This document shows, piece by piece, positions 1 through 32,000 of a stretch of 32,000 bases of DNA; within the stretch, counting starts at the first letter, position 1, and each line of letters opens with the position of its first letter. Below the pieces are notes generated by a model. The model ran no database searches. It was not told where the DNA came from and worked only from the letters and a program-made list of their open reading frames with translations. A program made the position numbers and the translations under genes. Origin of the DNA: Gemmata obscuriglobus. Its GTDB lineage: Bacteria; Planctomycetota; Planctomycetia; Gemmatales; Gemmataceae. Location: contig NZ_CP042911.1 of the NCBI RefSeq assembly GCF_008065095.1, positions 5,910,001 through 5,942,000 of the forward strand, read 5' to 3'.

Positions 1-1806
1 GCGAGCGAGCGCATCTGGGGGCGAGCCCCGACGGCCGACAGCGTCGACGGCTATCGCGAGTACGTCGGGTACTGGCCCGACACCGGGCGGCGCATCGAGC
101 CGCACGAGTGGCCGATGTCCCGCGCGGTCCTGAACGGGCTTACGGCGACCGCCGTCGGGGTGACCATCGAGCGGGCCGGGGACCGAACGCGACGCCGGCT
201 GGAGCTGTCCGCCGCGCCCGTGATCGGGGACGCCGGGGAGCGGCTCGGGGGCGTGGTCGCGTGCCTGGATGTGACGGAGCGGGTTGCAGCCGAGACGCTG
301 CTGACGTCGGTGCTCGACAACGTCCTCGACGCGGTCATCGGGATCGACGAGGGCGGAACGGTTCGGTCGTTCAACCGCGCGGCCGAGCGCATCTTCGGGT
401 TCACCGCGGCCGAGGTGCTCGGGCGCAACGTGAACACGCTGATGCCGGAACCGGACCGGTCCCGGCACGACGGGTACCTGGCCAACTACTTGACGACCGG
501 GAGCGCGAAGGTGATCGGGGCCGGGCGCGAGGTGGTGGCCCGGCGGAAGAACGGGGAGACGTTCCCGGCGGACCTGGCGGTGAGCGCGTTCTGGCTCGAC
601 GACCACCGGTACTTCACTGGGGTGGTGCGGGACATCTCGGAGCGGCGGCAGCTCGAGGACCAGTACCGCCACGCACAGAAGATGGAGGCCGTGGGGCGGC
701 TCGCCGGGGGCATCGCGCACGACTTCAACAACCTGCTCACCGTCATCAACGGGTACAGTAAAATTGTGCTCGACGAGATGCCGGACGGTGACCCGCACCG
801 CGAGTCGGTCGGGATGGTCCGGGACGCCGGGAAGCGGGCCGCGGTGCTGACGCGGCAGCTCCTGGCATTCAGCCGGAAGCAGGTGCTCCAGCCCACCACC
901 CTGAACCTGAACGACCTGCTCGACGGCATGAGCCGGATGCTCGCGCAGCTGATCGGGGCGGACGTGGACCTCACCGTACGCGGGGCCCCCGAGCCGTGGC
1001 CGGTCCGGGCGGACGCCGGCCAGGTCGAGCAAGTGGTCATGAACCTCGCGGTCAACGCGCGGGACGCCATGCCGACCGGCGGGCGGCTCACCATCGAGAC
1101 CGGGAACGTGACCCTCGATACCGGGTACACGGCCGCCCACCCCGAGGCCCGGCCAGGGGAATACGTGCGGCTGGCCGTGACCGACACCGGGTGTGGCATG
1201 GATGTGGTCACGAAGGCCCGCATCTTCGAGCCGTTCTTCACCACCAAGGGCGAGAACGGTACGGGGCTGGGGCTGGCCACCGTGTTCGGCATCGTCAAGC
1301 AGTCCGGCGGGCACGTCGAGGTGTACAGCGAGCTCGGCGTCGGGACCACGTTCAAGGTGTACCTGCCGCGCGACCGGTCCGACCCCTCGCCCGCCGATTC
1401 CGCGGGCGCACTCCGGGCGCCACCCACGCGCGGGAGCGAGACGGTCCTGCTGGCGGAGGACGAGGACGGGGTGCGGCGGCTGGCCAAGATGGTCCTGCAG
1501 CGGGCCGGATACACGGTGCTGGAGGCCCATCACGGCGGCGAGGCACTGCGCATTTGCGAGCAACACGAAGGGCCGATTCACCTTCTAGCGACCGACGTGG
1601 TGATGCCGAACATGGGCGGCCGGCAGGCGGCCGAGCGGCTGCGGGCCATGCGACCGGAGATGAAGGTGCTGTTCCTGTCGGGGTACACCGACGATACGGT
1701 CGTGCGGCATGGGGTGCTGGAGGCCGAGGTGGCGTTCCTTCAGAAGCCGTTCTCGCCCGACGCGCTGGCTCAAAAGGTCCGTGAGGTGCTGGACGCCGCC
1801 CGCTGA
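1..1806 (+). CDS. Hybrid sensor histidine kinase / response regulator (PAS - HisKA - HATPase_c - REC); 5' end lies outside the window
   Basis: Frame 1 is open from base 1, with no stop before the ATG at 115, so the gene is truncated by the window edge. Motifs seen: H-box IAHDFNNLLTVI, N-box NLAVNARDAM, G-boxes DTGCGMD and GTGLGLA. A receiver domain follows: VLLAEDEDGVR ... ATDVVMPNMGG ... KVLFLSGY ... LQKPF. Confidence 0.9.
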   Translation, partial: ASERIWGRAPTADSVDGYREYVGYWPDTGRRIEPHEWPMSRAVLNGLTATAVGVTIERAGDRTRRRLELSAAPVIGDAGERLGGVVACLDVTERVAAETLLTSVLDNVLDAVIGIDEGGTVRSFNRAAERIFGFTAAEVLGRNVNTLMPEPDRSRHDGYLANYLTTGSAKVIGAGREVVARRKNGETFPADLAVSAFWLDDHRYFTGVVRDISERRQLEDQYRHAQKMEAVGRLAGGIAHDFNNLLTVINGYSKIVLDEMPDGDPHRESVGMVRDAGKRAAVLTRQLLAFSRKQVLQPTTLNLNDLLDGMSRMLAQLIGADVDLTVRGAPEPWPVRADAGQVEQVVMNLAVNARDAMPTGGRLTIETGNVTLDTGYTAAHPEARPGEYVRLAVTDTGCGMDVVTKARIFEPFFTTKGENGTGLGLATVFGIVKQSGGHVEVYSELGVGTTFKVYLPRDRSDPSPADSAGALRAPPTRGSETVLLAEDEDGVRRLAKMVLQRAGYTVLEAHHGGEALRICEQHEGPIHLLATDVVMPNMGGRQAAERLRAMRPEMKVLFLSGYTDDTVVRHGVLEAEVAFLQKPFSPDALAQKVREVLDAAR

Positions 1807-1844
1807 TTTCGGCCCGGTGGCTCACATGGCTGCAGAGGCTCGAT

Positions 1845-2261
1845 TCAGCCCCGCTTCTTCTCCTCGACCTTCACCACCTCGATCTTCGTGATGATGGCCT
1901 CGCCATCGGGGGCGAAGTCACGCTCCGCAGCCTTGATCCATTCGAGCCGCGCCTGGATGACGAGGTTGTAGAGCCGGCTAAGGTTCCGGCCCGTGACAAC
2001 TACCTTGAAGCGCTCGTCGTGGCTGACGAAATCCACTTCGAAGCGGGTCGGCTCGAACACGCTGCGGACCCCGAGGTACGAGAACTGGAACGACTCCCAC
2101 GGCTTCGCCGCGTGGCGGATCGTGAGCGCGGTGATCCACTTGTTCTTCGCCAGGGCCGCGCAAGGGCCGAGGTCGTCGTCGAGCTCGGCCGGCTCCGGCG
2201 GTGGGGCTTCCGCCTCGGCCTTATTGGGTGAGAAGAGGTGCTGAAACTTGTTACCGGCCAT
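1845..2261 (-). CDS. Hypothetical protein (138 aa) directly downstream of the relaxase and overlapping it by 11 nt
   Basis: Intact ORF whose start overlaps the relaxase stop (2251..2261). No family recognised. The opposite-strand ORFs here look like shadow frames. Confidence 0.5.
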   Translation of the reverse strand: MAGNKFQHLFSPNKAEAEAPPPEPAELDDDLGPCAALAKNKWITALTIRHAAKPWESFQFSYLGVRSVFEPTRFEVDFVSHDERFKVVVTGRNLSRLYNLVIQARLEWIKAAERDFAPDGEAIITKIEVVKVEEKKRG

Positions 2262-4910
2262 TTCCTAGCTCCCGTTGTTTGTCGCGCTCGTGTGTAGCAG
2301 TGACGTGGCGCGTGCGCAAGGCCTGGAACGCTTCTCGGGCGCGTTTCAGGATGGCGTACATGCGGTTGCGGGGTAGTGGGTTGAAGAGCTCGGTCGCTGA
2401 TTTTCGCGTGTCGGCCTTTTGGATCGCCTCGCGCAACTCAGGTGTGGGGACATCGGTGAAGATTGTGGCCTTGTCCCGGCCTCTGCTTACCGACACGTAG
2501 AACTGCTCAGCGCTGATGGCGGGAAGGGATTCTTGCCCCATGGCGATGAGCACCTTGTCCACGGTCTTCCCCTGGCTCGCATGGCTGGTGGTCACGTAAC
2601 CGTGGGTTAGGTGCGCGAAGTCGGGGGCCAGGGTCCAGTCGTTGTTGAGGACGATCCCACCCTTCTCGTCAAAACCCTTCACCTCGTACAGGGTACCATT
2701 GTCGAGCTTGTGCTTCGTGTCTGCTGATTTGCCAGGGGCTGTGATGCGGATGCGGTCGCCGGCTGCGAGCTTGATCGTGTTCTTGCCGTAGACGGAGAAG
2801 GTGCTCGCGGGGCCGAGGCGCATGCCGGGCTTGAAGTCGGCGATGGCGACGCGCTGGCCGGCCTTCTGTGTGCCGCCGTTGCGGTGGTACTGAACAACCT
2901 CGGTGCCCTCGTAGCGGCTCAGGTCTCCTCGCTCGGCTTCCGTCCAGTGCAGGGGCACCAGGGTTTGGATCTCGTGTTCTTCCTTGGCGACGATGCCGCG
3001 TTCCTGAAGGCGAAGGCGGATCGCGTCCGTGACCTCGGCGGCCTCGGCGTGGGTCGGGGCGATGGCCAGGACCCGGTCGGTGATGTCCTGGTCGGCGCGT
3101 TTGGTATCGATGGCCTCCATGTACTCGTCGACGAGAGGGGTATTGCCGGTTGTACTCTTCACCCAGCCGAGGTCGTTGAGCGTGTCGTAACCAGCGAGCA
3201 TCTTGCCTTTGGAGAGAGCCGTAACGGCTTCCTTGTACCGGCCCTTCTGGCGGCGAATGTCTGTTAGCTGCGCCACGGGAAGGCCTGCGAACTGTTCCAG
3301 GACGCGCAGAGTGGTGCCGCGCTCGATACTGCCGTGCTGTTGCTTGTCGCCCTGGAGTACCACGCGGGCGTTGAGCTTTTCAGCCAGGTCGAACACCTGG
3401 CGTGTCTGGCGCATGCCGAGAAGCCCGGCCTCGTCCACCCAGATCACGCCGTTCTTGGCTTTGTGCTGGAACTCCTGGTCGATCAGGAAGCGCGCTACGG
3501 TGTCGGCATTGGTGAAGCCCTCCTTGCGGAGAACGCCACGAGAGGCATCGGCAGAAGGAGCGAGAACAACCACAGGACGGTCGATGCCCGCGAAGGTGGT
3601 TTTCATCGTGTGGGTCTTACCGGTGCCAGCAGCACCACGGATCAGGATGACACGGTCGGGAGAGTTCCAGACATGGCGGGCGATGGATGCCTGCTCAGGG
3701 GAGAGTTTGCTGGAGACATGAATGTCCTTGTCAAATCCCGCTTGCTGTTCGGGGGAGAGTGTGGCAGTGTCGGAAATGAAGCCCTGCCGGAGCGCAGGCA
3801 TCGGCCGCTTCGATTCGTCGGGGCGGCCTTTTTGTTGTTGATCGAGCACTGCAGGTATGGCAACATCAGCTCCAGTATGACCGGGGTCACCACGCCCCGG
3901 TCCTTGCATACCCACCATGATGCGGGTGTTGTTCGGGGATTCGTCAAGGCGGGTCGCTGCCCCCATTGGGCGACACGTTCCCTTCCCATCCCGTGCGAAT
4001 GCGATTACTCGGGACTCTTCTGCGAGCACGCCCCTTGTCGTGGCTTCTCCGTTTCTGACCAGCAAGCCCTGACGCTTTGCTTCTTGTTGCACCTCTTCAG
4101 GAGTTACCCAGCCGATGCCGTGGCGGATGGCGGTTTCGTAGAGGCGTTTCTCGTTTACTACGCTTTGGCGTTCAAACATGTGGCCGATGGCGAAAGCGAC
4201 GGCGGCTTCTGTGGTGGTTGCACGGCTCAATTTCCCTTCGAGGGATGCGAGCTGCTGCTTTTCCTGGGGTGCGAGGCGGCTGGAGTAGTAGGGCTGCAGA
4301 TCGTCAGCGAGTTCCTTGGACTTCTGAAGGCGGGTGGTCGCACCGAGTTTGGCGCGTGACTCGGGGTTGGTGATGCCGAGCTTCTTGGCCACCATGTCGA
4401 TGTACTGTTTTCTGCGGGAGAACTTGTCCCTGAGTTCCTGGGAGATGCCGGTGATCTCAAAGGACTTACCTCTTCGTTCAATGCCGTAGCCCAGGTCTTT
4501 TACGTTTGCGGCGAGTCGGTTGGCATAGATGGCCTCGTAGTACGGGGCGTCTTTCTTGAGCTGGCCGACCTCGGCGGCCTTCCACTTTCCTTCATCCGCA
4601 TCGTAGGTCGCATTGAATACAAAGCAGTGCTTATGCAAATTCATGTCCGGCATGCTGTCATCGGCATTGATGCGTGTATCTCGGTGAGTTACGGCGTAGG
4701 CGACCATGTTGCCCGTTACACGGTTCTCGTTCGCGCCACCAACACGCACTCTCGCCTGCATTTCACGTTCGATGTAACCCAGGGTAAAAGCAACGGCTTC
4801 ATCGTGAGCTGCTTCAATCCGAGGGTCGCCGCCATTGCCAGGTCCAGCAAGCTCTCGGGCGATGCTGACTGATTTCATCGCGTTGAAAGTCATGTCGATG
4901 CCGACACGTC
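2251..4910 (-). pseudogene. MOBF (TrwC/TraI-type) conjugative relaxase with C-terminal RecD-like helicase; 3' portion of an IS-split gene
   Basis: Motifs seen: DMTFNAMKSVS; THRDTRINADDSMPDMNLHKHCFVFN (HxD...HxH histidine triad); Walker A GAAGTGKT; VIWVDEAGLLG; TTSHASQGKTVDKVLI. The first ~40 codons of track ORF 2251..5031 are read-through into the IS end (4911 onward), not relaxase sequence. Confidence 0.9.
4903..4910. repeat. Target-site duplication GACACGTC (left copy) of the IS66-family insertion
   Basis: The identical 8-mer occurs at 6508..6515, directly abutting both IS termini. Confidence 0.9.
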
Positions 4911-6507
4911 GTAACCGTTCACGGGGTGCGGGCCGTGCATTTTCCAGGCCTTTGTGACTCGATTCTGCGCGGGGTTGCCTCAAGAGCCGGTGTTCCGTAA
5001 TCGAACGGACGCGATGACATCTGTTCCTCAACCGCCGGAGCTACCGAGTGACCTGCCGCCAGCGGTGGTGGCGTACATTCGTGCGCTGGAAGCGACGGTT
5101 GCGCAGTTGCAGGCCACGGTCGCGGCTCTCCAGGTCACGGTGGCCGACCTTCAGACCCGGCTCAACCAGAATTCCAGCAACTCGTCGAAACCGCCCTCGT
5201 CGGATGGTCCGCAGGTGAAGCCGGCCCCGCCCAAGAGTCCCTCGGGGAAGCGGCGCGGCGGTCAATCGGGGCACCCCAAGGCCGAGCGCACCGTGCTGCC
5301 GCCCGACACGGTCCACACCCTCAAACCGGACACCTGCCGCGGGTGTGCGTGCCCACTCACCGGGGACGACCCGAACCCGTCGATTCACCAGGTGCATGAG
5401 ATCCCGGTCGTCCGGCCGCAGGTGACCGAGTATCGGTGCCATCGGCTCCGGTGCCCGCACTGCGGCGCCGTGACGACCGCACCGGTGCCCGCCGACGCGG
5501 CTCCCGGGTACGGTCCCCGGGTCCAGGCGGTGGCCGCCATGCTCACCGGTTCGTGCCGCCTGGGCAAGCGGGTGGTGAGCCAACTGTTCGACGACCTGTT
5601 CGGGTTGCCCATCCGTCCGGCCACGGTGTGCAAACTCCAGCACACGACCGCGGCGGCTCTGGCCCCGGTGGCCGAAGCGGCTCTCGCGTACACCCGCGGG
5701 CACCCGGCGAACGTGGACGAAACGGGCTGGACGCAAGGGCGCCAGCGGGCCTGGTTGTGGGTCGCGGTGAGCACCTCGGTGGTCGCATTCCTGATCCGCG
5801 CCACCCGGGGCCGGAGCGCGTTCGACGACCTGCGGGACGGGTCCGCCCAGGTCCACACGACCGATCGGTATCCGGTGTACACGCATCTGCCGGTGCATCG
5901 GCGCCAGGTGTGCTGGGCGCACCTGCGGCGGGACTTCCAGGCGATGATCGATCGGGGCAACGACGGATCCCCGATCGGGGCCGCCCTGTTGGCCTGTTCC
6001 GACGAACTGTTCGGGCACTGGTTCCGGGTGCGGGACGGGACGTTAGCCCGGTCCACGTTCGCTCGCGTGTACGCCCGCGCCGTGCGGGCCCGGTTCCGCA
6101 CGCACCTGGGGCACGGGGGCCGGTGCGGGTGCCCCAAGACCGGGGCCGTGTGCCGCGAGCTGTTGGCGGTGGAGCCGGCCCTGTGGACGTTCGCACGCGT
6201 GGGCGGGGTGGAACCGACCAACAACGCGGCCGAGCGGGCCCTGCGTCACGCCGTGTGCTGGCGCAAGACCAGCTACGGCACCGACTCCGAACGCGGTAGC
6301 CGGTTCGTGGAGCGGATCCTCACGGTCCTGGCCTCGTGTCGCCGGCAGGGCCGCAACGTGCTCGCATTCCTCACCGACGCCGTCACCGCACACCGTACCG
6401 GGGCAAAGCCACCAACACTGATCCCGGTCCCGGCTCAACAACCACCGATGATGAACCCAACTTTCGCTGGCTGTTGAGATACACCCGCATCAACTGTGAA
6501 CGCTTAC
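4911..6507 (+). mobile_element. IS66-family insertion sequence, single-ORF (ISBst12-like) type, 1597 bp
   Basis: Termini are GTAACCGTTCACGG (4911..) and the reverse complement of 6494..6507, GTAAGCGTTCACAG (12/14 identical, GTAA start typical of IS66). It is flanked by an 8-bp direct repeat and contains one transposase ORF. Confidence 0.9.
5014..6477 (+). CDS. IS66-family transposase (alternative upstream ATG at 4954)
   Basis: N-terminal leucine-zipper-like repeat VAQLQATVAALQVTVADLQTRL. NSSNSSKPPSSDG hallmark. Cys-rich segment CRGCACPL...CHRLRCPHCG. Long DDE-type core (DETGW...TDRY...WAHLRRDF). Confidence 0.9.
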   Translation: MTSVPQPPELPSDLPPAVVAYIRALEATVAQLQATVAALQVTVADLQTRLNQNSSNSSKPPSSDGPQVKPAPPKSPSGKRRGGQSGHPKAERTVLPPDTVHTLKPDTCRGCACPLTGDDPNPSIHQVHEIPVVRPQVTEYRCHRLRCPHCGAVTTAPVPADAAPGYGPRVQAVAAMLTGSCRLGKRVVSQLFDDLFGLPIRPATVCKLQHTTAAALAPVAEAALAYTRGHPANVDETGWTQGRQRAWLWVAVSTSVVAFLIRATRGRSAFDDLRDGSAQVHTTDRYPVYTHLPVHRRQVCWAHLRRDFQAMIDRGNDGSPIGAALLACSDELFGHWFRVRDGTLARSTFARVYARAVRARFRTHLGHGGRCGCPKTGAVCRELLAVEPALWTFARVGGVEPTNNAAERALRHAVCWRKTSYGTDSERGSRFVERILTVLASCRRQGRNVLAFLTDAVTAHRTGAKPPTLIPVPAQQPPMMNPTFAGC

Positions 6508-6515
6508 GACACGTC
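6508..6515. repeat. Target-site duplication GACACGTC (right copy)
   Basis: Identical to 4903..4910. Confidence 0.9.
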
Positions 6516-6729
6516 GACCGTCGCGAGTGTAAGTTGTGAGTGACTCGCCCGTTTGCGGGTGCAGATTATCCGCGAGACGGTCGAAGTCCTCCGGTCTGGC
6601 GGGACCTGAAAGGCCAAGAAGTTCTGCGCCTTTGCCGAACCACTGCCCAGGGGTGGTCGCAAAGTAATCGGAGGTGCGGTAATAGGCCTTTGCCGCCGCG
6701 GCTGAAGTCATCCAATGGGTGCGGATCAT
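6508..6729 (-). pseudogene. 5' portion (74 codons) of the IS-split MOBF relaxase
   Basis: MIRTHWMTSAAAAKAYYRTSDYFATTPGQWFGKGAELLGLSGPARPEDF... is the TrwC-type N-terminus with both catalytic-Tyr positions (YY ... DYF). Joining 6729..6508 to 4902..2251 gives ...TRDGRRVGIDMTFNAMKSVS... in frame, 957 codons plus stop. Confidence 0.85.
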
Positions 6730-6780
6730 AGGCCACGTAGGTAGCAGGAGAATCGCTAGCGCGCAAGCGAGACACGCGAT

Positions 6781-7107
6781 TTACTCGATGGGTTCGACTT
6801 TCCAGAAAGCCTTCGGTGGTGCGGACGATGGTGAGGCGGTTTCCGAGTGGTGCTCACCCAGTGGGTGCGTTTTCTTCATGTAGGCGACAATTTGCTCGAA
6901 CTCTGCGATGGTGCCGTTTCGCTTCAGCATGTTACACCGGAAGCAAATGACTGCTACGTTTCCTGTGATGTACCCAAAGTCGTTGTGAATACGGTCTATC
7001 GACGGCGAGCGAGGAGTGCGGCAGCCCTTGAAATCCAACTCATTGCCGCAGCACGCACATGAACAGGGCACGGAGTCAGGGATCACGTCAAGATAATCGG
7101 CATGCAC
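6781..7107 (-). CDS. HNH-type nuclease domain protein; annotated start (GTG 7107) probably not the true N-terminus
   Basis: CSCACCGNEL ... SIDRIHNDFGYITGNVAVICFRCNMLKRNG is a CxxC + (D/H)...N...CxxCN..K HNH-like core. The same frame stays open upstream to a TAA at about 7192..7194 and encodes KRYSTNPHHRLRRLVGSAKYRSKVIGVE, which looks like genuine protein. Confidence 0.6.
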   Translation of the reverse strand: MHADYLDVIPDSVPCSCACCGNELDFKGCRTPRSPSIDRIHNDFGYITGNVAVICFRCNMLKRNGTIAEFEQIVAYMKKTHPLGEHHSETASPSSAPPKAFWKVEPIE

Positions 7108-7754
7108 CTCGACCCCAATAACCTTGGAGCGGTACTTGGCGCTGCCAACGAGCCGCCGCAGACGATGATGAGGGTTTGTTGAATATCGCTTTTACTCCAA
7201 CCCCGTTCTTTCTCTGAGAAATCCGGAGATTCTGCACGTTTCCGCCGGGCATTCGCGTTGAACTTTTCTTTGTTCTCTTGGCGATAAATTTTGACCGCAG
7301 CTTGCACGGCCTCTTTGTTCTGTTGGTAGTAGCGTCTCTGACCGGCCTTCCGCTTCTCCACGCGTGGGACAGCCAGGGATATGATCCGCTCGCGATTGGC
7401 GTGGTAGTACAACCTGGAATACTCCCTGCGCTCAGTTTTCTGCCTGTCGCGAGCCTCCTGTTCTGTCAGACGAACCAGGTTGCTGGGCCGGTTGTTTGTC
7501 CGCCAGCCGTCCTCGTGGATTACTTGAGTCAGGCCCGGGGGGCCTGCCACGAAGGCTTCGGCCACGAGCACATGCACGTTGCAGTGGGATCGGTTGTCGT
7601 TTTTCGAGAGGCTGACAGTCAAGTACCCCCTGCGGCGAAGAAGTTGCTGTATCATGATTCCGGCGACAAGACCGCGAATCCTGCCTGTGTTCGAGATCTC
7701 GTATAGGCCTTCATAGCCAACTACGGGCTTCCATTGTTCAATTAAAAGTGTCAT
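7083..7754 (-). CDS. NUMOD4 + HNH_3 homing-endonuclease-like protein (copy 1)
   Basis: WKPVVGYEGLYEISNTGRIR is a NUMOD4 motif. HCNVHVLVAEAFV...VIHEDGWRTNNRPSNL is an HNH_3-type core. The C-terminal part has YYxxN-rich repeats. ATG 7754 has the SD GGAGG 5 nt upstream; the track start at 7760 is a GTG. Confidence 0.8.
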   Translation of the reverse strand: MTLLIEQWKPVVGYEGLYEISNTGRIRGLVAGIMIQQLLRRRGYLTVSLSKNDNRSHCNVHVLVAEAFVAGPPGLTQVIHEDGWRTNNRPSNLVRLTEQEARDRQKTERREYSRLYYHANRERIISLAVPRVEKRKAGQRRYYQQNKEAVQAAVKIYRQENKEKFNANARRKRAESPDFSEKERGWSKSDIQQTLIIVCGGSLAAPSTAPRLLGSRCMPIILT

Positions 7755-7760
7755 ATTCAC

Positions 7761-7826
7761 CTCCTCACTTAGACACTGAGGAGATTATCCCGCTTCGTGC
7801 TTCGGCGCAAGCGGGGTTTTCTTTTG
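7761..7826 (-). promoter_or_regulatory. Conserved 5' leader of HNH copy 1: an upstream hairpin plus a hairpin that sequesters the SD
   Basis: Stem 7761..7767 (CTCCTCA) pairs with 7777..7783 (TGAGGAG), with a 9-nt loop. On the minus-strand RNA the 3' arm carries the SD. A second hairpin pairs 7789..7795 with 7809..7815 and is followed on the plus strand by TTTTCTTTTG. The segment GCGCAAG(C)GGGGTTTTCTTTTG recurs at 20495..20513. Confidence 0.5.
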
Positions 7827-7976
7827 TCGCCACCCATATCTGTTCTTCGAGCCGTCAAGGCCGAGCATCTCTGCACCCTTACCTAGCCACTCACCAGGGC
7901 TGGAGGCAAGGAGGTCAGTTTGCTCGAAGTATTTGATGGCGGCGGCAGCGCTGCGCATCCAATTCGTCCTGAGAAT
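7785..7976 (-). pseudogene. Vestigial, diverged second copy of a relaxase 5' end (about 42 homologous codons, then unrelated tail and stop)
   Basis: My own translation, as this frame is below the ORF-track size cutoff: ILRTNWMRSAAAAIKYFEQTDLLASSPGEWLGKGAEMLGLDG then SKNRYGWRQKKTPLAPKHEAG*. About 24/42 positions are identical to relaxase residues 1-42 at 6729..6604. ATT lies where the intact copy has ATG, with GGAGG 7 nt upstream; an internal ATG is at 7958. Confidence 0.6.
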
Positions 7977-8012
7977 AGAAGTGCCTCCCTGAAGTGATGC
8001 GGGATTGTATGC

Positions 8013-9164
8013 ATGTTGGACGTGTCGCGCAAGGAATTGTGGGCGATGCCTTCAGCCCGCTTGCTACTCGCTTCGCTCACGGAGCCGAAAAACGTCTCCG
8101 CCTATCGGTTACACCCGCTATCGCACAAAATCGTTGACAGGGCGATTGCCCTGCGCTACGGTCGCTTGGTTCGGGCAATGAAGCCCGGCGAACTGATTGA
8201 GGATAAGATGAGATGCTACCCCGAAGACGAATACGACCAGCAGGAGGCTAAGAAGCTCGGCGCGGCGGACTGGATGCTAAACGTCTTGAATGCAAACCCG
8301 GCTTACTGTTCGTGGGGGCCGCACGAGGACTACATGTGGAAGGAAGGGGACGGCTGGGATTCGCGGGTACTGAAAGAGTCTTGGGACGACTTTGGTCCTT
8401 GGGAACTTGATCACATGAACGAGGTGGTCAACTTCTACTTTGCCATCGGTCGGGACAGCAAGGAATGCCCCACGTGTGTGGGCCGGTTCTATCACCCGGA
8501 CAGTCAGTGGGTGAGCGAGTCGTTCTACTCGCACTCCAGCCCATTCAAGCGCCAGACGGAGCGAGACCTCCAGGGCAAGGCCATCATGGCCCGCTTTGGA
8601 GGAGACGAGATGAGGCCAATCCACAGCTACGGAATCTTCCCAGACGAGGCTACGCAGTCGAGGTACGGGATGGGCTTCCGTGCATTCTGCGAGGAAATGC
8701 GTCTAAATTACTGTTGGCATGACCGAATCACTCAGGACGAGGTGGATGCCCTGATTGAAGCAGGCCGACTTCACGACCTAACGAGCGATTGGAGTGCAGG
8801 AAGTGGGTGGCAGAAGAAAGAGCCTCTTCCAGCCATCACGCCAGAGATGGTCAATGCACGACAAGGGCGTGGTCTTGATAGCCACGATGGCATCAATCGC
8901 AGTATTTTAATCCGGGCCAGATTAAAGCGATTGGGGCTCCCTGAATACTGTCCGCAGTGTGACGGGGATGGCACCGTGTTTACTTCTGACCAACCTCACC
9001 TGAGCTTGGTTCTGTGGGTACTCCACCCCAGAAAGGGCTGCTCCCGCGGCGTCGAGATTAAGAACATCCAGCGGCACGAATTGCCCGTCGTGCGTGACTG
9101 GCTCACATCGGCGGCGAACCGAAACGCGGATCGATTCTCGAAGCTGTTGGACTTGGCCGCATGA
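8013..9164 (+). CDS. Hypothetical Cys-rich protein (up to 383 aa; start uncertain, ATG 8208 has a GAGGA SD)
   Basis: Long ORF with coherent coding look. Contains CPTCVG and CPQCDGDG (CxxCxGxG-like) motifs. No family recognised. Lower G+C than the flanking core genes. Confidence 0.65.
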   Translation: MLDVSRKELWAMPSARLLLASLTEPKNVSAYRLHPLSHKIVDRAIALRYGRLVRAMKPGELIEDKMRCYPEDEYDQQEAKKLGAADWMLNVLNANPAYCSWGPHEDYMWKEGDGWDSRVLKESWDDFGPWELDHMNEVVNFYFAIGRDSKECPTCVGRFYHPDSQWVSESFYSHSSPFKRQTERDLQGKAIMARFGGDEMRPIHSYGIFPDEATQSRYGMGFRAFCEEMRLNYCWHDRITQDEVDALIEAGRLHDLTSDWSAGSGWQKKEPLPAITPEMVNARQGRGLDSHDGINRSILIRARLKRLGLPEYCPQCDGDGTVFTSDQPHLSLVLWVLHPRKGCSRGVEIKNIQRHELPVVRDWLTSAANRNADRFSKLLDLAA

Positions 9165-9337
9165 CTCCCGTCGAGTTCTGCGAAGTAGGCGAATCGCTCT
9201 ACGGTGCGGGCCGGCAAGCAAAGCTGGCCCGCGCCCTCGGCCGAGACGACCGCACCATCCGCCGCTGGAAGTCGGGTGAAAGCCCTGTACCGAACGTGGT
9301 CGAGGAATGGCTGCGGAAGAAGCGGAAGCGCTACTGA
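9161..9337 (+). CDS. Small HTH (Cro/YdaS-like) DNA-binding protein, 58 aa
   Basis: My own translation, below the ORF-track cutoff: MTPVEFCEVGESLYGAGRQAKLARALGRDDRTIRRWKSGESPVPNVVEEWLRKKRKRY. Its ATG overlaps the upstream TGA as ATGA (9161..9164), suggesting translational coupling. Confidence 0.55.
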   Translation: MTPVEFCEVGESLYGAGRQAKLARALGRDDRTIRRWKSGESPVPNVVEEWLRKKRKRY

Positions 9338-9383
9338 TCGCCCGTCGAATCAGGTCACTTCCGGCAGAGCGCAACTAACGGGT

Positions 9384-9425
9384 GGAAAAAGAATGAGCCG
9401 CCAGGGACCGCCCCTGACGGCTCAT
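9384..9425 (-). terminator. Putative intrinsic terminator (minus strand)
   Basis: 8-bp stem ATGAGCCG (9393..9400) pairs with CGGCTCAT (9418..9425). On the minus strand it is followed by TCTTTTTCC. Confidence 0.35.
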
Positions 9426-9647
9426 CCGCCCAAGCCTCCGACGGTGTCCCGCTGACACCATCGGGGTTGCCATGCCGACCGGGGTAAGGCACGCAGTGTG
9501 CCGTCGTTCCTATGAATCGCGTAGTTGTGCGCAACTCTCGTCTTTGAATGGGGTTCGAGCATTTGACGTGAGGAGTCGCGGGTTGGCCGCTCGGGATGCA
9601 CGGTCCGCGCAGTTGAACGCATTGCGATCACGCCGGGCGTCATCCAT

Positions 9648-9857
9648 TCAGGCTCCGTCCTGCGTCATGGCGTAGAGCATGACCGCGACGGTGAGCCCAA
9701 CGGCCAGGAGGAGCAGCCCGAGGACGAGGCCGATGGCGAGGCCCCACCAGTGGCCAATCAGCCAGCCGATAACGGCCAGGACGATGGCGATGACGAACAG
9801 CGCCACCACGACGATCCCGAAGACACGGCTGGCGTCCTTGCGGAACTTCTCGCTCAT
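9648..9857 (-). CDS. Small hydrophobic membrane protein (69 aa from MSEKFRKD)
   Basis: Two predicted TM stretches (FGIVVVALFVIAIVLAVIGWLI; LAIGLVLGLLLLAVGLTVAVML). Lies 43 nt downstream of the sigma-factor gene on the same strand. Confidence 0.5.
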   Translation of the reverse strand: MSEKFRKDASRVFGIVVVALFVIAIVLAVIGWLIGHWWGLAIGLVLGLLLLAVGLTVAVMLYAMTQDGA

Positions 9858-9900
9858 GACGCCCTCGTAGCCGCGAAGCACTCACCGCTATCGTATCCGT

Positions 9901-11931
9901 TTAGTCCGCGTACTCGGGCTCTAAGTACGGCCGCGACACCTTGGTCACCTTTGCCGTTGGGGCCAGGGCGCCGCCCTTTTCAAACTCGACGTCGATCTTG
10001 ATGTACGGGCAGAGGATCATGACGAACCGGTTCTTCCCGACCTGGGCGAGACCGCCGTCGGTGCGGAAGTGCTTGGTCACGTCCGCGTAGGTGCTCCCGA
10101 CCTTGATTGAGTCGGCCTCCTTGAGCCGCTCGGCCAGCCAGGCGTTCGTCGTCTGGTACGCCTCCGCGTCCTTCCCCTTGAGCTGCCGCATCCCGTCGTG
10201 GGTCGGGAGGCTAATCGAGTCCTTCTGGTCACTCACTTCGAGTTCCAGTTTCCCTGTGGAGAGCCTCGCAATCATCGGGTCGACTTTGAGCGCCCCGATG
10301 GAGGAGCTGCCGAGCACCCGCTCGTACTGAAGGACGACCTTCCCGGTTCCGACTTTGAGGGGGTGGTTCTTGGTCATGGGCGTTCCACCGTCCGATCGGA
10401 GCTCGTAAGGCACTCCCGACGCCCCGTGAATACGGGTTTCGAGTACGGCCTCCTTGCCCGGTTCCAGGCTCACTTTGATCGGAGCGTGGAGCACTCCCAT
10501 GACCGCTACCGTTGCCTGTGGGATCGCTTTCCCGTCCGCCCCCGTTACGCCGGGCGGGTTCTCGTCCAGGTACTGCCGGATGTACTCGAACTTCACCGTC
10601 TCCTTCCCGACGTTGCGCACCCGGACGAGCAGAGTGACCGTCTCGCCGATGCGGTACGCACGCTCTTCCTTGATCCCGAGCCCCGCCTGCAGGCCGCCGA
10701 CTTCCTTGCCCCACGCCGTGAAGGGCTCTTTCTCAAGCGCGATCATCGTGCGCCCGTCCCCCTGAGCGGTTGCGAATGTCGTCGGGCGGACCTTCTCCCC
10801 GAAACAGACACGCAGCTTCGGCCCATCGAGTTCGTAAATGCCCGGCGACGTCGTCCCCTTCAGCGTGCCGTCGAGCGAGGTCAGGTCGATCTCTTTCGGC
10901 GTCTTATCGGGGTTCAGTTTGAACGCCATCTTGCCCGTCGACCTCGGTTGACTGGCGGTGATCTGGTCGCCCTTGATGGCCCACCTCATCCCTTCCAACA
11001 CGTCCGCAGGCACCTTCTCGCCGTCTCCCTCCATCGCCACCACCACCCATCGGCCTTGCAGGTCACCGAAGTCCGGGGCCTTCTTTGGTGGCGGAGCGGT
11101 TCGCTCCTCAACAGGGGGCTTATCGACCTGAGCCGATGCCCGTCGGTCGACGAGGCCCGCGGCCCCGACCGCCAGAAGGCCCAGCACCATGACGATGGCG
11201 ATAGCCGACTTAAGTTTGCTCACCAGCATGGCGTTTAAGACTCCTTGCGTGAGGGCTGCGACTGGACCGGTCGGACGCCCTGAGGAAGCAAGAGCCGCAA
11301 CACGAATGGCTGAAGGCGCAGAGGCCGGAAGGGCCGGCGTTCCCGCGAGGACTGCGGCCACCGAAACCGCCGGGGCGTGTCTTGCGAGCCGCTTGGCAAG
11401 CATTTCTCTCGCCCGGGACAGGCGTCCCGCAACCGTACCCTCGGGCCAACCGAGGATCAGAGCGGCTTCTTTGCGGGTCCGACTCTCCAGGTCACACAAC
11501 ACGATCACGGTGCGGTACGCCTCGGGCAGGCGGCTCAGCTCCTCGTCGAGTGCGGCCCGCAGTTCGACCAGCGGGTCGGATTCAGCCGGGCGGTCGGGCA
11601 TGTCTCCGGTCCTCTCCTTCCGCCGGACGATGGACCGGTGGGCCAGCAGCGCGGCCCTCCGCGCCACCCCGTAGAGCCAGTTCGCCACCTCCCGCGGGGC
11701 GGCCGTCCGTGCCTTCTGTGCCAGCACGAGGAACGTCGCCTGGAACGCGTCCTCGGCGTCTTGCTCGGGGAGTATTCGCCGGCAGATCCCGTACACCATC
11801 GCCCCGTGCCGACGGACCAGGAGCGCGAACGCATCCTCGTCACGGCGGTCGACGAACCGCCCCAACAGTTCCGCGTCGGTCTGTTCCTCGTCCGCGATGA
11901 CACGCAGGACCCGTGCTGTGCTCACCGGCAT
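9901..11931 (-). CDS. ECF-type sigma-70 factor fused to a TM segment and a large extracytoplasmic C-terminal region
   Basis: Start taken at MPVSTARVL (ATG 11931). Sigma region 2: LLVRRHGAMVYGICRRIL...DAEDAFQATFLVLAQKA. Region 4: LPEAYRTVIVLCDLESRTRKEAALILGWPEGTVAGRLSRAREMLAKRL. TM segment: AIAIVMVLGLLAVGAAGLV. GRWVVVAMEGDGEKVP...PKEIDL...GIYELDGPKLRVCF resembles the planctomycete TIGR03067 module. Confidence 0.85.
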   Translation of the reverse strand: MPVSTARVLRVIADEEQTDAELLGRFVDRRDEDAFALLVRRHGAMVYGICRRILPEQDAEDAFQATFLVLAQKARTAAPREVANWLYGVARRAALLAHRSIVRRKERTGDMPDRPAESDPLVELRAALDEELSRLPEAYRTVIVLCDLESRTRKEAALILGWPEGTVAGRLSRAREMLAKRLARHAPAVSVAAVLAGTPALPASAPSAIRVAALASSGRPTGPVAALTQGVLNAMLVSKLKSAIAIVMVLGLLAVGAAGLVDRRASAQVDKPPVEERTAPPPKKAPDFGDLQGRWVVVAMEGDGEKVPADVLEGMRWAIKGDQITASQPRSTGKMAFKLNPDKTPKEIDLTSLDGTLKGTTSPGIYELDGPKLRVCFGEKVRPTTFATAQGDGRTMIALEKEPFTAWGKEVGGLQAGLGIKEERAYRIGETVTLLVRVRNVGKETVKFEYIRQYLDENPPGVTGADGKAIPQATVAVMGVLHAPIKVSLEPGKEAVLETRIHGASGVPYELRSDGGTPMTKNHPLKVGTGKVVLQYERVLGSSSIGALKVDPMIARLSTGKLELEVSDQKDSISLPTHDGMRQLKGKDAEAYQTTNAWLAERLKEADSIKVGSTYADVTKHFRTDGGLAQVGKNRFVMILCPYIKIDVEFEKGGALAPTAKVTKVSRPYLEPEYAD

Positions 11932-12031
11932 GCCCGCCCTCCACACATAGATGCTGCCGGACCCCGCCGTTTTGATACACAATTTTCCGACGGTTGAGTG
12001 GCCTGCTGCGATGTGCTTCCGGAGGGGCGCG

Positions 12032-12358
12032 ATGAGCGATTTGCCGAACAGAGTCGTTCTCACCAGCGGGATGAAGCACGGCGAGGCGAAGGCGCTGCTT
12101 GCGGCTTTGTGGCCACGGATGCGTGTCATCATCTACCGCTCGACGGTGCAGCACTACAAGGAGGGGTACCCCACGGCAGAGGAACTGGAGCTCGGTGACG
12201 ACGAGGAGATGTGCCGCACACCGGGGCGGGAGGCCGTTTTACATGGGGAAATGACCGGACAGGACCTGCACCATGCGATCATGAAGGCGTTCAGCCTGGA
12301 CACAGAGCTCGATGTCGGGATTCACGGGGTGTGGAGGAAGAAGCTGAGCGAGGCGTGA
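12032..12358 (+). CDS. Hypothetical protein (108 aa)
   Basis: ATG 12032 is preceded by GGAGGGG. It is divergent from the sigma-factor gene. No family recognised. Confidence 0.45.
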   Translation: MSDLPNRVVLTSGMKHGEAKALLAALWPRMRVIIYRSTVQHYKEGYPTAEELELGDDEEMCRTPGREAVLHGEMTGQDLHHAIMKAFSLDTELDVGIHGVWRKKLSEA

Positions 12359-12384
12359 ACTCGGAGGGGGGCATTCGGCCTGGA

Positions 12385-12425
12385 GCAACCCGAACCCTGA
12401 CACCGGGTTGCACGTCTTCCTTACT
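12385..12425 (+). terminator. Putative intrinsic terminator
   Basis: Stem GCAACCCG (12385..12392) pairs with CGGGTTGC (12404..12411), followed by a pyrimidine/T-rich stretch CTTCCTT. Confidence 0.35.
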
Positions 12426-12433
12426 GTTAGAAT
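12425..12433 (+). promoter_or_regulatory. Possible extended -10 element TGTTAGAAT upstream of the MTase fusion gene
   Basis: TGnTAnAAT-like sequence about 50 nt upstream of the TTG start at 12481. Planctomycete promoter rules are poorly known. Confidence 0.2.
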
Positions 12434-12480
12434 CGACGGGGTGACTCCGTGCGTGGTGCATGTGACGTTGCGCCGGCCGG

Positions 12481-14001
12481 TTGGGAGGGCTGCGCTTGAT
12501 CCGACCGAACTCGCTATACCACGCAGATAGCCTGACGCTCCTGGAGCGGATCGACGGGGGTGTAGCCCGAACCATCTACTTGGACCCACCGTGGTTCAGC
12601 CAGCCCTCCATCGGGACGCGGGGTTCCGGCTCCCGTGTCGCGAACGGGTTGCGCGACTACCTCGATAACTTTGCCCGCGTACTCCAACAGTGCCATCGCA
12701 TCCTTGCGGATGACGGGAGCATCATCGTCCACGCCGAGCCGTCCCTCGGACAGAAATTCGCTTTGCTCCTTGAGCAGATCTTCCGCGACAACCATGTCGA
12801 CGACTACATCCTTCCCCAATTCGGGATGAATCAGGGAGTCAGGCACGCTGCACTCCTGCACTACGGCAAGAGCCAAAACACATTACTGAACGACGTCTGC
12901 CGACCGGTCGAGGAAAGCGAACATGTACGGAACCCGGATGACGACCCGAGGGGCGCGTGGCGGGCTGTTGATCTGACTACGCGGATGGATCGCCCGATGC
13001 TCCAGTTCGAGTGGCGAGGGCATCAGCCGCCCATCGGCCGATCATGGCGATACCAACTCAGCGAACTGGAACGTCTGGCTGACGAGGGCAGAATTCACTT
13101 CTCGGCTGGAGGTAGCCCCCCAAGGCTGAAGGCGTACCAATCCGAACGGCGGAGCGTCCCGGTCGGCACCATCTGGGACGACCTCCAACCTCTTCGCGGT
13201 GGGTCTGCGGAGAGGGTCGGCTTTCCATCTCAGCAGCCAGTTGCTCTGATCGAGCGGGTCATACTGCGCACCTCGAACCCGGACGATCTGGTTATCGATC
13301 CGTACTGCGGCTCGGGCACCTCGCTGGTCGCGGCGCACCGCCAGGACCGCTGCTGGATCGGGTGCGACTCGTCGCCGGAAGCGATCGAGTTGACGAGGGC
13401 GCGGCTGTCCACGGCAGGGATTGCAGAAGGGTGGCACGACCGCTCGGCTCCCGACCTGATGGCCATTGAGGCGAAGCCGATCTTCCTCCGCCGTGTCGTG
13501 ACGATGGTCGAGGATCTAAACGCGGCCGAGGTGCTTATCGCTGAAGGCGAGAGCGAATTCGTCGAGTGGAAGGTCTCTGCTTACTGGAACGCCTTCAACA
13601 GCCAGAAGGACGAGAAGAACAAAGAGAAGCTCATCCGCTCTGTCGCCGCGTTCCTGAACAGCCAGGACGGCGGCACGATCCTGATCGGGGTCGCCAACGA
13701 CGGCACGCTTCCCGGCTTAATCGACGATTACAAGGCAACTAATTCCCAGCGACCGGGGCGTGACAGCTACGAGCTTTGGATGCGGCAGACCCTGCGTGAC
13801 AGGCTCGGCAAGGAGTTCGATCCGTTCGTGAAGATCGCTTTTGACGAAGTTCGTGGGCAGGACGTGTGCATCATTCGGGTTGCAGGGGGCAATCGGCCGG
13901 CTTGCAATTTAGACAAGCTCCCAATCCGCCGCGGCAACCAAACTGTGGACCTGCCGCTGAAGGAAGCGATAGAGTATAGCCGGATACGGTGGCCGTTGTG
14001 A
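12481..14001 (+). CDS. Beta-class (N6_N4_Mtase type) DNA methyltransferase fused to a C-terminal AlbA_2 / Schlafen-like domain
   Basis: Motif IV DPPW is at 12583..12594, near the N-terminus. Motif I DLVIDPYCGSGTSLVAAH lies about 260 aa later, which is the beta-class order. The C-terminal ~160 aa (EGESEFVEWKVS...IRSVAAFLNSQDGGTILIGVANDGTLPGL...VCIIRVAGGNRP...PIRRGNQT) matches the AlbA_2 pattern. Start is TTG at 12481 or 12496. Confidence 0.85.
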   Translation: MGGLRLIRPNSLYHADSLTLLERIDGGVARTIYLDPPWFSQPSIGTRGSGSRVANGLRDYLDNFARVLQQCHRILADDGSIIVHAEPSLGQKFALLLEQIFRDNHVDDYILPQFGMNQGVRHAALLHYGKSQNTLLNDVCRPVEESEHVRNPDDDPRGAWRAVDLTTRMDRPMLQFEWRGHQPPIGRSWRYQLSELERLADEGRIHFSAGGSPPRLKAYQSERRSVPVGTIWDDLQPLRGGSAERVGFPSQQPVALIERVILRTSNPDDLVIDPYCGSGTSLVAAHRQDRCWIGCDSSPEAIELTRARLSTAGIAEGWHDRSAPDLMAIEAKPIFLRRVVTMVEDLNAAEVLIAEGESEFVEWKVSAYWNAFNSQKDEKNKEKLIRSVAAFLNSQDGGTILIGVANDGTLPGLIDDYKATNSQRPGRDSYELWMRQTLRDRLGKEFDPFVKIAFDEVRGQDVCIIRVAGGNRPACNLDKLPIRRGNQTVDLPLKEAIEYSRIRWPL

Positions 14002-14020
14002 TGAATGGCAGAGCGACTAC

Positions 14021-14491
14021 TCATTCCCCTGTCGCGGCATATTGGAAGGCGGCAATGGCAATGCGAGCCTCCGGTTGGTACTCACCCCAGTGTCGAGAGG
14101 CGTAGGTCTCGGCGTCGTTGTAATCGCCTCGCTGCCTCTGCCGGTAGTCTTCGGCTGCAAGTGCTCGGGCGACTCGCTCCACCTTCGCCCCATGTGCTGA
14201 CTGCTGTGCTTTCCTCACGGATTCACGCACCGCCTCCCACGTTAAAGGGCTGCAATTCCAGCCAAGTGCTTTGGCTTCCTCGTAAGAATTTGGCAGCCCC
14301 TCATTTGGTGCTGGGGGCTTGAGGGCGGGGAGGAGTGCAAGAGCTTTGGCTGCCTGAGTTCCGTCTCGTGTGGTGGACAAAGTGCTTCCAACGTTGCCAG
14401 AAATCTCGGTGCGTGAAACCGTAATCGCGGTGGCCCCAGCGTAGAACTCCAACACCTTCTTCACTTGCTCGTATGCTTCCGTGCGATCCAT
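14021..14491 (-). CDS. Hypothetical protein (156 aa), last gene of the phage-like operon
   Basis: Intact ORF, 2 nt after the upstream gene's stop. No family recognised. Confidence 0.55.
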   Translation of the reverse strand: MDRTEAYEQVKKVLEFYAGATAITVSRTEISGNVGSTLSTTRDGTQAAKALALLPALKPPAPNEGLPNSYEEAKALGWNCSPLTWEAVRESVRKAQQSAHGAKVERVARALAAEDYRQRQRGDYNDAETYASRHWGEYQPEARIAIAAFQYAATGE

Positions 14492-14493
14492 GC

Positions 14494-14970
14494 TCAGCCC
14501 TCCTGCTTTGGTGCTGCCGCAAGCATCGCTCGATAAGCCTCTTTCTGGCTTTCAAAGCGTCCAAATCGGAGATCAGTGCTAACGCGCTCCATGTTTCGGT
14601 CAATCACGTCGAAGTACGCCTTCTGCATCTCCAGCGTGATTTCCTCCGGCACCAGGCGAAACCCCGGCGGCTGAGATAGGATGGGCAGGATGTCCAGGGC
14701 CGCTTTGGCTTCAGCGTGGAACTGGATCAAGTCGTAGTCGTCTGGGTCTGAGCTTTCCTGCTTGCAGAAGGCGGCACGAATCGCTACCGCCACCCGCTCC
14801 ACCATCTCATCCGTGGCACCCGTAGCAGGCTGGTTCAGGAGAGCGAGAGCTTGTGCTTCAGTGAGTGCGATACGCCCAGAGTCCTTGTGGTGCCAGTATT
14901 CTGCCCCGAGAGCATTCCGATGGAATTTCCATCCGGCAGCTTCCAAAAGCGATTCGGTATGTTCAGTCAT
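14494..14970 (-). CDS. Hypothetical phage-like protein (158 aa)
   Basis: Intact ORF overlapping the upstream gene by 8 nt. LVPEEITLEMQKAY resembles a motif common in small prophage proteins (recalled from memory). Confidence 0.55.
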   Translation of the reverse strand: MTEHTESLLEAAGWKFHRNALGAEYWHHKDSGRIALTEAQALALLNQPATGATDEMVERVAVAIRAAFCKQESSDPDDYDLIQFHAEAKAALDILPILSQPPGFRLVPEEITLEMQKAYFDVIDRNMERVSTDLRFGRFESQKEAYRAMLAAAPKQEG

Positions 14971-15220
14971 GGCTGATTCCTTTCAGTGGTTTGGTGGAGG
15001 CCTTCTGCTCGCTGCGGTAGATCAGCCACGCCATCGGTACGGGCGGCAGGAAGAACCATGCGGCAGCTTTAAGAAGTTCGCCTTCGAGCAGATAGCAACC
15101 CGCGATAACGCCGCCGATTCCGGGGAGGAAGGGGATACCCGAGAACAGCCCCCACGGGAGCACGAGAAGGATGAGGTAGATACGGGTAATGGCTACATGT
15201 GCGCTCGGGGCTTTATGCAT
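14963..15220 (-). CDS. Small membrane protein (85 aa)
   Basis: Hydrophobic stretches IYLILLVLPWGLFSGIPFL and AAAWFFLPPVPMAWLI. SD-like AAAGGAA lies upstream of the ATG. Confidence 0.45.
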   Translation of the reverse strand: MHKAPSAHVAITRIYLILLVLPWGLFSGIPFLPGIGGVIAGCYLLEGELLKAAAWFFLPPVPMAWLIYRSEQKASTKPLKGISHD

Positions 15221-15279
15221 GACTGATTCCTTTCAGTTTGCGGTTGGAGGCACAAGCCGCGAGAAGTGCGTGGCCGGAC

Positions 15280-15486
15280 TCATGGAGCCGCCTTCGTGCG
15301 GTTGGTCTTGTCCGACATCGATTCCGGAATCACGCAATCCGCCAGGCCGATGTTGTGGGTCAGGCAGAAGCGGTAGAACTCTGTGTCGCTGATGTTGGGA
15401 CGAGTCAGGCCATAAGCCGCCGATGCTAATCCGGTAAGCAGTACGAATCCCGCAACGGCTCCCGCTGCAAAATCACTCTTGCTCAT
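15280..15486 (-). CDS. Small membrane protein (68 aa, MSKSDFAAGAVAGFVLLTGLASAAYGL...)
   Basis: Its ATG overlaps the upstream stop as ATGA (15483..15486). It is the 3' part of track ORF 15280..15780, whose upstream part overlaps the better-supported 15483..15881 frame. Confidence 0.45.
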   Translation of the reverse strand: MSKSDFAAGAVAGFVLLTGLASAAYGLTRPNISDTEFYRFCLTHNIGLADCVIPESMSDKTNRTKAAP

Positions 15487-15881
15487 TCCGTGCCCTCCTG
15501 CTTCCGGGCTGCGGGGAGAGGCATCCAGTGGGTTGCTGATTGCGTTGTGGCGGAACCGTGGCCATCCATTCCATCGTCGTAGATAATCCAAACCGTACCA
15601 TGCTTGTTCACTGAGCCAGTTACAACAGGGCACTGAAGGAGCGAGGGCACGAACAGGAGAATCTCCGTGCCATCCCTCGGCGCGCTTTCGATTGGCAGCC
15701 ACTGCTGCGTAAGTGCAGGGAGAGACGCACGAGCGGCCACCACCTTCTTGAACGCGGCTTCGAGTTCTTCCGACTGCCACCCACCGCTATCCGAGCCACG
15801 GTCGCAGACCTCCTCAAACGCAAGGATTGAATCGAGGGCATCTGCCACCATTCTGACGGTATCTTCAAACGCGGCCTTCAT
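15483..15881 (-). CDS. DUF551-like phage protein (132 aa)
   Basis: WLPIESAPRDGTEILLF ... ATHWMPLP matches the DUF551 pattern (W.P..e.lP ... THWMPLP). Confidence 0.6.
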   Translation of the reverse strand: MKAAFEDTVRMVADALDSILAFEEVCDRGSDSGGWQSEELEAAFKKVVAARASLPALTQQWLPIESAPRDGTEILLFVPSLLQCPVVTGSVNKHGTVWIIYDDGMDGHGSATTQSATHWMPLPAARKQEGTE

Positions 15882-16141
15882 GCCTTCGCCCTTTCGGCCA
15901 GCATGGCGTCGGCCAAGTCGTATGCTGCCGAAGCAAAAGCTTCTGATACCGACACGCCCAGTTCATTGGCGGTTGACTTGATAAAGTTTGTGGTATTGCG
16001 CTGCATAATCGGCGCTAGTGCCGCCGCCGCAAAGTAATCGCGGAGCGTCATGCCGTGTTCAGGCCAACAGAACTGGTCATTGGGCAAGCCGGACATGCCC
16101 GGAATTGGAAATGCTTGGGGGTTCTCTAGCTTACCGCTCAC
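15878..16141 (-). CDS. Hypothetical phage-like protein (87 aa, GTG start; an internal ATG start is also possible)
   Basis: GMTLRDYFAAAALAPIM is a motif I recall from small prophage proteins. Overlaps the next gene by 4 nt. Confidence 0.5.
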   Translation of the reverse strand: MSGKLENPQAFPIPGMSGLPNDQFCWPEHGMTLRDYFAAAALAPIMQRNTTNFIKSTANELGVSVSEAFASAAYDLADAMLAERAKA

Positions 16142-16164
16142 GTCACCTCTCTACCCGCTCCTCG

Positions 16165-16211
16165 GTGTAGCAGCCGCATGATTACAGCGACGTACCCGGC
16201 GGCAGCTACAC
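16165..16211. promoter_or_regulatory. 13-bp imperfect inverted repeat (12/13) with 21-nt spacer in the divergent control region
   Basis: GTGTAGCAGCCGC (16165..16177) against GCGGCAGCTACAC (16199..16211), 24-70 nt upstream of the operon start at 16141. Confidence 0.3.
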
Positions 16212-16537
16212 GGAGAAGCGGAAGGGAAAGGTTGTACGTCGCAGAAGTGACCGTGCCACAGCTCGGCGGTTCGCGCAAGCGGTTTCTTCGGACACGGGTC
16301 GCAAGGCGTGCAGGCGGCTGCTGGAAACATCGTCCCCGTATCCCTACAGTTTAGTTGGTGCCCGTGTCAGCATAACGTGTGCTGGTGGTTTGCCCGATGC
16401 CGGTCCTGCCAGCACCCAATTTTCGGTGTGCCGCCACCCTGTTGCCCCATCGACATGGCGGCGAACCTTTAGCAGTGATCCGTTCGGGCAGGGACTCAAG
16501 GAATCCGGCAAATTCCCAAGCTAGAAAAGAGGGCGCG

Positions 16538-17299
16538 ATGTCGTTCGCCGTTCTTAATCCAGCGACAGCCGCATTCTACAAGCTCGCCGCCGTGGATTCG
16601 ATCTTGAAGCCGCCGGCCGCTGGCACCCAAGCCGCGCATCTCGTCGATATGCGAGACCGCCTGAACCGCTTCCCAAGCGCCCCTCCAGATCGCCCAGCCC
16701 ATATAGACACAGAACTTCCCCTCCGCCGCAGCTTGCGGAAGATCGTACGTGGCGAGAATCTTCTTGAAGCGGCATTGCTATGGGATCCGCCTTCTGCTGG
16801 GGCGAGCGACACTGATGCCAAAAAAATCACCTCTGGGCGTCGAGGCCTCCAATGGAAGCTCGTGATGGCCTACGGAGGATTCGAATTGTTAGCCAAGGCG
16901 GTCTTGAACCGTACCAAGCAAGGGCTGGGGCCTAACGATTTTACCGATCTTGTCGGGGCTTGTGTATTGCCAGCGTTCAACCAGATAACTGTGCCGGCTT
17001 TGACGCAGCAGCAGTGGGATGACTGGTTTGATGGAATGGCGGCGCCTGACGACTACCTTGATTTTCTCGGCGTCGATGGTGGAGACAAAAACGCACTTCA
17101 ATCTTGGCTTCGCGATGGCATTGCGGTCACCACCTGGCCAGGCTGTATATCACTAGCGAAAGCATTGCGAAACCCAATCGCACACGGCTCACTCTCTCCG
17201 CGCAAGGTCAACGAGTGGAAGCTAACTGAAGCTATCAAGCGGCTTCCCAGCGATCTCGCGGTTATCGCCGCAGCCGCCTTGACGTGCCTCACCCTCTGA
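16538..17299 (+). CDS. Hypothetical protein with HEPN-like Rx4H motif (253 aa)
   Basis: Start taken at MSFAVLN (ATG 16538). ISLAKALRNPIAHGSLS (R211-H216, nt 17168..17185) fits the HEPN R-N-x-x-x-H signature near the C-terminus and is followed by one more helix-like segment. Codon usage is lower in G+C than in core genes. Confidence 0.55.
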   Translation: MSFAVLNPATAAFYKLAAVDSILKPPAAGTQAAHLVDMRDRLNRFPSAPPDRPAHIDTELPLRRSLRKIVRGENLLEAALLWDPPSAGASDTDAKKITSGRRGLQWKLVMAYGGFELLAKAVLNRTKQGLGPNDFTDLVGACVLPAFNQITVPALTQQQWDDWFDGMAAPDDYLDFLGVDGGDKNALQSWLRDGIAVTTWPGCISLAKALRNPIAHGSLSPRKVNEWKLTEAIKRLPSDLAVIAAAALTCLTL

Positions 17300-17320
17300 T
17301 GCTCTTTACCGTTGGCTTTG

Positions 17321-17383
17321 CCCCGCTTCCAAGTGCCGACCAGTTTGGTGGCGTCGTGCGGGGCTTCTTTGGGCGATGGCCGG
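17321..17383 (+). terminator. Putative terminator hairpin after the HEPN-like gene
   Basis: GCCCCGC ... GCGGGGC stem with an inner CCAA/TTGG pairing, followed by TTCTTTGGG. Confidence 0.3.
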
Positions 17384-17408
17384 CGTGTGCTCGCTTCGCT
17401 GACGAACT

Positions 17409-17963
17409 TCACACCGTCCAGTCCAGCGCCACAAGCCCGATCACCAATTCCGAGATGGCTTCGCGGATCGCGGTGATTGCGTGAGCGGGAAGCTGATCGT
17501 GCAGGGAGATCGAGATGAGCCCCTCGTGCCGAAAGGCCGTGGTCTGCTCCCGCGCCTGATCGAAAAGCTCCTCGACATCCTCGACCAGTTCCGCGTTCTC
17601 CCCGCTGAGACCCATCGACCTGGCGCTGAAGGAGATCTGCAACTGGTAGTGCGGGAGCTTCTTCTTGTCCCAGTGCTGAACGAGAACGTAGAAGACGAAG
17701 ATCGGTTTCGATCGGTCGGGGTGGCGGATTTTGAAGATCGCATCCATCCCCTTTAGCTCTGATTCCTGCCTGCCTTCAATGAACGTCTCGACGCCCCACG
17801 CCGTGCGCTGCTCTTCCGAGAGCCACCATTGGGCAAGGTCGTCGAGTTGCTGGCCACCTGTAGCTACTTCCGCAGGCTTGCAAAGCAGACACCGATCCGG
17901 CTGATCGAGCGCCAAGAGATGCGGGATGTTTACAGGTTGGTTGACTTCCAAGACCGCATCCAT
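17409..17963 (-). CDS. Hypothetical protein (184 aa from MDAVLEVNQ)
   Basis: Intact ORF convergent with the HEPN-like gene. No family recognised. Same lower-G+C look. Confidence 0.5.
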   Translation of the reverse strand: MDAVLEVNQPVNIPHLLALDQPDRCLLCKPAEVATGGQQLDDLAQWWLSEEQRTAWGVETFIEGRQESELKGMDAIFKIRHPDRSKPIFVFYVLVQHWDKKKLPHYQLQISFSARSMGLSGENAELVEDVEELFDQAREQTTAFRHEGLISISLHDQLPAHAITAIREAISELVIGLVALDWTV

Positions 17964-18038
17964 CTGATCGTCCTCACGGTGGCAACTTCGGCTCCGAAAG
18001 CTCAAGCTACTCGCCCCTTCGTTTCGCCGCAACGTGCC

Positions 18039-18091
18039 TCACGCCTTATCGAGGCACGCGTCCACCACCCAGCACCCTCTCACGTGCGGTC
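18039..18091 (-). pseudogene. Displaced 3' end (last 17 codons) of the paralog-family gene cut by the IS3 element
   Basis: Reading on from 19333 after deleting the IS and one GTC copy gives ...HCRGEGPHVRGCWVVDACLDKA*. Confidence 0.75.
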
Positions 18092-18135
18092 TACAGTGGA
18101 CCCCATTGTCTAGACCAAAAAGTTGCTATCCTTCG

Positions 18136-18906
18136 CTACTGTTTCGTCGGGGCCTTCGTGGCTCCGACGCCATACACCTGAGCCGGGGTGCGGTAGTCCA
18201 GGGACTGGTGTAACCGCTCGGTGTTGTAGAACCCGAAGTACGCCCGGAGCCCACTCTCCAGGGCCGGCACCGACTCGTAACCCTTGAGGTACACGTCCTC
18301 GTACTTGACGCTCCGCCACAGGCGCTCCACGAACACGTTGTCCAGGCACCGGCCCCGCCCGTCCATGCTCACCGCGACCCCGGCCCGCTCCAATCGCCCG
18401 ACCCACGCGGCGGCCGTGAACTGGACTCCCTGGTCCGTGTTGAACACCTCCGGCTTGCCCCGGCCCAAGGCCTCCTCCAGCATGTCCTGGCAGAATGACC
18501 CGTCCAACGTGTTGGACAGTCGCCAGGCCACCACGTACCGGCTGAACCAGTCCATCGTTGCGGCCAGGTACATGAACCCGGTGGGCATCGGGATGTACGT
18601 GATGTCCGTGCTCCACACCTGATGGACCCGGTCGATGGCCACGCCCCGCAACAGGTACGGGTACACCTTGTGCCCGGACCCGACCGACAGCTTGGGCTTG
18701 GGGTACAGGGCCTCCAACCCCATGATCCGCAACAGCCGCTGCACCCGCTTGCGGTTCACCTCGTGGCCCTGGGTGCCCAGCCACGCGGCCAGGCGCCGGC
18801 TCCCGTAGAACGGGCACGTCGTGTACTGCTCGTCGATCAACCGCATCAGCGTCAGGTTCTCCGCGCTCTCCGGGGTCGGCTCGTAGTACACCGTCGAGCG
18901 GTTCAA
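18136..18906 (-). CDS. IS3-family transposase OrfB (DDE / rve core); the frame is open upstream to the A-run at about 18997
   Basis: WSTDITYI, FNTDQGVQF and DNVFVERLWRSVKYE give the D, D, E context. The upstream extension reads KNRPPSAEAKRARIEAEHPELSVRRQCELIGLNRSTVYY. Confidence 0.9.
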   Translation of the reverse strand: MNRSTVYYEPTPESAENLTLMRLIDEQYTTCPFYGSRRLAAWLGTQGHEVNRKRVQRLLRIMGLEALYPKPKLSVGSGHKVYPYLLRGVAIDRVHQVWSTDITYIPMPTGFMYLAATMDWFSRYVVAWRLSNTLDGSFCQDMLEEALGRGKPEVFNTDQGVQFTAAAWVGRLERAGVAVSMDGRGRCLDNVFVERLWRSVKYEDVYLKGYESVPALESGLRAYFGFYNTERLHQSLDYRTPAQVYGVGATKAPTKQ

Positions 18907-18976
18907 TCCGATCAGCTCGCACTGGCGCCGGACGCTCAGCTCCGGGTGCTCGGCCTCGATCCGGGCACGCTTGGCC

Positions 18977-19264
18977 TCAGCCGAGGGCGGCCGATTTTTT
19001 TTTCACCCAGTCGAGTTCCACCTTGAGGCGGCCGATCTGCTCGTACAACTCGGTCGTCTTGTCTTCCGGGGGGCCGGTGCCCTTCGCCCCCGAGGCGAAC
19101 ACGGCCTCGGCCCCGGTGAGCAACTGCTTCTTCCACCCATGAATCAGGGTCGGGTGGACGCCGTGCTGACTCGCCAGTTCGTTGATGGTCTTGTCGCCCT
19201 TGAGGGCCGCCAGCGCGACCTGGGCCTTGAACGCCGCCGAGTGACTCTTCCGCTTGCCCGCCAT
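18977..19264 (-). CDS. IS3-family transposase OrfA (HTH)
   Basis: MAGKRKSHSAAFKAQVALAALKGDKTINELASQHGVHPTLIHGWKKQL... is typical of IS3/IS911 OrfA. It ends just after the A9 run. Confidence 0.9.
   Translation of the reverse strand: MAGKRKSHSAAFKAQVALAALKGDKTINELASQHGVHPTLIHGWKKQLLTGAEAVFASGAKGTGPPEDKTTELYEQIGRLKVELDWVKKKSAALG
18995..19003 (-). promoter_or_regulatory. A9 homopolymer (T9 on the plus strand) at the orfA/orfB junction; recoding or slippage site
   Basis: The minus strand reads GTG AAA AAA AAA TCG. orfB is in the +1 frame relative to orfA (codon phase 19264 mod 3 = 1 against 18906 mod 3 = 0). Confidence 0.6.
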
Positions 19265-19324
19265 GGGTTCCCCTTTCCTGGGCCTCCGGTATAGCTTAAC
19301 CGGCGGTCCAGTTTTCGGGGTCCA

Positions 19325-19813
19325 CTATAGTCCTTCTCCCCGGCAGTGCGTCAGAATCGCTTCGTCCGCGCATCCCGCATCCTGGAGGGCGTCAGCCAGG
19401 ATCGGCATCGCGGAGAAGTCCTTGCAGTCGTACATCGCTTGCGCGAGTGCAAGGACGGTATCGGTCCGCCACTCGGGGAGGAACTCGCACGGGGTGAGGA
19501 TCTCAGCAACGACGTCGAGGTATTCCGGGCCGTCGGGCGTGTCGTCGAGCGGTGATGACGGAGGCGGTAGCTTCCACTCCTGCATTCCTTGGTTCTCGGC
19601 AACCAGCGTTACGGTTGAGCCGTCTTCCAGTGTGATAACTTCGGGCAATGCATATTCAGTTGTCAGGGCGATGGTTGTTGGTGGAAGGTCTTCTTCTTCG
19701 ATTACAGCAGCACGGACCTCATGGGGGACAAGGCACCACATGGAACGGATGCACGCACACGCCAGAAGGCGGAGCTTGCGGGGAGACGCATCCGGTAGGA
19801 GATGGAGGGACAT
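19325..19813 (-). pseudogene. Planctomycete paralog-family protein (C-terminal ...LADALQDAGC...HCR..GPHVRGCWVVD type), 3' end clipped by IS3
   Basis: RKLRLLACACIRSMW... and ILADALQDAGCADEAILTHCRGEG. The current stop (TAG) lies inside the IS terminus. Confidence 0.7.
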
Positions 19814-19924
19814 GGGTACAGCATGACCGCGAGATGGGAGGGAAGCAAGGGGCGAGTCCTGCGGACCGGGCTCTTCCGCGACTGCGCTTACGCTGCGGTC
19901 CTGCGGACGCCTTCGGGAATGGAT

Positions 19925-20446
19925 TCAGAGAACGTGTTTCCAAGTCAGACCGAGCCAAAGACTCCGAACAGTGCCTCCGGAGACGCCAAATCGCGTAGCA
20001 AGCTGATCTGAGGTCGCTGTGCCTTTCAGGGAACGCAGTTCCCGAACTTGCTGATGCGTCAACTTCGGGATGCCATTAGAACGAAGGCCGTTCGCCACGG
20101 CGTGGAGAAAATTCTCGTAGTGAGTCGCGTACTCAAGATTATTCGGCGCGTTATTTGTTTTATCGCCGTCTTTGTGGTTGATTGTAGCCCCGTTGGGGCG
20201 TGGGCCAATAAATGCAGCGCAGACGGCGCCGTGCGCAGTAAGGTTGTACACCTCGCCTTCGCAGGTCAGCCTGAAACACAAATAGCCCTTGTGGTTTGTG
20301 GCAGGTTTTAGCACCCTTCCTGCTGGGCACCCACCGGCGGCTTTGATCCTCCGGATTCTCCCTAGGTTTGACACCTGATGTGTTGACTCAAGGCCTGGTA
20401 GTGATCTCCATTCTTCTGTTGCGAATTTCGCATCCTTCTGTATCAT
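19925..20446 (-). CDS. NUMOD4 + HNH_3 homing-endonuclease-like protein with C-terminal HTH (copy 2, 173 aa)
   Basis: EEWRSLPGLESTHQVSNLGRIRR (NUMOD4). LTAHGAVCAAFIGPRPNGATINHKDGDKTNNAPNNLE (HNH_3). LTHQQVRELRSL...LATRFGVSGGTVRSL (HTH). ATG 20446 has GGAGG 4 nt upstream. Confidence 0.8.
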   Translation of the reverse strand: MIQKDAKFATEEWRSLPGLESTHQVSNLGRIRRIKAAGGCPAGRVLKPATNHKGYLCFRLTCEGEVYNLTAHGAVCAAFIGPRPNGATINHKDGDKTNNAPNNLEYATHYENFLHAVANGLRSNGIPKLTHQQVRELRSLKGTATSDQLATRFGVSGGTVRSLWLGLTWKHVL

Positions 20447-20513
20447 TTCACCTCCATCGTAAAGCAATGGAGAGAATAACCCTTGTGTGAAAACGCGCAA
20501 GGGTTTTCTTTTG
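20447..20513 (-). promoter_or_regulatory. Conserved 5' leader of HNH copy 2 (SD-sequestering hairpin plus upstream hairpin)
   Basis: CTCCAT (20452..20457) pairs with ATGGAG (20467..20472) with a 9-nt loop, so the SD lies in the 3' arm on the minus-strand RNA. A hairpin pairs 20478..20485 with 20498..20505 and is followed on the plus strand by TTTTCTTTTG. The 3' half is nearly identical to 7806..7826. Confidence 0.5.
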
Positions 20514-20775
20514 CGATCCGGCTGCGCCGTCGGTTCCCCTCCACGCTCGCTGGCGATCGGTCGCGAGCGACTGCCTGCGACACGCTCCGGTCAACCTATC
20601 GCGGCTGTTGCACGAGCAGTGCAGGTGTGGCACTGTCGGGGCGCTGCGGCGACGCTGAAAGCAGAAGCGAGTGTCCAATGAAACGAGGCGATTAGGGCCG
20701 TCCTCGCGTAGAAATGCGTAACATTGGCTGGAAAACCCCTTACCTAGCCGGAGTTGCGCCCGGTCCGCAGCACTC

Positions 20776-21453
20776 TCAAGTCCTTTCAAAACTGGCCGCC
20801 CAATCGCGGACGACGCGGGCCATCTCGACGAATACATCCTCGTTACTGGCTCGGGTCTTCTTGAGAACCTTGTAACCGTGGTCTGCCGTGTCGAGTTCGT
20901 GCAGCGTTGCGCGGCTTCCGAGTTTCTGCACTACCGGTTTCAGCAGGCTCATCTCCGCGAGTTCATCCCGCGTACCGCTCAGGAAGAGCATCGGGACGGA
21001 GACCTGTGCGAGGTGATCCGCACGCTTCGTTTCGGGCTTGCCCGCCAGGTGGAGCGGGAAGGAAAAGAAGACGAGGCCTGCCACGCCTTCCAGCGGTGAT
21101 TCAGAAGCCGCCGTGGACGTCATCCGCCCGCTAAACGAATGGCCGCCCGCCAGGAGGGGAAGGTTGGGAGCAGTTTTGTGCGCTGCTTCTATGGCCGAGC
21201 GAATCGTTTGCGTGCAGACGGCTTGTCCGTCCCGGCCCTTGCCGTGCTCCGAGTAGGGGAAATTGTACCGGAACGTCGCGATGCCCACCTCGGCCAGTCG
21301 CTCGGCGATCGACCGCAGCGTGGCGTGCCGCATGTTCGTGCTGGCCCCGTGGCCGAGGACAAGCAGGTGCGTCGCGTCATTGGGGTGGATCAGCAGAGCG
21401 GAGACTTCGCCCTTTTCCGGTGTGGCGAGGAATCGCTGTTCCTTTTCGTTCAT
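20776..21453 (-). CDS. Alpha/beta hydrolase (KANL3/Tex30-like, dienelactone-hydrolase fold), 225 aa
   Basis: Start at MNEKEQRF (ATG 21453). LLVLGHGAS, nucleophile elbow GGHSFSG, LFLSGTRDE and DHGY give a catalytic-triad context. Confidence 0.8.
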   Translation of the reverse strand: MNEKEQRFLATPEKGEVSALLIHPNDATHLLVLGHGASTNMRHATLRSIAERLAEVGIATFRYNFPYSEHGKGRDGQAVCTQTIRSAIEAAHKTAPNLPLLAGGHSFSGRMTSTAASESPLEGVAGLVFFSFPLHLAGKPETKRADHLAQVSVPMLFLSGTRDELAEMSLLKPVVQKLGSRATLHELDTADHGYKVLKKTRASNEDVFVEMARVVRDWAASFERT

Positions 21454-21640
21454 GGCTGCTCTTGGGACTTTTGCTTGTTGCACGAAGGCGGCGGGTGCGC
21501 TACGGTCGGGGTTGCTGCGGCACCCCTGTAAGGGGCATTGCCAACCCTGCTTCGATGACGCCAGAAGGACGCGTAACCCTGCGGCTACAGAGCGAAGATG
21601 GCGAGGCAAGCGTGTAGGTGTGAGCCCTCCCCGCAGCACC

Positions 21641-22030
21641 TCACACCCGATACTGCTCGTCGCTGACCTGCTCCAGCCACTCTGCCGTCTTCCCGTCGAG
21701 CTTCTCCTGGATGGCGATGTGCGTCATCGCGGACGTTTCCGTTGCTCCGTGCCAGTGCTTTTCACCCGGTGGGAACCAGATCACGTCGCCGGTTCGGAGT
21801 TCTTCTTTCGGGCCACCCCAGCGTTGTGCCCAGCCGGTTCCAGCCGTCACAATTAGGGTCTGACCGAGGGGGTGGGTGTGCTAGGCTGTCCGTGCCCCAG
21901 GCTCGAACGTCACGCTGGCGCTCACGGCACGGGCAGGTTCCGGGGCTTCGATCAGCGGCTCGATATGCACGGTTCCGGTGAAGTAATTCTCCGGGCCGGG
22001 GTTCGAGGTACGGTTTCGCTTGATGTCCAT
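21641..22030 (-). pseudogene. Cupin-domain protein with an in-frame amber codon
   Basis: My translation from ATG 22030: [95 protein letters not shown]... The TAG at 21881..21883 sits where this family has W (GARTAWHTHP). Confidence 0.75.
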
Positions 22031-22033
22031 GGT

Positions 22034-22414
22034 TCACTCCACCTTCGTTGCGATCCACCACGTCGTGCCGCCCGCGTCCTTGACCCCGCCGCGCTTGTCC
22101 GGGTCGTCCTTCTTTGTGGGCTCCTGAACGGCTGTGGCTCCCGCTTCCAGAGCGAGCTTGAACGTGGCGTCGACGTCTTCAACATACACGTGGACGTGGG
22201 CGGGGATCGGAGGCCAGCCTTCCGCACCGTCCGCGATCATCACTACCGTGTCGCCGATTTGTACCTCGGAGTGCATGATCCGGCCATCTTCGCCCGGGAA
22301 GCGGCGGATCTCGGTTGCGTCGAAGACGCGGGTGAGGAACTCGATGGTTGTGCTTGCACCGCTCACGATCAGGTACGGGGAGACCGTGGTGTAGCCGTCG
22401 GGTTTGAAGGGCAT
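22034..22414 (-). CDS. VOC / glyoxalase-family protein (126 aa)
   Basis: MPFKPDGYTTVSPYLIVSGASTTIEFLTRVF...IMHSEVQIGDTVVMIADG...GGVKDAGGTTWWIA is a typical PhnB-like VOC pattern. Its stop is 3 nt from the cupin start. Confidence 0.8.
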   Translation of the reverse strand: MPFKPDGYTTVSPYLIVSGASTTIEFLTRVFDATEIRRFPGEDGRIMHSEVQIGDTVVMIADGAEGWPPIPAHVHVYVEDVDATFKLALEAGATAVQEPTKKDDPDKRGGVKDAGGTTWWIATKVE

Positions 22415-23144
22415 GGAAACCTCATGGTTCGGGTGAGGTTCCCTATCGCAGAAATGCGGTCGATGTGCGAGCTGAGTTGGTTGACTTCCCGATGCGCGCA
22501 GGAACGGGCCGCGGATACATTCCCGCAGCCCTGTTCGCAGGTTAGGTTTTGGGTTGTGAAACGACCGGCTCCCGTCAACTATCCGGGGCGTGCGGGAGGG
22601 CCTCTCTGGGCACAATGTGCGGTGGGACAGAGTAGCTAAGGAGCTGCGTGTGCATCGCATGGCCTCCTGGGTCTCGGGCGGTAGGTCCGAAGTGTCGCCC
22701 GACATACGGATTCTACGCAGATGTCGCGTCGGAACGCAACTGCGAAGTTAGATTCTGGGGGAGAGAAAACCCTTCAAAAAGCAGGGCTTGGGAGAGAGGG
22801 TCGTGATCAGACGTTGTCGTCACAGTGAGGGCAGCCGTCATCGGTCAGGCGGGTCAGGTCGTCGTGATCCACCGTGATGGGAGCTTGCATCCTTGAGCCC
22901 TCAGTGTGTTTTGGATGCGAGTGGTAAAGCAGCGAGTGTGCCATGTCAGGGTCCGGATCTTTTTCGAGTTTTCTTGAGTGGGTTTTGGGGCGCAATCGGT
23001 GGTTTCTTTCGCGCTTCTTCTGAATGGGGATACCGCTTCGGCAGGCTGGGGCGTTCCGTGAAGGTGGGCGGGGTGCAATTTGTTCTTTTCGGTGGGTACG
23101 AAGTACATTGTCGTTGTAAACGTGGAAAACCTTACCGGTGGCGT

Positions 23145-24221
23145 ATGAGCGAAGCTGTCTCGATCAGTGCCTCGCGGTCTGGGCTGATCATCCGTGAGAA
23201 GGAACCGGCGAATCTGGAGTTCCCGTTCGCTTCGCTCACCCCCGTCACCCCAACCAACGAGTTCTTCGTCCGCACGCACTTTCCCATTCCGGCGATCTCT
23301 GCGAAGGACTGGACGCTGACCGTCGACGGGGAGGTCGAGCAGGAGCTGGTCCTGACGTATGACGACCTGCTCCGTTTGCCCTCGGTAACCGCTCCCGTTC
23401 TGCTGGAATGCGCGGGCAACGGCCGGGCGCAGCTCGTTCCGAAGGCCAAGGGGCTGTTGTGGGACACCGGAGCCGTTGGCACCGCGGAATGGACCGGGGT
23501 GCCCCTCTCGGCCGTGCTGGAAAAGGCCGGGGTGAAGAAGGGTGCCGTCGACGTCATCCTCCAGGGAGCGGACAAAGGGGAGGTCGACGATCCAAAGTCT
23601 CCGGGAGTGGTTCACTTCGAGCGGAGCCTGCCACTGGCGAAGGCGATGCGGCCCGAGGTGTTCCTGGCTTACAAGATGAACGGGAAGGATCTGACGCCGG
23701 ACCACGGTTTTCCGGTACGCGCCATCGTCGGCGGGTGGTACGGGATGGCCTCGGTGAAGTGGCTGACGCACGTGACCGTTACAGCGGCACCGTTCGAGGG
23801 GTTCTGGCAGTCACTGGAGTACGCTTACTGGAAGCGTGAGCGTGAGCGGCCCACGCTGACCGCCGTCACCGAGGTTCAGGTAAAAGCTCAGATCGCCCGC
23901 CCGGCGCTGTCTGAAGCCGTTCCTGGAGGGAAGCCGTACCGGGTGTTCGGGGCAGCGTGGAGCGGTGAGTCGGACGTGGTCAGGGTGGAGGTCAGCACGG
24001 ACGGGAAGACGTGGTCGGAGGCCACGCTGCTGGGTGAATCGGTGCCGTTTGCGTGGCGGCTGTGGGCGTTCCAGTGGAACGTTCCCGAAGCCACCGGGCA
24101 GTACAGGGTGATGGCCCGGGCCACCGACACGAAGGGTCACACACAGCCAGTGAAGCACGACTCGGACCGACGGACCTACATGATCAACTTTGCTTTCGCT
24201 GTTGAGGTCGAGGTGGTGTGA
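23145..24221 (+). CDS. Sulfite-oxidase-family molybdopterin oxidoreductase (358 aa)
   Basis: FFVRTHFPIP, VLLECAGNGRA (Moco-ligand Cys context), FLAYKMNGKDLTPDHGFPVRAIVGGWYGMASVKWL, then an Ig-like dimerisation domain. Confidence 0.85.
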   Translation: MSEAVSISASRSGLIIREKEPANLEFPFASLTPVTPTNEFFVRTHFPIPAISAKDWTLTVDGEVEQELVLTYDDLLRLPSVTAPVLLECAGNGRAQLVPKAKGLLWDTGAVGTAEWTGVPLSAVLEKAGVKKGAVDVILQGADKGEVDDPKSPGVVHFERSLPLAKAMRPEVFLAYKMNGKDLTPDHGFPVRAIVGGWYGMASVKWLTHVTVTAAPFEGFWQSLEYAYWKRERERPTLTAVTEVQVKAQIARPALSEAVPGGKPYRVFGAAWSGESDVVRVEVSTDGKTWSEATLLGESVPFAWRLWAFQWNVPEATGQYRVMARATDTKGHTQPVKHDSDRRTYMINFAFAVEVEVV

Positions 24222-24283
24222 TCGGAGGGCACTACAATCGCCCCTGGCGGTCCACGCCGGACGGCCACTTCTCGGAGGCGACC

Positions 24284-24667
24284 ATGAAGGCGATCATCTC
24301 TGCAGTGCTGGTTCTCGGGTTGGGCAGTTTCGCTCGGGCGGAGGACAAAGCGAACCCGGTGGGGACGTGGAAGTGCGAGTATTCCATTGGGGATCAGAAG
24401 CGGACGGCCGAGCTGGTGGTCACGAAGGACGGGGACAAGTTAGCCGGGGTGATGAACTGGCCGGATCAGAAGGACGTGAAGGTCAAGGATCTGAAGTTCA
24501 AGGACGGGGAGCTCTCGTTCTCTGCGGTACGGAAGTTCATGGATAACGAGATCGCCATCGACTACAAGCTGAAGGTTGAAGGGGACAAGATCAAGGGGAA
24601 GGCTGCGACCGAGTTCGGTGGTGAGAAGCGTGAGTTCGACATCGAAGGGAAGCGGGAGAAGAAGTAA
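24284..24667 (+). CDS. Small secreted protein (127 aa) with signal peptide
   Basis: MKAIISAVLVLGLGSFARAEDK signal peptide, followed by a Lys-rich beta-type sequence. Confidence 0.6.
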   Translation: MKAIISAVLVLGLGSFARAEDKANPVGTWKCEYSIGDQKRTAELVVTKDGDKLAGVMNWPDQKDVKVKDLKFKDGELSFSAVRKFMDNEIAIDYKLKVEGDKIKGKAATEFGGEKREFDIEGKREKK

Positions 24668-24967
24668 GGGCGATCCCCTGCGGGGCCGGGCTTTCCACAG
24701 CTCCGCGTTCGCTTCGGCCGCTCCGCGGCTGCCTCCGGCACCATTCCAATCCCTATCGCAAGTACAGGGGACGCCGTCCCCTCTCCGCTTCAACCCCGCC
24801 TTCGGCCCTTCGGCTCCGCTCCTGGAATCTTCCCCGGCCTGCGGCCTCCTCGCGAAACAAGATTCCCTCCGCTCCGGGGGTGTTCCGCTCCCACCCCTGC
24901 GTTCGCCACGTGGCAGAAGGTATCGCCGCTTCGCTGCGACACCTTCAGAACCACAAAGGAGCACATC

Positions 24968-25327
24968 ATGACCATTTCCCCGCCACTCACCTACTGCCAG
25001 CTCATTACCGAAGCCAACCGCCTCGCACTCCGCATCCGGAGGCTGCACGAAGCACTCGAAGCCGACCCGCTTCTGGAAGGCCCGAACGGCGAAGACAGCG
25101 AGTTCGATCAAATGGAACTCGTCGGACTTGAACAGCAGCTTTACGGCATCGGGTCGGTTCTCGAGCTTCTCGGACACACTCCGAACGCTTTCGTGAACCC
25201 CGAAGCAATGGACGCACTCCGCGGAGTGGTCAGGAAGGCAGCGGGTCTTGAGCAAGAGCCGTGGGCGGCGGTGATTCTGGATCGGGTCGAGCCGGCTCCG
25301 CAGTTCAACGAAGTGATTGCGAAGTAA
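24968..25327 (+). CDS. Hypothetical protein (119 aa), first gene of the Dcm module
   Basis: ATG is preceded by AAAGGAG. No family recognised. Confidence 0.55.
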   Translation: MTISPPLTYCQLITEANRLALRIRRLHEALEADPLLEGPNGEDSEFDQMELVGLEQQLYGIGSVLELLGHTPNAFVNPEAMDALRGVVRKAAGLEQEPWAAVILDRVEPAPQFNEVIAK

Positions 25328-25412
25328 CTCGCACCGTGCTACGAATGCGGGGCGACGTTATGAGGACGCCGCCCCTTTACAACCGCTGACTACATGGAAG
25401 GAAACCAGCGAT

Positions 25413-25745
25413 ATGACCGACATCAAAGACACAACTGCGACCAAAAAGCAAGCGATCAAACCTACAGCGGAAGCCGAAGCCTTGGCCGATGCGATCTTGC
25501 GTGCCGCCGGGAGTGGGCTGCACTTCTACAGCATGGCGAAGACGCGAGACGCGATTCTCATCGCTGCTCAGCAAGGGCTGGACGCTGGCCGAGCGAGATT
25601 GCTGGCGGCGCTCGAAATCCTAGCCGAACAGGCTGATGAAGATTGTCCGGCGGAATATCGCAGCGATCATTTCAGAGAGGCTCTCAATGAGGCCTTCGCC
25701 GCTATCGAAGAAGTCGCAAACGAATCCTCGGCGAGGCCTGCGTGA
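25413..25745 (+). CDS. Hypothetical protein (110 aa)
   Basis: Start at MTDIKDTT (ATG 25413). Its stop overlaps the MTase GTG start as GTGA. Confidence 0.5.
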   Translation: MTDIKDTTATKKQAIKPTAEAEALADAILRAAGSGLHFYSMAKTRDAILIAAQQGLDAGRARLLAALEILAEQADEDCPAEYRSDHFREALNEAFAAIEEVANESSARPA

Positions 25746-27211
25746 GGTACGGTTCAGTCTGCTCTGGAATAGAAGCAGCAACTGCGGCTTGGCATCCTCT
25801 CGGCTGGCAGCCCATCTTCTTCAGCGAAATCGACAACTTTCCTCGTGCCGTTCTGGCACACCATTACCCCCACACGCCATGCCACGGCGACTTCACCACT
25901 ATCGGAAAGGACACCTATGACCCAATTGACCTTCTTGTCGGCGGAACCCCCTGTCAATCCTTCTCAGTCGCAGGCCTTCGCAAAGGACTTGCTGACGAGC
26001 GAGGCAACCTCACACTTGAGTTTGTTCGGCTGGCTCAGAGGCTTCAGCCCCGCTGGCTGGTTTGGGAAAATGTTCCCGGTGTCCTGTCACAAGACCGAGG
26101 ACGGGCGTTTGGCTCCTTCCTCGGAGGGCTGGCGGAACTCGGGTATGGGTTCGCCTACCGGGTTCTTGACGCTCAACATTTCGGAGTGCCTCAGCGACGC
26201 AGGCGTGTGTTCGTTGTCGGATATCTTGGAGACTGGCGACCTGCCGCAACGGTACTTTTTGAGCGCGAAGGCTTGCTCAGGGATATTACGCCGCGCAGGG
26301 AAGCGGGGAAAAGCCCTACCGGAACCCTTAGCGCGAGCGCTGGAAGAAGTCGCGGAGCGGGAACCGATCACGCCATGATCGCACCTCCTGTTGGCTTCGA
26401 GACCGGGCCGCAGGGTGGTGGTTTCAGTGACCTTGCCCCAACGCTCGATACCCGGTGCAAGGACGGCCCAATCCGCAACCAGCTTGGCATGGGGGTTGTC
26501 CATCCGCAACACGGAGACGCGATTGCTAGCGCGTTGCGAAGACGGAATCAGAGCCGAGGCGTAGACAGCGACTGCACCGACACCCTGATTGCCCATTCCT
26601 TGCGAGGCGAAGGCTTCGACGCGAGCGAGGACGGGACTGGGCGAGGAACACCTCTGGCTCCAGTCGCCTTCGACACCGCTCAACTCACCAGCAAGTCCAA
26701 CCGAAGTAACCCCCAGCAGGGTGACCCATGCCACACACTGCACAGCGGGAACACGCATCACGTAGCCATTCCGATCAACATGCAGGCCGCCGCGAAGAAC
26801 GGCAAGAAGTCGCCCAACGGTTATGGGGTCGGCGAACCGGGTGATCCGGCCCCAACGCTCGGGGCAAACGATCAGCATGCCGTCGCATGCTTCAAGGGCG
26901 GCCAAGGTTCGCAGGCTCGAAGCGTCGGTTATTCTGAGCATTTGGCACCCACACTACCGAGCGCCGATAGCGGCAGCAACCGCACCCCAACCTTGATGCA
27001 GGGCATGTCTGTCCGTCGCCTCACTCCCCGCGAATGCGAGCGACTTCAGGGATTTCCCGATGACTACACGCTCGTGCCGTACAGGGGCAAGCCAGCGGCA
27101 GACGGCCCACGTTATAAGGCTCTCGGCAATTCGATGGCTGTCCCCGTAATGCGCTGGATTGGCGAACGTATCCAGATGGTTGAGCGGCTTCGGCCGGAAG
27201 AAGCGGAATAA
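25742..27211 (+). CDS. DNA (cytosine-5)-methyltransferase, phage type, with a long variable region
   Basis: Motif I GSVCSGIEAA. Motif IV GGTPCQSFS. Motif VI WENVPG. Motif VIII QRRRRVFVVG. About 250 aa of variable region. Motif IX RRLTPRECERLQGFPDDYT. Motif X GNSMAVPVMRWIG. Confidence 0.9.
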   Translation: MRYGSVCSGIEAATAAWHPLGWQPIFFSEIDNFPRAVLAHHYPHTPCHGDFTTIGKDTYDPIDLLVGGTPCQSFSVAGLRKGLADERGNLTLEFVRLAQRLQPRWLVWENVPGVLSQDRGRAFGSFLGGLAELGYGFAYRVLDAQHFGVPQRRRRVFVVGYLGDWRPAATVLFEREGLLRDITPRREAGKSPTGTLSASAGRSRGAGTDHAMIAPPVGFETGPQGGGFSDLAPTLDTRCKDGPIRNQLGMGVVHPQHGDAIASALRRRNQSRGVDSDCTDTLIAHSLRGEGFDASEDGTGRGTPLAPVAFDTAQLTSKSNRSNPQQGDPCHTLHSGNTHHVAIPINMQAAAKNGKKSPNGYGVGEPGDPAPTLGANDQHAVACFKGGQGSQARSVGYSEHLAPTLPSADSGSNRTPTLMQGMSVRRLTPRECERLQGFPDDYTLVPYRGKPAADGPRYKALGNSMAVPVMRWIGERIQMVERLRPEEAE

Positions 27212-27217
27212 CGAAAC

Positions 27218-27241
27218 GGGGCGGGTTCAGGAGCCCGCCCC
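27218..27241. terminator. GC-rich hairpin between convergent genes (possible bidirectional terminator)
   Basis: GGGGCGGG (27218..27225) pairs with CCCGCCCC (27234..27241) with an 8-nt loop. The T-run is weak on the plus strand; the minus strand has GTTTCGTTATT. Confidence 0.35.
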
Positions 27242-27344
27242 TCAGTTGACTGGCTAACTCAGGGGTGGGGCGGCCGCCGCGCTCGCTCCGCTCGCTTAAC
27301 CAAAAGGTCCATCCACCCTCTTCAACGATTCATCCCGCGGGCCA

Positions 27345-28136
27345 TCAGGCGGCCAACGTCTTCGAGCCTCCGGCCGCCTTCTCGAACCGGGCCGGATACT
27401 CGGGCAGGTTCGTCCCCATCAGCCGGTCCCACACGTTAAAGTACAGCCCGTAGTTCCCCCGGAACCGCTCGTGGTGGAGTCCGTGGTGCGTCGGAGTGTT
27501 CACCAGCTTCCCAACCCACGTCCGCAGGAACCACCGGGGGTAGATCTCGTACCCCAGGTGACCGAACACGTTCCACACGATCTGCCACGTCATGAACGCC
27601 AGGAACACCAGCCCGTGCATCGGGATCAGGCACACCACCAGTGGCCCGATACCGGCCTGCACGACCGCTTCGCCGACGCCGAACGCGTACGCCGCCCACG
27701 GGGTCGGGCTGATCGACAGGTGATGGGTGCGGTGCAGTCGGCGGAACAACCGCGGGTGGTGCATCAGCCGGTGGGTCCAGTAGAAGTACATGTCGTGCAA
27801 CAGAACCGCGAGAGCGAAGCTGACCGGCAGCCACCACCAGCCGTATTTCTCGACCTTACCGTAGAGTTGGGTTAGCCCGTACCCTGCGGCGATCAACACC
27901 ACGAACGTGACCGAACCGAACACCAGGATGCTGCGGAGCGAGTGAAGAGTTTCCCGGCGGACCTGTGGCCAGTCCGGGTGCTTCGGGCCGATCTTGCGAT
28001 GCTCTACCCGGCGGCGGAGCAGGACGTAAAAGGCGATCCACAGAATCCCGGCCGCAAGGACGTACAGGGTGGTTGTCGTCACCACCTCGCCAACCGTTCC
28101 CGCTACCGCCCGATCAAGCCGCCGCTCCAAATCCAT
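27345..28136 (-). CDS. Sterol desaturase / fatty-acid hydroxylase superfamily membrane protein
   Basis: His boxes HDMYFYWTHRLMHH, HRTHH and HHGLHH, plus several TM segments. Confidence 0.85.
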   Translation of the reverse strand: MDLERRLDRAVAGTVGEVVTTTTLYVLAAGILWIAFYVLLRRRVEHRKIGPKHPDWPQVRRETLHSLRSILVFGSVTFVVLIAAGYGLTQLYGKVEKYGWWWLPVSFALAVLLHDMYFYWTHRLMHHPRLFRRLHRTHHLSISPTPWAAYAFGVGEAVVQAGIGPLVVCLIPMHGLVFLAFMTWQIVWNVFGHLGYEIYPRWFLRTWVGKLVNTPTHHGLHHERFRGNYGLYFNVWDRLMGTNLPEYPARFEKAAGGSKTLAA

Positions 28137-28208
28137 GCCTGCACCTCTCCGGTTGCCCTGCTCATTCGAGCATTCTAGCGGAGTGGCTCTCGTTGCTCTC
28201 GATGAGTC

Positions 28209-28562
28209 TCAGCCCTTCTCCTCAATGACGAACGCCCGCAGCTCGGCCAGCTTGCCGTCCTGAACCCGCCACACATCGCAGTACGCGTACCGGGTCGTCT
28301 TCCCGCCTTTATCCCTCGTCGACACCACGCCGACCGCCGTGACGAACTCGCCCTCTGCGATCAGGTGATCGACCGTCAGTTCGGGCGGCCCCTGACTGTA
28401 CGACTCCGCCATCCACTGGCGCACGGCCTCTTTCCCCCGAAGAACCCGGTCGCCGACGAACGTCCACAGCGTGTCGTCCGTGCAGAACGACAGGAAGCCC
28501 TCGTTGTCGCCTTTCGTGACGGCTGCGTTCGCCTGTTCGAGCACGGTTTTGTTGTTCGACAT
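28209..28562 (-). CDS. SnoaL-like / NTF2-fold protein (117 aa from MSNNKT)
   Basis: ANAAVTKGDNEGFLSFCTDDTLWTF...GKEAVRQWM...AYCDVWRVQDGKLAELRAFV. ATG 28562 has GGAGAG 4 nt upstream; the track start at 28574 is a TTG. Confidence 0.75.
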   Translation of the reverse strand: MSNNKTVLEQANAAVTKGDNEGFLSFCTDDTLWTFVGDRVLRGKEAVRQWMAESYSQGPPELTVDHLIAEGEFVTAVGVVSTRDKGGKTTRYAYCDVWRVQDGKLAELRAFVIEEKG

Positions 28563-28572
28563 CTCGCTCTCC

Positions 28573-28600
28573 AAAAGAGAAAAGCCGGGCTACACCCGGC
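28573..28600 (-). terminator. Intrinsic terminator (minus strand) after the small basic ORF
   Basis: On the minus strand, GCCGGG / CCCGGC stem with a 5-nt loop, followed by TTTTCTCTTTT. Confidence 0.5.
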
Positions 28601-28607
28601 CTTGTGC

Positions 28608-28736
28608 TCAACTCTTCTTCGCTTTTGGTTTACAGCTTCCCTTGGTGAAGGGCTTCTTTCCCGGCGTCGGCTCGTAACCGGGCCAGCACCGTGACGTCTT
28701 CTTCCCAGCCTTTGGCTTCGGTTTGGTGGCAGGCAT
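28608..28736 (-). CDS. Small basic Cys-containing protein (42 aa)
   Basis: My own translation, below the track cutoff: MPATKPKPKAGKKTSRCWPGYEPTPGKKPFTKGSCKPKAKKS. GAGGAG lies 7 nt upstream of the ATG. It is followed by its own terminator. Confidence 0.45.
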   Translation of the reverse strand: MPATKPKPKAGKKTSRCWPGYEPTPGKKPFTKGSCKPKAKKS

Positions 28737-28921
28737 GATGCGTCTCCTCAGTTAGTCAGCTTTCTGATTGCCCGATCCACGCTCCGCAAAGCATGTGCCG
28801 GAAGCTACTTCCCTTGCCGCCGCGCCTGGGGTGTTGGCCAAACTGCAGGTGAACCGCCTGTCACAAAAGCAAAAAGCCGAGGCAAAAACCTCGGCTCGAG
28901 AAATTCAGTGGCTCACGCGGC

Positions 28922-29251
28922 TTACCGATTCGGCATCTGAACTGGCATGCCGCCCGGCCCCGTATAAGGCCGACCGTAGCTTTGCGGGGGGCCGTACATT
29001 CCCGGCCGCCCGTAGACCGGCTGAGCGTACCCGGGTTGCCCGTACCCGGATTGGCCGTAGACCGGTTGGCCATAACCTCCTTGGCCATACGGCTGGCCGT
29101 AAGGACTTGCGCCGCCGCAACACGAGGGCGCGGGCTCGGAGTAGCAAGACGACGCTGCCGCCTTCTTCTTCCGCTTGCCGAACGCCGAGGCGTCACCAGC
29201 AAACGAGGCGACACCGAAAATGGCCAACACAAGAGTGGTCAGAATCCGCAT
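28922..29251 (-). CDS. Secreted Gly/Tyr/Gln/Pro-rich low-complexity protein
   Basis: MRILTTLVLAIFGVASFAGDASA signal peptide, then YGQP-type repeats (PYGQPYGQGGYGQPVYGQSGYGQPGYAQPVYGRPGMYGPP). Confidence 0.5.
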   Translation of the reverse strand: MRILTTLVLAIFGVASFAGDASAFGKRKKKAAASSCYSEPAPSCCGGASPYGQPYGQGGYGQPVYGQSGYGQPGYAQPVYGRPGMYGPPQSYGRPYTGPGGMPVQMPNR

Positions 29252-29459
29252 TGCAAGTCCTTTACGGTAGAGCACGGGCAACCGGGTGGCCGCCCGAAGA
29301 GCATCAACTCTTGCCGCTCAGAGGTGCAATCGCAGAGCCGCTTTGGTCGCTCGGCCCTGTTTATATTCTTTTCGCTGAATACCCGGAGGGCGCGTCCCTT
29401 GGCACATGCAATGCGGCATACCGGGTGCCCTTCGCTCTCCACTTCAACCGAGAACCATC

Positions 29460-29654
29460 ATGAGCAAGAAGACCCCCGACCCGGTGCCTGCCGGGAAGAA
29501 GCCGGATACGGATACGACTTTCGAGGAACCGGGCCAGGATGAGTCCGGCAAAACCGCTGCCCCGCAGAGCCCACAGGGGCCGCAGCAGAAGACCAAGACG
29601 GCAAAGCCCGACGCGGCCAACGGGAAGAAGCACGGCGAAGACCGCCCAATGTAA
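29460..29654 (+). CDS. Small hydrophilic, probably disordered protein (64 aa)
   Basis: MSKKTPDPVPAGKKPDTDTTFEEPGQDE... The long opposite-strand ORF looks like a shadow frame. Confidence 0.4.
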   Translation: MSKKTPDPVPAGKKPDTDTTFEEPGQDESGKTAAPQSPQGPQQKTKTAKPDAANGKKHGEDRPM

Positions 29655-29700
29655 CCGCTCACGATTCCGCCCCACACGACGACGCACCGAGGAGACGAAC

Positions 29701-29892
29701 ATGGCCGAACGCACGAAGCGCGGTGACGAAGACCGCAAAAAGGAAGACGAGGAGATAACGACGGGTGAGCCAGCAGAAGTCGGGAAAGCGAAGGCTGCAG
29801 CCGGAGGAGGCACGCAAGGCGGCACTACGACCAAGGATAAGAGCGTTCCGCCCGCCGACGATAACCAGCGCGGTGCCAACAAGAAGAGCTGA
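29701..29892 (+). CDS. Small hydrophilic, probably disordered protein (63 aa)
   Basis: MAERTKRGDEDRKKEDEEITTGE... GAGGAG lies 6 nt upstream of the ATG. Confidence 0.45.
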   Translation: MAERTKRGDEDRKKEDEEITTGEPAEVGKAKAAAGGGTQGGTTTKDKSVPPADDNQRGANKKS

Positions 29893-30031
29893 CGCACCCG
29901 AGCACCCACGAAGAAGCTGCGAACCAGTGTCGCGGCTTTATTCGTTTCCGTAACAGTCGTGAGTGCGGCAGTACCCGGCACGTCACTTGCGTAGTGGTAA
30001 TCTGATTTCGCCCGCGATCAGGAGAACTACC

Positions 30032-30415
30032 ATGTCGAACATCAAAGATAACGTGATCAAGGCCGGCCACACCGTTGCGGACAAAGCGGGGGACGCCGTC
30101 CAAGCAGTCGCCACCGGCGTAAACCAGGCGGCAGAGTTCGTGAAAGAGAAGGTCGGTCTCGCGAGCCCGGACAAGGGCGTCACGGGGATTCAGGAGCGGA
30201 TGGACGTGATCGCGTCGTGCGGCTCCAAGGTCGGCGTGGTCGATCACGTCGAGGGGCAGGCCCTGAAGCTGACCCGCAAGGACAGCAAGGACGGAGAGCA
30301 CCACTTCGTGCCCCTGAAGTGTGTCGCCAAGGTCGACGAGCACGTCCACCTGAAGATGAACTCGAAGGAGTTCGCCGAGCAGAGCAAGACCAACGCGGCC
30401 GATTGTGGTTGTTGA
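30032..30415 (+). CDS. DUF2171-like protein (127 aa)
   Basis: MDVIASCGSKVGVVDHVEGQALKLTRKDSKDGEHHFVPLKCVAKVDEHVHL fits the DUF2171 pattern. ATG 30032 is preceded by AGGAGA. Confidence 0.65.
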   Translation: MSNIKDNVIKAGHTVADKAGDAVQAVATGVNQAAEFVKEKVGLASPDKGVTGIQERMDVIASCGSKVGVVDHVEGQALKLTRKDSKDGEHHFVPLKCVAKVDEHVHLKMNSKEFAEQSKTNAADCGC

Positions 30416-30439
30416 TCTGCGTAGCTCCCGAGAGTCCCC

Positions 30440-30473
30440 GAAGCCTGCTCAATCTGAGCGGGCTTCTTTCGTT
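30440..30473 (+). terminator. Strong intrinsic terminator
   Basis: 12-bp stem GAAGCCTGCTCA (30440..30451) pairs with TGAGCGGGCTTC (30455..30466), including one G-U pair, with a 3-nt loop. It is followed by TTTCGTT. Confidence 0.7.
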
Positions 30474-31670
30474 GTGTGCCAGGCATGTTGCGTATGAGGA
30501 GGTGGAAGTCCTCCGCGGGCCGTGGTGAGCGGAACCGCAAGGCGAGGCAAGGGTGCCCGTCGCGAGGCGGAATCTGAAGGAAGCCGAAGCCCCCAGTCGG
30601 GAGCCGACGAACAGGAACCGGATATCAGGCCGGCGTGGCGGGGTCAGCGGGCAACGGACCGCGAAGCCCAATCTCACTCGGACGCACACGCGGGTAAATC
30701 CGGCGGTCGCTCGACGAAGCAACGCAACTTACCCTGGGAGATCTCCCGATCCGCGAAGGCGATCTTCGCACCGCGACCGGTAACGGTGGGGGGATGGTTC
30801 GGGAGAAGTCAGCCGAGGCCGTAGTAACTCGTCCGTCCGGTGGAGCGATCCACGGGGGAGGCACCCACACCTCGTAAGGACGAACGAAGGGCCGAACTTA
30901 ATGTGCCAAGGAGCAGCCGGAGCCGACTCGATGGGCGTGAAGCGACCGCAAGGCCGGCCGGACCAACGGACCCTCTTCGAGGGCTCGGAGGCCGACCGGC
31001 GCCACGACACAACCGGCGAAGGCGGAACCGGAGCGGGTGTGGTCGAGGAGTCACAAGCGTCTGCGGCGTTGGAGCCGTCACGCGCCTTGACGGATCGTCT
31101 GATGGAGGAGGTGTGCCAGCGAGGCAATCTCAACCAAGCTTACTCTCGGGTGAAGGCGAACAAAGGGGCACCGGGAATCGACGGGATGACCGTCGAGGAC
31201 TCGCTCCGCTGGATCGCCGAGCACAAGCAGGAACTGCTGTCGAGTCTGCTCGACGGGTCGTATCGTCCGAGTCCGGTGCGTGGGGTTTTGATCCCGAAGC
31301 CGGGCGGAGGCGAGCGGCAGTTAGGGATTCCGACGGTGGTGGATCGTCTGGTTCAGCAGGCGATTCTGCAAGTGCTGACGCGTTTGTTGGACCCGACCTT
31401 TTCGGAATCCAGCTACGGCTTCCGTCCCGGCAAGAGCGCTCACCAGGCGCTGTTGAAGGCGAAGGAGTACGTGGCGGATGGTCGAGCGATTGTGGTGGAC
31501 GTGGACCTGGAGAAGTTTTTCGACCGGGTGAACCACGACATCCTGATGGCCCGGCTGGCGCGTCGTGTGTCGGACACGCGCTTGTTGCGGATCGTGCGTC
31601 GCTTCCTGGAAGCGGGGCTGATGCAAGACGGTGTGTGTGTCGCACGTCACGAGGGGACGCCGCAAGGGGG
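30474..31670 (+). mobile_element. Group II intron, 5' ribozyme domains plus truncated RT ORF (cut by IS3)
   Basis: GTGTG (a GUGYG-like 5' end) at 30474 directly abuts the terminator T-tract. About 430 nt of structured-looking, non-coding GC-rich sequence follows, and then the RT ORF. The 5' boundary is inferred. Confidence 0.65.
30931..31670 (+). pseudogene. Group II intron reverse transcriptase / maturase, truncated after RT motif 4 (alternative ATG at 30901)
   Basis: NLNQAYSRVKANKGAPGIDGMT, IPKPGGGERQLGIPTVVDRLVQQA, YGFRPGKSAHQAL, VVDVDLEKFFDRVNHDIL, GTPQGG. The reading frame then runs into the IS terminus at 31671. Confidence 0.85.
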
Positions 31671-31961
31671 TATAGTGGACCCCGAAAACTGGACCGCCGG
31701 TTAAGCTATACCGGAGGCCCAGGAAAGGGGAACCCATGGCGGGCAAGCGGAAGAGTCACTCGGCGGCGTTCAAGGCCCAGGTCGCGCTGGCGGCCCTCAA
31801 GGGCGACAAGACCATCAACGAACTGGCGAGTCAGCACGGCGTCCACCCGACCCTGATTCATGGGTGGAAGAAGCAGTTGCTCACCGGGGCCGAGGCCGTG
31901 TTCGCCTCGGGGGCGAAGGGCACCGGCCCCCCGGAAGACAAGACGACCGAGTTGTACGAGC
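31671..31961 (+). mobile_element. IS3-family element, second copy: first 291 bp only, interrupted inside orfA
   Basis: Wherever I compared them it matches the reverse complement of 19039..19329: the terminus TATAGTGGACCCCGAAAACTGG..., and orfA with an identical peptide up to ...TTELYE. Confidence 0.85.
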
Positions 31962-32000
31962 TATAGTGGACCCCGAAAACTGGACCGCCGGTTAAGCTAT
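31962..32000 (+). mobile_element. IS3-family element, third copy terminus (continues beyond the window)
   Basis: TATAGTGGACCCCGAAAACTGGACCGCCGGTTAAGCTAT repeats the terminus seen at 31671 and at 19329 (reverse complement). Confidence 0.8.

What the first reader, a model, noticed from the sequence alone, without database searches (positions are those of the whole stretch)
6730..7976. Nuclease cassette flanked by two diverged copies of the relaxase 5' end
Upstream of the real relaxase start (6729) lie two HNH-type nuclease ORFs (6781..7107 and 7083..7754). Beyond them is a second, hidden reading frame (7976..7851, minus strand): ILRTNWMRSAAAAIKYFEQTDLLASSPGEWLGKGAEMLGLDG.

- About 24 of its 42 positions are identical to relaxase residues 1-42 (MIRTHWMTSAAAAKAYYRTSDYFATTPGQWFGKGAELLGLSG).
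- After that point the similarity stops and the frame runs through the nuclease-gene leader hairpin to a stop.
- The vestigial copy keeps a good SD (GGAGG) but has ATT where the intact copy has ATG.
- It has L where the second catalytic Tyr (DYF) should be.
- At DNA level the two copies are clearly diverged, so this is not a recent tandem duplication.

This pattern would be expected if a free-standing homing-endonuclease cassette invaded the 5' end of the relaxase gene and brought along a cleavage-resistant replacement 5' segment, leaving the old one as a stump. I am not aware of this being described for conjugative relaxase genes.
Basis: partly seen in the sequence, partly recalled or inferred. 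Interest (0 to 1): 0.68.

Follow-up and report, generated by a model that had tools for sequence, protein, structure and literature searches.

The report
Homing-nuclease patch in a relaxase gene
In a Gemmata chromosomal island, a foreign block carrying a homing-type nuclease gene plus the first 179 codons of a diverged DNA-transfer (relaxase) gene has overwritten the front of the resident relaxase gene, leaving its original first 45 codons as a stump: a rare fossil of a selfish nuclease gene moving between conjugation-type elements.

Summary
Window 7976..7842 (-) is a second relaxase 5' end: 24/42 aa identical to the intact copy (E 1e-18).

A cassette-free relative, L001, shows what it is.
- The stump with its upstream SD region matches L001's relaxase start (88% nt, 42/45 aa).
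- The relaxase from codon ~180 onward also matches L001 (90% nt, 94-95% aa).
- Codons 1-179, next to the nuclease gene, are only 62% nt identical to L001.
- Those codons are closest (80% aa) to L005, a locus that carries the same nuclease gene just upstream of an intact relaxase.

So a ~1.8-kb foreign patch replaced resident codons 46-179. The patch holds a 16-nt flank, a leader, the nuclease gene and 179 relaxase codons. One junction is homologous (codon ~180) and one is illegitimate (codon 45).

- The two "HNH ORFs" are one frameshifted gene: an I-HmuI-like N-domain plus an Endo VII-like C-domain.
- ATT and the missing Tyr are native traits of the resident allele lineage, not decay.
- The replaced tract is 179 codons, not 42.
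- The relaxase is itself broken by an IS66-family insertion.

Nuclease-driven homing is inferred, not shown. This is a new variant of intronless homing and of mitochondrial mORF gene hybrids.

The parts
7977..8032 (-). Resident-type (L001-like) relaxase upstream region kept with the stump. It holds the motif TTGCGC-N17-TACAAT (8032..8004) and SD GGAGG (7988..7984), 7 nt before ATT.
   Evidence: blastn window 7842-8014 vs L001 9944-10117, 84.6%. Sequence views; coordinates. The promoter reading is an inference: the consensus scan found no site.
7842..7976 (-). Stump: codons 1-45 of the resident (L001-type) relaxase allele, starting at ATT.
   Evidence: 88% nt and 42/45 aa identical to L001 codons 1-45, against 56% nt to the window's own intact 5' end. 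dS 0.35 and omega 0.22 vs L001. Best match among 86 relaxase loci is L001.
7826..7841 (-). 16 nt of donor-type sequence (AGATATGGGTGGCGAC) between the stump and the leader. The left, illegitimate junction lies at about 7842/7841.
   Evidence: It resembles the sequence immediately upstream of the leader in L005 (GAGTTCGGTGGAGACC). The collinear blastn alignment with L005 starts at window 7834.
7755..7825 (-). Cassette leader: AAAAGAAAACCC, then hairpin 1 (7815..7789; terminator-like when read on the + strand), then hairpin 2 (7783..7761), which sequesters the SD GGAGG of the nuclease gene.
   Evidence: The same two-hairpin leader occurs in L005, L006 and the window's second cassette. Folds have z-scores of -4.0 to -4.5 in three of the four. 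Consensus fold; + strand terminator-like hit at 7799-7817.
6781..7754 (-). One free-standing nuclease gene of about 324 aa, frameshifted at A-run 7196..7189. The N-terminal part is NUMOD4 + HNH_3 (I-HmuI-like). The C-terminal part is an Endo VII-like CxxC...N...CN domain.
   Evidence: Pfam NUMOD4 5e-13 and HNH_3 1.5e-6. PDB 1U3E (I-HmuI) E 1.9e-17. C-domain matches phrog_3322 at 5e-18 and phrog_1035 'endonuclease VII' at 2e-13. Full-length homologues P0065-P0067 span both ORFs. Three-frame translation. No Rfam intron.
6730..6780 (-). 51-nt spacer between the nuclease stop and the relaxase ATG, with a second copy of the TTGCGC-N17-TAnnTA motif (6766..6738).
   Evidence: L005 and L006 have the same layout, with the HNH stop 50-70 nt before the relaxase ATG.
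6508..6729 (-). Donor-type relaxase codons 1-74 (TrwC domain start, catalytic Tyr region).
   Evidence: Pfam TrwC 9e-11. 62% nt identity to L001 over the tract; 80% aa to L005 over residues 1-179.
4911..6507 (+). IS66-family insertion that splits the relaxase after codon 74. Transposase 4954..6477; terminal repeats GTAACCGTTCAC / GTGAACGCTTAC; 8-bp target duplication GACACGTC at 4903-4910 and 6508-6515.
   Evidence: Pfam DDE_Tnp_IS66 1e-29, DUF6444 and zf-IS66. Inverted repeat I2. Removing it restores a 957-aa ORF.
4587..4902 (-). Donor-type relaxase codons 75-179 (includes the His triad region). It ends at the right, homologous junction.
   Evidence: Maximum chi-square breakpoint at nt 538 (window ~4587): 38.1% mismatches to L001 on the 5' side vs 9.5% on the 3' side, chi2 131.6. 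The breakpoint lies beside an identical 13-nt stretch, GTGGAAGGCCGCC.
2251..4586 (-). Resident-type (L001-like) remainder of the relaxase/helicase, codons 180-957.
   Evidence: 90% nt and 94-95% aa identity to L001 for codons 181-380, at most 70% aa to all other loci. 91% aa identity for codons 501-957. dS 0.43-0.53.
19925..20545 (-). Second, different nuclease cassette: NUMOD4 + HNH_3 + weak HTH, 173 aa, ATG at 20446, with the same leader design. Its left flank (20513..20542) is a fragment of an L001-type relaxase-upstream region. No relaxase follows it.
   Evidence: The 21-mer CCGACGGCGCAGCCGGATCGC is unique in the window and otherwise found only at L001 9887-9907, 76 nt before the L001 relaxase start.

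Best explanation
Proposed history.

1. Starting state (shown). The ancestor of this locus carried an L001-type TrwC/MOBF relaxase gene with no nuclease gene upstream.

2. The donor (shown by analogy). A related element had the L005/L006 layout. There, a free-standing homing-type nuclease gene sits 50-70 nt upstream of the relaxase ATG. That gene has an I-HmuI-like HNH domain and an Endo VII-like domain, and it carries its own two-hairpin leader.

3. The break (inferred). The nuclease cut or nicked the nuclease-free resident allele somewhere in its first ~180 codons, as in T4 'intronless homing'.

4. The repair. The break was repaired by copying from the donor.
- On the downstream side, repair resolved by homology at codon ~180 (window ~4587; shown).
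- On the upstream side, the copied strand was joined to the resident DNA illegitimately at codon 45 (window 7842/7841). It included 179 donor codons, the spacer, the nuclease gene, its leader and 16 nt of donor flank. The junction is shown; the one-ended copying plus end-joining route is inferred.

5. The result (shown). The order is: resident promoter/SD and codons 1-45 (the stump); the cassette; donor codons 1-179, which cover the whole Tyr plus HUH catalytic core; then resident codons 180-957.

6. Later decay (shown). The nuclease gene acquired a frameshift, and an IS66-family element split the relaxase.
For: Mosaic structure:
- The stump is 88% nt and 42/45 aa identical to L001, with dS 0.35.
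- Codons 181-957 have dS 0.43-0.53 vs L001.
- Codons 1-179 have saturated dS vs L001. L005 ranks first for them (80% aa) and L001 tenth among 86 loci.
- The breakpoint chi2 is 131.6, at codon 179/180.

Donor-type layout exists in nature:
- L005 and L006 carry the full-length nuclease gene immediately upstream of intact relaxases, with no stump.

Sporadic distribution:
- Only 3 of 87 related relaxase loci (counting the window) carry the gene upstream.

Nuclease identity:
- I-HmuI match at E 1.9e-17, with H80/N87/N88/N92 invariant in alignment A2.
- Endo VII-like C-domain.
- Not inside any Rfam intron.

Second cassette:
- A different HNH cassette with the same leader abuts a fragment of an L001-type relaxase-upstream region. 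Its junction is placed where a cassette 50-76 nt from the start codon would sit.

Leader:
- The SD-sequestering hairpin parallels the translational control of T4 homing endonuclease genes (PMC2988022).

Not an artefact:
- The sequence is identical in independent assemblies.
Against: - No cleavage data exist, and the window's nuclease gene is frameshifted, so it is inactive now.
- Canonical homing gives two homologous junctions and no stump. Here one junction is illegitimate.
- Only one stump was found, and none in 86 other loci.
- No close donor was found. The best match is 80% aa and about 70% nt.
- The three HNH-bearing loci could reflect vertical inheritance in a small clade plus one ordinary recombination.
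- Relatives of the second cassette's nuclease (at most 46% identity) sit in phage-like contexts, not beside relaxases.
- The target site is unknown.
Confidence: 0.6

Rival explanations
1. Nuclease-independent recombination. Two related islands were present in one cell and exchanged a patch by ordinary recombination: one crossover in the conserved WKAAE region and one illegitimate join. The HNH gene was a passive passenger that happened to lie next to the donor's relaxase.
For: - The scar (one homologous and one illegitimate junction) does not need a site-specific break.
- The genome is rich in rearranging elements: IS66, an IS3-like element, a group II intron RT and a second orphan cassette all lie within 32 kb.
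- Planctomycete chromosomes often carry two MOBF relaxases (bioRxiv 10.1101/2024.01.22.576637).
- No cleavage evidence exists.
Against: - The patch begins just 16 nt upstream of the cassette leader and carries the whole nuclease gene. That is the pattern expected if the cassette is the unit being propagated.
- The nuclease belongs to a bona fide homing endonuclease family.
- It is sporadic among loci.
- A second cassette with the same leader sits at a relaxase-upstream fragment.
Confidence: 0.3
2. Local tandem duplication of the relaxase 5' end, followed by divergence in place, with the nuclease gene inserted between the copies later.
For: Two copies lie in the same orientation 1.25 kb apart.
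Against: - The two copies belong to different allele lineages.
- The stump is 88% nt identical to L001 (dS 0.35), while the intact copy is about 60% identical to L001 with saturated dS.
- The divergent tract extends 134 codons beyond the duplicated part.
- The 3' remainder switches back to L001 type.
Confidence: 0.02
3. The stump is kept for a function. It might encode a small peptide (the 57-aa ORF 7785..7958) or act as a promoter/leader that now drives or regulates the nuclease and relaxase genes.
For: - The stump keeps its upstream motif and SD.
- Its omega vs L001 is low, 0.22.
- Gene callers annotate a 57-aa ORF there.
Against: - Low omega is expected if the event is recent relative to the split from L001, and 45 codons give little power.
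- No other locus has such a stump.
- The downstream genes are themselves inactivated by a frameshift and an IS66-family element.
Confidence: 0.05

Closest known systems
Intronless homing of free-standing phage T4 endonucleases (SegF, SegG, MobE; Belle et al. 2002; reviewed in PMC2988022)
   Same: - A free-standing nuclease gene lies in an intergenic slot beside its presumed target gene.
- It is sporadically present among relatives.
- It is inherited together with a co-converted tract of the neighbouring gene, hundreds of bp long.
[quoted passage not shown]
- Different nuclease genes can occupy the same slot.
   Different: - The host is a chromosomal MOBF relaxase island of a planctomycete, not a phage.
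- One junction is illegitimate, so a stump of the recipient gene survives.
- Cleavage and mobility are untested here.
- The enzyme combines two nuclease-type domains.
Mobile-ORF (mORF) gene hybrids in fungal mitochondria (Allomyces macrogynus atp6; Glomus atp6, atp9, cox2, nad3; PMC3630166)
   Same: - An endonuclease ORF arrives with a foreign, diverged copy of the end of the host gene.
- The native end is left beside it as a remnant.
- The remnant is nearly identical to the sister lineage, while the inserted copy is only about 60% identical.
   Different: - There it is the 3' end, and the ORF is often in frame with the gene.
- Here it is the 5' end, so the patch must bring its own start and promoter-like region.
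- The nuclease families differ: LAGLIDADG or GIY-YIG there, HNH/Endo VII-like here.
- This case is bacterial and chromosomal.
I-HmuI (Bacillus phage SPO1 intron-encoded HNH nicking endonuclease, PDB 1U3E)
   Same: The N-terminal ~100 residues (NUMOD4 DNA-binding motif plus HNH_3 catalytic motif) match at E 1.9e-17. The motif His/Asn positions are invariant in A2.
   Different: - It is not intron-encoded.
- In cassette 1 the C-terminal helix-turn-helix of I-HmuI is replaced by a coiled linker and an Endo VII-like domain.
- Cassette 2 keeps only a weak HTH (E 0.017).
F-CphI, a free-standing homing endonuclease using the Endo VII catalytic motif (PMC6083498)
   Same: It is a precedent for an Endo VII-type domain acting as a free-standing homing nuclease. 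The C-domain here hits PHROG 'endonuclease VII' and 'endonuclease' families.
   Different: No direct comparison with F-CphI was made. The His of the usual D-H dyad is Arg here (SIDRI), so catalytic competence of this domain is uncertain.
Ll.LtrB group II intron in the ltrB relaxase gene of Lactococcus conjugative elements (PMC6003770)
   Same: A selfish element has lodged in or at a relaxase gene and so rides on conjugative transfer.
   Different: - That is a retroelement inside the coding sequence, removed by splicing.
- Here it is a DNA-level nuclease cassette upstream of the gene, with allele replacement.

Membership tests
Free-standing homing endonuclease gene (intronless homing) | Encodes a nuclease of a recognised homing endonuclease family | tested here: met
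   NUMOD4 5e-13 and HNH_3 1.5e-6. I-HmuI (1U3E) E 1.9e-17. H80/D82/N87/N88/N92 invariant in A2.
Free-standing homing endonuclease gene (intronless homing) | Not embedded in an intron or intein; lies between genes | tested here: met
   No Rfam intron family in 6400-8300: the best hits have E 0.25 and lie far below gathering score. In L005 and L006 it lies between the divergent upstream genes and the relaxase.
Free-standing homing endonuclease gene (intronless homing) | Sporadic presence or absence at the same slot among homologous loci | tested here: met
   Present upstream of the relaxase in the window, L005 and L006. Absent in L001-L004 and in 80 metagenomic loci.
Free-standing homing endonuclease gene (intronless homing) | Transfer accompanied by co-conversion of flanking sequence in a recipient backbone | tested here: met
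   A 179-codon donor-type tract is attached to the cassette inside an L001-type backbone. This rests on a single event.
Free-standing homing endonuclease gene (intronless homing) | Site-specific cleavage of the nuclease-free allele and resistance of the nuclease-bearing allele | not testable with these tools
   Needs enzyme assays. The window's copy is frameshifted.
Free-standing homing endonuclease gene (intronless homing) | Both junctions formed by homologous repair (clean insertion, no duplication) | tested here: not met
   The left junction at 7842/7841 is non-homologous and leaves a 45-codon stump.
Mitochondrial-type mORF gene hybrid | Foreign terminal gene segment plus endonuclease ORF plus native remnant, with the remnant matching the sister lineage | tested here: met
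   The stump is 88% nt identical to L001. The inserted copy is 56% identical to the stump.
Mitochondrial-type mORF gene hybrid | Affects the 3' end, with the ORF fused or in phase with the host gene | tested here: not met
   It affects the 5' end. The nuclease ORF is separate, with its own leader and stop.
TrwC/MOBF relaxase-helicase | TrwC relaxase domain followed by an AAA_30/TraI helicase domain | tested here: met
   TrwC 2e-47 and AAA_30 4e-40. The reconstructed ORF is 957 aa.
TrwC/MOBF relaxase-helicase | Uninterrupted, expressible gene | tested here: not met
   An IS66-family insertion with target duplication follows codon 74. It is present in independent assemblies.
Recent tandem duplication | The two copies are each other's closest relatives | tested here: not met
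   The stump is closest to L001 (93% aa). The intact copy is closest to L005 (80% aa). The two copies are 53% aa identical to each other.

The most novel reading that the evidence does not exclude
A lineage of free-standing nuclease genes with two nuclease-type domains (I-HmuI-like plus Endo VII-like) is specialised on the relaxase genes of planctomycete MOBF islands. It spreads when two such islands meet in one cell, for example after transfer, by breaking the nuclease-free relaxase allele. Repair then converts that allele, and in doing so swaps the whole catalytic core (Tyr plus HUH, about 180 codons). That swap could change oriT specificity. It would be a selfish element that parasitises, and reshuffles, the transfer machinery of other mobile elements. 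The stump in Gemmata would be the first caught footprint of such an event.
Probability: 0.3. Interest if true: 0.72.

Novelty: new variant of a known kind. Interest (0 to 1): 0.55.

Why it matters
Relaxases decide which DNA gets transferred by conjugation.

If a homing-type nuclease gene targets relaxase genes and drags the adjacent catalytic core with it, it becomes a new route for shuffling relaxase modules between mobile elements. It would also be a new layer of "parasite on a parasite". Until now this kind of hitch-hiking at relaxase genes was known only for group II introns.

The locus is also an unusually clean bacterial counterpart of the mitochondrial mORF gene hybrids. All three reference states are in hand: an empty allele (L001), donor-type layouts (L005, L006) and the scarred recipient (the window). 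That makes the target-site question directly testable.

Practically, the 57-aa "hypothetical protein" annotated at the stump, and the two "HNH" ORFs, are annotation artefacts of this history.

Tried and rejected
- **Genome scan.** A genome-contig scan with the nuclease alignment returned only generic prophage NUMOD4-HNH genes (residues ~5-100). It found no further relaxase-linked copies.
- **Plasmids.** tblastn of P0065 against PLSDB plasmids gave no match.
- **Viral contigs.** The viral-contig scan recovered only L005's own contig, which IMG/VR calls viral, plus generic phage HNH genes.
- **Stumps elsewhere.** I searched 86 other relaxase loci for a second N-terminal fragment. None was found; L052 merely has a second, opposite-strand relaxase.
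- **Second cassette's relatives.** The closest homologues of the second cassette's nuclease (at most 46% identity) lie in phage-like contexts, not beside relaxases. Its relaxase link therefore rests only on the 30-nt flank.
- **Structure prediction.** The AlphaFold2 model of P0065 from a 3-sequence alignment was poor (pLDDT 50, pTM 0.24), so I ran no fold search. The C-domain assignment rests on PHROG hits only. Pfam and NCBIfam gave nothing for it.
- **Promoters.** The sigma-70 consensus scan found no promoter in 6600-8200. The recurring TTGCGC-N16/17-TAnnnT motif is therefore only a promoter-like inference.
- **Leader covariation.** Only 2 compensated pairs were found among 4 sequences. Conservation of the two-hairpin fold rests mainly on the individual folds.
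- **Programmed frameshift.** I considered a programmed frameshift at 7196-7189. There is no canonical slippery heptamer, so I read it as a mutation. It is identical in independent assemblies.
- **Assembly chimera.** Rejected on the basis.
Full report
**1. What is in the sequence**

On the minus strand the region reads, 5' to 3':
- an upstream segment with GGAGG 7 nt before ATT (7976);
- a 45-codon frame resembling a relaxase N-terminus (7976..7842);
- 16 nt of other sequence;
- a leader made of AAAAGAAAACCC and two hairpins (7825..7755);
- an ORF with NUMOD4 and HNH_3 domains (ATG 7754 to 7083);
- an overlapping ORF with a CxxC...N...CN motif (to 6781);
- a 51-nt spacer;
- the relaxase ATG at 6729.

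The short frame is 24/42 identical to relaxase residues 1-42 (BLASTP E 1e-18). The DNA identity of the two copies is about 56%.

The 8.7 kb around it is 100% identical in ABGO01000001.1, CP025958.1 and two Logan contigs. It is not an assembly artefact. From my knowledge of these accessions, the organism is Gemmata obscuriglobus UQM 2246 / DSM 5831.

**2. The relaxase itself is broken**

The ORF starting at 6729 stops after 79 aa. An IS66-family element (4911..6507) has inserted after codon 74. Its transposase hits DDE_Tnp_IS66 at 1e-29. It has terminal inverted repeats and a perfect 8-bp target duplication, GACACGTC. Removing it and one copy of the duplication restores a 957-aa TrwC + AAA_30 relaxase-helicase.

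**3. The two nuclease ORFs are one frameshifted gene**

- Homologues P0065 (318 aa), P0066 (317 aa) and P0067 (301 aa) align over both ORFs. The alignment includes the segment KRYSTNPHHRLRRLVGSAKYRSK, which in the window is readable only in the frame of the second ORF, upstream of its GTG.
- The shift lies in the A-run AGTAAAAG (7196..7189). It is identical in independent assemblies, so it is a mutation, not a sequencing error.
- The N-terminal ~100 residues match the homing endonuclease I-HmuI (PDB 1U3E, E 1.9e-17). The motif His/Asn positions are invariant in alignment A2.
- The C-terminal domain matches PHROG families annotated 'endonuclease' (5e-18) and 'endonuclease VII' (2e-13). It has no Pfam or NCBIfam hit.
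- No intron or other Rfam family covers the region, so the gene is free-standing.

**4. Comparison with a cassette-free allele**

The closest relaxase homologue, P0001, lies on a 9.24-Mb contig (locus L001). L001 has no nuclease gene upstream.

| Window segment | Match to L001 |
|---|---|
| 8014..7842 (stump plus 38 nt upstream) | 84.6% nt to L001 9944..10117 |
| Stump codons 1-45 | 88% nt, 42/45 aa |
| Relaxase codons 1-179 | 62% nt, 64% aa |
| Relaxase codons 181-380 | 90% nt, 94-95% aa |
| Relaxase codons 501-957 | 91% aa |

- A maximum chi-square scan puts the switch at nt 538 (codon 179/180, window ~4587). Mismatches are 38.1% on the 5' side and 9.5% on the 3' side (chi2 131.6). The switch lies beside an identical 13-nt stretch encoding WKAAE.
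- Synonymous divergence from L001 is 0.35 for the stump, 0.43 for codons 181-380 and 0.53 for codons 536-957. It is saturated for codons 1-179.
- Among 86 related loci, the stump and the middle of the gene both rank L001 first. Codons 1-179 rank L005 first (80% aa) and L001 only tenth.
- The backbone on both sides is thus L001-type, and the block between 7841 and ~4587 (IS excluded) is foreign.

**5. The donor-type layout exists**

In L005 (JGI 3300010052) and L006 (Logan SRR28521200) the full-length nuclease gene lies 50-70 nt upstream of an intact relaxase of 931 or 977 aa. It is in the same orientation, carries the same leader, and has no stump.

L005 aligns collinearly with the window from 7834, 9 nt upstream of the leader, through the nuclease gene and into the relaxase. 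The 16 nt between stump and leader (AGATATGGGTGGCGAC) resemble L005's sequence at that position.

In L001-L004 and in 80 further metagenomic relaxase loci there is no nuclease gene upstream. The gene is therefore sporadic: 3 of 87 loci, counting the window.

**6. Two 'vestigial' features are native**

- L001 has ATC, and L216 has ATT, at the position of the start codon. Each has GGAG(G) 7 nt upstream. L216 has no Met at +7.
- Of 85 aligned starts, 78 are ATG, 5 TTG, 1 GTG and 1 ATC.
- L001 also has TDLLA where other alleles have DY(F/Y).
- The ATT and the Leu in the stump are therefore traits of that allele lineage, not decay.
- The stump's omega of 0.22 vs L001 suggests most of its divergence accrued while it was still part of a working gene. 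That would make the event recent relative to the split from L001, although 45 codons give little power.

**7. A second cassette**

At 19925..20545 (-) the window holds a different nuclease gene: NUMOD4 + HNH_3 + weak HTH, 31% identical to the first. It has the same leader design of AAAAGAAAACCC, hairpin 1 and an SD-sequestering hairpin 2.

Immediately upstream of its leader lie 30 nt that match L001 9878..9907 at 93%. This includes an exact 21-mer found nowhere else in the window or in the other 132 loci held at that point. In L001 that point is 76 nt before the relaxase start and about 20 nt before the TTGCGC motif. That is where a cassette of the L005/L006 kind would sit.

No relaxase follows this cassette, so it looks like the remnant of another, rearranged copy of the locus. 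Its protein's closest relatives (at most 46% identity) are in phage-like contexts. The link to relaxases therefore rests on the flank and the shared leader only.

**8. Leader anatomy**

All four leaders fold into two hairpins. Three of the four have z-scores of -4.0 to -4.5. The second hairpin pairs the SD.

The stems differ in sequence between cassette 1 and cassette 2 (CCTCA/TGAGG vs CTCCAT/ATGGAG), but formal covariation is weak with four sequences. Read on the + strand, the first hairpin is terminator-like.

A motif TTGCGC-N16/17-TAnnnT recurs in three places: upstream of nuclease-free relaxases, downstream of the nuclease gene, and inside the leader. It does not pass the sigma-70 consensus scan, so a promoter role is only an inference. 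SD sequestration is the known control mode of T4 homing endonuclease genes (PMC2988022).

**9. Interpretation**

*Shown.* A ~1.8-kb foreign patch has replaced resident codons 46-179 in an L001-type backbone. The patch comprises 16 nt of flank, the leader, the nuclease gene, the spacer and 179 relaxase codons. One junction is homologous and one is illegitimate.

*Inferred.* The patch was copied from a nuclease-bearing allele during repair of a break that the nuclease made in the nuclease-free allele. This is intronless homing with a one-ended, partly illegitimate resolution.
- If there was little resection on the upstream side, the break lay at or downstream of codon 45 and upstream of codon 180.
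- The co-converted tract spans the catalytic Tyr region and the His triad of the TrwC domain. By homology with TrwC, the event would then have swapped the whole catalytic core.

*Main rival.* An ordinary recombination between co-resident islands, with the nuclease gene as a passenger, would leave the same scar.

*Confidence.* About 0.9 for the mosaic or patch history. About 0.5-0.6 that the nuclease caused it.

**10. Relation to what is known**

- The logic is the same as in T4 free-standing endonucleases, where cleavage is distant from the gene and flanks are co-converted (PMC2988022).
- It is especially close to the mitochondrial mORF gene hybrids. There a foreign C-terminal segment and an endonuclease ORF displace the native C-terminus, which stays as a remnant nearly identical to the sister species (PMC3630166, citing Allomyces atp6).
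- Here the same thing happened at a 5' end, in a bacterial chromosome, at a conjugative relaxase gene, with an HNH/Endo VII-type enzyme.
- Full-text searches found no paper linking homing endonucleases to relaxase genes.
- Chromosomal MOBF relaxases in Planctomycetes are known, and group II introns in relaxase genes are known (PMC6003770).
- I therefore rate it a new variant of a known kind, of moderate interest. It rests on one scarred locus and three nuclease-bearing loci.

Noticed in passing
window 4903..6515: An IS66-family element (transposase 4954..6477, +) sits inside the relaxase after codon 74, with a perfect 8-bp target duplication. The L001 relaxase is independently split by a different IS66-family element (69% nt identical) at the helicase P-loop. 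Relaxase genes of these islands seem to be hit repeatedly.
   Followed up: partly
window 7974..7989; L001 9966..9985; L216 3106..3122: A subclade of these relaxases has ATT or ATC at the position of the start codon, with GGAG(G) exactly 7 nt upstream. In L216 there is no downstream Met at +7. This suggests a conserved AUU/AUC initiation codon, which is rare in bacteria and classically linked to IF3-dependent control. 78 of 85 other alleles use ATG.
   Followed up: partly
window 19925..20545: A second, different I-HmuI-like nuclease cassette has the same two-hairpin leader. It is joined to a 30-nt fragment of an L001-type relaxase-upstream region, but no relaxase follows. About 30 nt after its stop codon lies GTAAGCGCAGTC, which resembles an IS66-type terminus (GTAAGCG). 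This hints at an IS-mediated rearrangement.
   Followed up: partly
L003 9760..10254: Another NUMOD4-HNH gene (46% identical to cassette 1 over residues 1-100) lies about 1 kb downstream of the relaxase in locus L003. It sits behind an ordinary terminator and lacks the two-hairpin leader.
   Followed up: no
L134 (= L005 region, IMGVR_UViG_3300010052_000207, 85.6 kb): IMG/VR classifies the contig stretch that carries the L005 relaxase and nuclease as a viral genome. These relaxase islands also carry DUF551, several DNA methylases and many small ORFs, so they may be phage-like or misclassified.
   Followed up: no
window 18136..19300 and 30901..31746: An IS3-like element (DDE ORF 18136..18906, minus strand; assignment by eye) and a group II intron-type reverse transcriptase ORF (30901..31704, +; assignment by eye). 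The same 25-aa peptide start (MPAMGSPFLGLRYSLTGGPVFGVHY) appears at 19254 (+) and 31746 (-), indicating a repeated element end.
   Followed up: no
window 12481..14001 and 25742..27211: An N6/N4 DNA methylase fused to a Schlafen/AlbA_2 domain, and a C-5 cytosine methylase. Homologous methylases lie upstream of the relaxase in L003-L006, so they appear to be part of the island backbone.
   Followed up: no
protein hits P0001-P0011: Many close relaxase homologues are called at only 350-610 aa instead of about 950. The gene is often split in these assemblies: by an IS in L001, and into separate relaxase and helicase ORFs in L003, L004 and L216. This points to widespread decay, or to long-read frameshift errors.
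   Followed up: no

What the first reader, a model, noticed from the sequence alone, without database searches (positions are those of the whole stretch)
12032..14001. Orphan DNA methyltransferase fused to an AlbA_2 / Schlafen-like domain
One 506-aa ORF joins two modules.
- The first is a complete beta-class amino-methyltransferase. Motif IV is DPPW (W instead of the usual Y) at 12583..12594, and the SAM motif DLVIDPYCGSGTS lies about 260 aa later.
- The second is a C-terminal domain of about 160 aa with the AlbA_2 pattern (EFVEWKVS ... AAFLNSQDGGTILIGVANDGTLPGL ... IIRVAGGNRP ... IRRGNQT).

No restriction endonuclease ORF is adjacent. The neighbours are a 108-aa unknown protein upstream (with its own terminator) and a convergent phage-like operon starting 19 nt downstream. 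AlbA_2/Schlafen-type modules are recurrent in conflict systems as nucleic-acid sensing or binding domains. I do not know of a characterised system in which one is covalently fused to an MTase without a nuclease. It could be a modification-dependent sensor, a phage-borne anti-restriction MTase with a targeting domain, or an epigenetic regulator.
Basis: partly seen in the sequence, partly recalled or inferred. Interest (0 to 1): 0.72.

Follow-up and report, generated by a model that had tools for sequence, protein, structure and literature searches.

The report
DNA methyltransferase fused to Schlafen nuclease
One Gemmata obscuriglobus gene on a horizontally acquired island joins a complete DNA methyltransferase to a Schlafen-type nuclease domain with an intact active site; it most likely belongs to the recently described bacterial Schlafen anti-phage proteins, but with a sensor type (a methyltransferase) that nobody has tested.

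Summary
ORF 12481..14001 (+, 506 aa) carries PF01555 (aa 31-305, E=7e-29) and PF04326 SLFN_AlbA_2 (aa 357-489, E=2e-11). The finding's start (12032) belongs to an unrelated upstream 108-aa ORF, and its "terminator" was not confirmed.

The C-terminal domain is more than a binding module. It is a single-lobe prokaryotic Schlafen nuclease domain. Its catalytic Ex4ExK motif is invariant in all ten aligned fusion homologues, down to about 30% overall identity.

The methyltransferase half is beta-class and resembles Type III Mod. Its SAM-binding and DPPW motifs are conserved.

Close relatives of this Schlafen domain are fused again and again to restriction-modification modules (HsdS, HsdM, beta-class methyltransferases). 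The nearest non-Schlafen relatives of the methyltransferase carry a retron-type Toprim nuclease in the same C-terminal position. That suggests a conserved methyltransferase scaffold with exchangeable effectors.

The gene moves as a single cassette: 70%-identical homologues share no neighbours with it. Of seven contexts examined, only one is next to a restriction enzyme, and that enzyme has its own Mod.

My best reading is a methyltransferase-controlled Schlafen RNase acting as a defence effector (confidence about 0.5). Methyltransferase-Schlafen fusions were noted by bioinformatics in 2026 (Weickert et al.), but none has been characterised. I rate it a new variant of a known kind, of moderate interest.

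The parts
12481..14001 (+). Methyltransferase-Schlafen fusion gene, 506 aa (TTG start; an alternative TTG at 12496 gives 501 aa). The stop codon is at 13999..14001.
   Evidence: ORF list. Exact match to G. obscuriglobus QEG30226.1 and AWM37061.1. Residues 9-33 are conserved in homologues (L12, L20, R23 and Y33 invariant), so the 473-aa RefSeq model that starts at L34 is probably too short.
12571..13395 (+). Beta-class (N6/N4) DNA methyltransferase domain, aa 31-305. Motif order is IV, then a target-recognition-like insert, then X and I.
   Evidence: PF01555 E=6.8e-29. PADLOC MTase_II PDLC03354 E=5e-36, plus several MTase_III models. Foldseek: EcoP15I Mod 4zcf 8e-14, H. pylori Mod 6k0w, M.MboIIA, CcrM, M.RsrI.
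12583..12594 (+). Catalytic motif IV, DPPW (D35-W38).
   Evidence: Read. DPPW occurs in 10 of 14 fusion-family proteins, DPPL in 2, DLPW in 1, and none is recognisable in 1.
13285..13323 (+). SAM-binding motif I, DLVIDPYCGSGTS (D269-S281).
   Evidence: Read. D273, P274, C276, G277, G279 and T280 are invariant in alignment A1.
13537..13998 (+). C-terminal single-lobe Schlafen (AlbA_2) nuclease domain, aa 353-506.
   Evidence: PF04326 E=1.6e-11. The profile of fusion C-termini hits the C-lobe of rat Slfn13 (5yd0, E=2.9e-13) and of SLFN11, 12, 14 and 5. The AF2 domain model (pLDDT 90.5, pTM 0.87) matches the DIP2311 AlbA_2 domain (TMq 0.63), the SLFN11/14/5/13 N-domains and the SAMD9 tRNase domain.
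13549..13572 (+). Schlafen active-site motif ESEFVEWK, which is Ex4ExK (E357, E362, K364).
   Evidence: Read. All three residues are invariant in the 10 fusions and in the 83 closest Schlafen-domain relatives. The motif is defined as catalytic in PMC13056530 and aligns with the ES..EFK of Slfn13.
13699..13701 (+). D407 in GVANDG, the candidate third acidic active-site residue.
   Evidence: Nearly invariant in A1; an acidic residue is always present at position 406 or 407. The correspondence to Slfn13 D248 is only approximate in the HMM alignment.

Best explanation
The gene encodes a self-contained, horizontally mobile sensor-effector protein. It belongs to the branch of prokaryotic Schlafen proteins that is tethered to restriction-modification modules.

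**Shown**
- The N-terminal 310 aa or so are a beta-class DNA methyltransferase resembling Type III Mod, with intact SAM-binding and catalytic motifs.
- The C-terminal 155 aa or so are a single-lobe Schlafen nuclease domain with an intact Ex4ExK/Asp site.
- Both halves are under purifying selection in homologues down to about 30% overall identity.
- The gene travels alone between unrelated mobile-element and defence contexts.
- Sister methyltransferases carry a different nuclease (Toprim) in the same position.

**Inferred**
- The methyltransferase module methylates its target sequence in the host DNA.
- Like other beta-class methyltransferases, it works as a dimer, and through dimerisation or oligomerisation it controls the Schlafen domain.
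- A single-lobe Schlafen domain has to pair up to form the two-lobed active architecture. Once active, it cleaves tRNA (or another RNA), arresting translation and so aborting phage or mobile-element propagation.

**Trigger**
My preferred trigger is assembly of the methyltransferase on invading DNA that lacks the cognate methyl mark. The alternative is a guard mechanism, in which the nuclease is released when a phage anti-restriction protein or SAM depletion hits the methyltransferase.

**Confidence**
General model about 0.5. Preferred trigger about 0.2 absolute.
For: 1. Domain identity and intact motifs.
2. Three independently characterised prokaryotic Schlafen effectors (RorSlfn5, CbCash, SLFN-pAgo) all use Ex4(E/D)xK to cleave tRNA. 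All three are switched on by oligomerisation that pairs single-lobe domains (PMC13056530; PMC13462974; bioRxiv 10.64898/2026.05.29.728809).
3. A profile search with the fusion C-termini found 590 representatives at E<1e-30. Of 83 top hits scanned, 15 carry Methylase_S, 14 N6_Mtase (HsdM), 3 N6_N4_Mtase and 2 Eco57I. The Pfam-negative class of about 545 aa has an HsdS-like recognition domain (EcoKI HsdS 2y7c, E=9.5e-14). This Schlafen subclade is therefore systematically attached to restriction-modification modules for DNA recognition and methylation.
4. Effector swapping. P0012 is 37% identical in the methyltransferase half, and its C-terminus matches the Toprim effector of retron type I-C (PADLOC PDLC02965, E=8e-31). 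P0005 (39% identical) has the same module.
5. Contexts. P0010 and P0005 each lie 12 to 44 nt downstream of a complete Type III Mod+Res. P0011 and P0012 lie in dense defence islands. P0004 lies in an integrative element.
6. The 70%-identical homologues share no neighbouring genes with the window, so the gene is an autonomous cassette. The window itself is a low-GC island carrying a TrwC relaxase and an IS66 element.
Against: - There are no experimental data for any methyltransferase-Schlafen fusion.
- No recognised defence gene lies next to the gene in this window; its neighbours have no annotation.
- Ex4ExK is conserved across most AlbA_2 proteins, including ones long annotated as regulators, so conservation alone does not prove nuclease use here.
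- A covalently fused methyltransferase-effector that fires on unmethylated sites would face an autoimmunity problem, both on arrival in a new host and after replication.
- Motif IV deviates in 3 of 14 family members (DPPL twice, DLPW once) and is unrecognisable in one, so methylation may not be essential throughout the family.
- Methyltransferase relatives in temperate Streptomyces phages and in a plasmid carry other, unidentified C-terminal modules. Those could simply be DNA-binding accessories.
Confidence: 0.5

Rival explanations
1. Ordinary solitary (orphan) DNA methyltransferase carried by a mobile element. The AlbA_2 domain would be only an accessory nucleic-acid-binding module that improves DNA binding or targeting. 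The function would be methylation alone: protecting the element against host restriction, or epigenetic regulation.
For: - The methyltransferase motifs are intact, and there is no partner restriction enzyme.
- The gene sits on a low-GC island with a relaxase.
- Methyltransferase relatives are common on plasmids (304 records) and in phages (127 records).
- CcrM-type beta-class methyltransferases are known to use an extra C-terminal DNA-binding domain (own knowledge; CcrM 6pbd is among the structural hits).
- SAMD9 and SLFN5 AlbA_2-like domains bind DNA (7ksp and 7cux).
Against: - The catalytic E-x4-E-x-K triad is strictly invariant across 10 fusions and 83 relatives. A pure binding role would not need that.
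- Sister methyltransferases carry a Toprim nuclease effector in the same position.
- Every prokaryotic Schlafen domain tested so far is a nuclease effector.
- No fusion was found in phage or plasmid collections.
Confidence: 0.25
2. A guard of the PrrC type. The methyltransferase module would act as a decoy, or as a subunit docked to a restriction-modification complex. It would keep the Schlafen RNase latent until a phage anti-restriction factor (a DNA mimic or a SAM-degrading enzyme) binds or starves it, which unleashes tRNA cleavage. This is a trigger variant of the best explanation.
For: - The fusion P0010 and the Toprim sibling P0005 are appended directly after complete Type III Mod+Res operons.
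- Most close Schlafen relatives are fused to HsdS-like or HsdM-like subunits that would plug into Type I complexes.
- There is precedent in PrrC-EcoprrI and PARIS (cited in PMC13056530; own knowledge).
- Motif IV is degenerate in some members.
Against: - In Gemmata and its three closest relatives the gene is solitary, with no restriction-modification partner within reach.
- The methyltransferase catalytic motifs are conserved in most members, which a pure decoy would not require.
Confidence: 0.2
3. A single-chain restriction-modification enzyme (Type IIG-like). The Schlafen domain would be the DNA endonuclease that cuts unmethylated DNA recognised by the methyltransferase half.
For: - A methyltransferase and a nuclease-fold domain sit in one polypeptide, with no separate restriction enzyme.
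- Some Schlafen and SAMD9 AlbA_2 domains bind DNA.
Against: - All characterised prokaryotic and mammalian Schlafen nucleases cut RNA, chiefly tRNA.
- Where a Type III Res nuclease is already present (L003), a second DNase would be redundant.
- The sibling effector is the retron-type Toprim, which also belongs to abortive-infection systems.
Confidence: 0.07

Closest known systems
Prokaryotic Schlafen defence proteins (pSlfn: RorSlfn5, EcoSlfn7; Perez Taboada et al., Nat Microbiol 2026, PMC13056530)
   Same: Same PF04326 Schlafen domain with the catalytic Ex4(E/D)xK motif. Same single-polypeptide sensor-plus-effector logic. Also carried on mobile or defence regions.
   Different: The characterised members have the Schlafen domain fused to Ig-like or DUF262 sensors. 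Here the partner is an enzymatically complete DNA methyltransferase, and the Schlafen domain is C-terminal. A methyltransferase partner is not named in the main text of that paper; its table of 55 architectures was not available to me.
Methyltransferase-Schlafen 'Cluster 3' in Weickert, Liu & Strecker, Nat Commun 2026 (PMC13462974)
   Same: [quoted passage not shown] This is the same general architecture, and it is also uncharacterised.
   Different: The class of methyltransferase in that cluster is not stated in the text I could read. In my own survey HsdM-type (gamma-class) fusions outnumber beta-class ones, 14 to 3 of 83. That survey selected defence-associated homologues, whereas the Gemmata gene is solitary.
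CbCash (Csx15-Schlafen) and SLFN-pAgo (RzAgo)
   Same: Single-lobe Schlafen tRNase effector whose activity is gated by oligomerisation of the fused sensor.
   Different: The sensors differ: a cA4-binding Rossmann domain in one, and a guide-loaded Argonaute plus GHKL ATPase in the other. Here there is no ATPase and no link to cyclic nucleotides.
Type III restriction-modification Mod subunits (EcoP15I Mod, 4zcf)
   Same: Best structural match. Same beta-class motif order. The conserved RSWRY...LK.Y...WDD block precedes motif X. More distant relatives (about 780 aa) and two family members sit next to ResIII genes.
   Different: No res gene is present in this window. The C-terminal part is replaced by a Schlafen domain. 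Where a Type III system is adjacent, it already has its own Mod.
PrrC-EcoprrI anticodon nuclease and PARIS (AriA/AriB)
   Same: A tRNA-cleaving abortive-infection effector that is functionally coupled to restriction-modification or to sensing of anti-restriction.
   Different: PrrC is a separate ABC-ATPase-plus-nuclease protein embedded in a Type I locus, and AriB is a Toprim nuclease. Neither is covalently fused to a methyltransferase, and neither uses a Schlafen fold.
Retron type I-C RT-Toprim effector domain
   Same: The same Toprim effector module occupies the Schlafen position in the sister methyltransferases P0012 and P0005. This points to a shared scaffold-plus-effector design.
   Different: It is a different nuclease fold, and it is not present in the window protein.

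Membership tests
Beta-class N6/N4 DNA methyltransferases (PF01555) | Profile match above the curated threshold | tested here: met
   PF01555 E=6.8e-29, 101.8 bits against a cutoff of 26.7.
Beta-class N6/N4 DNA methyltransferases (PF01555) | Circularly permuted motif order: motif IV (D/S)PP(Y/F/W) N-terminal, motif I (FxGxG-type) C-terminal | tested here: met
   DPPW at aa 35-38 and DPYCGSGT at aa 273-280.
Beta-class N6/N4 DNA methyltransferases (PF01555) | Fold similarity to solved beta-class enzymes | tested here: met
   Foldseek E of 1e-13 to 1e-12 against EcoP15I Mod, MboIIA, CcrM, BceJIV and RsrI. The core is well modelled; the region aa 143-251 is poorly modelled.
Beta-class N6/N4 DNA methyltransferases (PF01555) | DNA methylation activity and target base or sequence | not testable with these tools
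   This needs a SMRT or Nanopore methylome, or an in vitro assay.
Type III restriction-modification system | Mod gene paired with an adjacent res gene (ResIII helicase-nuclease) | tested here: not met
   The larger window ORFs scanned (all ORFs of about 200 aa or more that look like genes) show no ResIII or restriction enzyme. Only 1 of 7 fusion contexts is next to Res, and that Res has its own Mod.
Type II restriction-modification pair, or a remnant of one | Cognate restriction endonuclease next to the methyltransferase, here or in homologues | tested here: not met
   Window. Homologue loci L001, L002, L165, L166 and the P0004 contig.
Prokaryotic Schlafen nucleases (pSlfn) | PF04326 / Schlafen C-lobe-like domain | tested here: met
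   PF04326 E=1.6e-11. The profile hits Slfn13, SLFN11, 12, 14 and 5. The domain model, pLDDT 90.5, matches AlbA_2, SLFN and SAMD9 folds.
Prokaryotic Schlafen nucleases (pSlfn) | Catalytic Ex4(E/D)xK motif | tested here: met
   E357-x4-E362-x-K364, invariant in 10 fusions and 83 relatives. The motif is defined in PMC13056530.
Prokaryotic Schlafen nucleases (pSlfn) | Fusion to a putative sensor domain | tested here: met
   Fused to a complete methyltransferase domain.
Prokaryotic Schlafen nucleases (pSlfn) | Location near known defence genes (69.6% of pSlfn lie within 10 kb of one) | tested here: inconclusive
   In the window there are only mobile-element genes and a second solitary C5 methyltransferase 11.7 kb away. 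The homologues P0010, P0011 and P0012 sit in clear defence islands.
Prokaryotic Schlafen nucleases (pSlfn) | tRNA cleavage and anti-phage activity | not testable with these tools
   This needs biochemistry and phage or plasmid challenge experiments.
PrrC/RloC anticodon nucleases | ABC-ATPase N-domain plus a PrrC-type nuclease, embedded in a Type I hsd locus | tested here: not met
   No ATPase domain and no hsd genes. The resemblance is functional only.

The most novel reading that the evidence does not exclude
This would be a one-protein, epigenetically gated abortive-infection system: a restriction-modification logic in which the 'restriction' arm is tRNA cleavage rather than DNA cleavage. 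The methyltransferase marks self DNA. When it assembles on unmethylated foreign DNA, two Schlafen lobes pair up and shut down translation. More broadly, a methyltransferase scaffold derived from Type III Mod would serve as a general DNA-modification sensor that can be wired to interchangeable RNase or DNase effectors (Schlafen, Toprim, possibly HEPN).
Probability: 0.2. Interest if true: 0.8.

Novelty: new variant of a known kind. Interest (0 to 1): 0.5.

Why it matters
Bacterial Schlafen proteins were shown only in 2025-2026 to be tRNA-cutting antiviral effectors, homologous to human SLFN11/13/14. So far each has been studied with a protein, cyclic-nucleotide or guide-RNA sensor.

A Schlafen domain covalently tied to an active DNA methyltransferase would link epigenetic marking of self and non-self directly to translation shutdown. 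It would also explain why this Schlafen subclade keeps being fused to restriction-modification subunits.

The Gemmata protein is a compact, single-gene test case of 506 aa. Clean point mutants are available for each half: D35/W38 for the methyltransferase, and E357/E362 for the nuclease.

If instead the domain only aids DNA binding, the finding is an ordinary orphan methyltransferase of a mobile element.

Tried and rejected
- **Upstream 108-aa ORF (12032..12358) as a partner, controller or antitoxin: rejected.** It has no Pfam, NCBIfam, PADLOC or PHROG hit. It is annotated only as a hypothetical protein in G. obscuriglobus. tblastn finds it at none of the homologue loci.
- **Conserved neighbourhood or operon: rejected.** None of the 14 neighbouring window proteins recurs next to the 70%-identical homologues.
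- **Terminator after the 108-aa ORF: not found**.
- **Phage origin: no support.** No Schlafen fusion appears among 80 IMG/VR methyltransferase relatives. A scan with the Schlafen profile gave only a stand-alone Schlafen and one weak hit. INPHARED phages gave no match covering at least 80% of the query. PLSDB gave one such match, and it lacks Schlafen by HMM.
- **Searches that gave little.**
  - The word-indexed search with the C-terminal domain alone returned 3 hits.
  - The metagenome scan failed with the alignment and gave 1 unrelated locus with the single sequence.
  - P0009 (Prosthecobacter) was not on record.
- **Supplementary tables of the two key papers were not held**. I could not check whether this exact architecture is among the 55 pSlfn types or in Cluster 3.
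- **HEPN assignment for the C-terminus of the Microcoleus sister protein (L005): unverified.** It has an Rx4H motif. PADLOC Csx1/Csm6 reaches only E=0.008, and Pfam finds nothing.
- **PD-(D/E)xK or Mrr-like assignment for the C-terminus of Streptomyces phage OzzyJ gp49: unverified.** It has no PDB hit and no similarity to an Mrr protein.
- **The 'DpnIIB' label in GenBank is similarity-based.** It says nothing about GATC specificity.
Full report
**What is in the sequence**

The window comes from Gemmata obscuriglobus. The ORF at 12481..14001 (+) translates to 506 aa from a TTG start. It is identical to AWM37061.1 (506 aa) and, from the next TTG at 12496, to QEG30226.1 (501 aa, 'Modification methylase DpnIIB'). 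RefSeq's 473-aa model begins at L34. That start would remove a segment whose residues L12, L20, R23 and Y33 are invariant in homologues, so the longer starts are the better ones.

The finding's start coordinate (12032) belongs to a separate upstream 108-aa ORF (12032..12358). That ORF has no hit in Pfam, NCBIfam, PADLOC or PHROGs and is annotated only as a hypothetical protein of this species.

**Checking the observation**

Pfam finds PF01555 N6_N4_Mtase at aa 31-305 (E=6.8e-29) and PF04326 SLFN_AlbA_2 at aa 357-489 (E=1.6e-11). Both are well above their gathering scores. DPPW lies at 12583..12594, and DLVIDPYCGSGTS at 13285..13323. The two motifs are about 238 aa apart, not about 260.

The 'own terminator' of the upstream ORF was not reproduced. 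The downstream minus-strand ORFs have only weak PHROG matches to families of unknown function.

No restriction enzyme is adjacent. The nearest nuclease-like ORFs are two NUMOD4/HNH_3 homing-type paralogues at 7083..7760 and 19925..20500.

**The methyltransferase half**

PADLOC's best model is a Type II methyltransferase (PDLC03354, E=5e-36), with several Type III Mod models also matching over long stretches. An AlphaFold2 model has mean pLDDT 70.6; the catalytic core is good and the region aa 143-251 is poor. Its best structural matches are EcoP15I Mod (4zcf, E=8e-14) and an H. pylori Mod (6k0w), followed by M.MboIIA, CcrM, M.BceJIV and M.RsrI.

The region between motif VIII and motif X is not hypervariable. 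It holds a conserved block (FEWRG..PP.GRSWRY...GRI...LK.Y...G.VWDD) that stays 37-46% identical even in 30%-identical fusion homologues. That is higher than the N-terminal core.

More distant relatives form a large family of about 780 aa, and one of them sits next to a ResIII gene. The methyltransferase is therefore beta-class and Mod-like. Motif I is invariant. Motif IV is DPPW in 10 of 14 family members, DPPL in two, DLPW in one, and unrecognisable in one.

**The C-terminal half**

A profile built from the ten fusion C-termini hits the nuclease C-lobe of rat Slfn13 (5yd0, E=2.9e-13) and of SLFN11, 12, 14 and 5. The alignment places the fusions' E-x4-E-x-K on the ES..EFK of the Schlafens. The domain modelled alone has pLDDT 90.5 and pTM 0.87. 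It matches the AlbA_2 domain of DIP2311 (TMq 0.63), the SLFN N-domains and the SAMD9 tRNase domain.

E357, E362 and K364 are invariant in the ten fusions and in the 83 closest Schlafen-domain relatives. An acidic residue is always present at position 406 or 407.

The literature defines Ex4(E/D)xK as the catalytic motif of prokaryotic Schlafens. Three such proteins have been shown to cleave tRNA and to defend against phage:
- RorSlfn5 and EcoSlfn7 (PMC13056530)
- CbCash (PMC13462974)
- SLFN-pAgo (bioRxiv 10.64898/2026.05.29.728809)

For CbCash and SLFN-pAgo, the structural work shows that activation comes from oligomerisation that aligns or pairs single-lobe Schlafen domains. For RorSlfn5, PMC13462974 reports oligomerisation on sensing the phage protein.

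**Relatives and architecture**

Ten protein clusters with both domains were found in the first search: P0001-P0004 at 69-100% identity and P0006-P0011 at 31-42%. The exhaustive profile search added four more 50%-identity representatives (P0126, P0135, P0193, P0247). Pairwise identities of the two halves are correlated across the fusions (r=0.85). That fits co-inheritance rather than frequent re-assortment within this set.

The same profile search shows that this Schlafen subclade is large: 590 representatives at E<1e-30. Its members are fused mostly C-terminally to restriction-modification modules. Of 83 top hits, 15 carry Methylase_S, 14 carry N6_Mtase/HsdM, 3 carry N6_N4_Mtase and 2 carry Eco57I. 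The abundant Pfam-negative class of about 545 aa has an HsdS-like recognition domain (EcoKI HsdS, E=9.5e-14) behind a degenerate gamma-methyltransferase-like segment.

**Effector swapping**

The nearest relatives of the methyltransferase half that lack Schlafen still have a C-terminal module of 250-280 aa.
- In P0012 (37% identity) this module matches the Toprim effector domain of retron type I-C RT-Toprim proteins (PADLOC PDLC02965, E=8e-31, covering profile positions 319-526 of 529).
- P0005 (39% identity) has the same module.
- A Microcoleus sister protein has an all-helical C-terminus with an Rx4H motif. Its assignment as HEPN remains unverified.

So one methyltransferase scaffold carries alternative nuclease effectors. 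This argues that the Schlafen domain is an effector rather than a DNA-binding accessory.

**Genomic contexts**

The window is a low-GC island: 0.56-0.64 from about 2 kb onward, against 0.70 at the left end. It carries a TrwC relaxase, an IS66 transposase, two HNH homing-type genes and a second solitary (C5) methyltransferase.

None of 14 neighbouring proteins recurs beside the 70%-identical homologues. Those homologues lie in unrelated settings:
- P0002: reverse transcriptase, ThiF, HNH and PD-(D/E)xK genes
- P0003: a protein kinase
- P0004: integrases, a PIN toxin, ParB and TraG

More distant fusions sit in clear defence contexts. P0011 lies among NmeDI-like, HerA, GmrSD, HEPN and a DEAD/MZB helicase. 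P0010 lies 44 nt downstream of the res gene of a complete Type III system (MTase_III E=1.6e-214, REase_III E=1.6e-213) that also embeds a HEC-01 pair.

The Toprim sibling P0005 occupies the same position, 12 nt after another complete Type III Mod+Res. P0012 is in a dense defence island.

Only one of seven fusion contexts is therefore next to a restriction enzyme, and that enzyme has its own Mod.

No fusion was found in IMG/VR, INPHARED phages or PLSDB plasmids, although plain relatives of the methyltransferase are common there.

**Mechanism**

What is shown: an intact methyltransferase and an intact Schlafen active site in one polypeptide, both conserved; the gene is mobile as a single cassette; the Schlafen subclade is tied to restriction-modification modules; and the effector position is exchangeable.

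What is inferred, from the behaviour of characterised Schlafen effectors and from the dimeric nature of beta-class methyltransferases (established knowledge; dimeric Mod and CcrM structures are among the hits):
- The methyltransferase module methylates host DNA.
- It governs pairing of the Schlafen lobes.
- Once paired, the Schlafen lobes cleave tRNA or other RNA and halt translation.

The trigger is unresolved. I favour assembly on unmethylated invading DNA, because the catalytic motifs are mostly conserved and because the Gemmata-clade genes are solitary. A PrrC-like guard of restriction-modification function is about as plausible for the Type III-linked members.

The main rival is a plain orphan methyltransferase with an accessory binding domain (about 0.25). 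A Type IIG-like DNase is unlikely (about 0.07).

**Novelty**

Prokaryotic Schlafens are a known kind, though a very recent one. Methyltransferase fusions are mentioned once, as 'Cluster 3' of a defence-linked Schlafen tree, without any characterisation (PMC13462974). Exchange of Schlafen domains with restriction-modification proteins is noted in the SLFN-pAgo preprint.

I found no description of three things: the beta-class, Mod-like, solitary version seen here; the alternation of Schlafen and Toprim on one methyltransferase scaffold; and the position appended to Type III systems.

I therefore rate it a new variant of a known kind, with interest 0.5.

Noticed in passing
window 2000-32000: Almost the whole window has lower GC (0.56-0.64) than its left edge (0.70 at 1-2000, where a PAS/HisKA/receiver hybrid kinase sits). 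This suggests a large horizontally acquired island. No tRNA gene is present, and no integrase turned up among the larger ORFs scanned.
   Followed up: partly
window 2251-6477: A TrwC-type relaxase/helicase lies at 2251..5031 (-). Its Pfam match starts only at profile position 70, and its 5' end overlaps an IS66-family transposase at 4954..6477 (+). The relaxase may be truncated or interrupted by the IS element.
   Followed up: no
window 7083-7760 (-) and 19925-20500 (-): Two paralogous NUMOD4 + HNH_3 homing-endonuclease-like genes flank the central part of the island.
   Followed up: no
window 25742-27211 (+): A second solitary DNA methyltransferase (C5 cytosine, PF00145, E=4.5e-58, matched in two stretches, 489 aa). 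It is preceded by three small same-strand ORFs (24218-25745) with no Pfam hit. No restriction enzyme was recognised beside it.
   Followed up: no
window 12580 (RefSeq start of WP_162542131.1): RefSeq's 473-aa model starts at L34, immediately before DPPW. It drops about 30 N-terminal residues that are conserved in homologues, so the start is probably mis-called.
   Followed up: yes
proteins P0134-P0203 (alignment A4): The commonest architecture among close relatives of this Schlafen domain is a protein of about 545 aa. It has a degenerate gamma-methyltransferase-like N-terminal part (DxPxG instead of NPPF/Y), one HsdS-like recognition domain, and a C-terminal Schlafen domain. Pfam mostly fails to annotate the N-terminal two thirds.
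   Followed up: partly
L168 10001-11737, L173 10001-11812 (P0005, P0012): Sister methyltransferases carry a retron type I-C-like Toprim effector domain at the C-terminus (motifs EGKTD ... DRD). One lies directly after a complete Type III Mod+Res, and the other lies in a defence island with a SNF2 helicase, HEPN_Toprim_N, Mrr-like and HNH genes.
   Followed up: partly
L003 363-11497: One operon holds a Type III Mod (1027 aa), an unknown 475-aa protein, a HEC-01A/B pair (AAA_21 + DUF4276) embedded between mod and res, a Type III Res (1077 aa), and then the methyltransferase-Schlafen fusion. This is a multi-layer arrangement.
   Followed up: partly
L176 2686-4320 (Streptomyces phage OzzyJ gp49) and L177 5992-7623 (Microbacterium plasmid): These are methyltransferase relatives of about 544 aa (about 30% identity) with an unidentified 160-aa C-terminal module (GDRGIDG...VSVKG, reminiscent of PD-(D/E)xK/Mrr but unverified). 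In the temperate phage the gene lies close to the serine integrase (one small ORF between them).
   Followed up: partly
L170 34-2065 (IMG/VR contig): A stand-alone 199-aa Schlafen-domain ORF overlaps the end of a 483-aa Cys-rich ORF that resembles DUF1998/MZB proteins.
   Followed up: no

What the first reader, a model, noticed from the sequence alone, without database searches (positions are those of the whole stretch)
16142..18038. HEPN-motif protein convergent with an unknown 184-aa protein in a lower-G+C islet
The 253-aa product of 16538..17299 carries ALRNPIAHG (R211 to H216) about 40 residues from its C-terminus. This is the R-N-x-x-x-H form of the HEPN RNase signature, in the usual position before the last helix. 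Its only partner is a convergent 184-aa ORF (17409..17963) of unrecognisable family.

Both genes have visibly lower third-position G+C than the flanking genes. They lie between a phage-like operon and the end of a paralog-family gene hit by IS3. HEPN proteins are commonly toxins or effectors of abortive-infection and TA systems. I could not match either protein to a described family by eye, so this may be a two-gene defence or toxin-immunity pair.
Basis: partly seen in the sequence, partly recalled or inferred. Interest (0 to 1): 0.65.

Follow-up and report, generated by a model that had tools for sequence, protein, structure and literature searches.

The report
Solo HEPN-like RNase gene, no partner
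The 253-aa gene is real and belongs to an unnamed family that looks like HEPN-type RNases, but the neighbouring 184-aa gene is not its partner, so this is one orphan predicted RNase on a mobile island, not a two-gene defence or toxin-immunity system.

Summary
The window comes from Gemmata obscuriglobus. ORF A (16538-17299, +, 253 aa) carries ALRNPIAHG. R211 and H216 are almost invariant in 86 diverse relatives, and the residue after R is N, H or D in 95% of motif-bearing relatives.

A confident AlphaFold model (pLDDT 92) places the motif at the end of the penultimate core helix. A conserved glutamate (E116) lies in an earlier long helix, and a 75-residue variable insert separates the two helices. 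This matches the published HEPN layout. However, Foldseek, Pfam, NCBIfam, PADLOC and PDB profile searches gave no significant HEPN match. HEPN membership is therefore likely but not proven.

The pairing idea fails:
- None of 85 other loci that encode A relatives has a B relative.
- None of 5 loci that encode B relatives has an A relative.
- In the closest relative, B follows the paralog-family gene that IS3 splits here, and similarity stops at B's stop codon.
- A has the third-position G+C of the phage-like operon to its left. B does not.

Outside cyanobacteria, the recurring companions of the A family are leucine-rich-like repeat proteins, beta-propellers (often fused) and DUF2779 nucleases. 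None of these is in this window.

Verdict: a new HEPN-like family member, solo here. Interest is modest.

The parts
16538..17299 (+). Gene A: 253-aa stand-alone HEPN-like protein, a predicted metal-independent RNase of an unnamed family
   Evidence: ORF. It has 7 relatives in the 5.8-billion-protein search and 205 representative clusters in the exhaustive profile search. AlphaFold2 model: pLDDT 91.8, pTM 0.91, all-alpha.
17168..17185 (+). Codons R211-N-P-I-A-H216, the Rx4H motif and predicted catalytic residues, at the C-terminal end of helix 200-216
   Evidence: R is present in 84/86 and H in 85/86 relatives, and the following G in 84/86. The residue after R is N (84), H (41) or D (10) of 142 motif-bearing relatives.
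16841..16885 (+). Codons R102-E116 (RGLQWKLVMAYGGFE), the second conserved block. It lies in long helix 93-123 and includes the near-invariant acidic residue E116.
   Evidence: R102 83/86, Q105 78/86, W106 85/86, G114 79/86, E116 83/86.
16907..17134 (+). Codons about 124-199: a poorly conserved helical insert between the two conserved helices
   Evidence: Few conserved columns fall in this stretch. The model shows short helices 132-140, 157-165, 172-177 and 181-192.
16142..16537 (.). 396-nt divergent intergenic region between the phage-like operon (minus strand) and gene A. A purine-rich AAAAGAGGG lies at 16525-16533, just before the ATG.
   Evidence: Sequence. No sigma-70-like promoter, tandem repeat or Rfam match was found here.
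17409..17963 (-). Gene B: 184-aa protein of unknown fold, a neighbour and not a partner. In relatives it belongs with the co-directional upstream paralog-family gene.
   Evidence: Only two relatives were found: P0010 (85% identity) and P0011 (36%). L011-L013 keep the order upstream gene, then B, without A. The AlphaFold model is poor (pLDDT 55) and has no fold match.
18039..18096 (-). 3' remnant of the paralog-family gene, cut off by IS3
   Evidence: It translates to ...HCRPHVRGCWVVDACLDKA*. It is collinear with the intact gene in L011.
18097..19324 (-). IS3-family insertion sequence with terminal TGGACCCC / GGGGTCCA repeats. The blastn breakpoints are about 18092 and 19337.
   Evidence: Pfam HTH_Tnp_1 and rve hits on its ORFs. 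Breakpoints against L011 are and the element ends.
19331..19813 (-). 5' part of the paralog-family gene (the ORF runs on to 19325). Its 3' region matches the L011 gene at 70-80% identity.
14021..16141 (-). Phage-like small-gene operon, divergent from A and with the same GC3 as A. It probably belongs to the same foreign block.
   Evidence: phrog_2201 at 2.5e-14 for the 87-aa product and a weak DUF551 hit for the 132-aa product. GC3 is 0.60-0.69, against 0.61 for A.

Best explanation
Gene A encodes a stand-alone member of an unnamed protein family that is most likely a new branch of the HEPN superfamily of metal-independent endoribonucleases.

Inferred mechanism, by analogy with characterised HEPN RNases:
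- R211, N212 and H216, at the end of the third core helix, form the active site together with E116 (and R102/Q105) on the second core helix.
- The enzyme would cut RNA and leave a 2',3'-cyclic phosphate.
- It is probably active only when two copies are brought together.

Across the family, the domain sits where an effector would. It is fused to, or encoded next to, beta-propeller, WD40, RCC1-like or leucine-rich-type repeat proteins, which plausibly act as sensors or scaffolds.

In G. obscuriglobus the gene is a solo copy. It is cargo of a low-GC3 mobile island that also carries a relaxase, IS elements, HNH endonucleases, methylases and phage-like genes.

Gene B is not its antitoxin or immunity protein. 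B is the downstream gene of a separate cassette whose first gene is the paralog-family gene split by IS3.

Shown: the conservation pattern, the predicted topology, the fusions and neighbours, and the lack of A-B co-occurrence.
Inferred: RNase activity, dimer-dependent activation, and a role in defence or conflict.
For: Motif and family:
- R211, H216 and G217 are conserved in at least 84 of 86 relatives that share only about 20-40% identity.
- The residue after R is N, H or D in 135 of 142. The HEPN survey describes this as typical (PMC3710099).

Topology:
- The AlphaFold2 model has pLDDT 91.8 and pTM 0.91, with helices 59-81, 93-123, 200-216 and 230-252.
- The motif lies at the end of helix 200-216, running into the loop before the last long helix.
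- Acidic E116 lies in helix 93-123.
- A variable insert spans 124-199.
- These three points are how PMC3710099 describes the HEPN domain.

Weak profile signal:
- Among the 25 sub-threshold Pfam families shown (31 matched) for the 86 members, five are HEPN families: HEPN_RiboL-PSP, HEPN_Apea, Csx1_HEPN, pEK499_p136 and DUF4209. DUF4209 overlaps the C6orf70 HEPN family.

Effector-type architectures:
- PQQ_2 propeller plus A domain (P0012, P0013, P0019).
- A domain plus WD40 (P0029, P0095).
- RCC1-like plus A domain (P0063, P0080).
- A domain plus TIGR02996 plus LRR_6 (P0045).
- LRR-like neighbours or fusions occur in L003-L008, L043, L044 and L046, and in at least 13 of the 42 metagenome loci.
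- DUF2779 neighbours occur in L003, L043, L044, L076 and L079.
- One locus lies behind a helicase, TGT, helicase cluster (L077).

Not a pair with B.

Island context.
Against: - Foldseek found no solved or viral structure with E < 0.1 for a high-confidence model. In particular it found no HEPN structure.
- HMMER profiles of the whole family and of the insert-deleted core found no HEPN chain in the PDB.
- No Pfam, NCBIfam or PADLOC family reaches significance, even with the family consensus as query.
- No relative was found on plasmids, in phage genomes or in viral contigs.
- In Nostocales the gene sits stably downstream of a chlH/cobN-like gene. This looks more like a resident chromosomal gene than a mobile defence gene.
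- No regulator or inhibitor of a potentially toxic RNase could be identified for the solo form.
Confidence: 0.55

Rival explanations
1. A is a HEPN toxin or abortive-infection effector, and the convergent gene B is its antitoxin or immunity protein, forming a two-gene module.
For: The genes are adjacent in G. obscuriglobus, 109 nt apart, and both are orphans without family assignment. Many HEPN proteins are toxins of two-gene systems (PMC3710099).
Against: - No B relative occurs in any of the 85 other loci that encode an A relative.
- No A relative occurs next to B relatives in L009-L013.
- In L011-L013, B follows the paralog-family gene, and nucleotide similarity to the window ends at B's stop codon.
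- The orientation is convergent, so the two genes cannot be co-transcribed.
- GC3 is 0.61 for A and 0.76 for B.
Confidence: 0.06
2. A is a HEPN-type RNase or RNA-binding protein with a resident cellular role, such as RNA processing or turnover. It is not a defence or conflict effector. The Gemmata copy was simply acquired horizontally.
For: - In 13 or more Nostocales genomes the gene keeps its position downstream of a chlH/cobN-like gene. It lies downstream of chlB in Microcoleus-type genomes and downstream of gltS in Trichodesmium-type genomes.
- No partner gene is conserved there. The nearby hicB-hicA pair is self-contained.
- The family is absent from plasmid, phage and viral collections.
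Against: - The distribution across phyla is patchy.
- The domain is repeatedly fused or adjacent to LRR-like and beta-propeller repeat proteins and to DUF2779 nucleases.
- Variable, toxin-antitoxin-rich DNA lies immediately downstream in cyanobacteria.
- In Gemmata the gene sits in a low-GC3 mobile island.
Confidence: 0.2
3. A is not a HEPN homologue. It is a novel all-alpha fold in which an RNxxAHG-like motif arose independently, with some other function such as ligand binding, scaffolding or a different catalytic chemistry.
For: - A pLDDT-92 model has no Foldseek match below E = 0.1 in the PDB or BFVD.
- No significant profile hit to any HEPN family or HEPN chain was found.
- The motif pattern alone occurs 4 times in the six-frame translation of this G+C-rich window.
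Against: - Five independent HEPN hallmarks coincide: Rx4H, N/H/D after R, the motif at the end of the penultimate core helix, an upstream conserved acidic residue in the preceding long helix, and a variable insert between the two helices.
- Sub-threshold Pfam hits are enriched for HEPN families.
- Foldseek is weak on small helical bundles that are interrupted by long inserts (my own assessment).
Confidence: 0.15

Closest known systems
HEPN superfamily RNases (Anantharaman et al. 2013, PMC3710099), e.g. [quoted passage not shown]
   Same: - A conserved Rx4H motif with N, H or D after R and a small residue before H (RNxxAHG).
- The motif lies at the end of the third core helix.
- A conserved acidic residue lies in the second core helix.
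- A variable insert separates helices 2 and 3.
- The fold is all-alpha.
- The domain occurs as a terminal domain fused to repeat modules.
   Different: - No significant sequence-profile or Foldseek match to any described HEPN family.
- It has an extra N-terminal region of about 55 residues and an unusually long insert of about 75 residues.
- It has a family-specific QWRLVMAYGGFE block.
- No Pfam, NCBIfam or PADLOC model covers it.
HEPN-MNT (HepT-MntA) type II/VII toxin-antitoxin modules
   Same: A small HEPN-type protein with an Rx4H motif that could be toxic as an RNase.
   Different: No nucleotidyltransferase (MNT) gene is adjacent here or in any related locus. No conserved small partner exists at all. 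A is about twice the size of HepT.
Repeat-sensor plus effector proteins of prokaryotic conflict systems (Kaur et al. 2020/2021, PMC8195603): effectors such as HEPN joined to beta-propeller, WD40, TPR or LRR modules
   Same: Family members are fused to PQQ-type or WD40 propellers, RCC1-like repeats or LRRs, or lie next to LRR-like repeat proteins. The A domain occupies a terminal, effector-like position.
   Different: No STAND, AP-GTPase or other NTPase switch was seen in the fusions scanned. The Gemmata copy has no repeat module in cis or in the window.
Single-gene abortive-infection HEPN proteins (e.g. AbiV, AbiU2, AbiJ-type) carried by prophages and plasmids
   Same: A solitary HEPN-like gene at the edge of a phage-like or mobile block, divergently transcribed from phage-type genes.
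   Different: No homology to those Abi families (Pfam and PADLOC negative). No relatives in phage, plasmid or viral-contig collections. No phenotype is known.

Membership tests
HEPN superfamily | Conserved Rx4-6H motif | tested here: met
   R211-x4-H216. R is present in 84/86 and H in 85/86 aligned relatives. 142 of 155 family sequences carry RxxxxH[GA].
HEPN superfamily | Polar residue (mostly N, D or H) immediately after the conserved R | tested here: met
   N 84, H 41 and D 10 of 142. The criterion is quoted from PMC3710099.
HEPN superfamily | Motif at the end of core helix 3 and the start of the loop to helix 4 | tested here: met
   In the AlphaFold2 model, R211 to H216 end helix 200-216. 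The last long helix is 230-252. This rests on a predicted structure, not a solved one.
HEPN superfamily | Conserved acidic residue upstream, in core helix 2 | tested here: met
   E116 is E in 83/86 and D in 2/86, and lies within helix 93-123.
HEPN superfamily | Variable insert between helices 2 and 3 | tested here: met
   Residues 124-199 are poorly conserved and contain short helices.
HEPN superfamily | Four-helix up-and-down bundle that superposes on solved HEPN domains | tested here: inconclusive
   Foldseek of the full-length model against the PDB and BFVD gave no hit with E < 0.1 and no HEPN among the top 50.
HEPN superfamily | Profile-level homology to established HEPN families (HHpred 75-98% in the defining survey) | tested here: inconclusive
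   HMMER-level tests gave only sub-threshold hits: HEPN_RiboL-PSP 0.083, HEPN_Apea 0.11, Csx1_HEPN 0.14, pEK499_p136 0.22 and DUF4209 0.19. Nothing was found in the PDB. HHpred against Pfam or PDB70 was not available.
HEPN superfamily | Metal-independent endoribonuclease activity that depends on R and H | not testable with these tools
   This needs biochemistry.
Two-gene toxin-antitoxin or toxin-immunity pair (A with B) | The two genes co-occur in other genomes | tested here: not met
   0 of 85 loci with an A relative contain a B relative. 0 of 5 loci with a B relative contain an A relative.
Two-gene toxin-antitoxin or toxin-immunity pair (A with B) | Co-directional, closely spaced or overlapping genes forming one operon | tested here: not met
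   The genes are convergent with stop codons 109 nt apart. Synteny with L011 breaks at B's stop codon.
HEPN-MNT toxin-antitoxin | Adjacent minimal nucleotidyltransferase antitoxin gene | tested here: not met
   No NTase-type Pfam hit was found in neighbours of A in the window. None was seen in the related loci inspected.
Described Abi / anti-phage defence proteins (PADLOC-DB, Pfam Abi families) | Significant match to a defence-system model | tested here: not met
   PADLOC gave 0 families for A, for B, and for fused or neighbouring proteins of relatives. Pfam gave 0.
Polymorphic toxin with downstream immunity gene | N-terminal secretion or trafficking region, C-terminal toxin domain, and a co-directional immunity gene immediately downstream | tested here: not met
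   A is a 253-aa solo protein. On inspection, the long fusion proteins start without a signal-peptide-like N-terminus. Downstream genes are not conserved.

The most novel reading that the evidence does not exclude
The A domain defines a previously undescribed HEPN-like RNase family that is the effector of an uncharacterised sensor-effector system. In this system, leucine-rich-type repeat proteins or beta-propellers (fused or adjacent) recognise an invader, often alongside a Cas4-like DUF2779 nuclease, and assemble the RNase without any NTPase switch. The solo Gemmata and cyanobacterial copies would be stripped-down versions that work with repeat proteins encoded elsewhere. Gemmata has a large TIGR02996-LRR paralog family, and one family member (P0045) is fused to exactly that architecture.
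Probability: 0.2. Interest if true: 0.6.

Novelty: new member of a known kind. Interest (0 to 1): 0.33.

Why it matters
If the HEPN assignment holds, this adds one more unnamed family to an already very large RNase superfamily. The family has about 200 clusters at 50% identity. It is concentrated in filamentous cyanobacteria, Verrucomicrobia and Planctomycetes, groups that are poorly covered by current defence-system catalogues.

The practical value for this window is negative but useful. The two genes should not be annotated or tested as a toxin-antitoxin pair.

The more interesting lead lies outside the window. The A domain repeatedly occurs with LRR-like repeat proteins, beta-propellers and DUF2779 nucleases. 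None of these matches a PADLOC model, so together they may form an undescribed conflict system.

Tried and rejected
1. HicB as a partner. In five Nostoc loci a hicB-like gene starts 7-13 nt after A. It is followed by its own hicA toxin, and the same hicBA pair occurs elsewhere without A. Rejected.

2. An RNA antitoxin or regulatory RNA in the 396-nt leader or the 109-nt spacer. No tandem repeats, no notable repeats and no Rfam hit. The promoter and terminator scans were at background level.

3. PDB sequence searches with A, with the family profile and with an insert-deleted core profile. These gave only ferritin, armadillo and fucanase noise.

4. Foldseek of the A model against the PDB and BFVD. 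Nothing below E = 0.1.

5. Family consensus sequences against Pfam. Nothing.

6. Structure prediction of the insert-deleted core.

7. Third large homology search, with the core profile at E <= 10, hoping for Pfam-labelled HEPN intermediates. Only 4 family fragments came back.

8. Supplement of the HEPN survey as a source of reference alignments. Only an HTML index is held.

9. Plasmid, phage and viral-contig searches for A, and a viral-contig search for B. No hits.

10. Structure of B. pLDDT 55, and no meaningful Foldseek match.

11. Neighbours of A relatives as B-like proteins (the L001 141-aa and L003 230-aa products). No similarity to B. The 230-aa protein is an LRR-like repeat protein.

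12. Other in-window RNxxAHG-like matches. They lie in spurious frames.
Full report
**What is there.**
The window comes from Gemmata obscuriglobus. The exact 253-aa protein is encoded in GCA_000171775.1 and in CP025958.1 at about 2.08-2.10 Mb.

ORF A (16538-17299, +) encodes 253 aa and contains ALRNPIAHG, with R211 and H216. A purine-rich AAAAGAGGG lies just upstream of the ATG. Relatives start at the equivalent position, so the annotated start is reasonable.

ORF B (17409-17963, -) encodes 184 aa and is convergent with A. Their stop codons are 109 nt apart.

To the right, an IS3-family element interrupts a paralog-family gene:
- The element has terminal repeats TGGACCCC / GGGGTCCA at 18097-18104 and 19317-19324.
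- The gene's 3' remnant ends at 18039, 75 nt upstream of B's start codon.

To the left lies a minus-strand operon of small phage-like genes. The hits are phrog_2201 at 2.5e-14 and a weak DUF551 match.

**Composition.**
The 'islet' claim holds only in part.
- GC3 is 0.61 for A, indistinguishable from the phage-like operon (0.60-0.69).
- GC3 is 0.76 for B and 0.67 for the paralog gene.
- Genome-typical genes here reach about 0.9: the histidine kinase is 0.92 and the IS3 ORFs are 0.89-0.95.

The whole stretch from about 6.5 to 20.5 kb has low G+C. It is full of mobile-element genes:
- a TrwC relaxase;
- an IS66 transposase;
- two NUMOD4-HNH endonucleases;
- an N6/N4 methylase fused to an AlbA_2/Schlafen domain;
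- a C5 methylase.

By composition, A belongs with the block to its left, not with B.

**Is A a HEPN protein?**
Neither A nor B matches Pfam, NCBIfam, PHROGs, PADLOC or PDB sequences. A has only 7 relatives in the word-indexed search. The exhaustive profile search found 205 representative clusters, mostly solo proteins of about 250 aa.

Conservation in an alignment of 86 relatives with only about 20-40% identity:
- R211 84/86
- H216 85/86
- G217 84/86
- L219 84/86
- S220 79/86
- R102 83/86
- Q105 78/86
- W106 85/86
- E116 83/86

The residue after the arginine is N, H or D in 135 of 142 motif-bearing sequences. The defining survey of the superfamily gives exactly this signature (PMC3710099).

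AlphaFold2 on this alignment gave a confident all-alpha model (pLDDT 91.8, pTM 0.91). Its long helices are 59-81, 93-123, 200-216 and 230-252, with short helices between residues 124 and 199.

According to PMC3710099, in HEPN domains:
- a conserved acidic residue sits in helix 2;
- a poorly conserved insert separates helices 2 and 3.

All three points map onto the model. R211-H216 end helix 200-216, E116 lies in helix 93-123, and residues 124-199 are variable.

When the 86 members were scanned at E <= 10, five of the 25 sub-threshold Pfam families shown (31 matched) were HEPN families:
- HEPN_RiboL-PSP
- HEPN_Apea
- Csx1_HEPN
- pEK499_p136
- DUF4209, which overlaps the C6orf70 HEPN family

Evidence against a HEPN assignment:
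- Foldseek of the model against the PDB and BFVD found nothing below E = 0.1 and no HEPN among the listed hits.
- HMMER profiles of the family, and of a core with the insert removed, found no HEPN chain in the PDB.
- Consensus queries against Pfam were empty.
- The motif pattern by itself is not rare in this G+C-rich DNA. It occurs 4 times in the six-frame translation against about 0.9 expected, and the other three matches lie in spurious frames.

I therefore rate HEPN membership as likely, at about 0.6-0.65. It rests on five concordant hallmarks and lacks confirmation by significant structural or profile similarity.

**Is B the partner?**
No.
- B has only two relatives: P0010 at 85% identity and P0011 at 36%.
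- In L011-L013, the B relative is preceded, co-directionally, by the intact form of the gene that IS3 splits in the window.
- Downstream it is followed by unrelated co-directional genes. Nucleotide similarity to the window ends at B's stop codon, at position 17414.
- In L009 and L010 the flanks differ again, and no A relative is present.
- Conversely, tblastn with B found nothing in 8 contigs with A relatives (L001-L008), in 35 genome loci or in 42 metagenome loci.

The convergent orientation and the different GC3 values point the same way.

B itself stays unassigned. Its model is poor (pLDDT 55) and Foldseek gave nothing. The three B-family sequences share C25-x-x-C28, H97, H105 and H155. With only three sequences this means little.

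**What accompanies the A family elsewhere?**
In filamentous cyanobacteria (Nostoc, Scytonema, Tolypothrix, Microcoleus, Trichodesmium and others), the gene is solo and holds lineage-specific positions:
- downstream of a chlH/cobN-like gene;
- downstream of chlB;
- downstream of gltS.

Variable DNA lies beyond it, with hicBA, xisH/xisI-like and Uma2-type genes. The adjacent hicB has its own hicA, so it is not a partner.

Outside cyanobacteria the pattern differs, and the same companions recur:
- **LRR-like repeat proteins.** These carry 'LxGLTxLSDxAAxALxKHxGxL'-type repeats. They are adjacent in L003-L008 (4-nt overlap), L043 and L044. The A domain is fused to such a repeat protein in L046 (a 1405-aa ORF with 23 repeats). 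They are also adjacent in at least 13 of the 42 metagenome loci.
- **Repeat-module fusions.** PQQ-type propellers, WD40, RCC1-like repeats and a TIGR02996-LRR_6 module are fused to the domain.
- **DUF2779.** This family has weak similarity to Cas4 nucleases. It is adjacent in L003, L043, L044, L076 and L079.
- **DNA-metabolism and defence-type neighbours.** SbcCD-like Metallophos plus SMC genes flank L003 and L087. A DEAD-helicase, TGT, DEAD-helicase cluster precedes L077.

None of these proteins matches a PADLOC model. No relative was found on plasmids, in phage genomes or in viral contigs.

Terminal effector domains such as HEPN joined to beta-propeller or similar repeat modules are a known theme in prokaryotic conflict systems (PMC8195603).

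**Mechanism proposed.**
Shown:
- a conserved R-N/H/D-x3-H-G motif and a conserved glutamate on two long helices of a confidently predicted helical protein;
- an effector-like position in fusions;
- no conserved small partner.

Inferred from characterised HEPN enzymes (PMC3710099):
- metal-independent RNA cleavage by H216, assisted by R211, N212 and E116;
- activity gated by bringing two copies together, with the repeat modules of fused or adjacent proteins as sensors or scaffolds.

How the solo Gemmata copy is controlled is unknown. Its long divergent leader contains no recognisable RNA element.

**Verdict.**
- The sequence observation is real.
- The HEPN reading is plausible and now better founded.
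- The two-gene system is not supported.
- The gene is best filed as a solo member of a new, unnamed HEPN-like family, carried on a mobile island.

Novelty is that of a new member of a known kind, and interest is modest. The LRR-like / propeller / DUF2779 association seen in other organisms is the part worth following up.

Noticed in passing
L003 2791-6675; L043 4596-8906; L044 3769-8434; L076; L079: A three-part neighbourhood recurs around A-family genes in Verrucomicrobia-type contigs: an LRR-like repeat protein, the HEPN-like A gene, and a DUF2779 (weakly Cas4-like) nuclease. In L003 the LRR-like gene overlaps A by 4 nt. No PADLOC match for any part.
   Followed up: partly
L052 46-6680; L054; L055; L068 2690-6543: Lake-metagenome contigs share a conserved gene order: a 148-aa protein, a protein of about 530 aa similar to the N-terminal part of the A fusions, a propeller-A fusion of about 930 aa, then one or two LRR-like proteins with an N-terminal PHD/zinc-ribbon-like CxxC...CxxC region.
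   Followed up: partly
L077 144-6603: An A-family gene is the last gene of a cluster made of a DEAD helicase (with HHH and SWIM domains), a TGT-family protein and a second DEAD helicase. From memory this resembles 7-deazaguanine (Dpd-type) DNA-modification clusters.
   Followed up: no
L024, L029-L032, L035-L042 (Nostocales); L016, L017, L025; L022, L023, L033: In cyanobacteria the A-family gene keeps lineage-specific positions just downstream of large housekeeping genes (chlH/cobN-like, chlB, gltS). TA-rich variable DNA lies beyond it.
   Followed up: partly
P0045 (907 aa, from the representative search): An A domain is fused to a TIGR02996 'repeat-companion' domain and LRR_6 repeats, the architecture typical of the large Gemmata paralog family. 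Its motif is degenerate (LRDATAGG, H replaced by G), so this copy may be inactive.
   Followed up: partly
window 17409-18096 and 19331-19813; L011 1-1075: B and the upstream paralog-family gene (C-terminus ...AMPILADALQDAGC..ILTHCRG..PH.RGCW) are conserved together in L011-L013. In the window, IS3 (about 18097-19324) has split the upstream gene 75 nt before B, and may have disturbed B's expression.
   Followed up: partly
window 17409-17963 (protein B): The three known B-family sequences share C25-x-x-C28, H97, H105, PHYQLQI and SISLH155. This could be a metal site, but with three sequences it carries little weight.
   Followed up: no
window 12481-14001: An N6/N4 DNA methyltransferase is fused to a C-terminal AlbA_2/Schlafen-type domain. 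It lies next to the phage-like operon.
   Followed up: no
window 2251-6477: The 5' end of a TrwC-type relaxase/helicase ORF (2251-5031, minus strand) is overlapped by an IS66-family transposase ORF (4954-6477, plus strand). This suggests a degraded conjugative element.
   Followed up: no
window 7083-7760 and 19925-20500: Two NUMOD4 plus HNH_3 homing-endonuclease-like genes, both with very low GC3 (0.65 and 0.54), lie near the two ends of the low-G+C region.
   Followed up: no
window 9901-12132: A 743-aa protein carries an ECF sigma-factor domain fused to a planctomycete-specific TIGR03067 domain.
   Followed up: no
window 30556-30892: Rfam matches to group II intron domains D1-D4 on the plus strand: RF02001 at 112.9 bits and RF01998 at 47.6 bits.
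   Followed up: no
window 17284-17484 (+): A 61- to 66-aa ORF starts at the end of A and overlaps the 3' end of B on the opposite strand. It is called as a gene in one public assembly (L051 7870-8055). It was not checked for conservation and is probably spurious.
   Followed up: no
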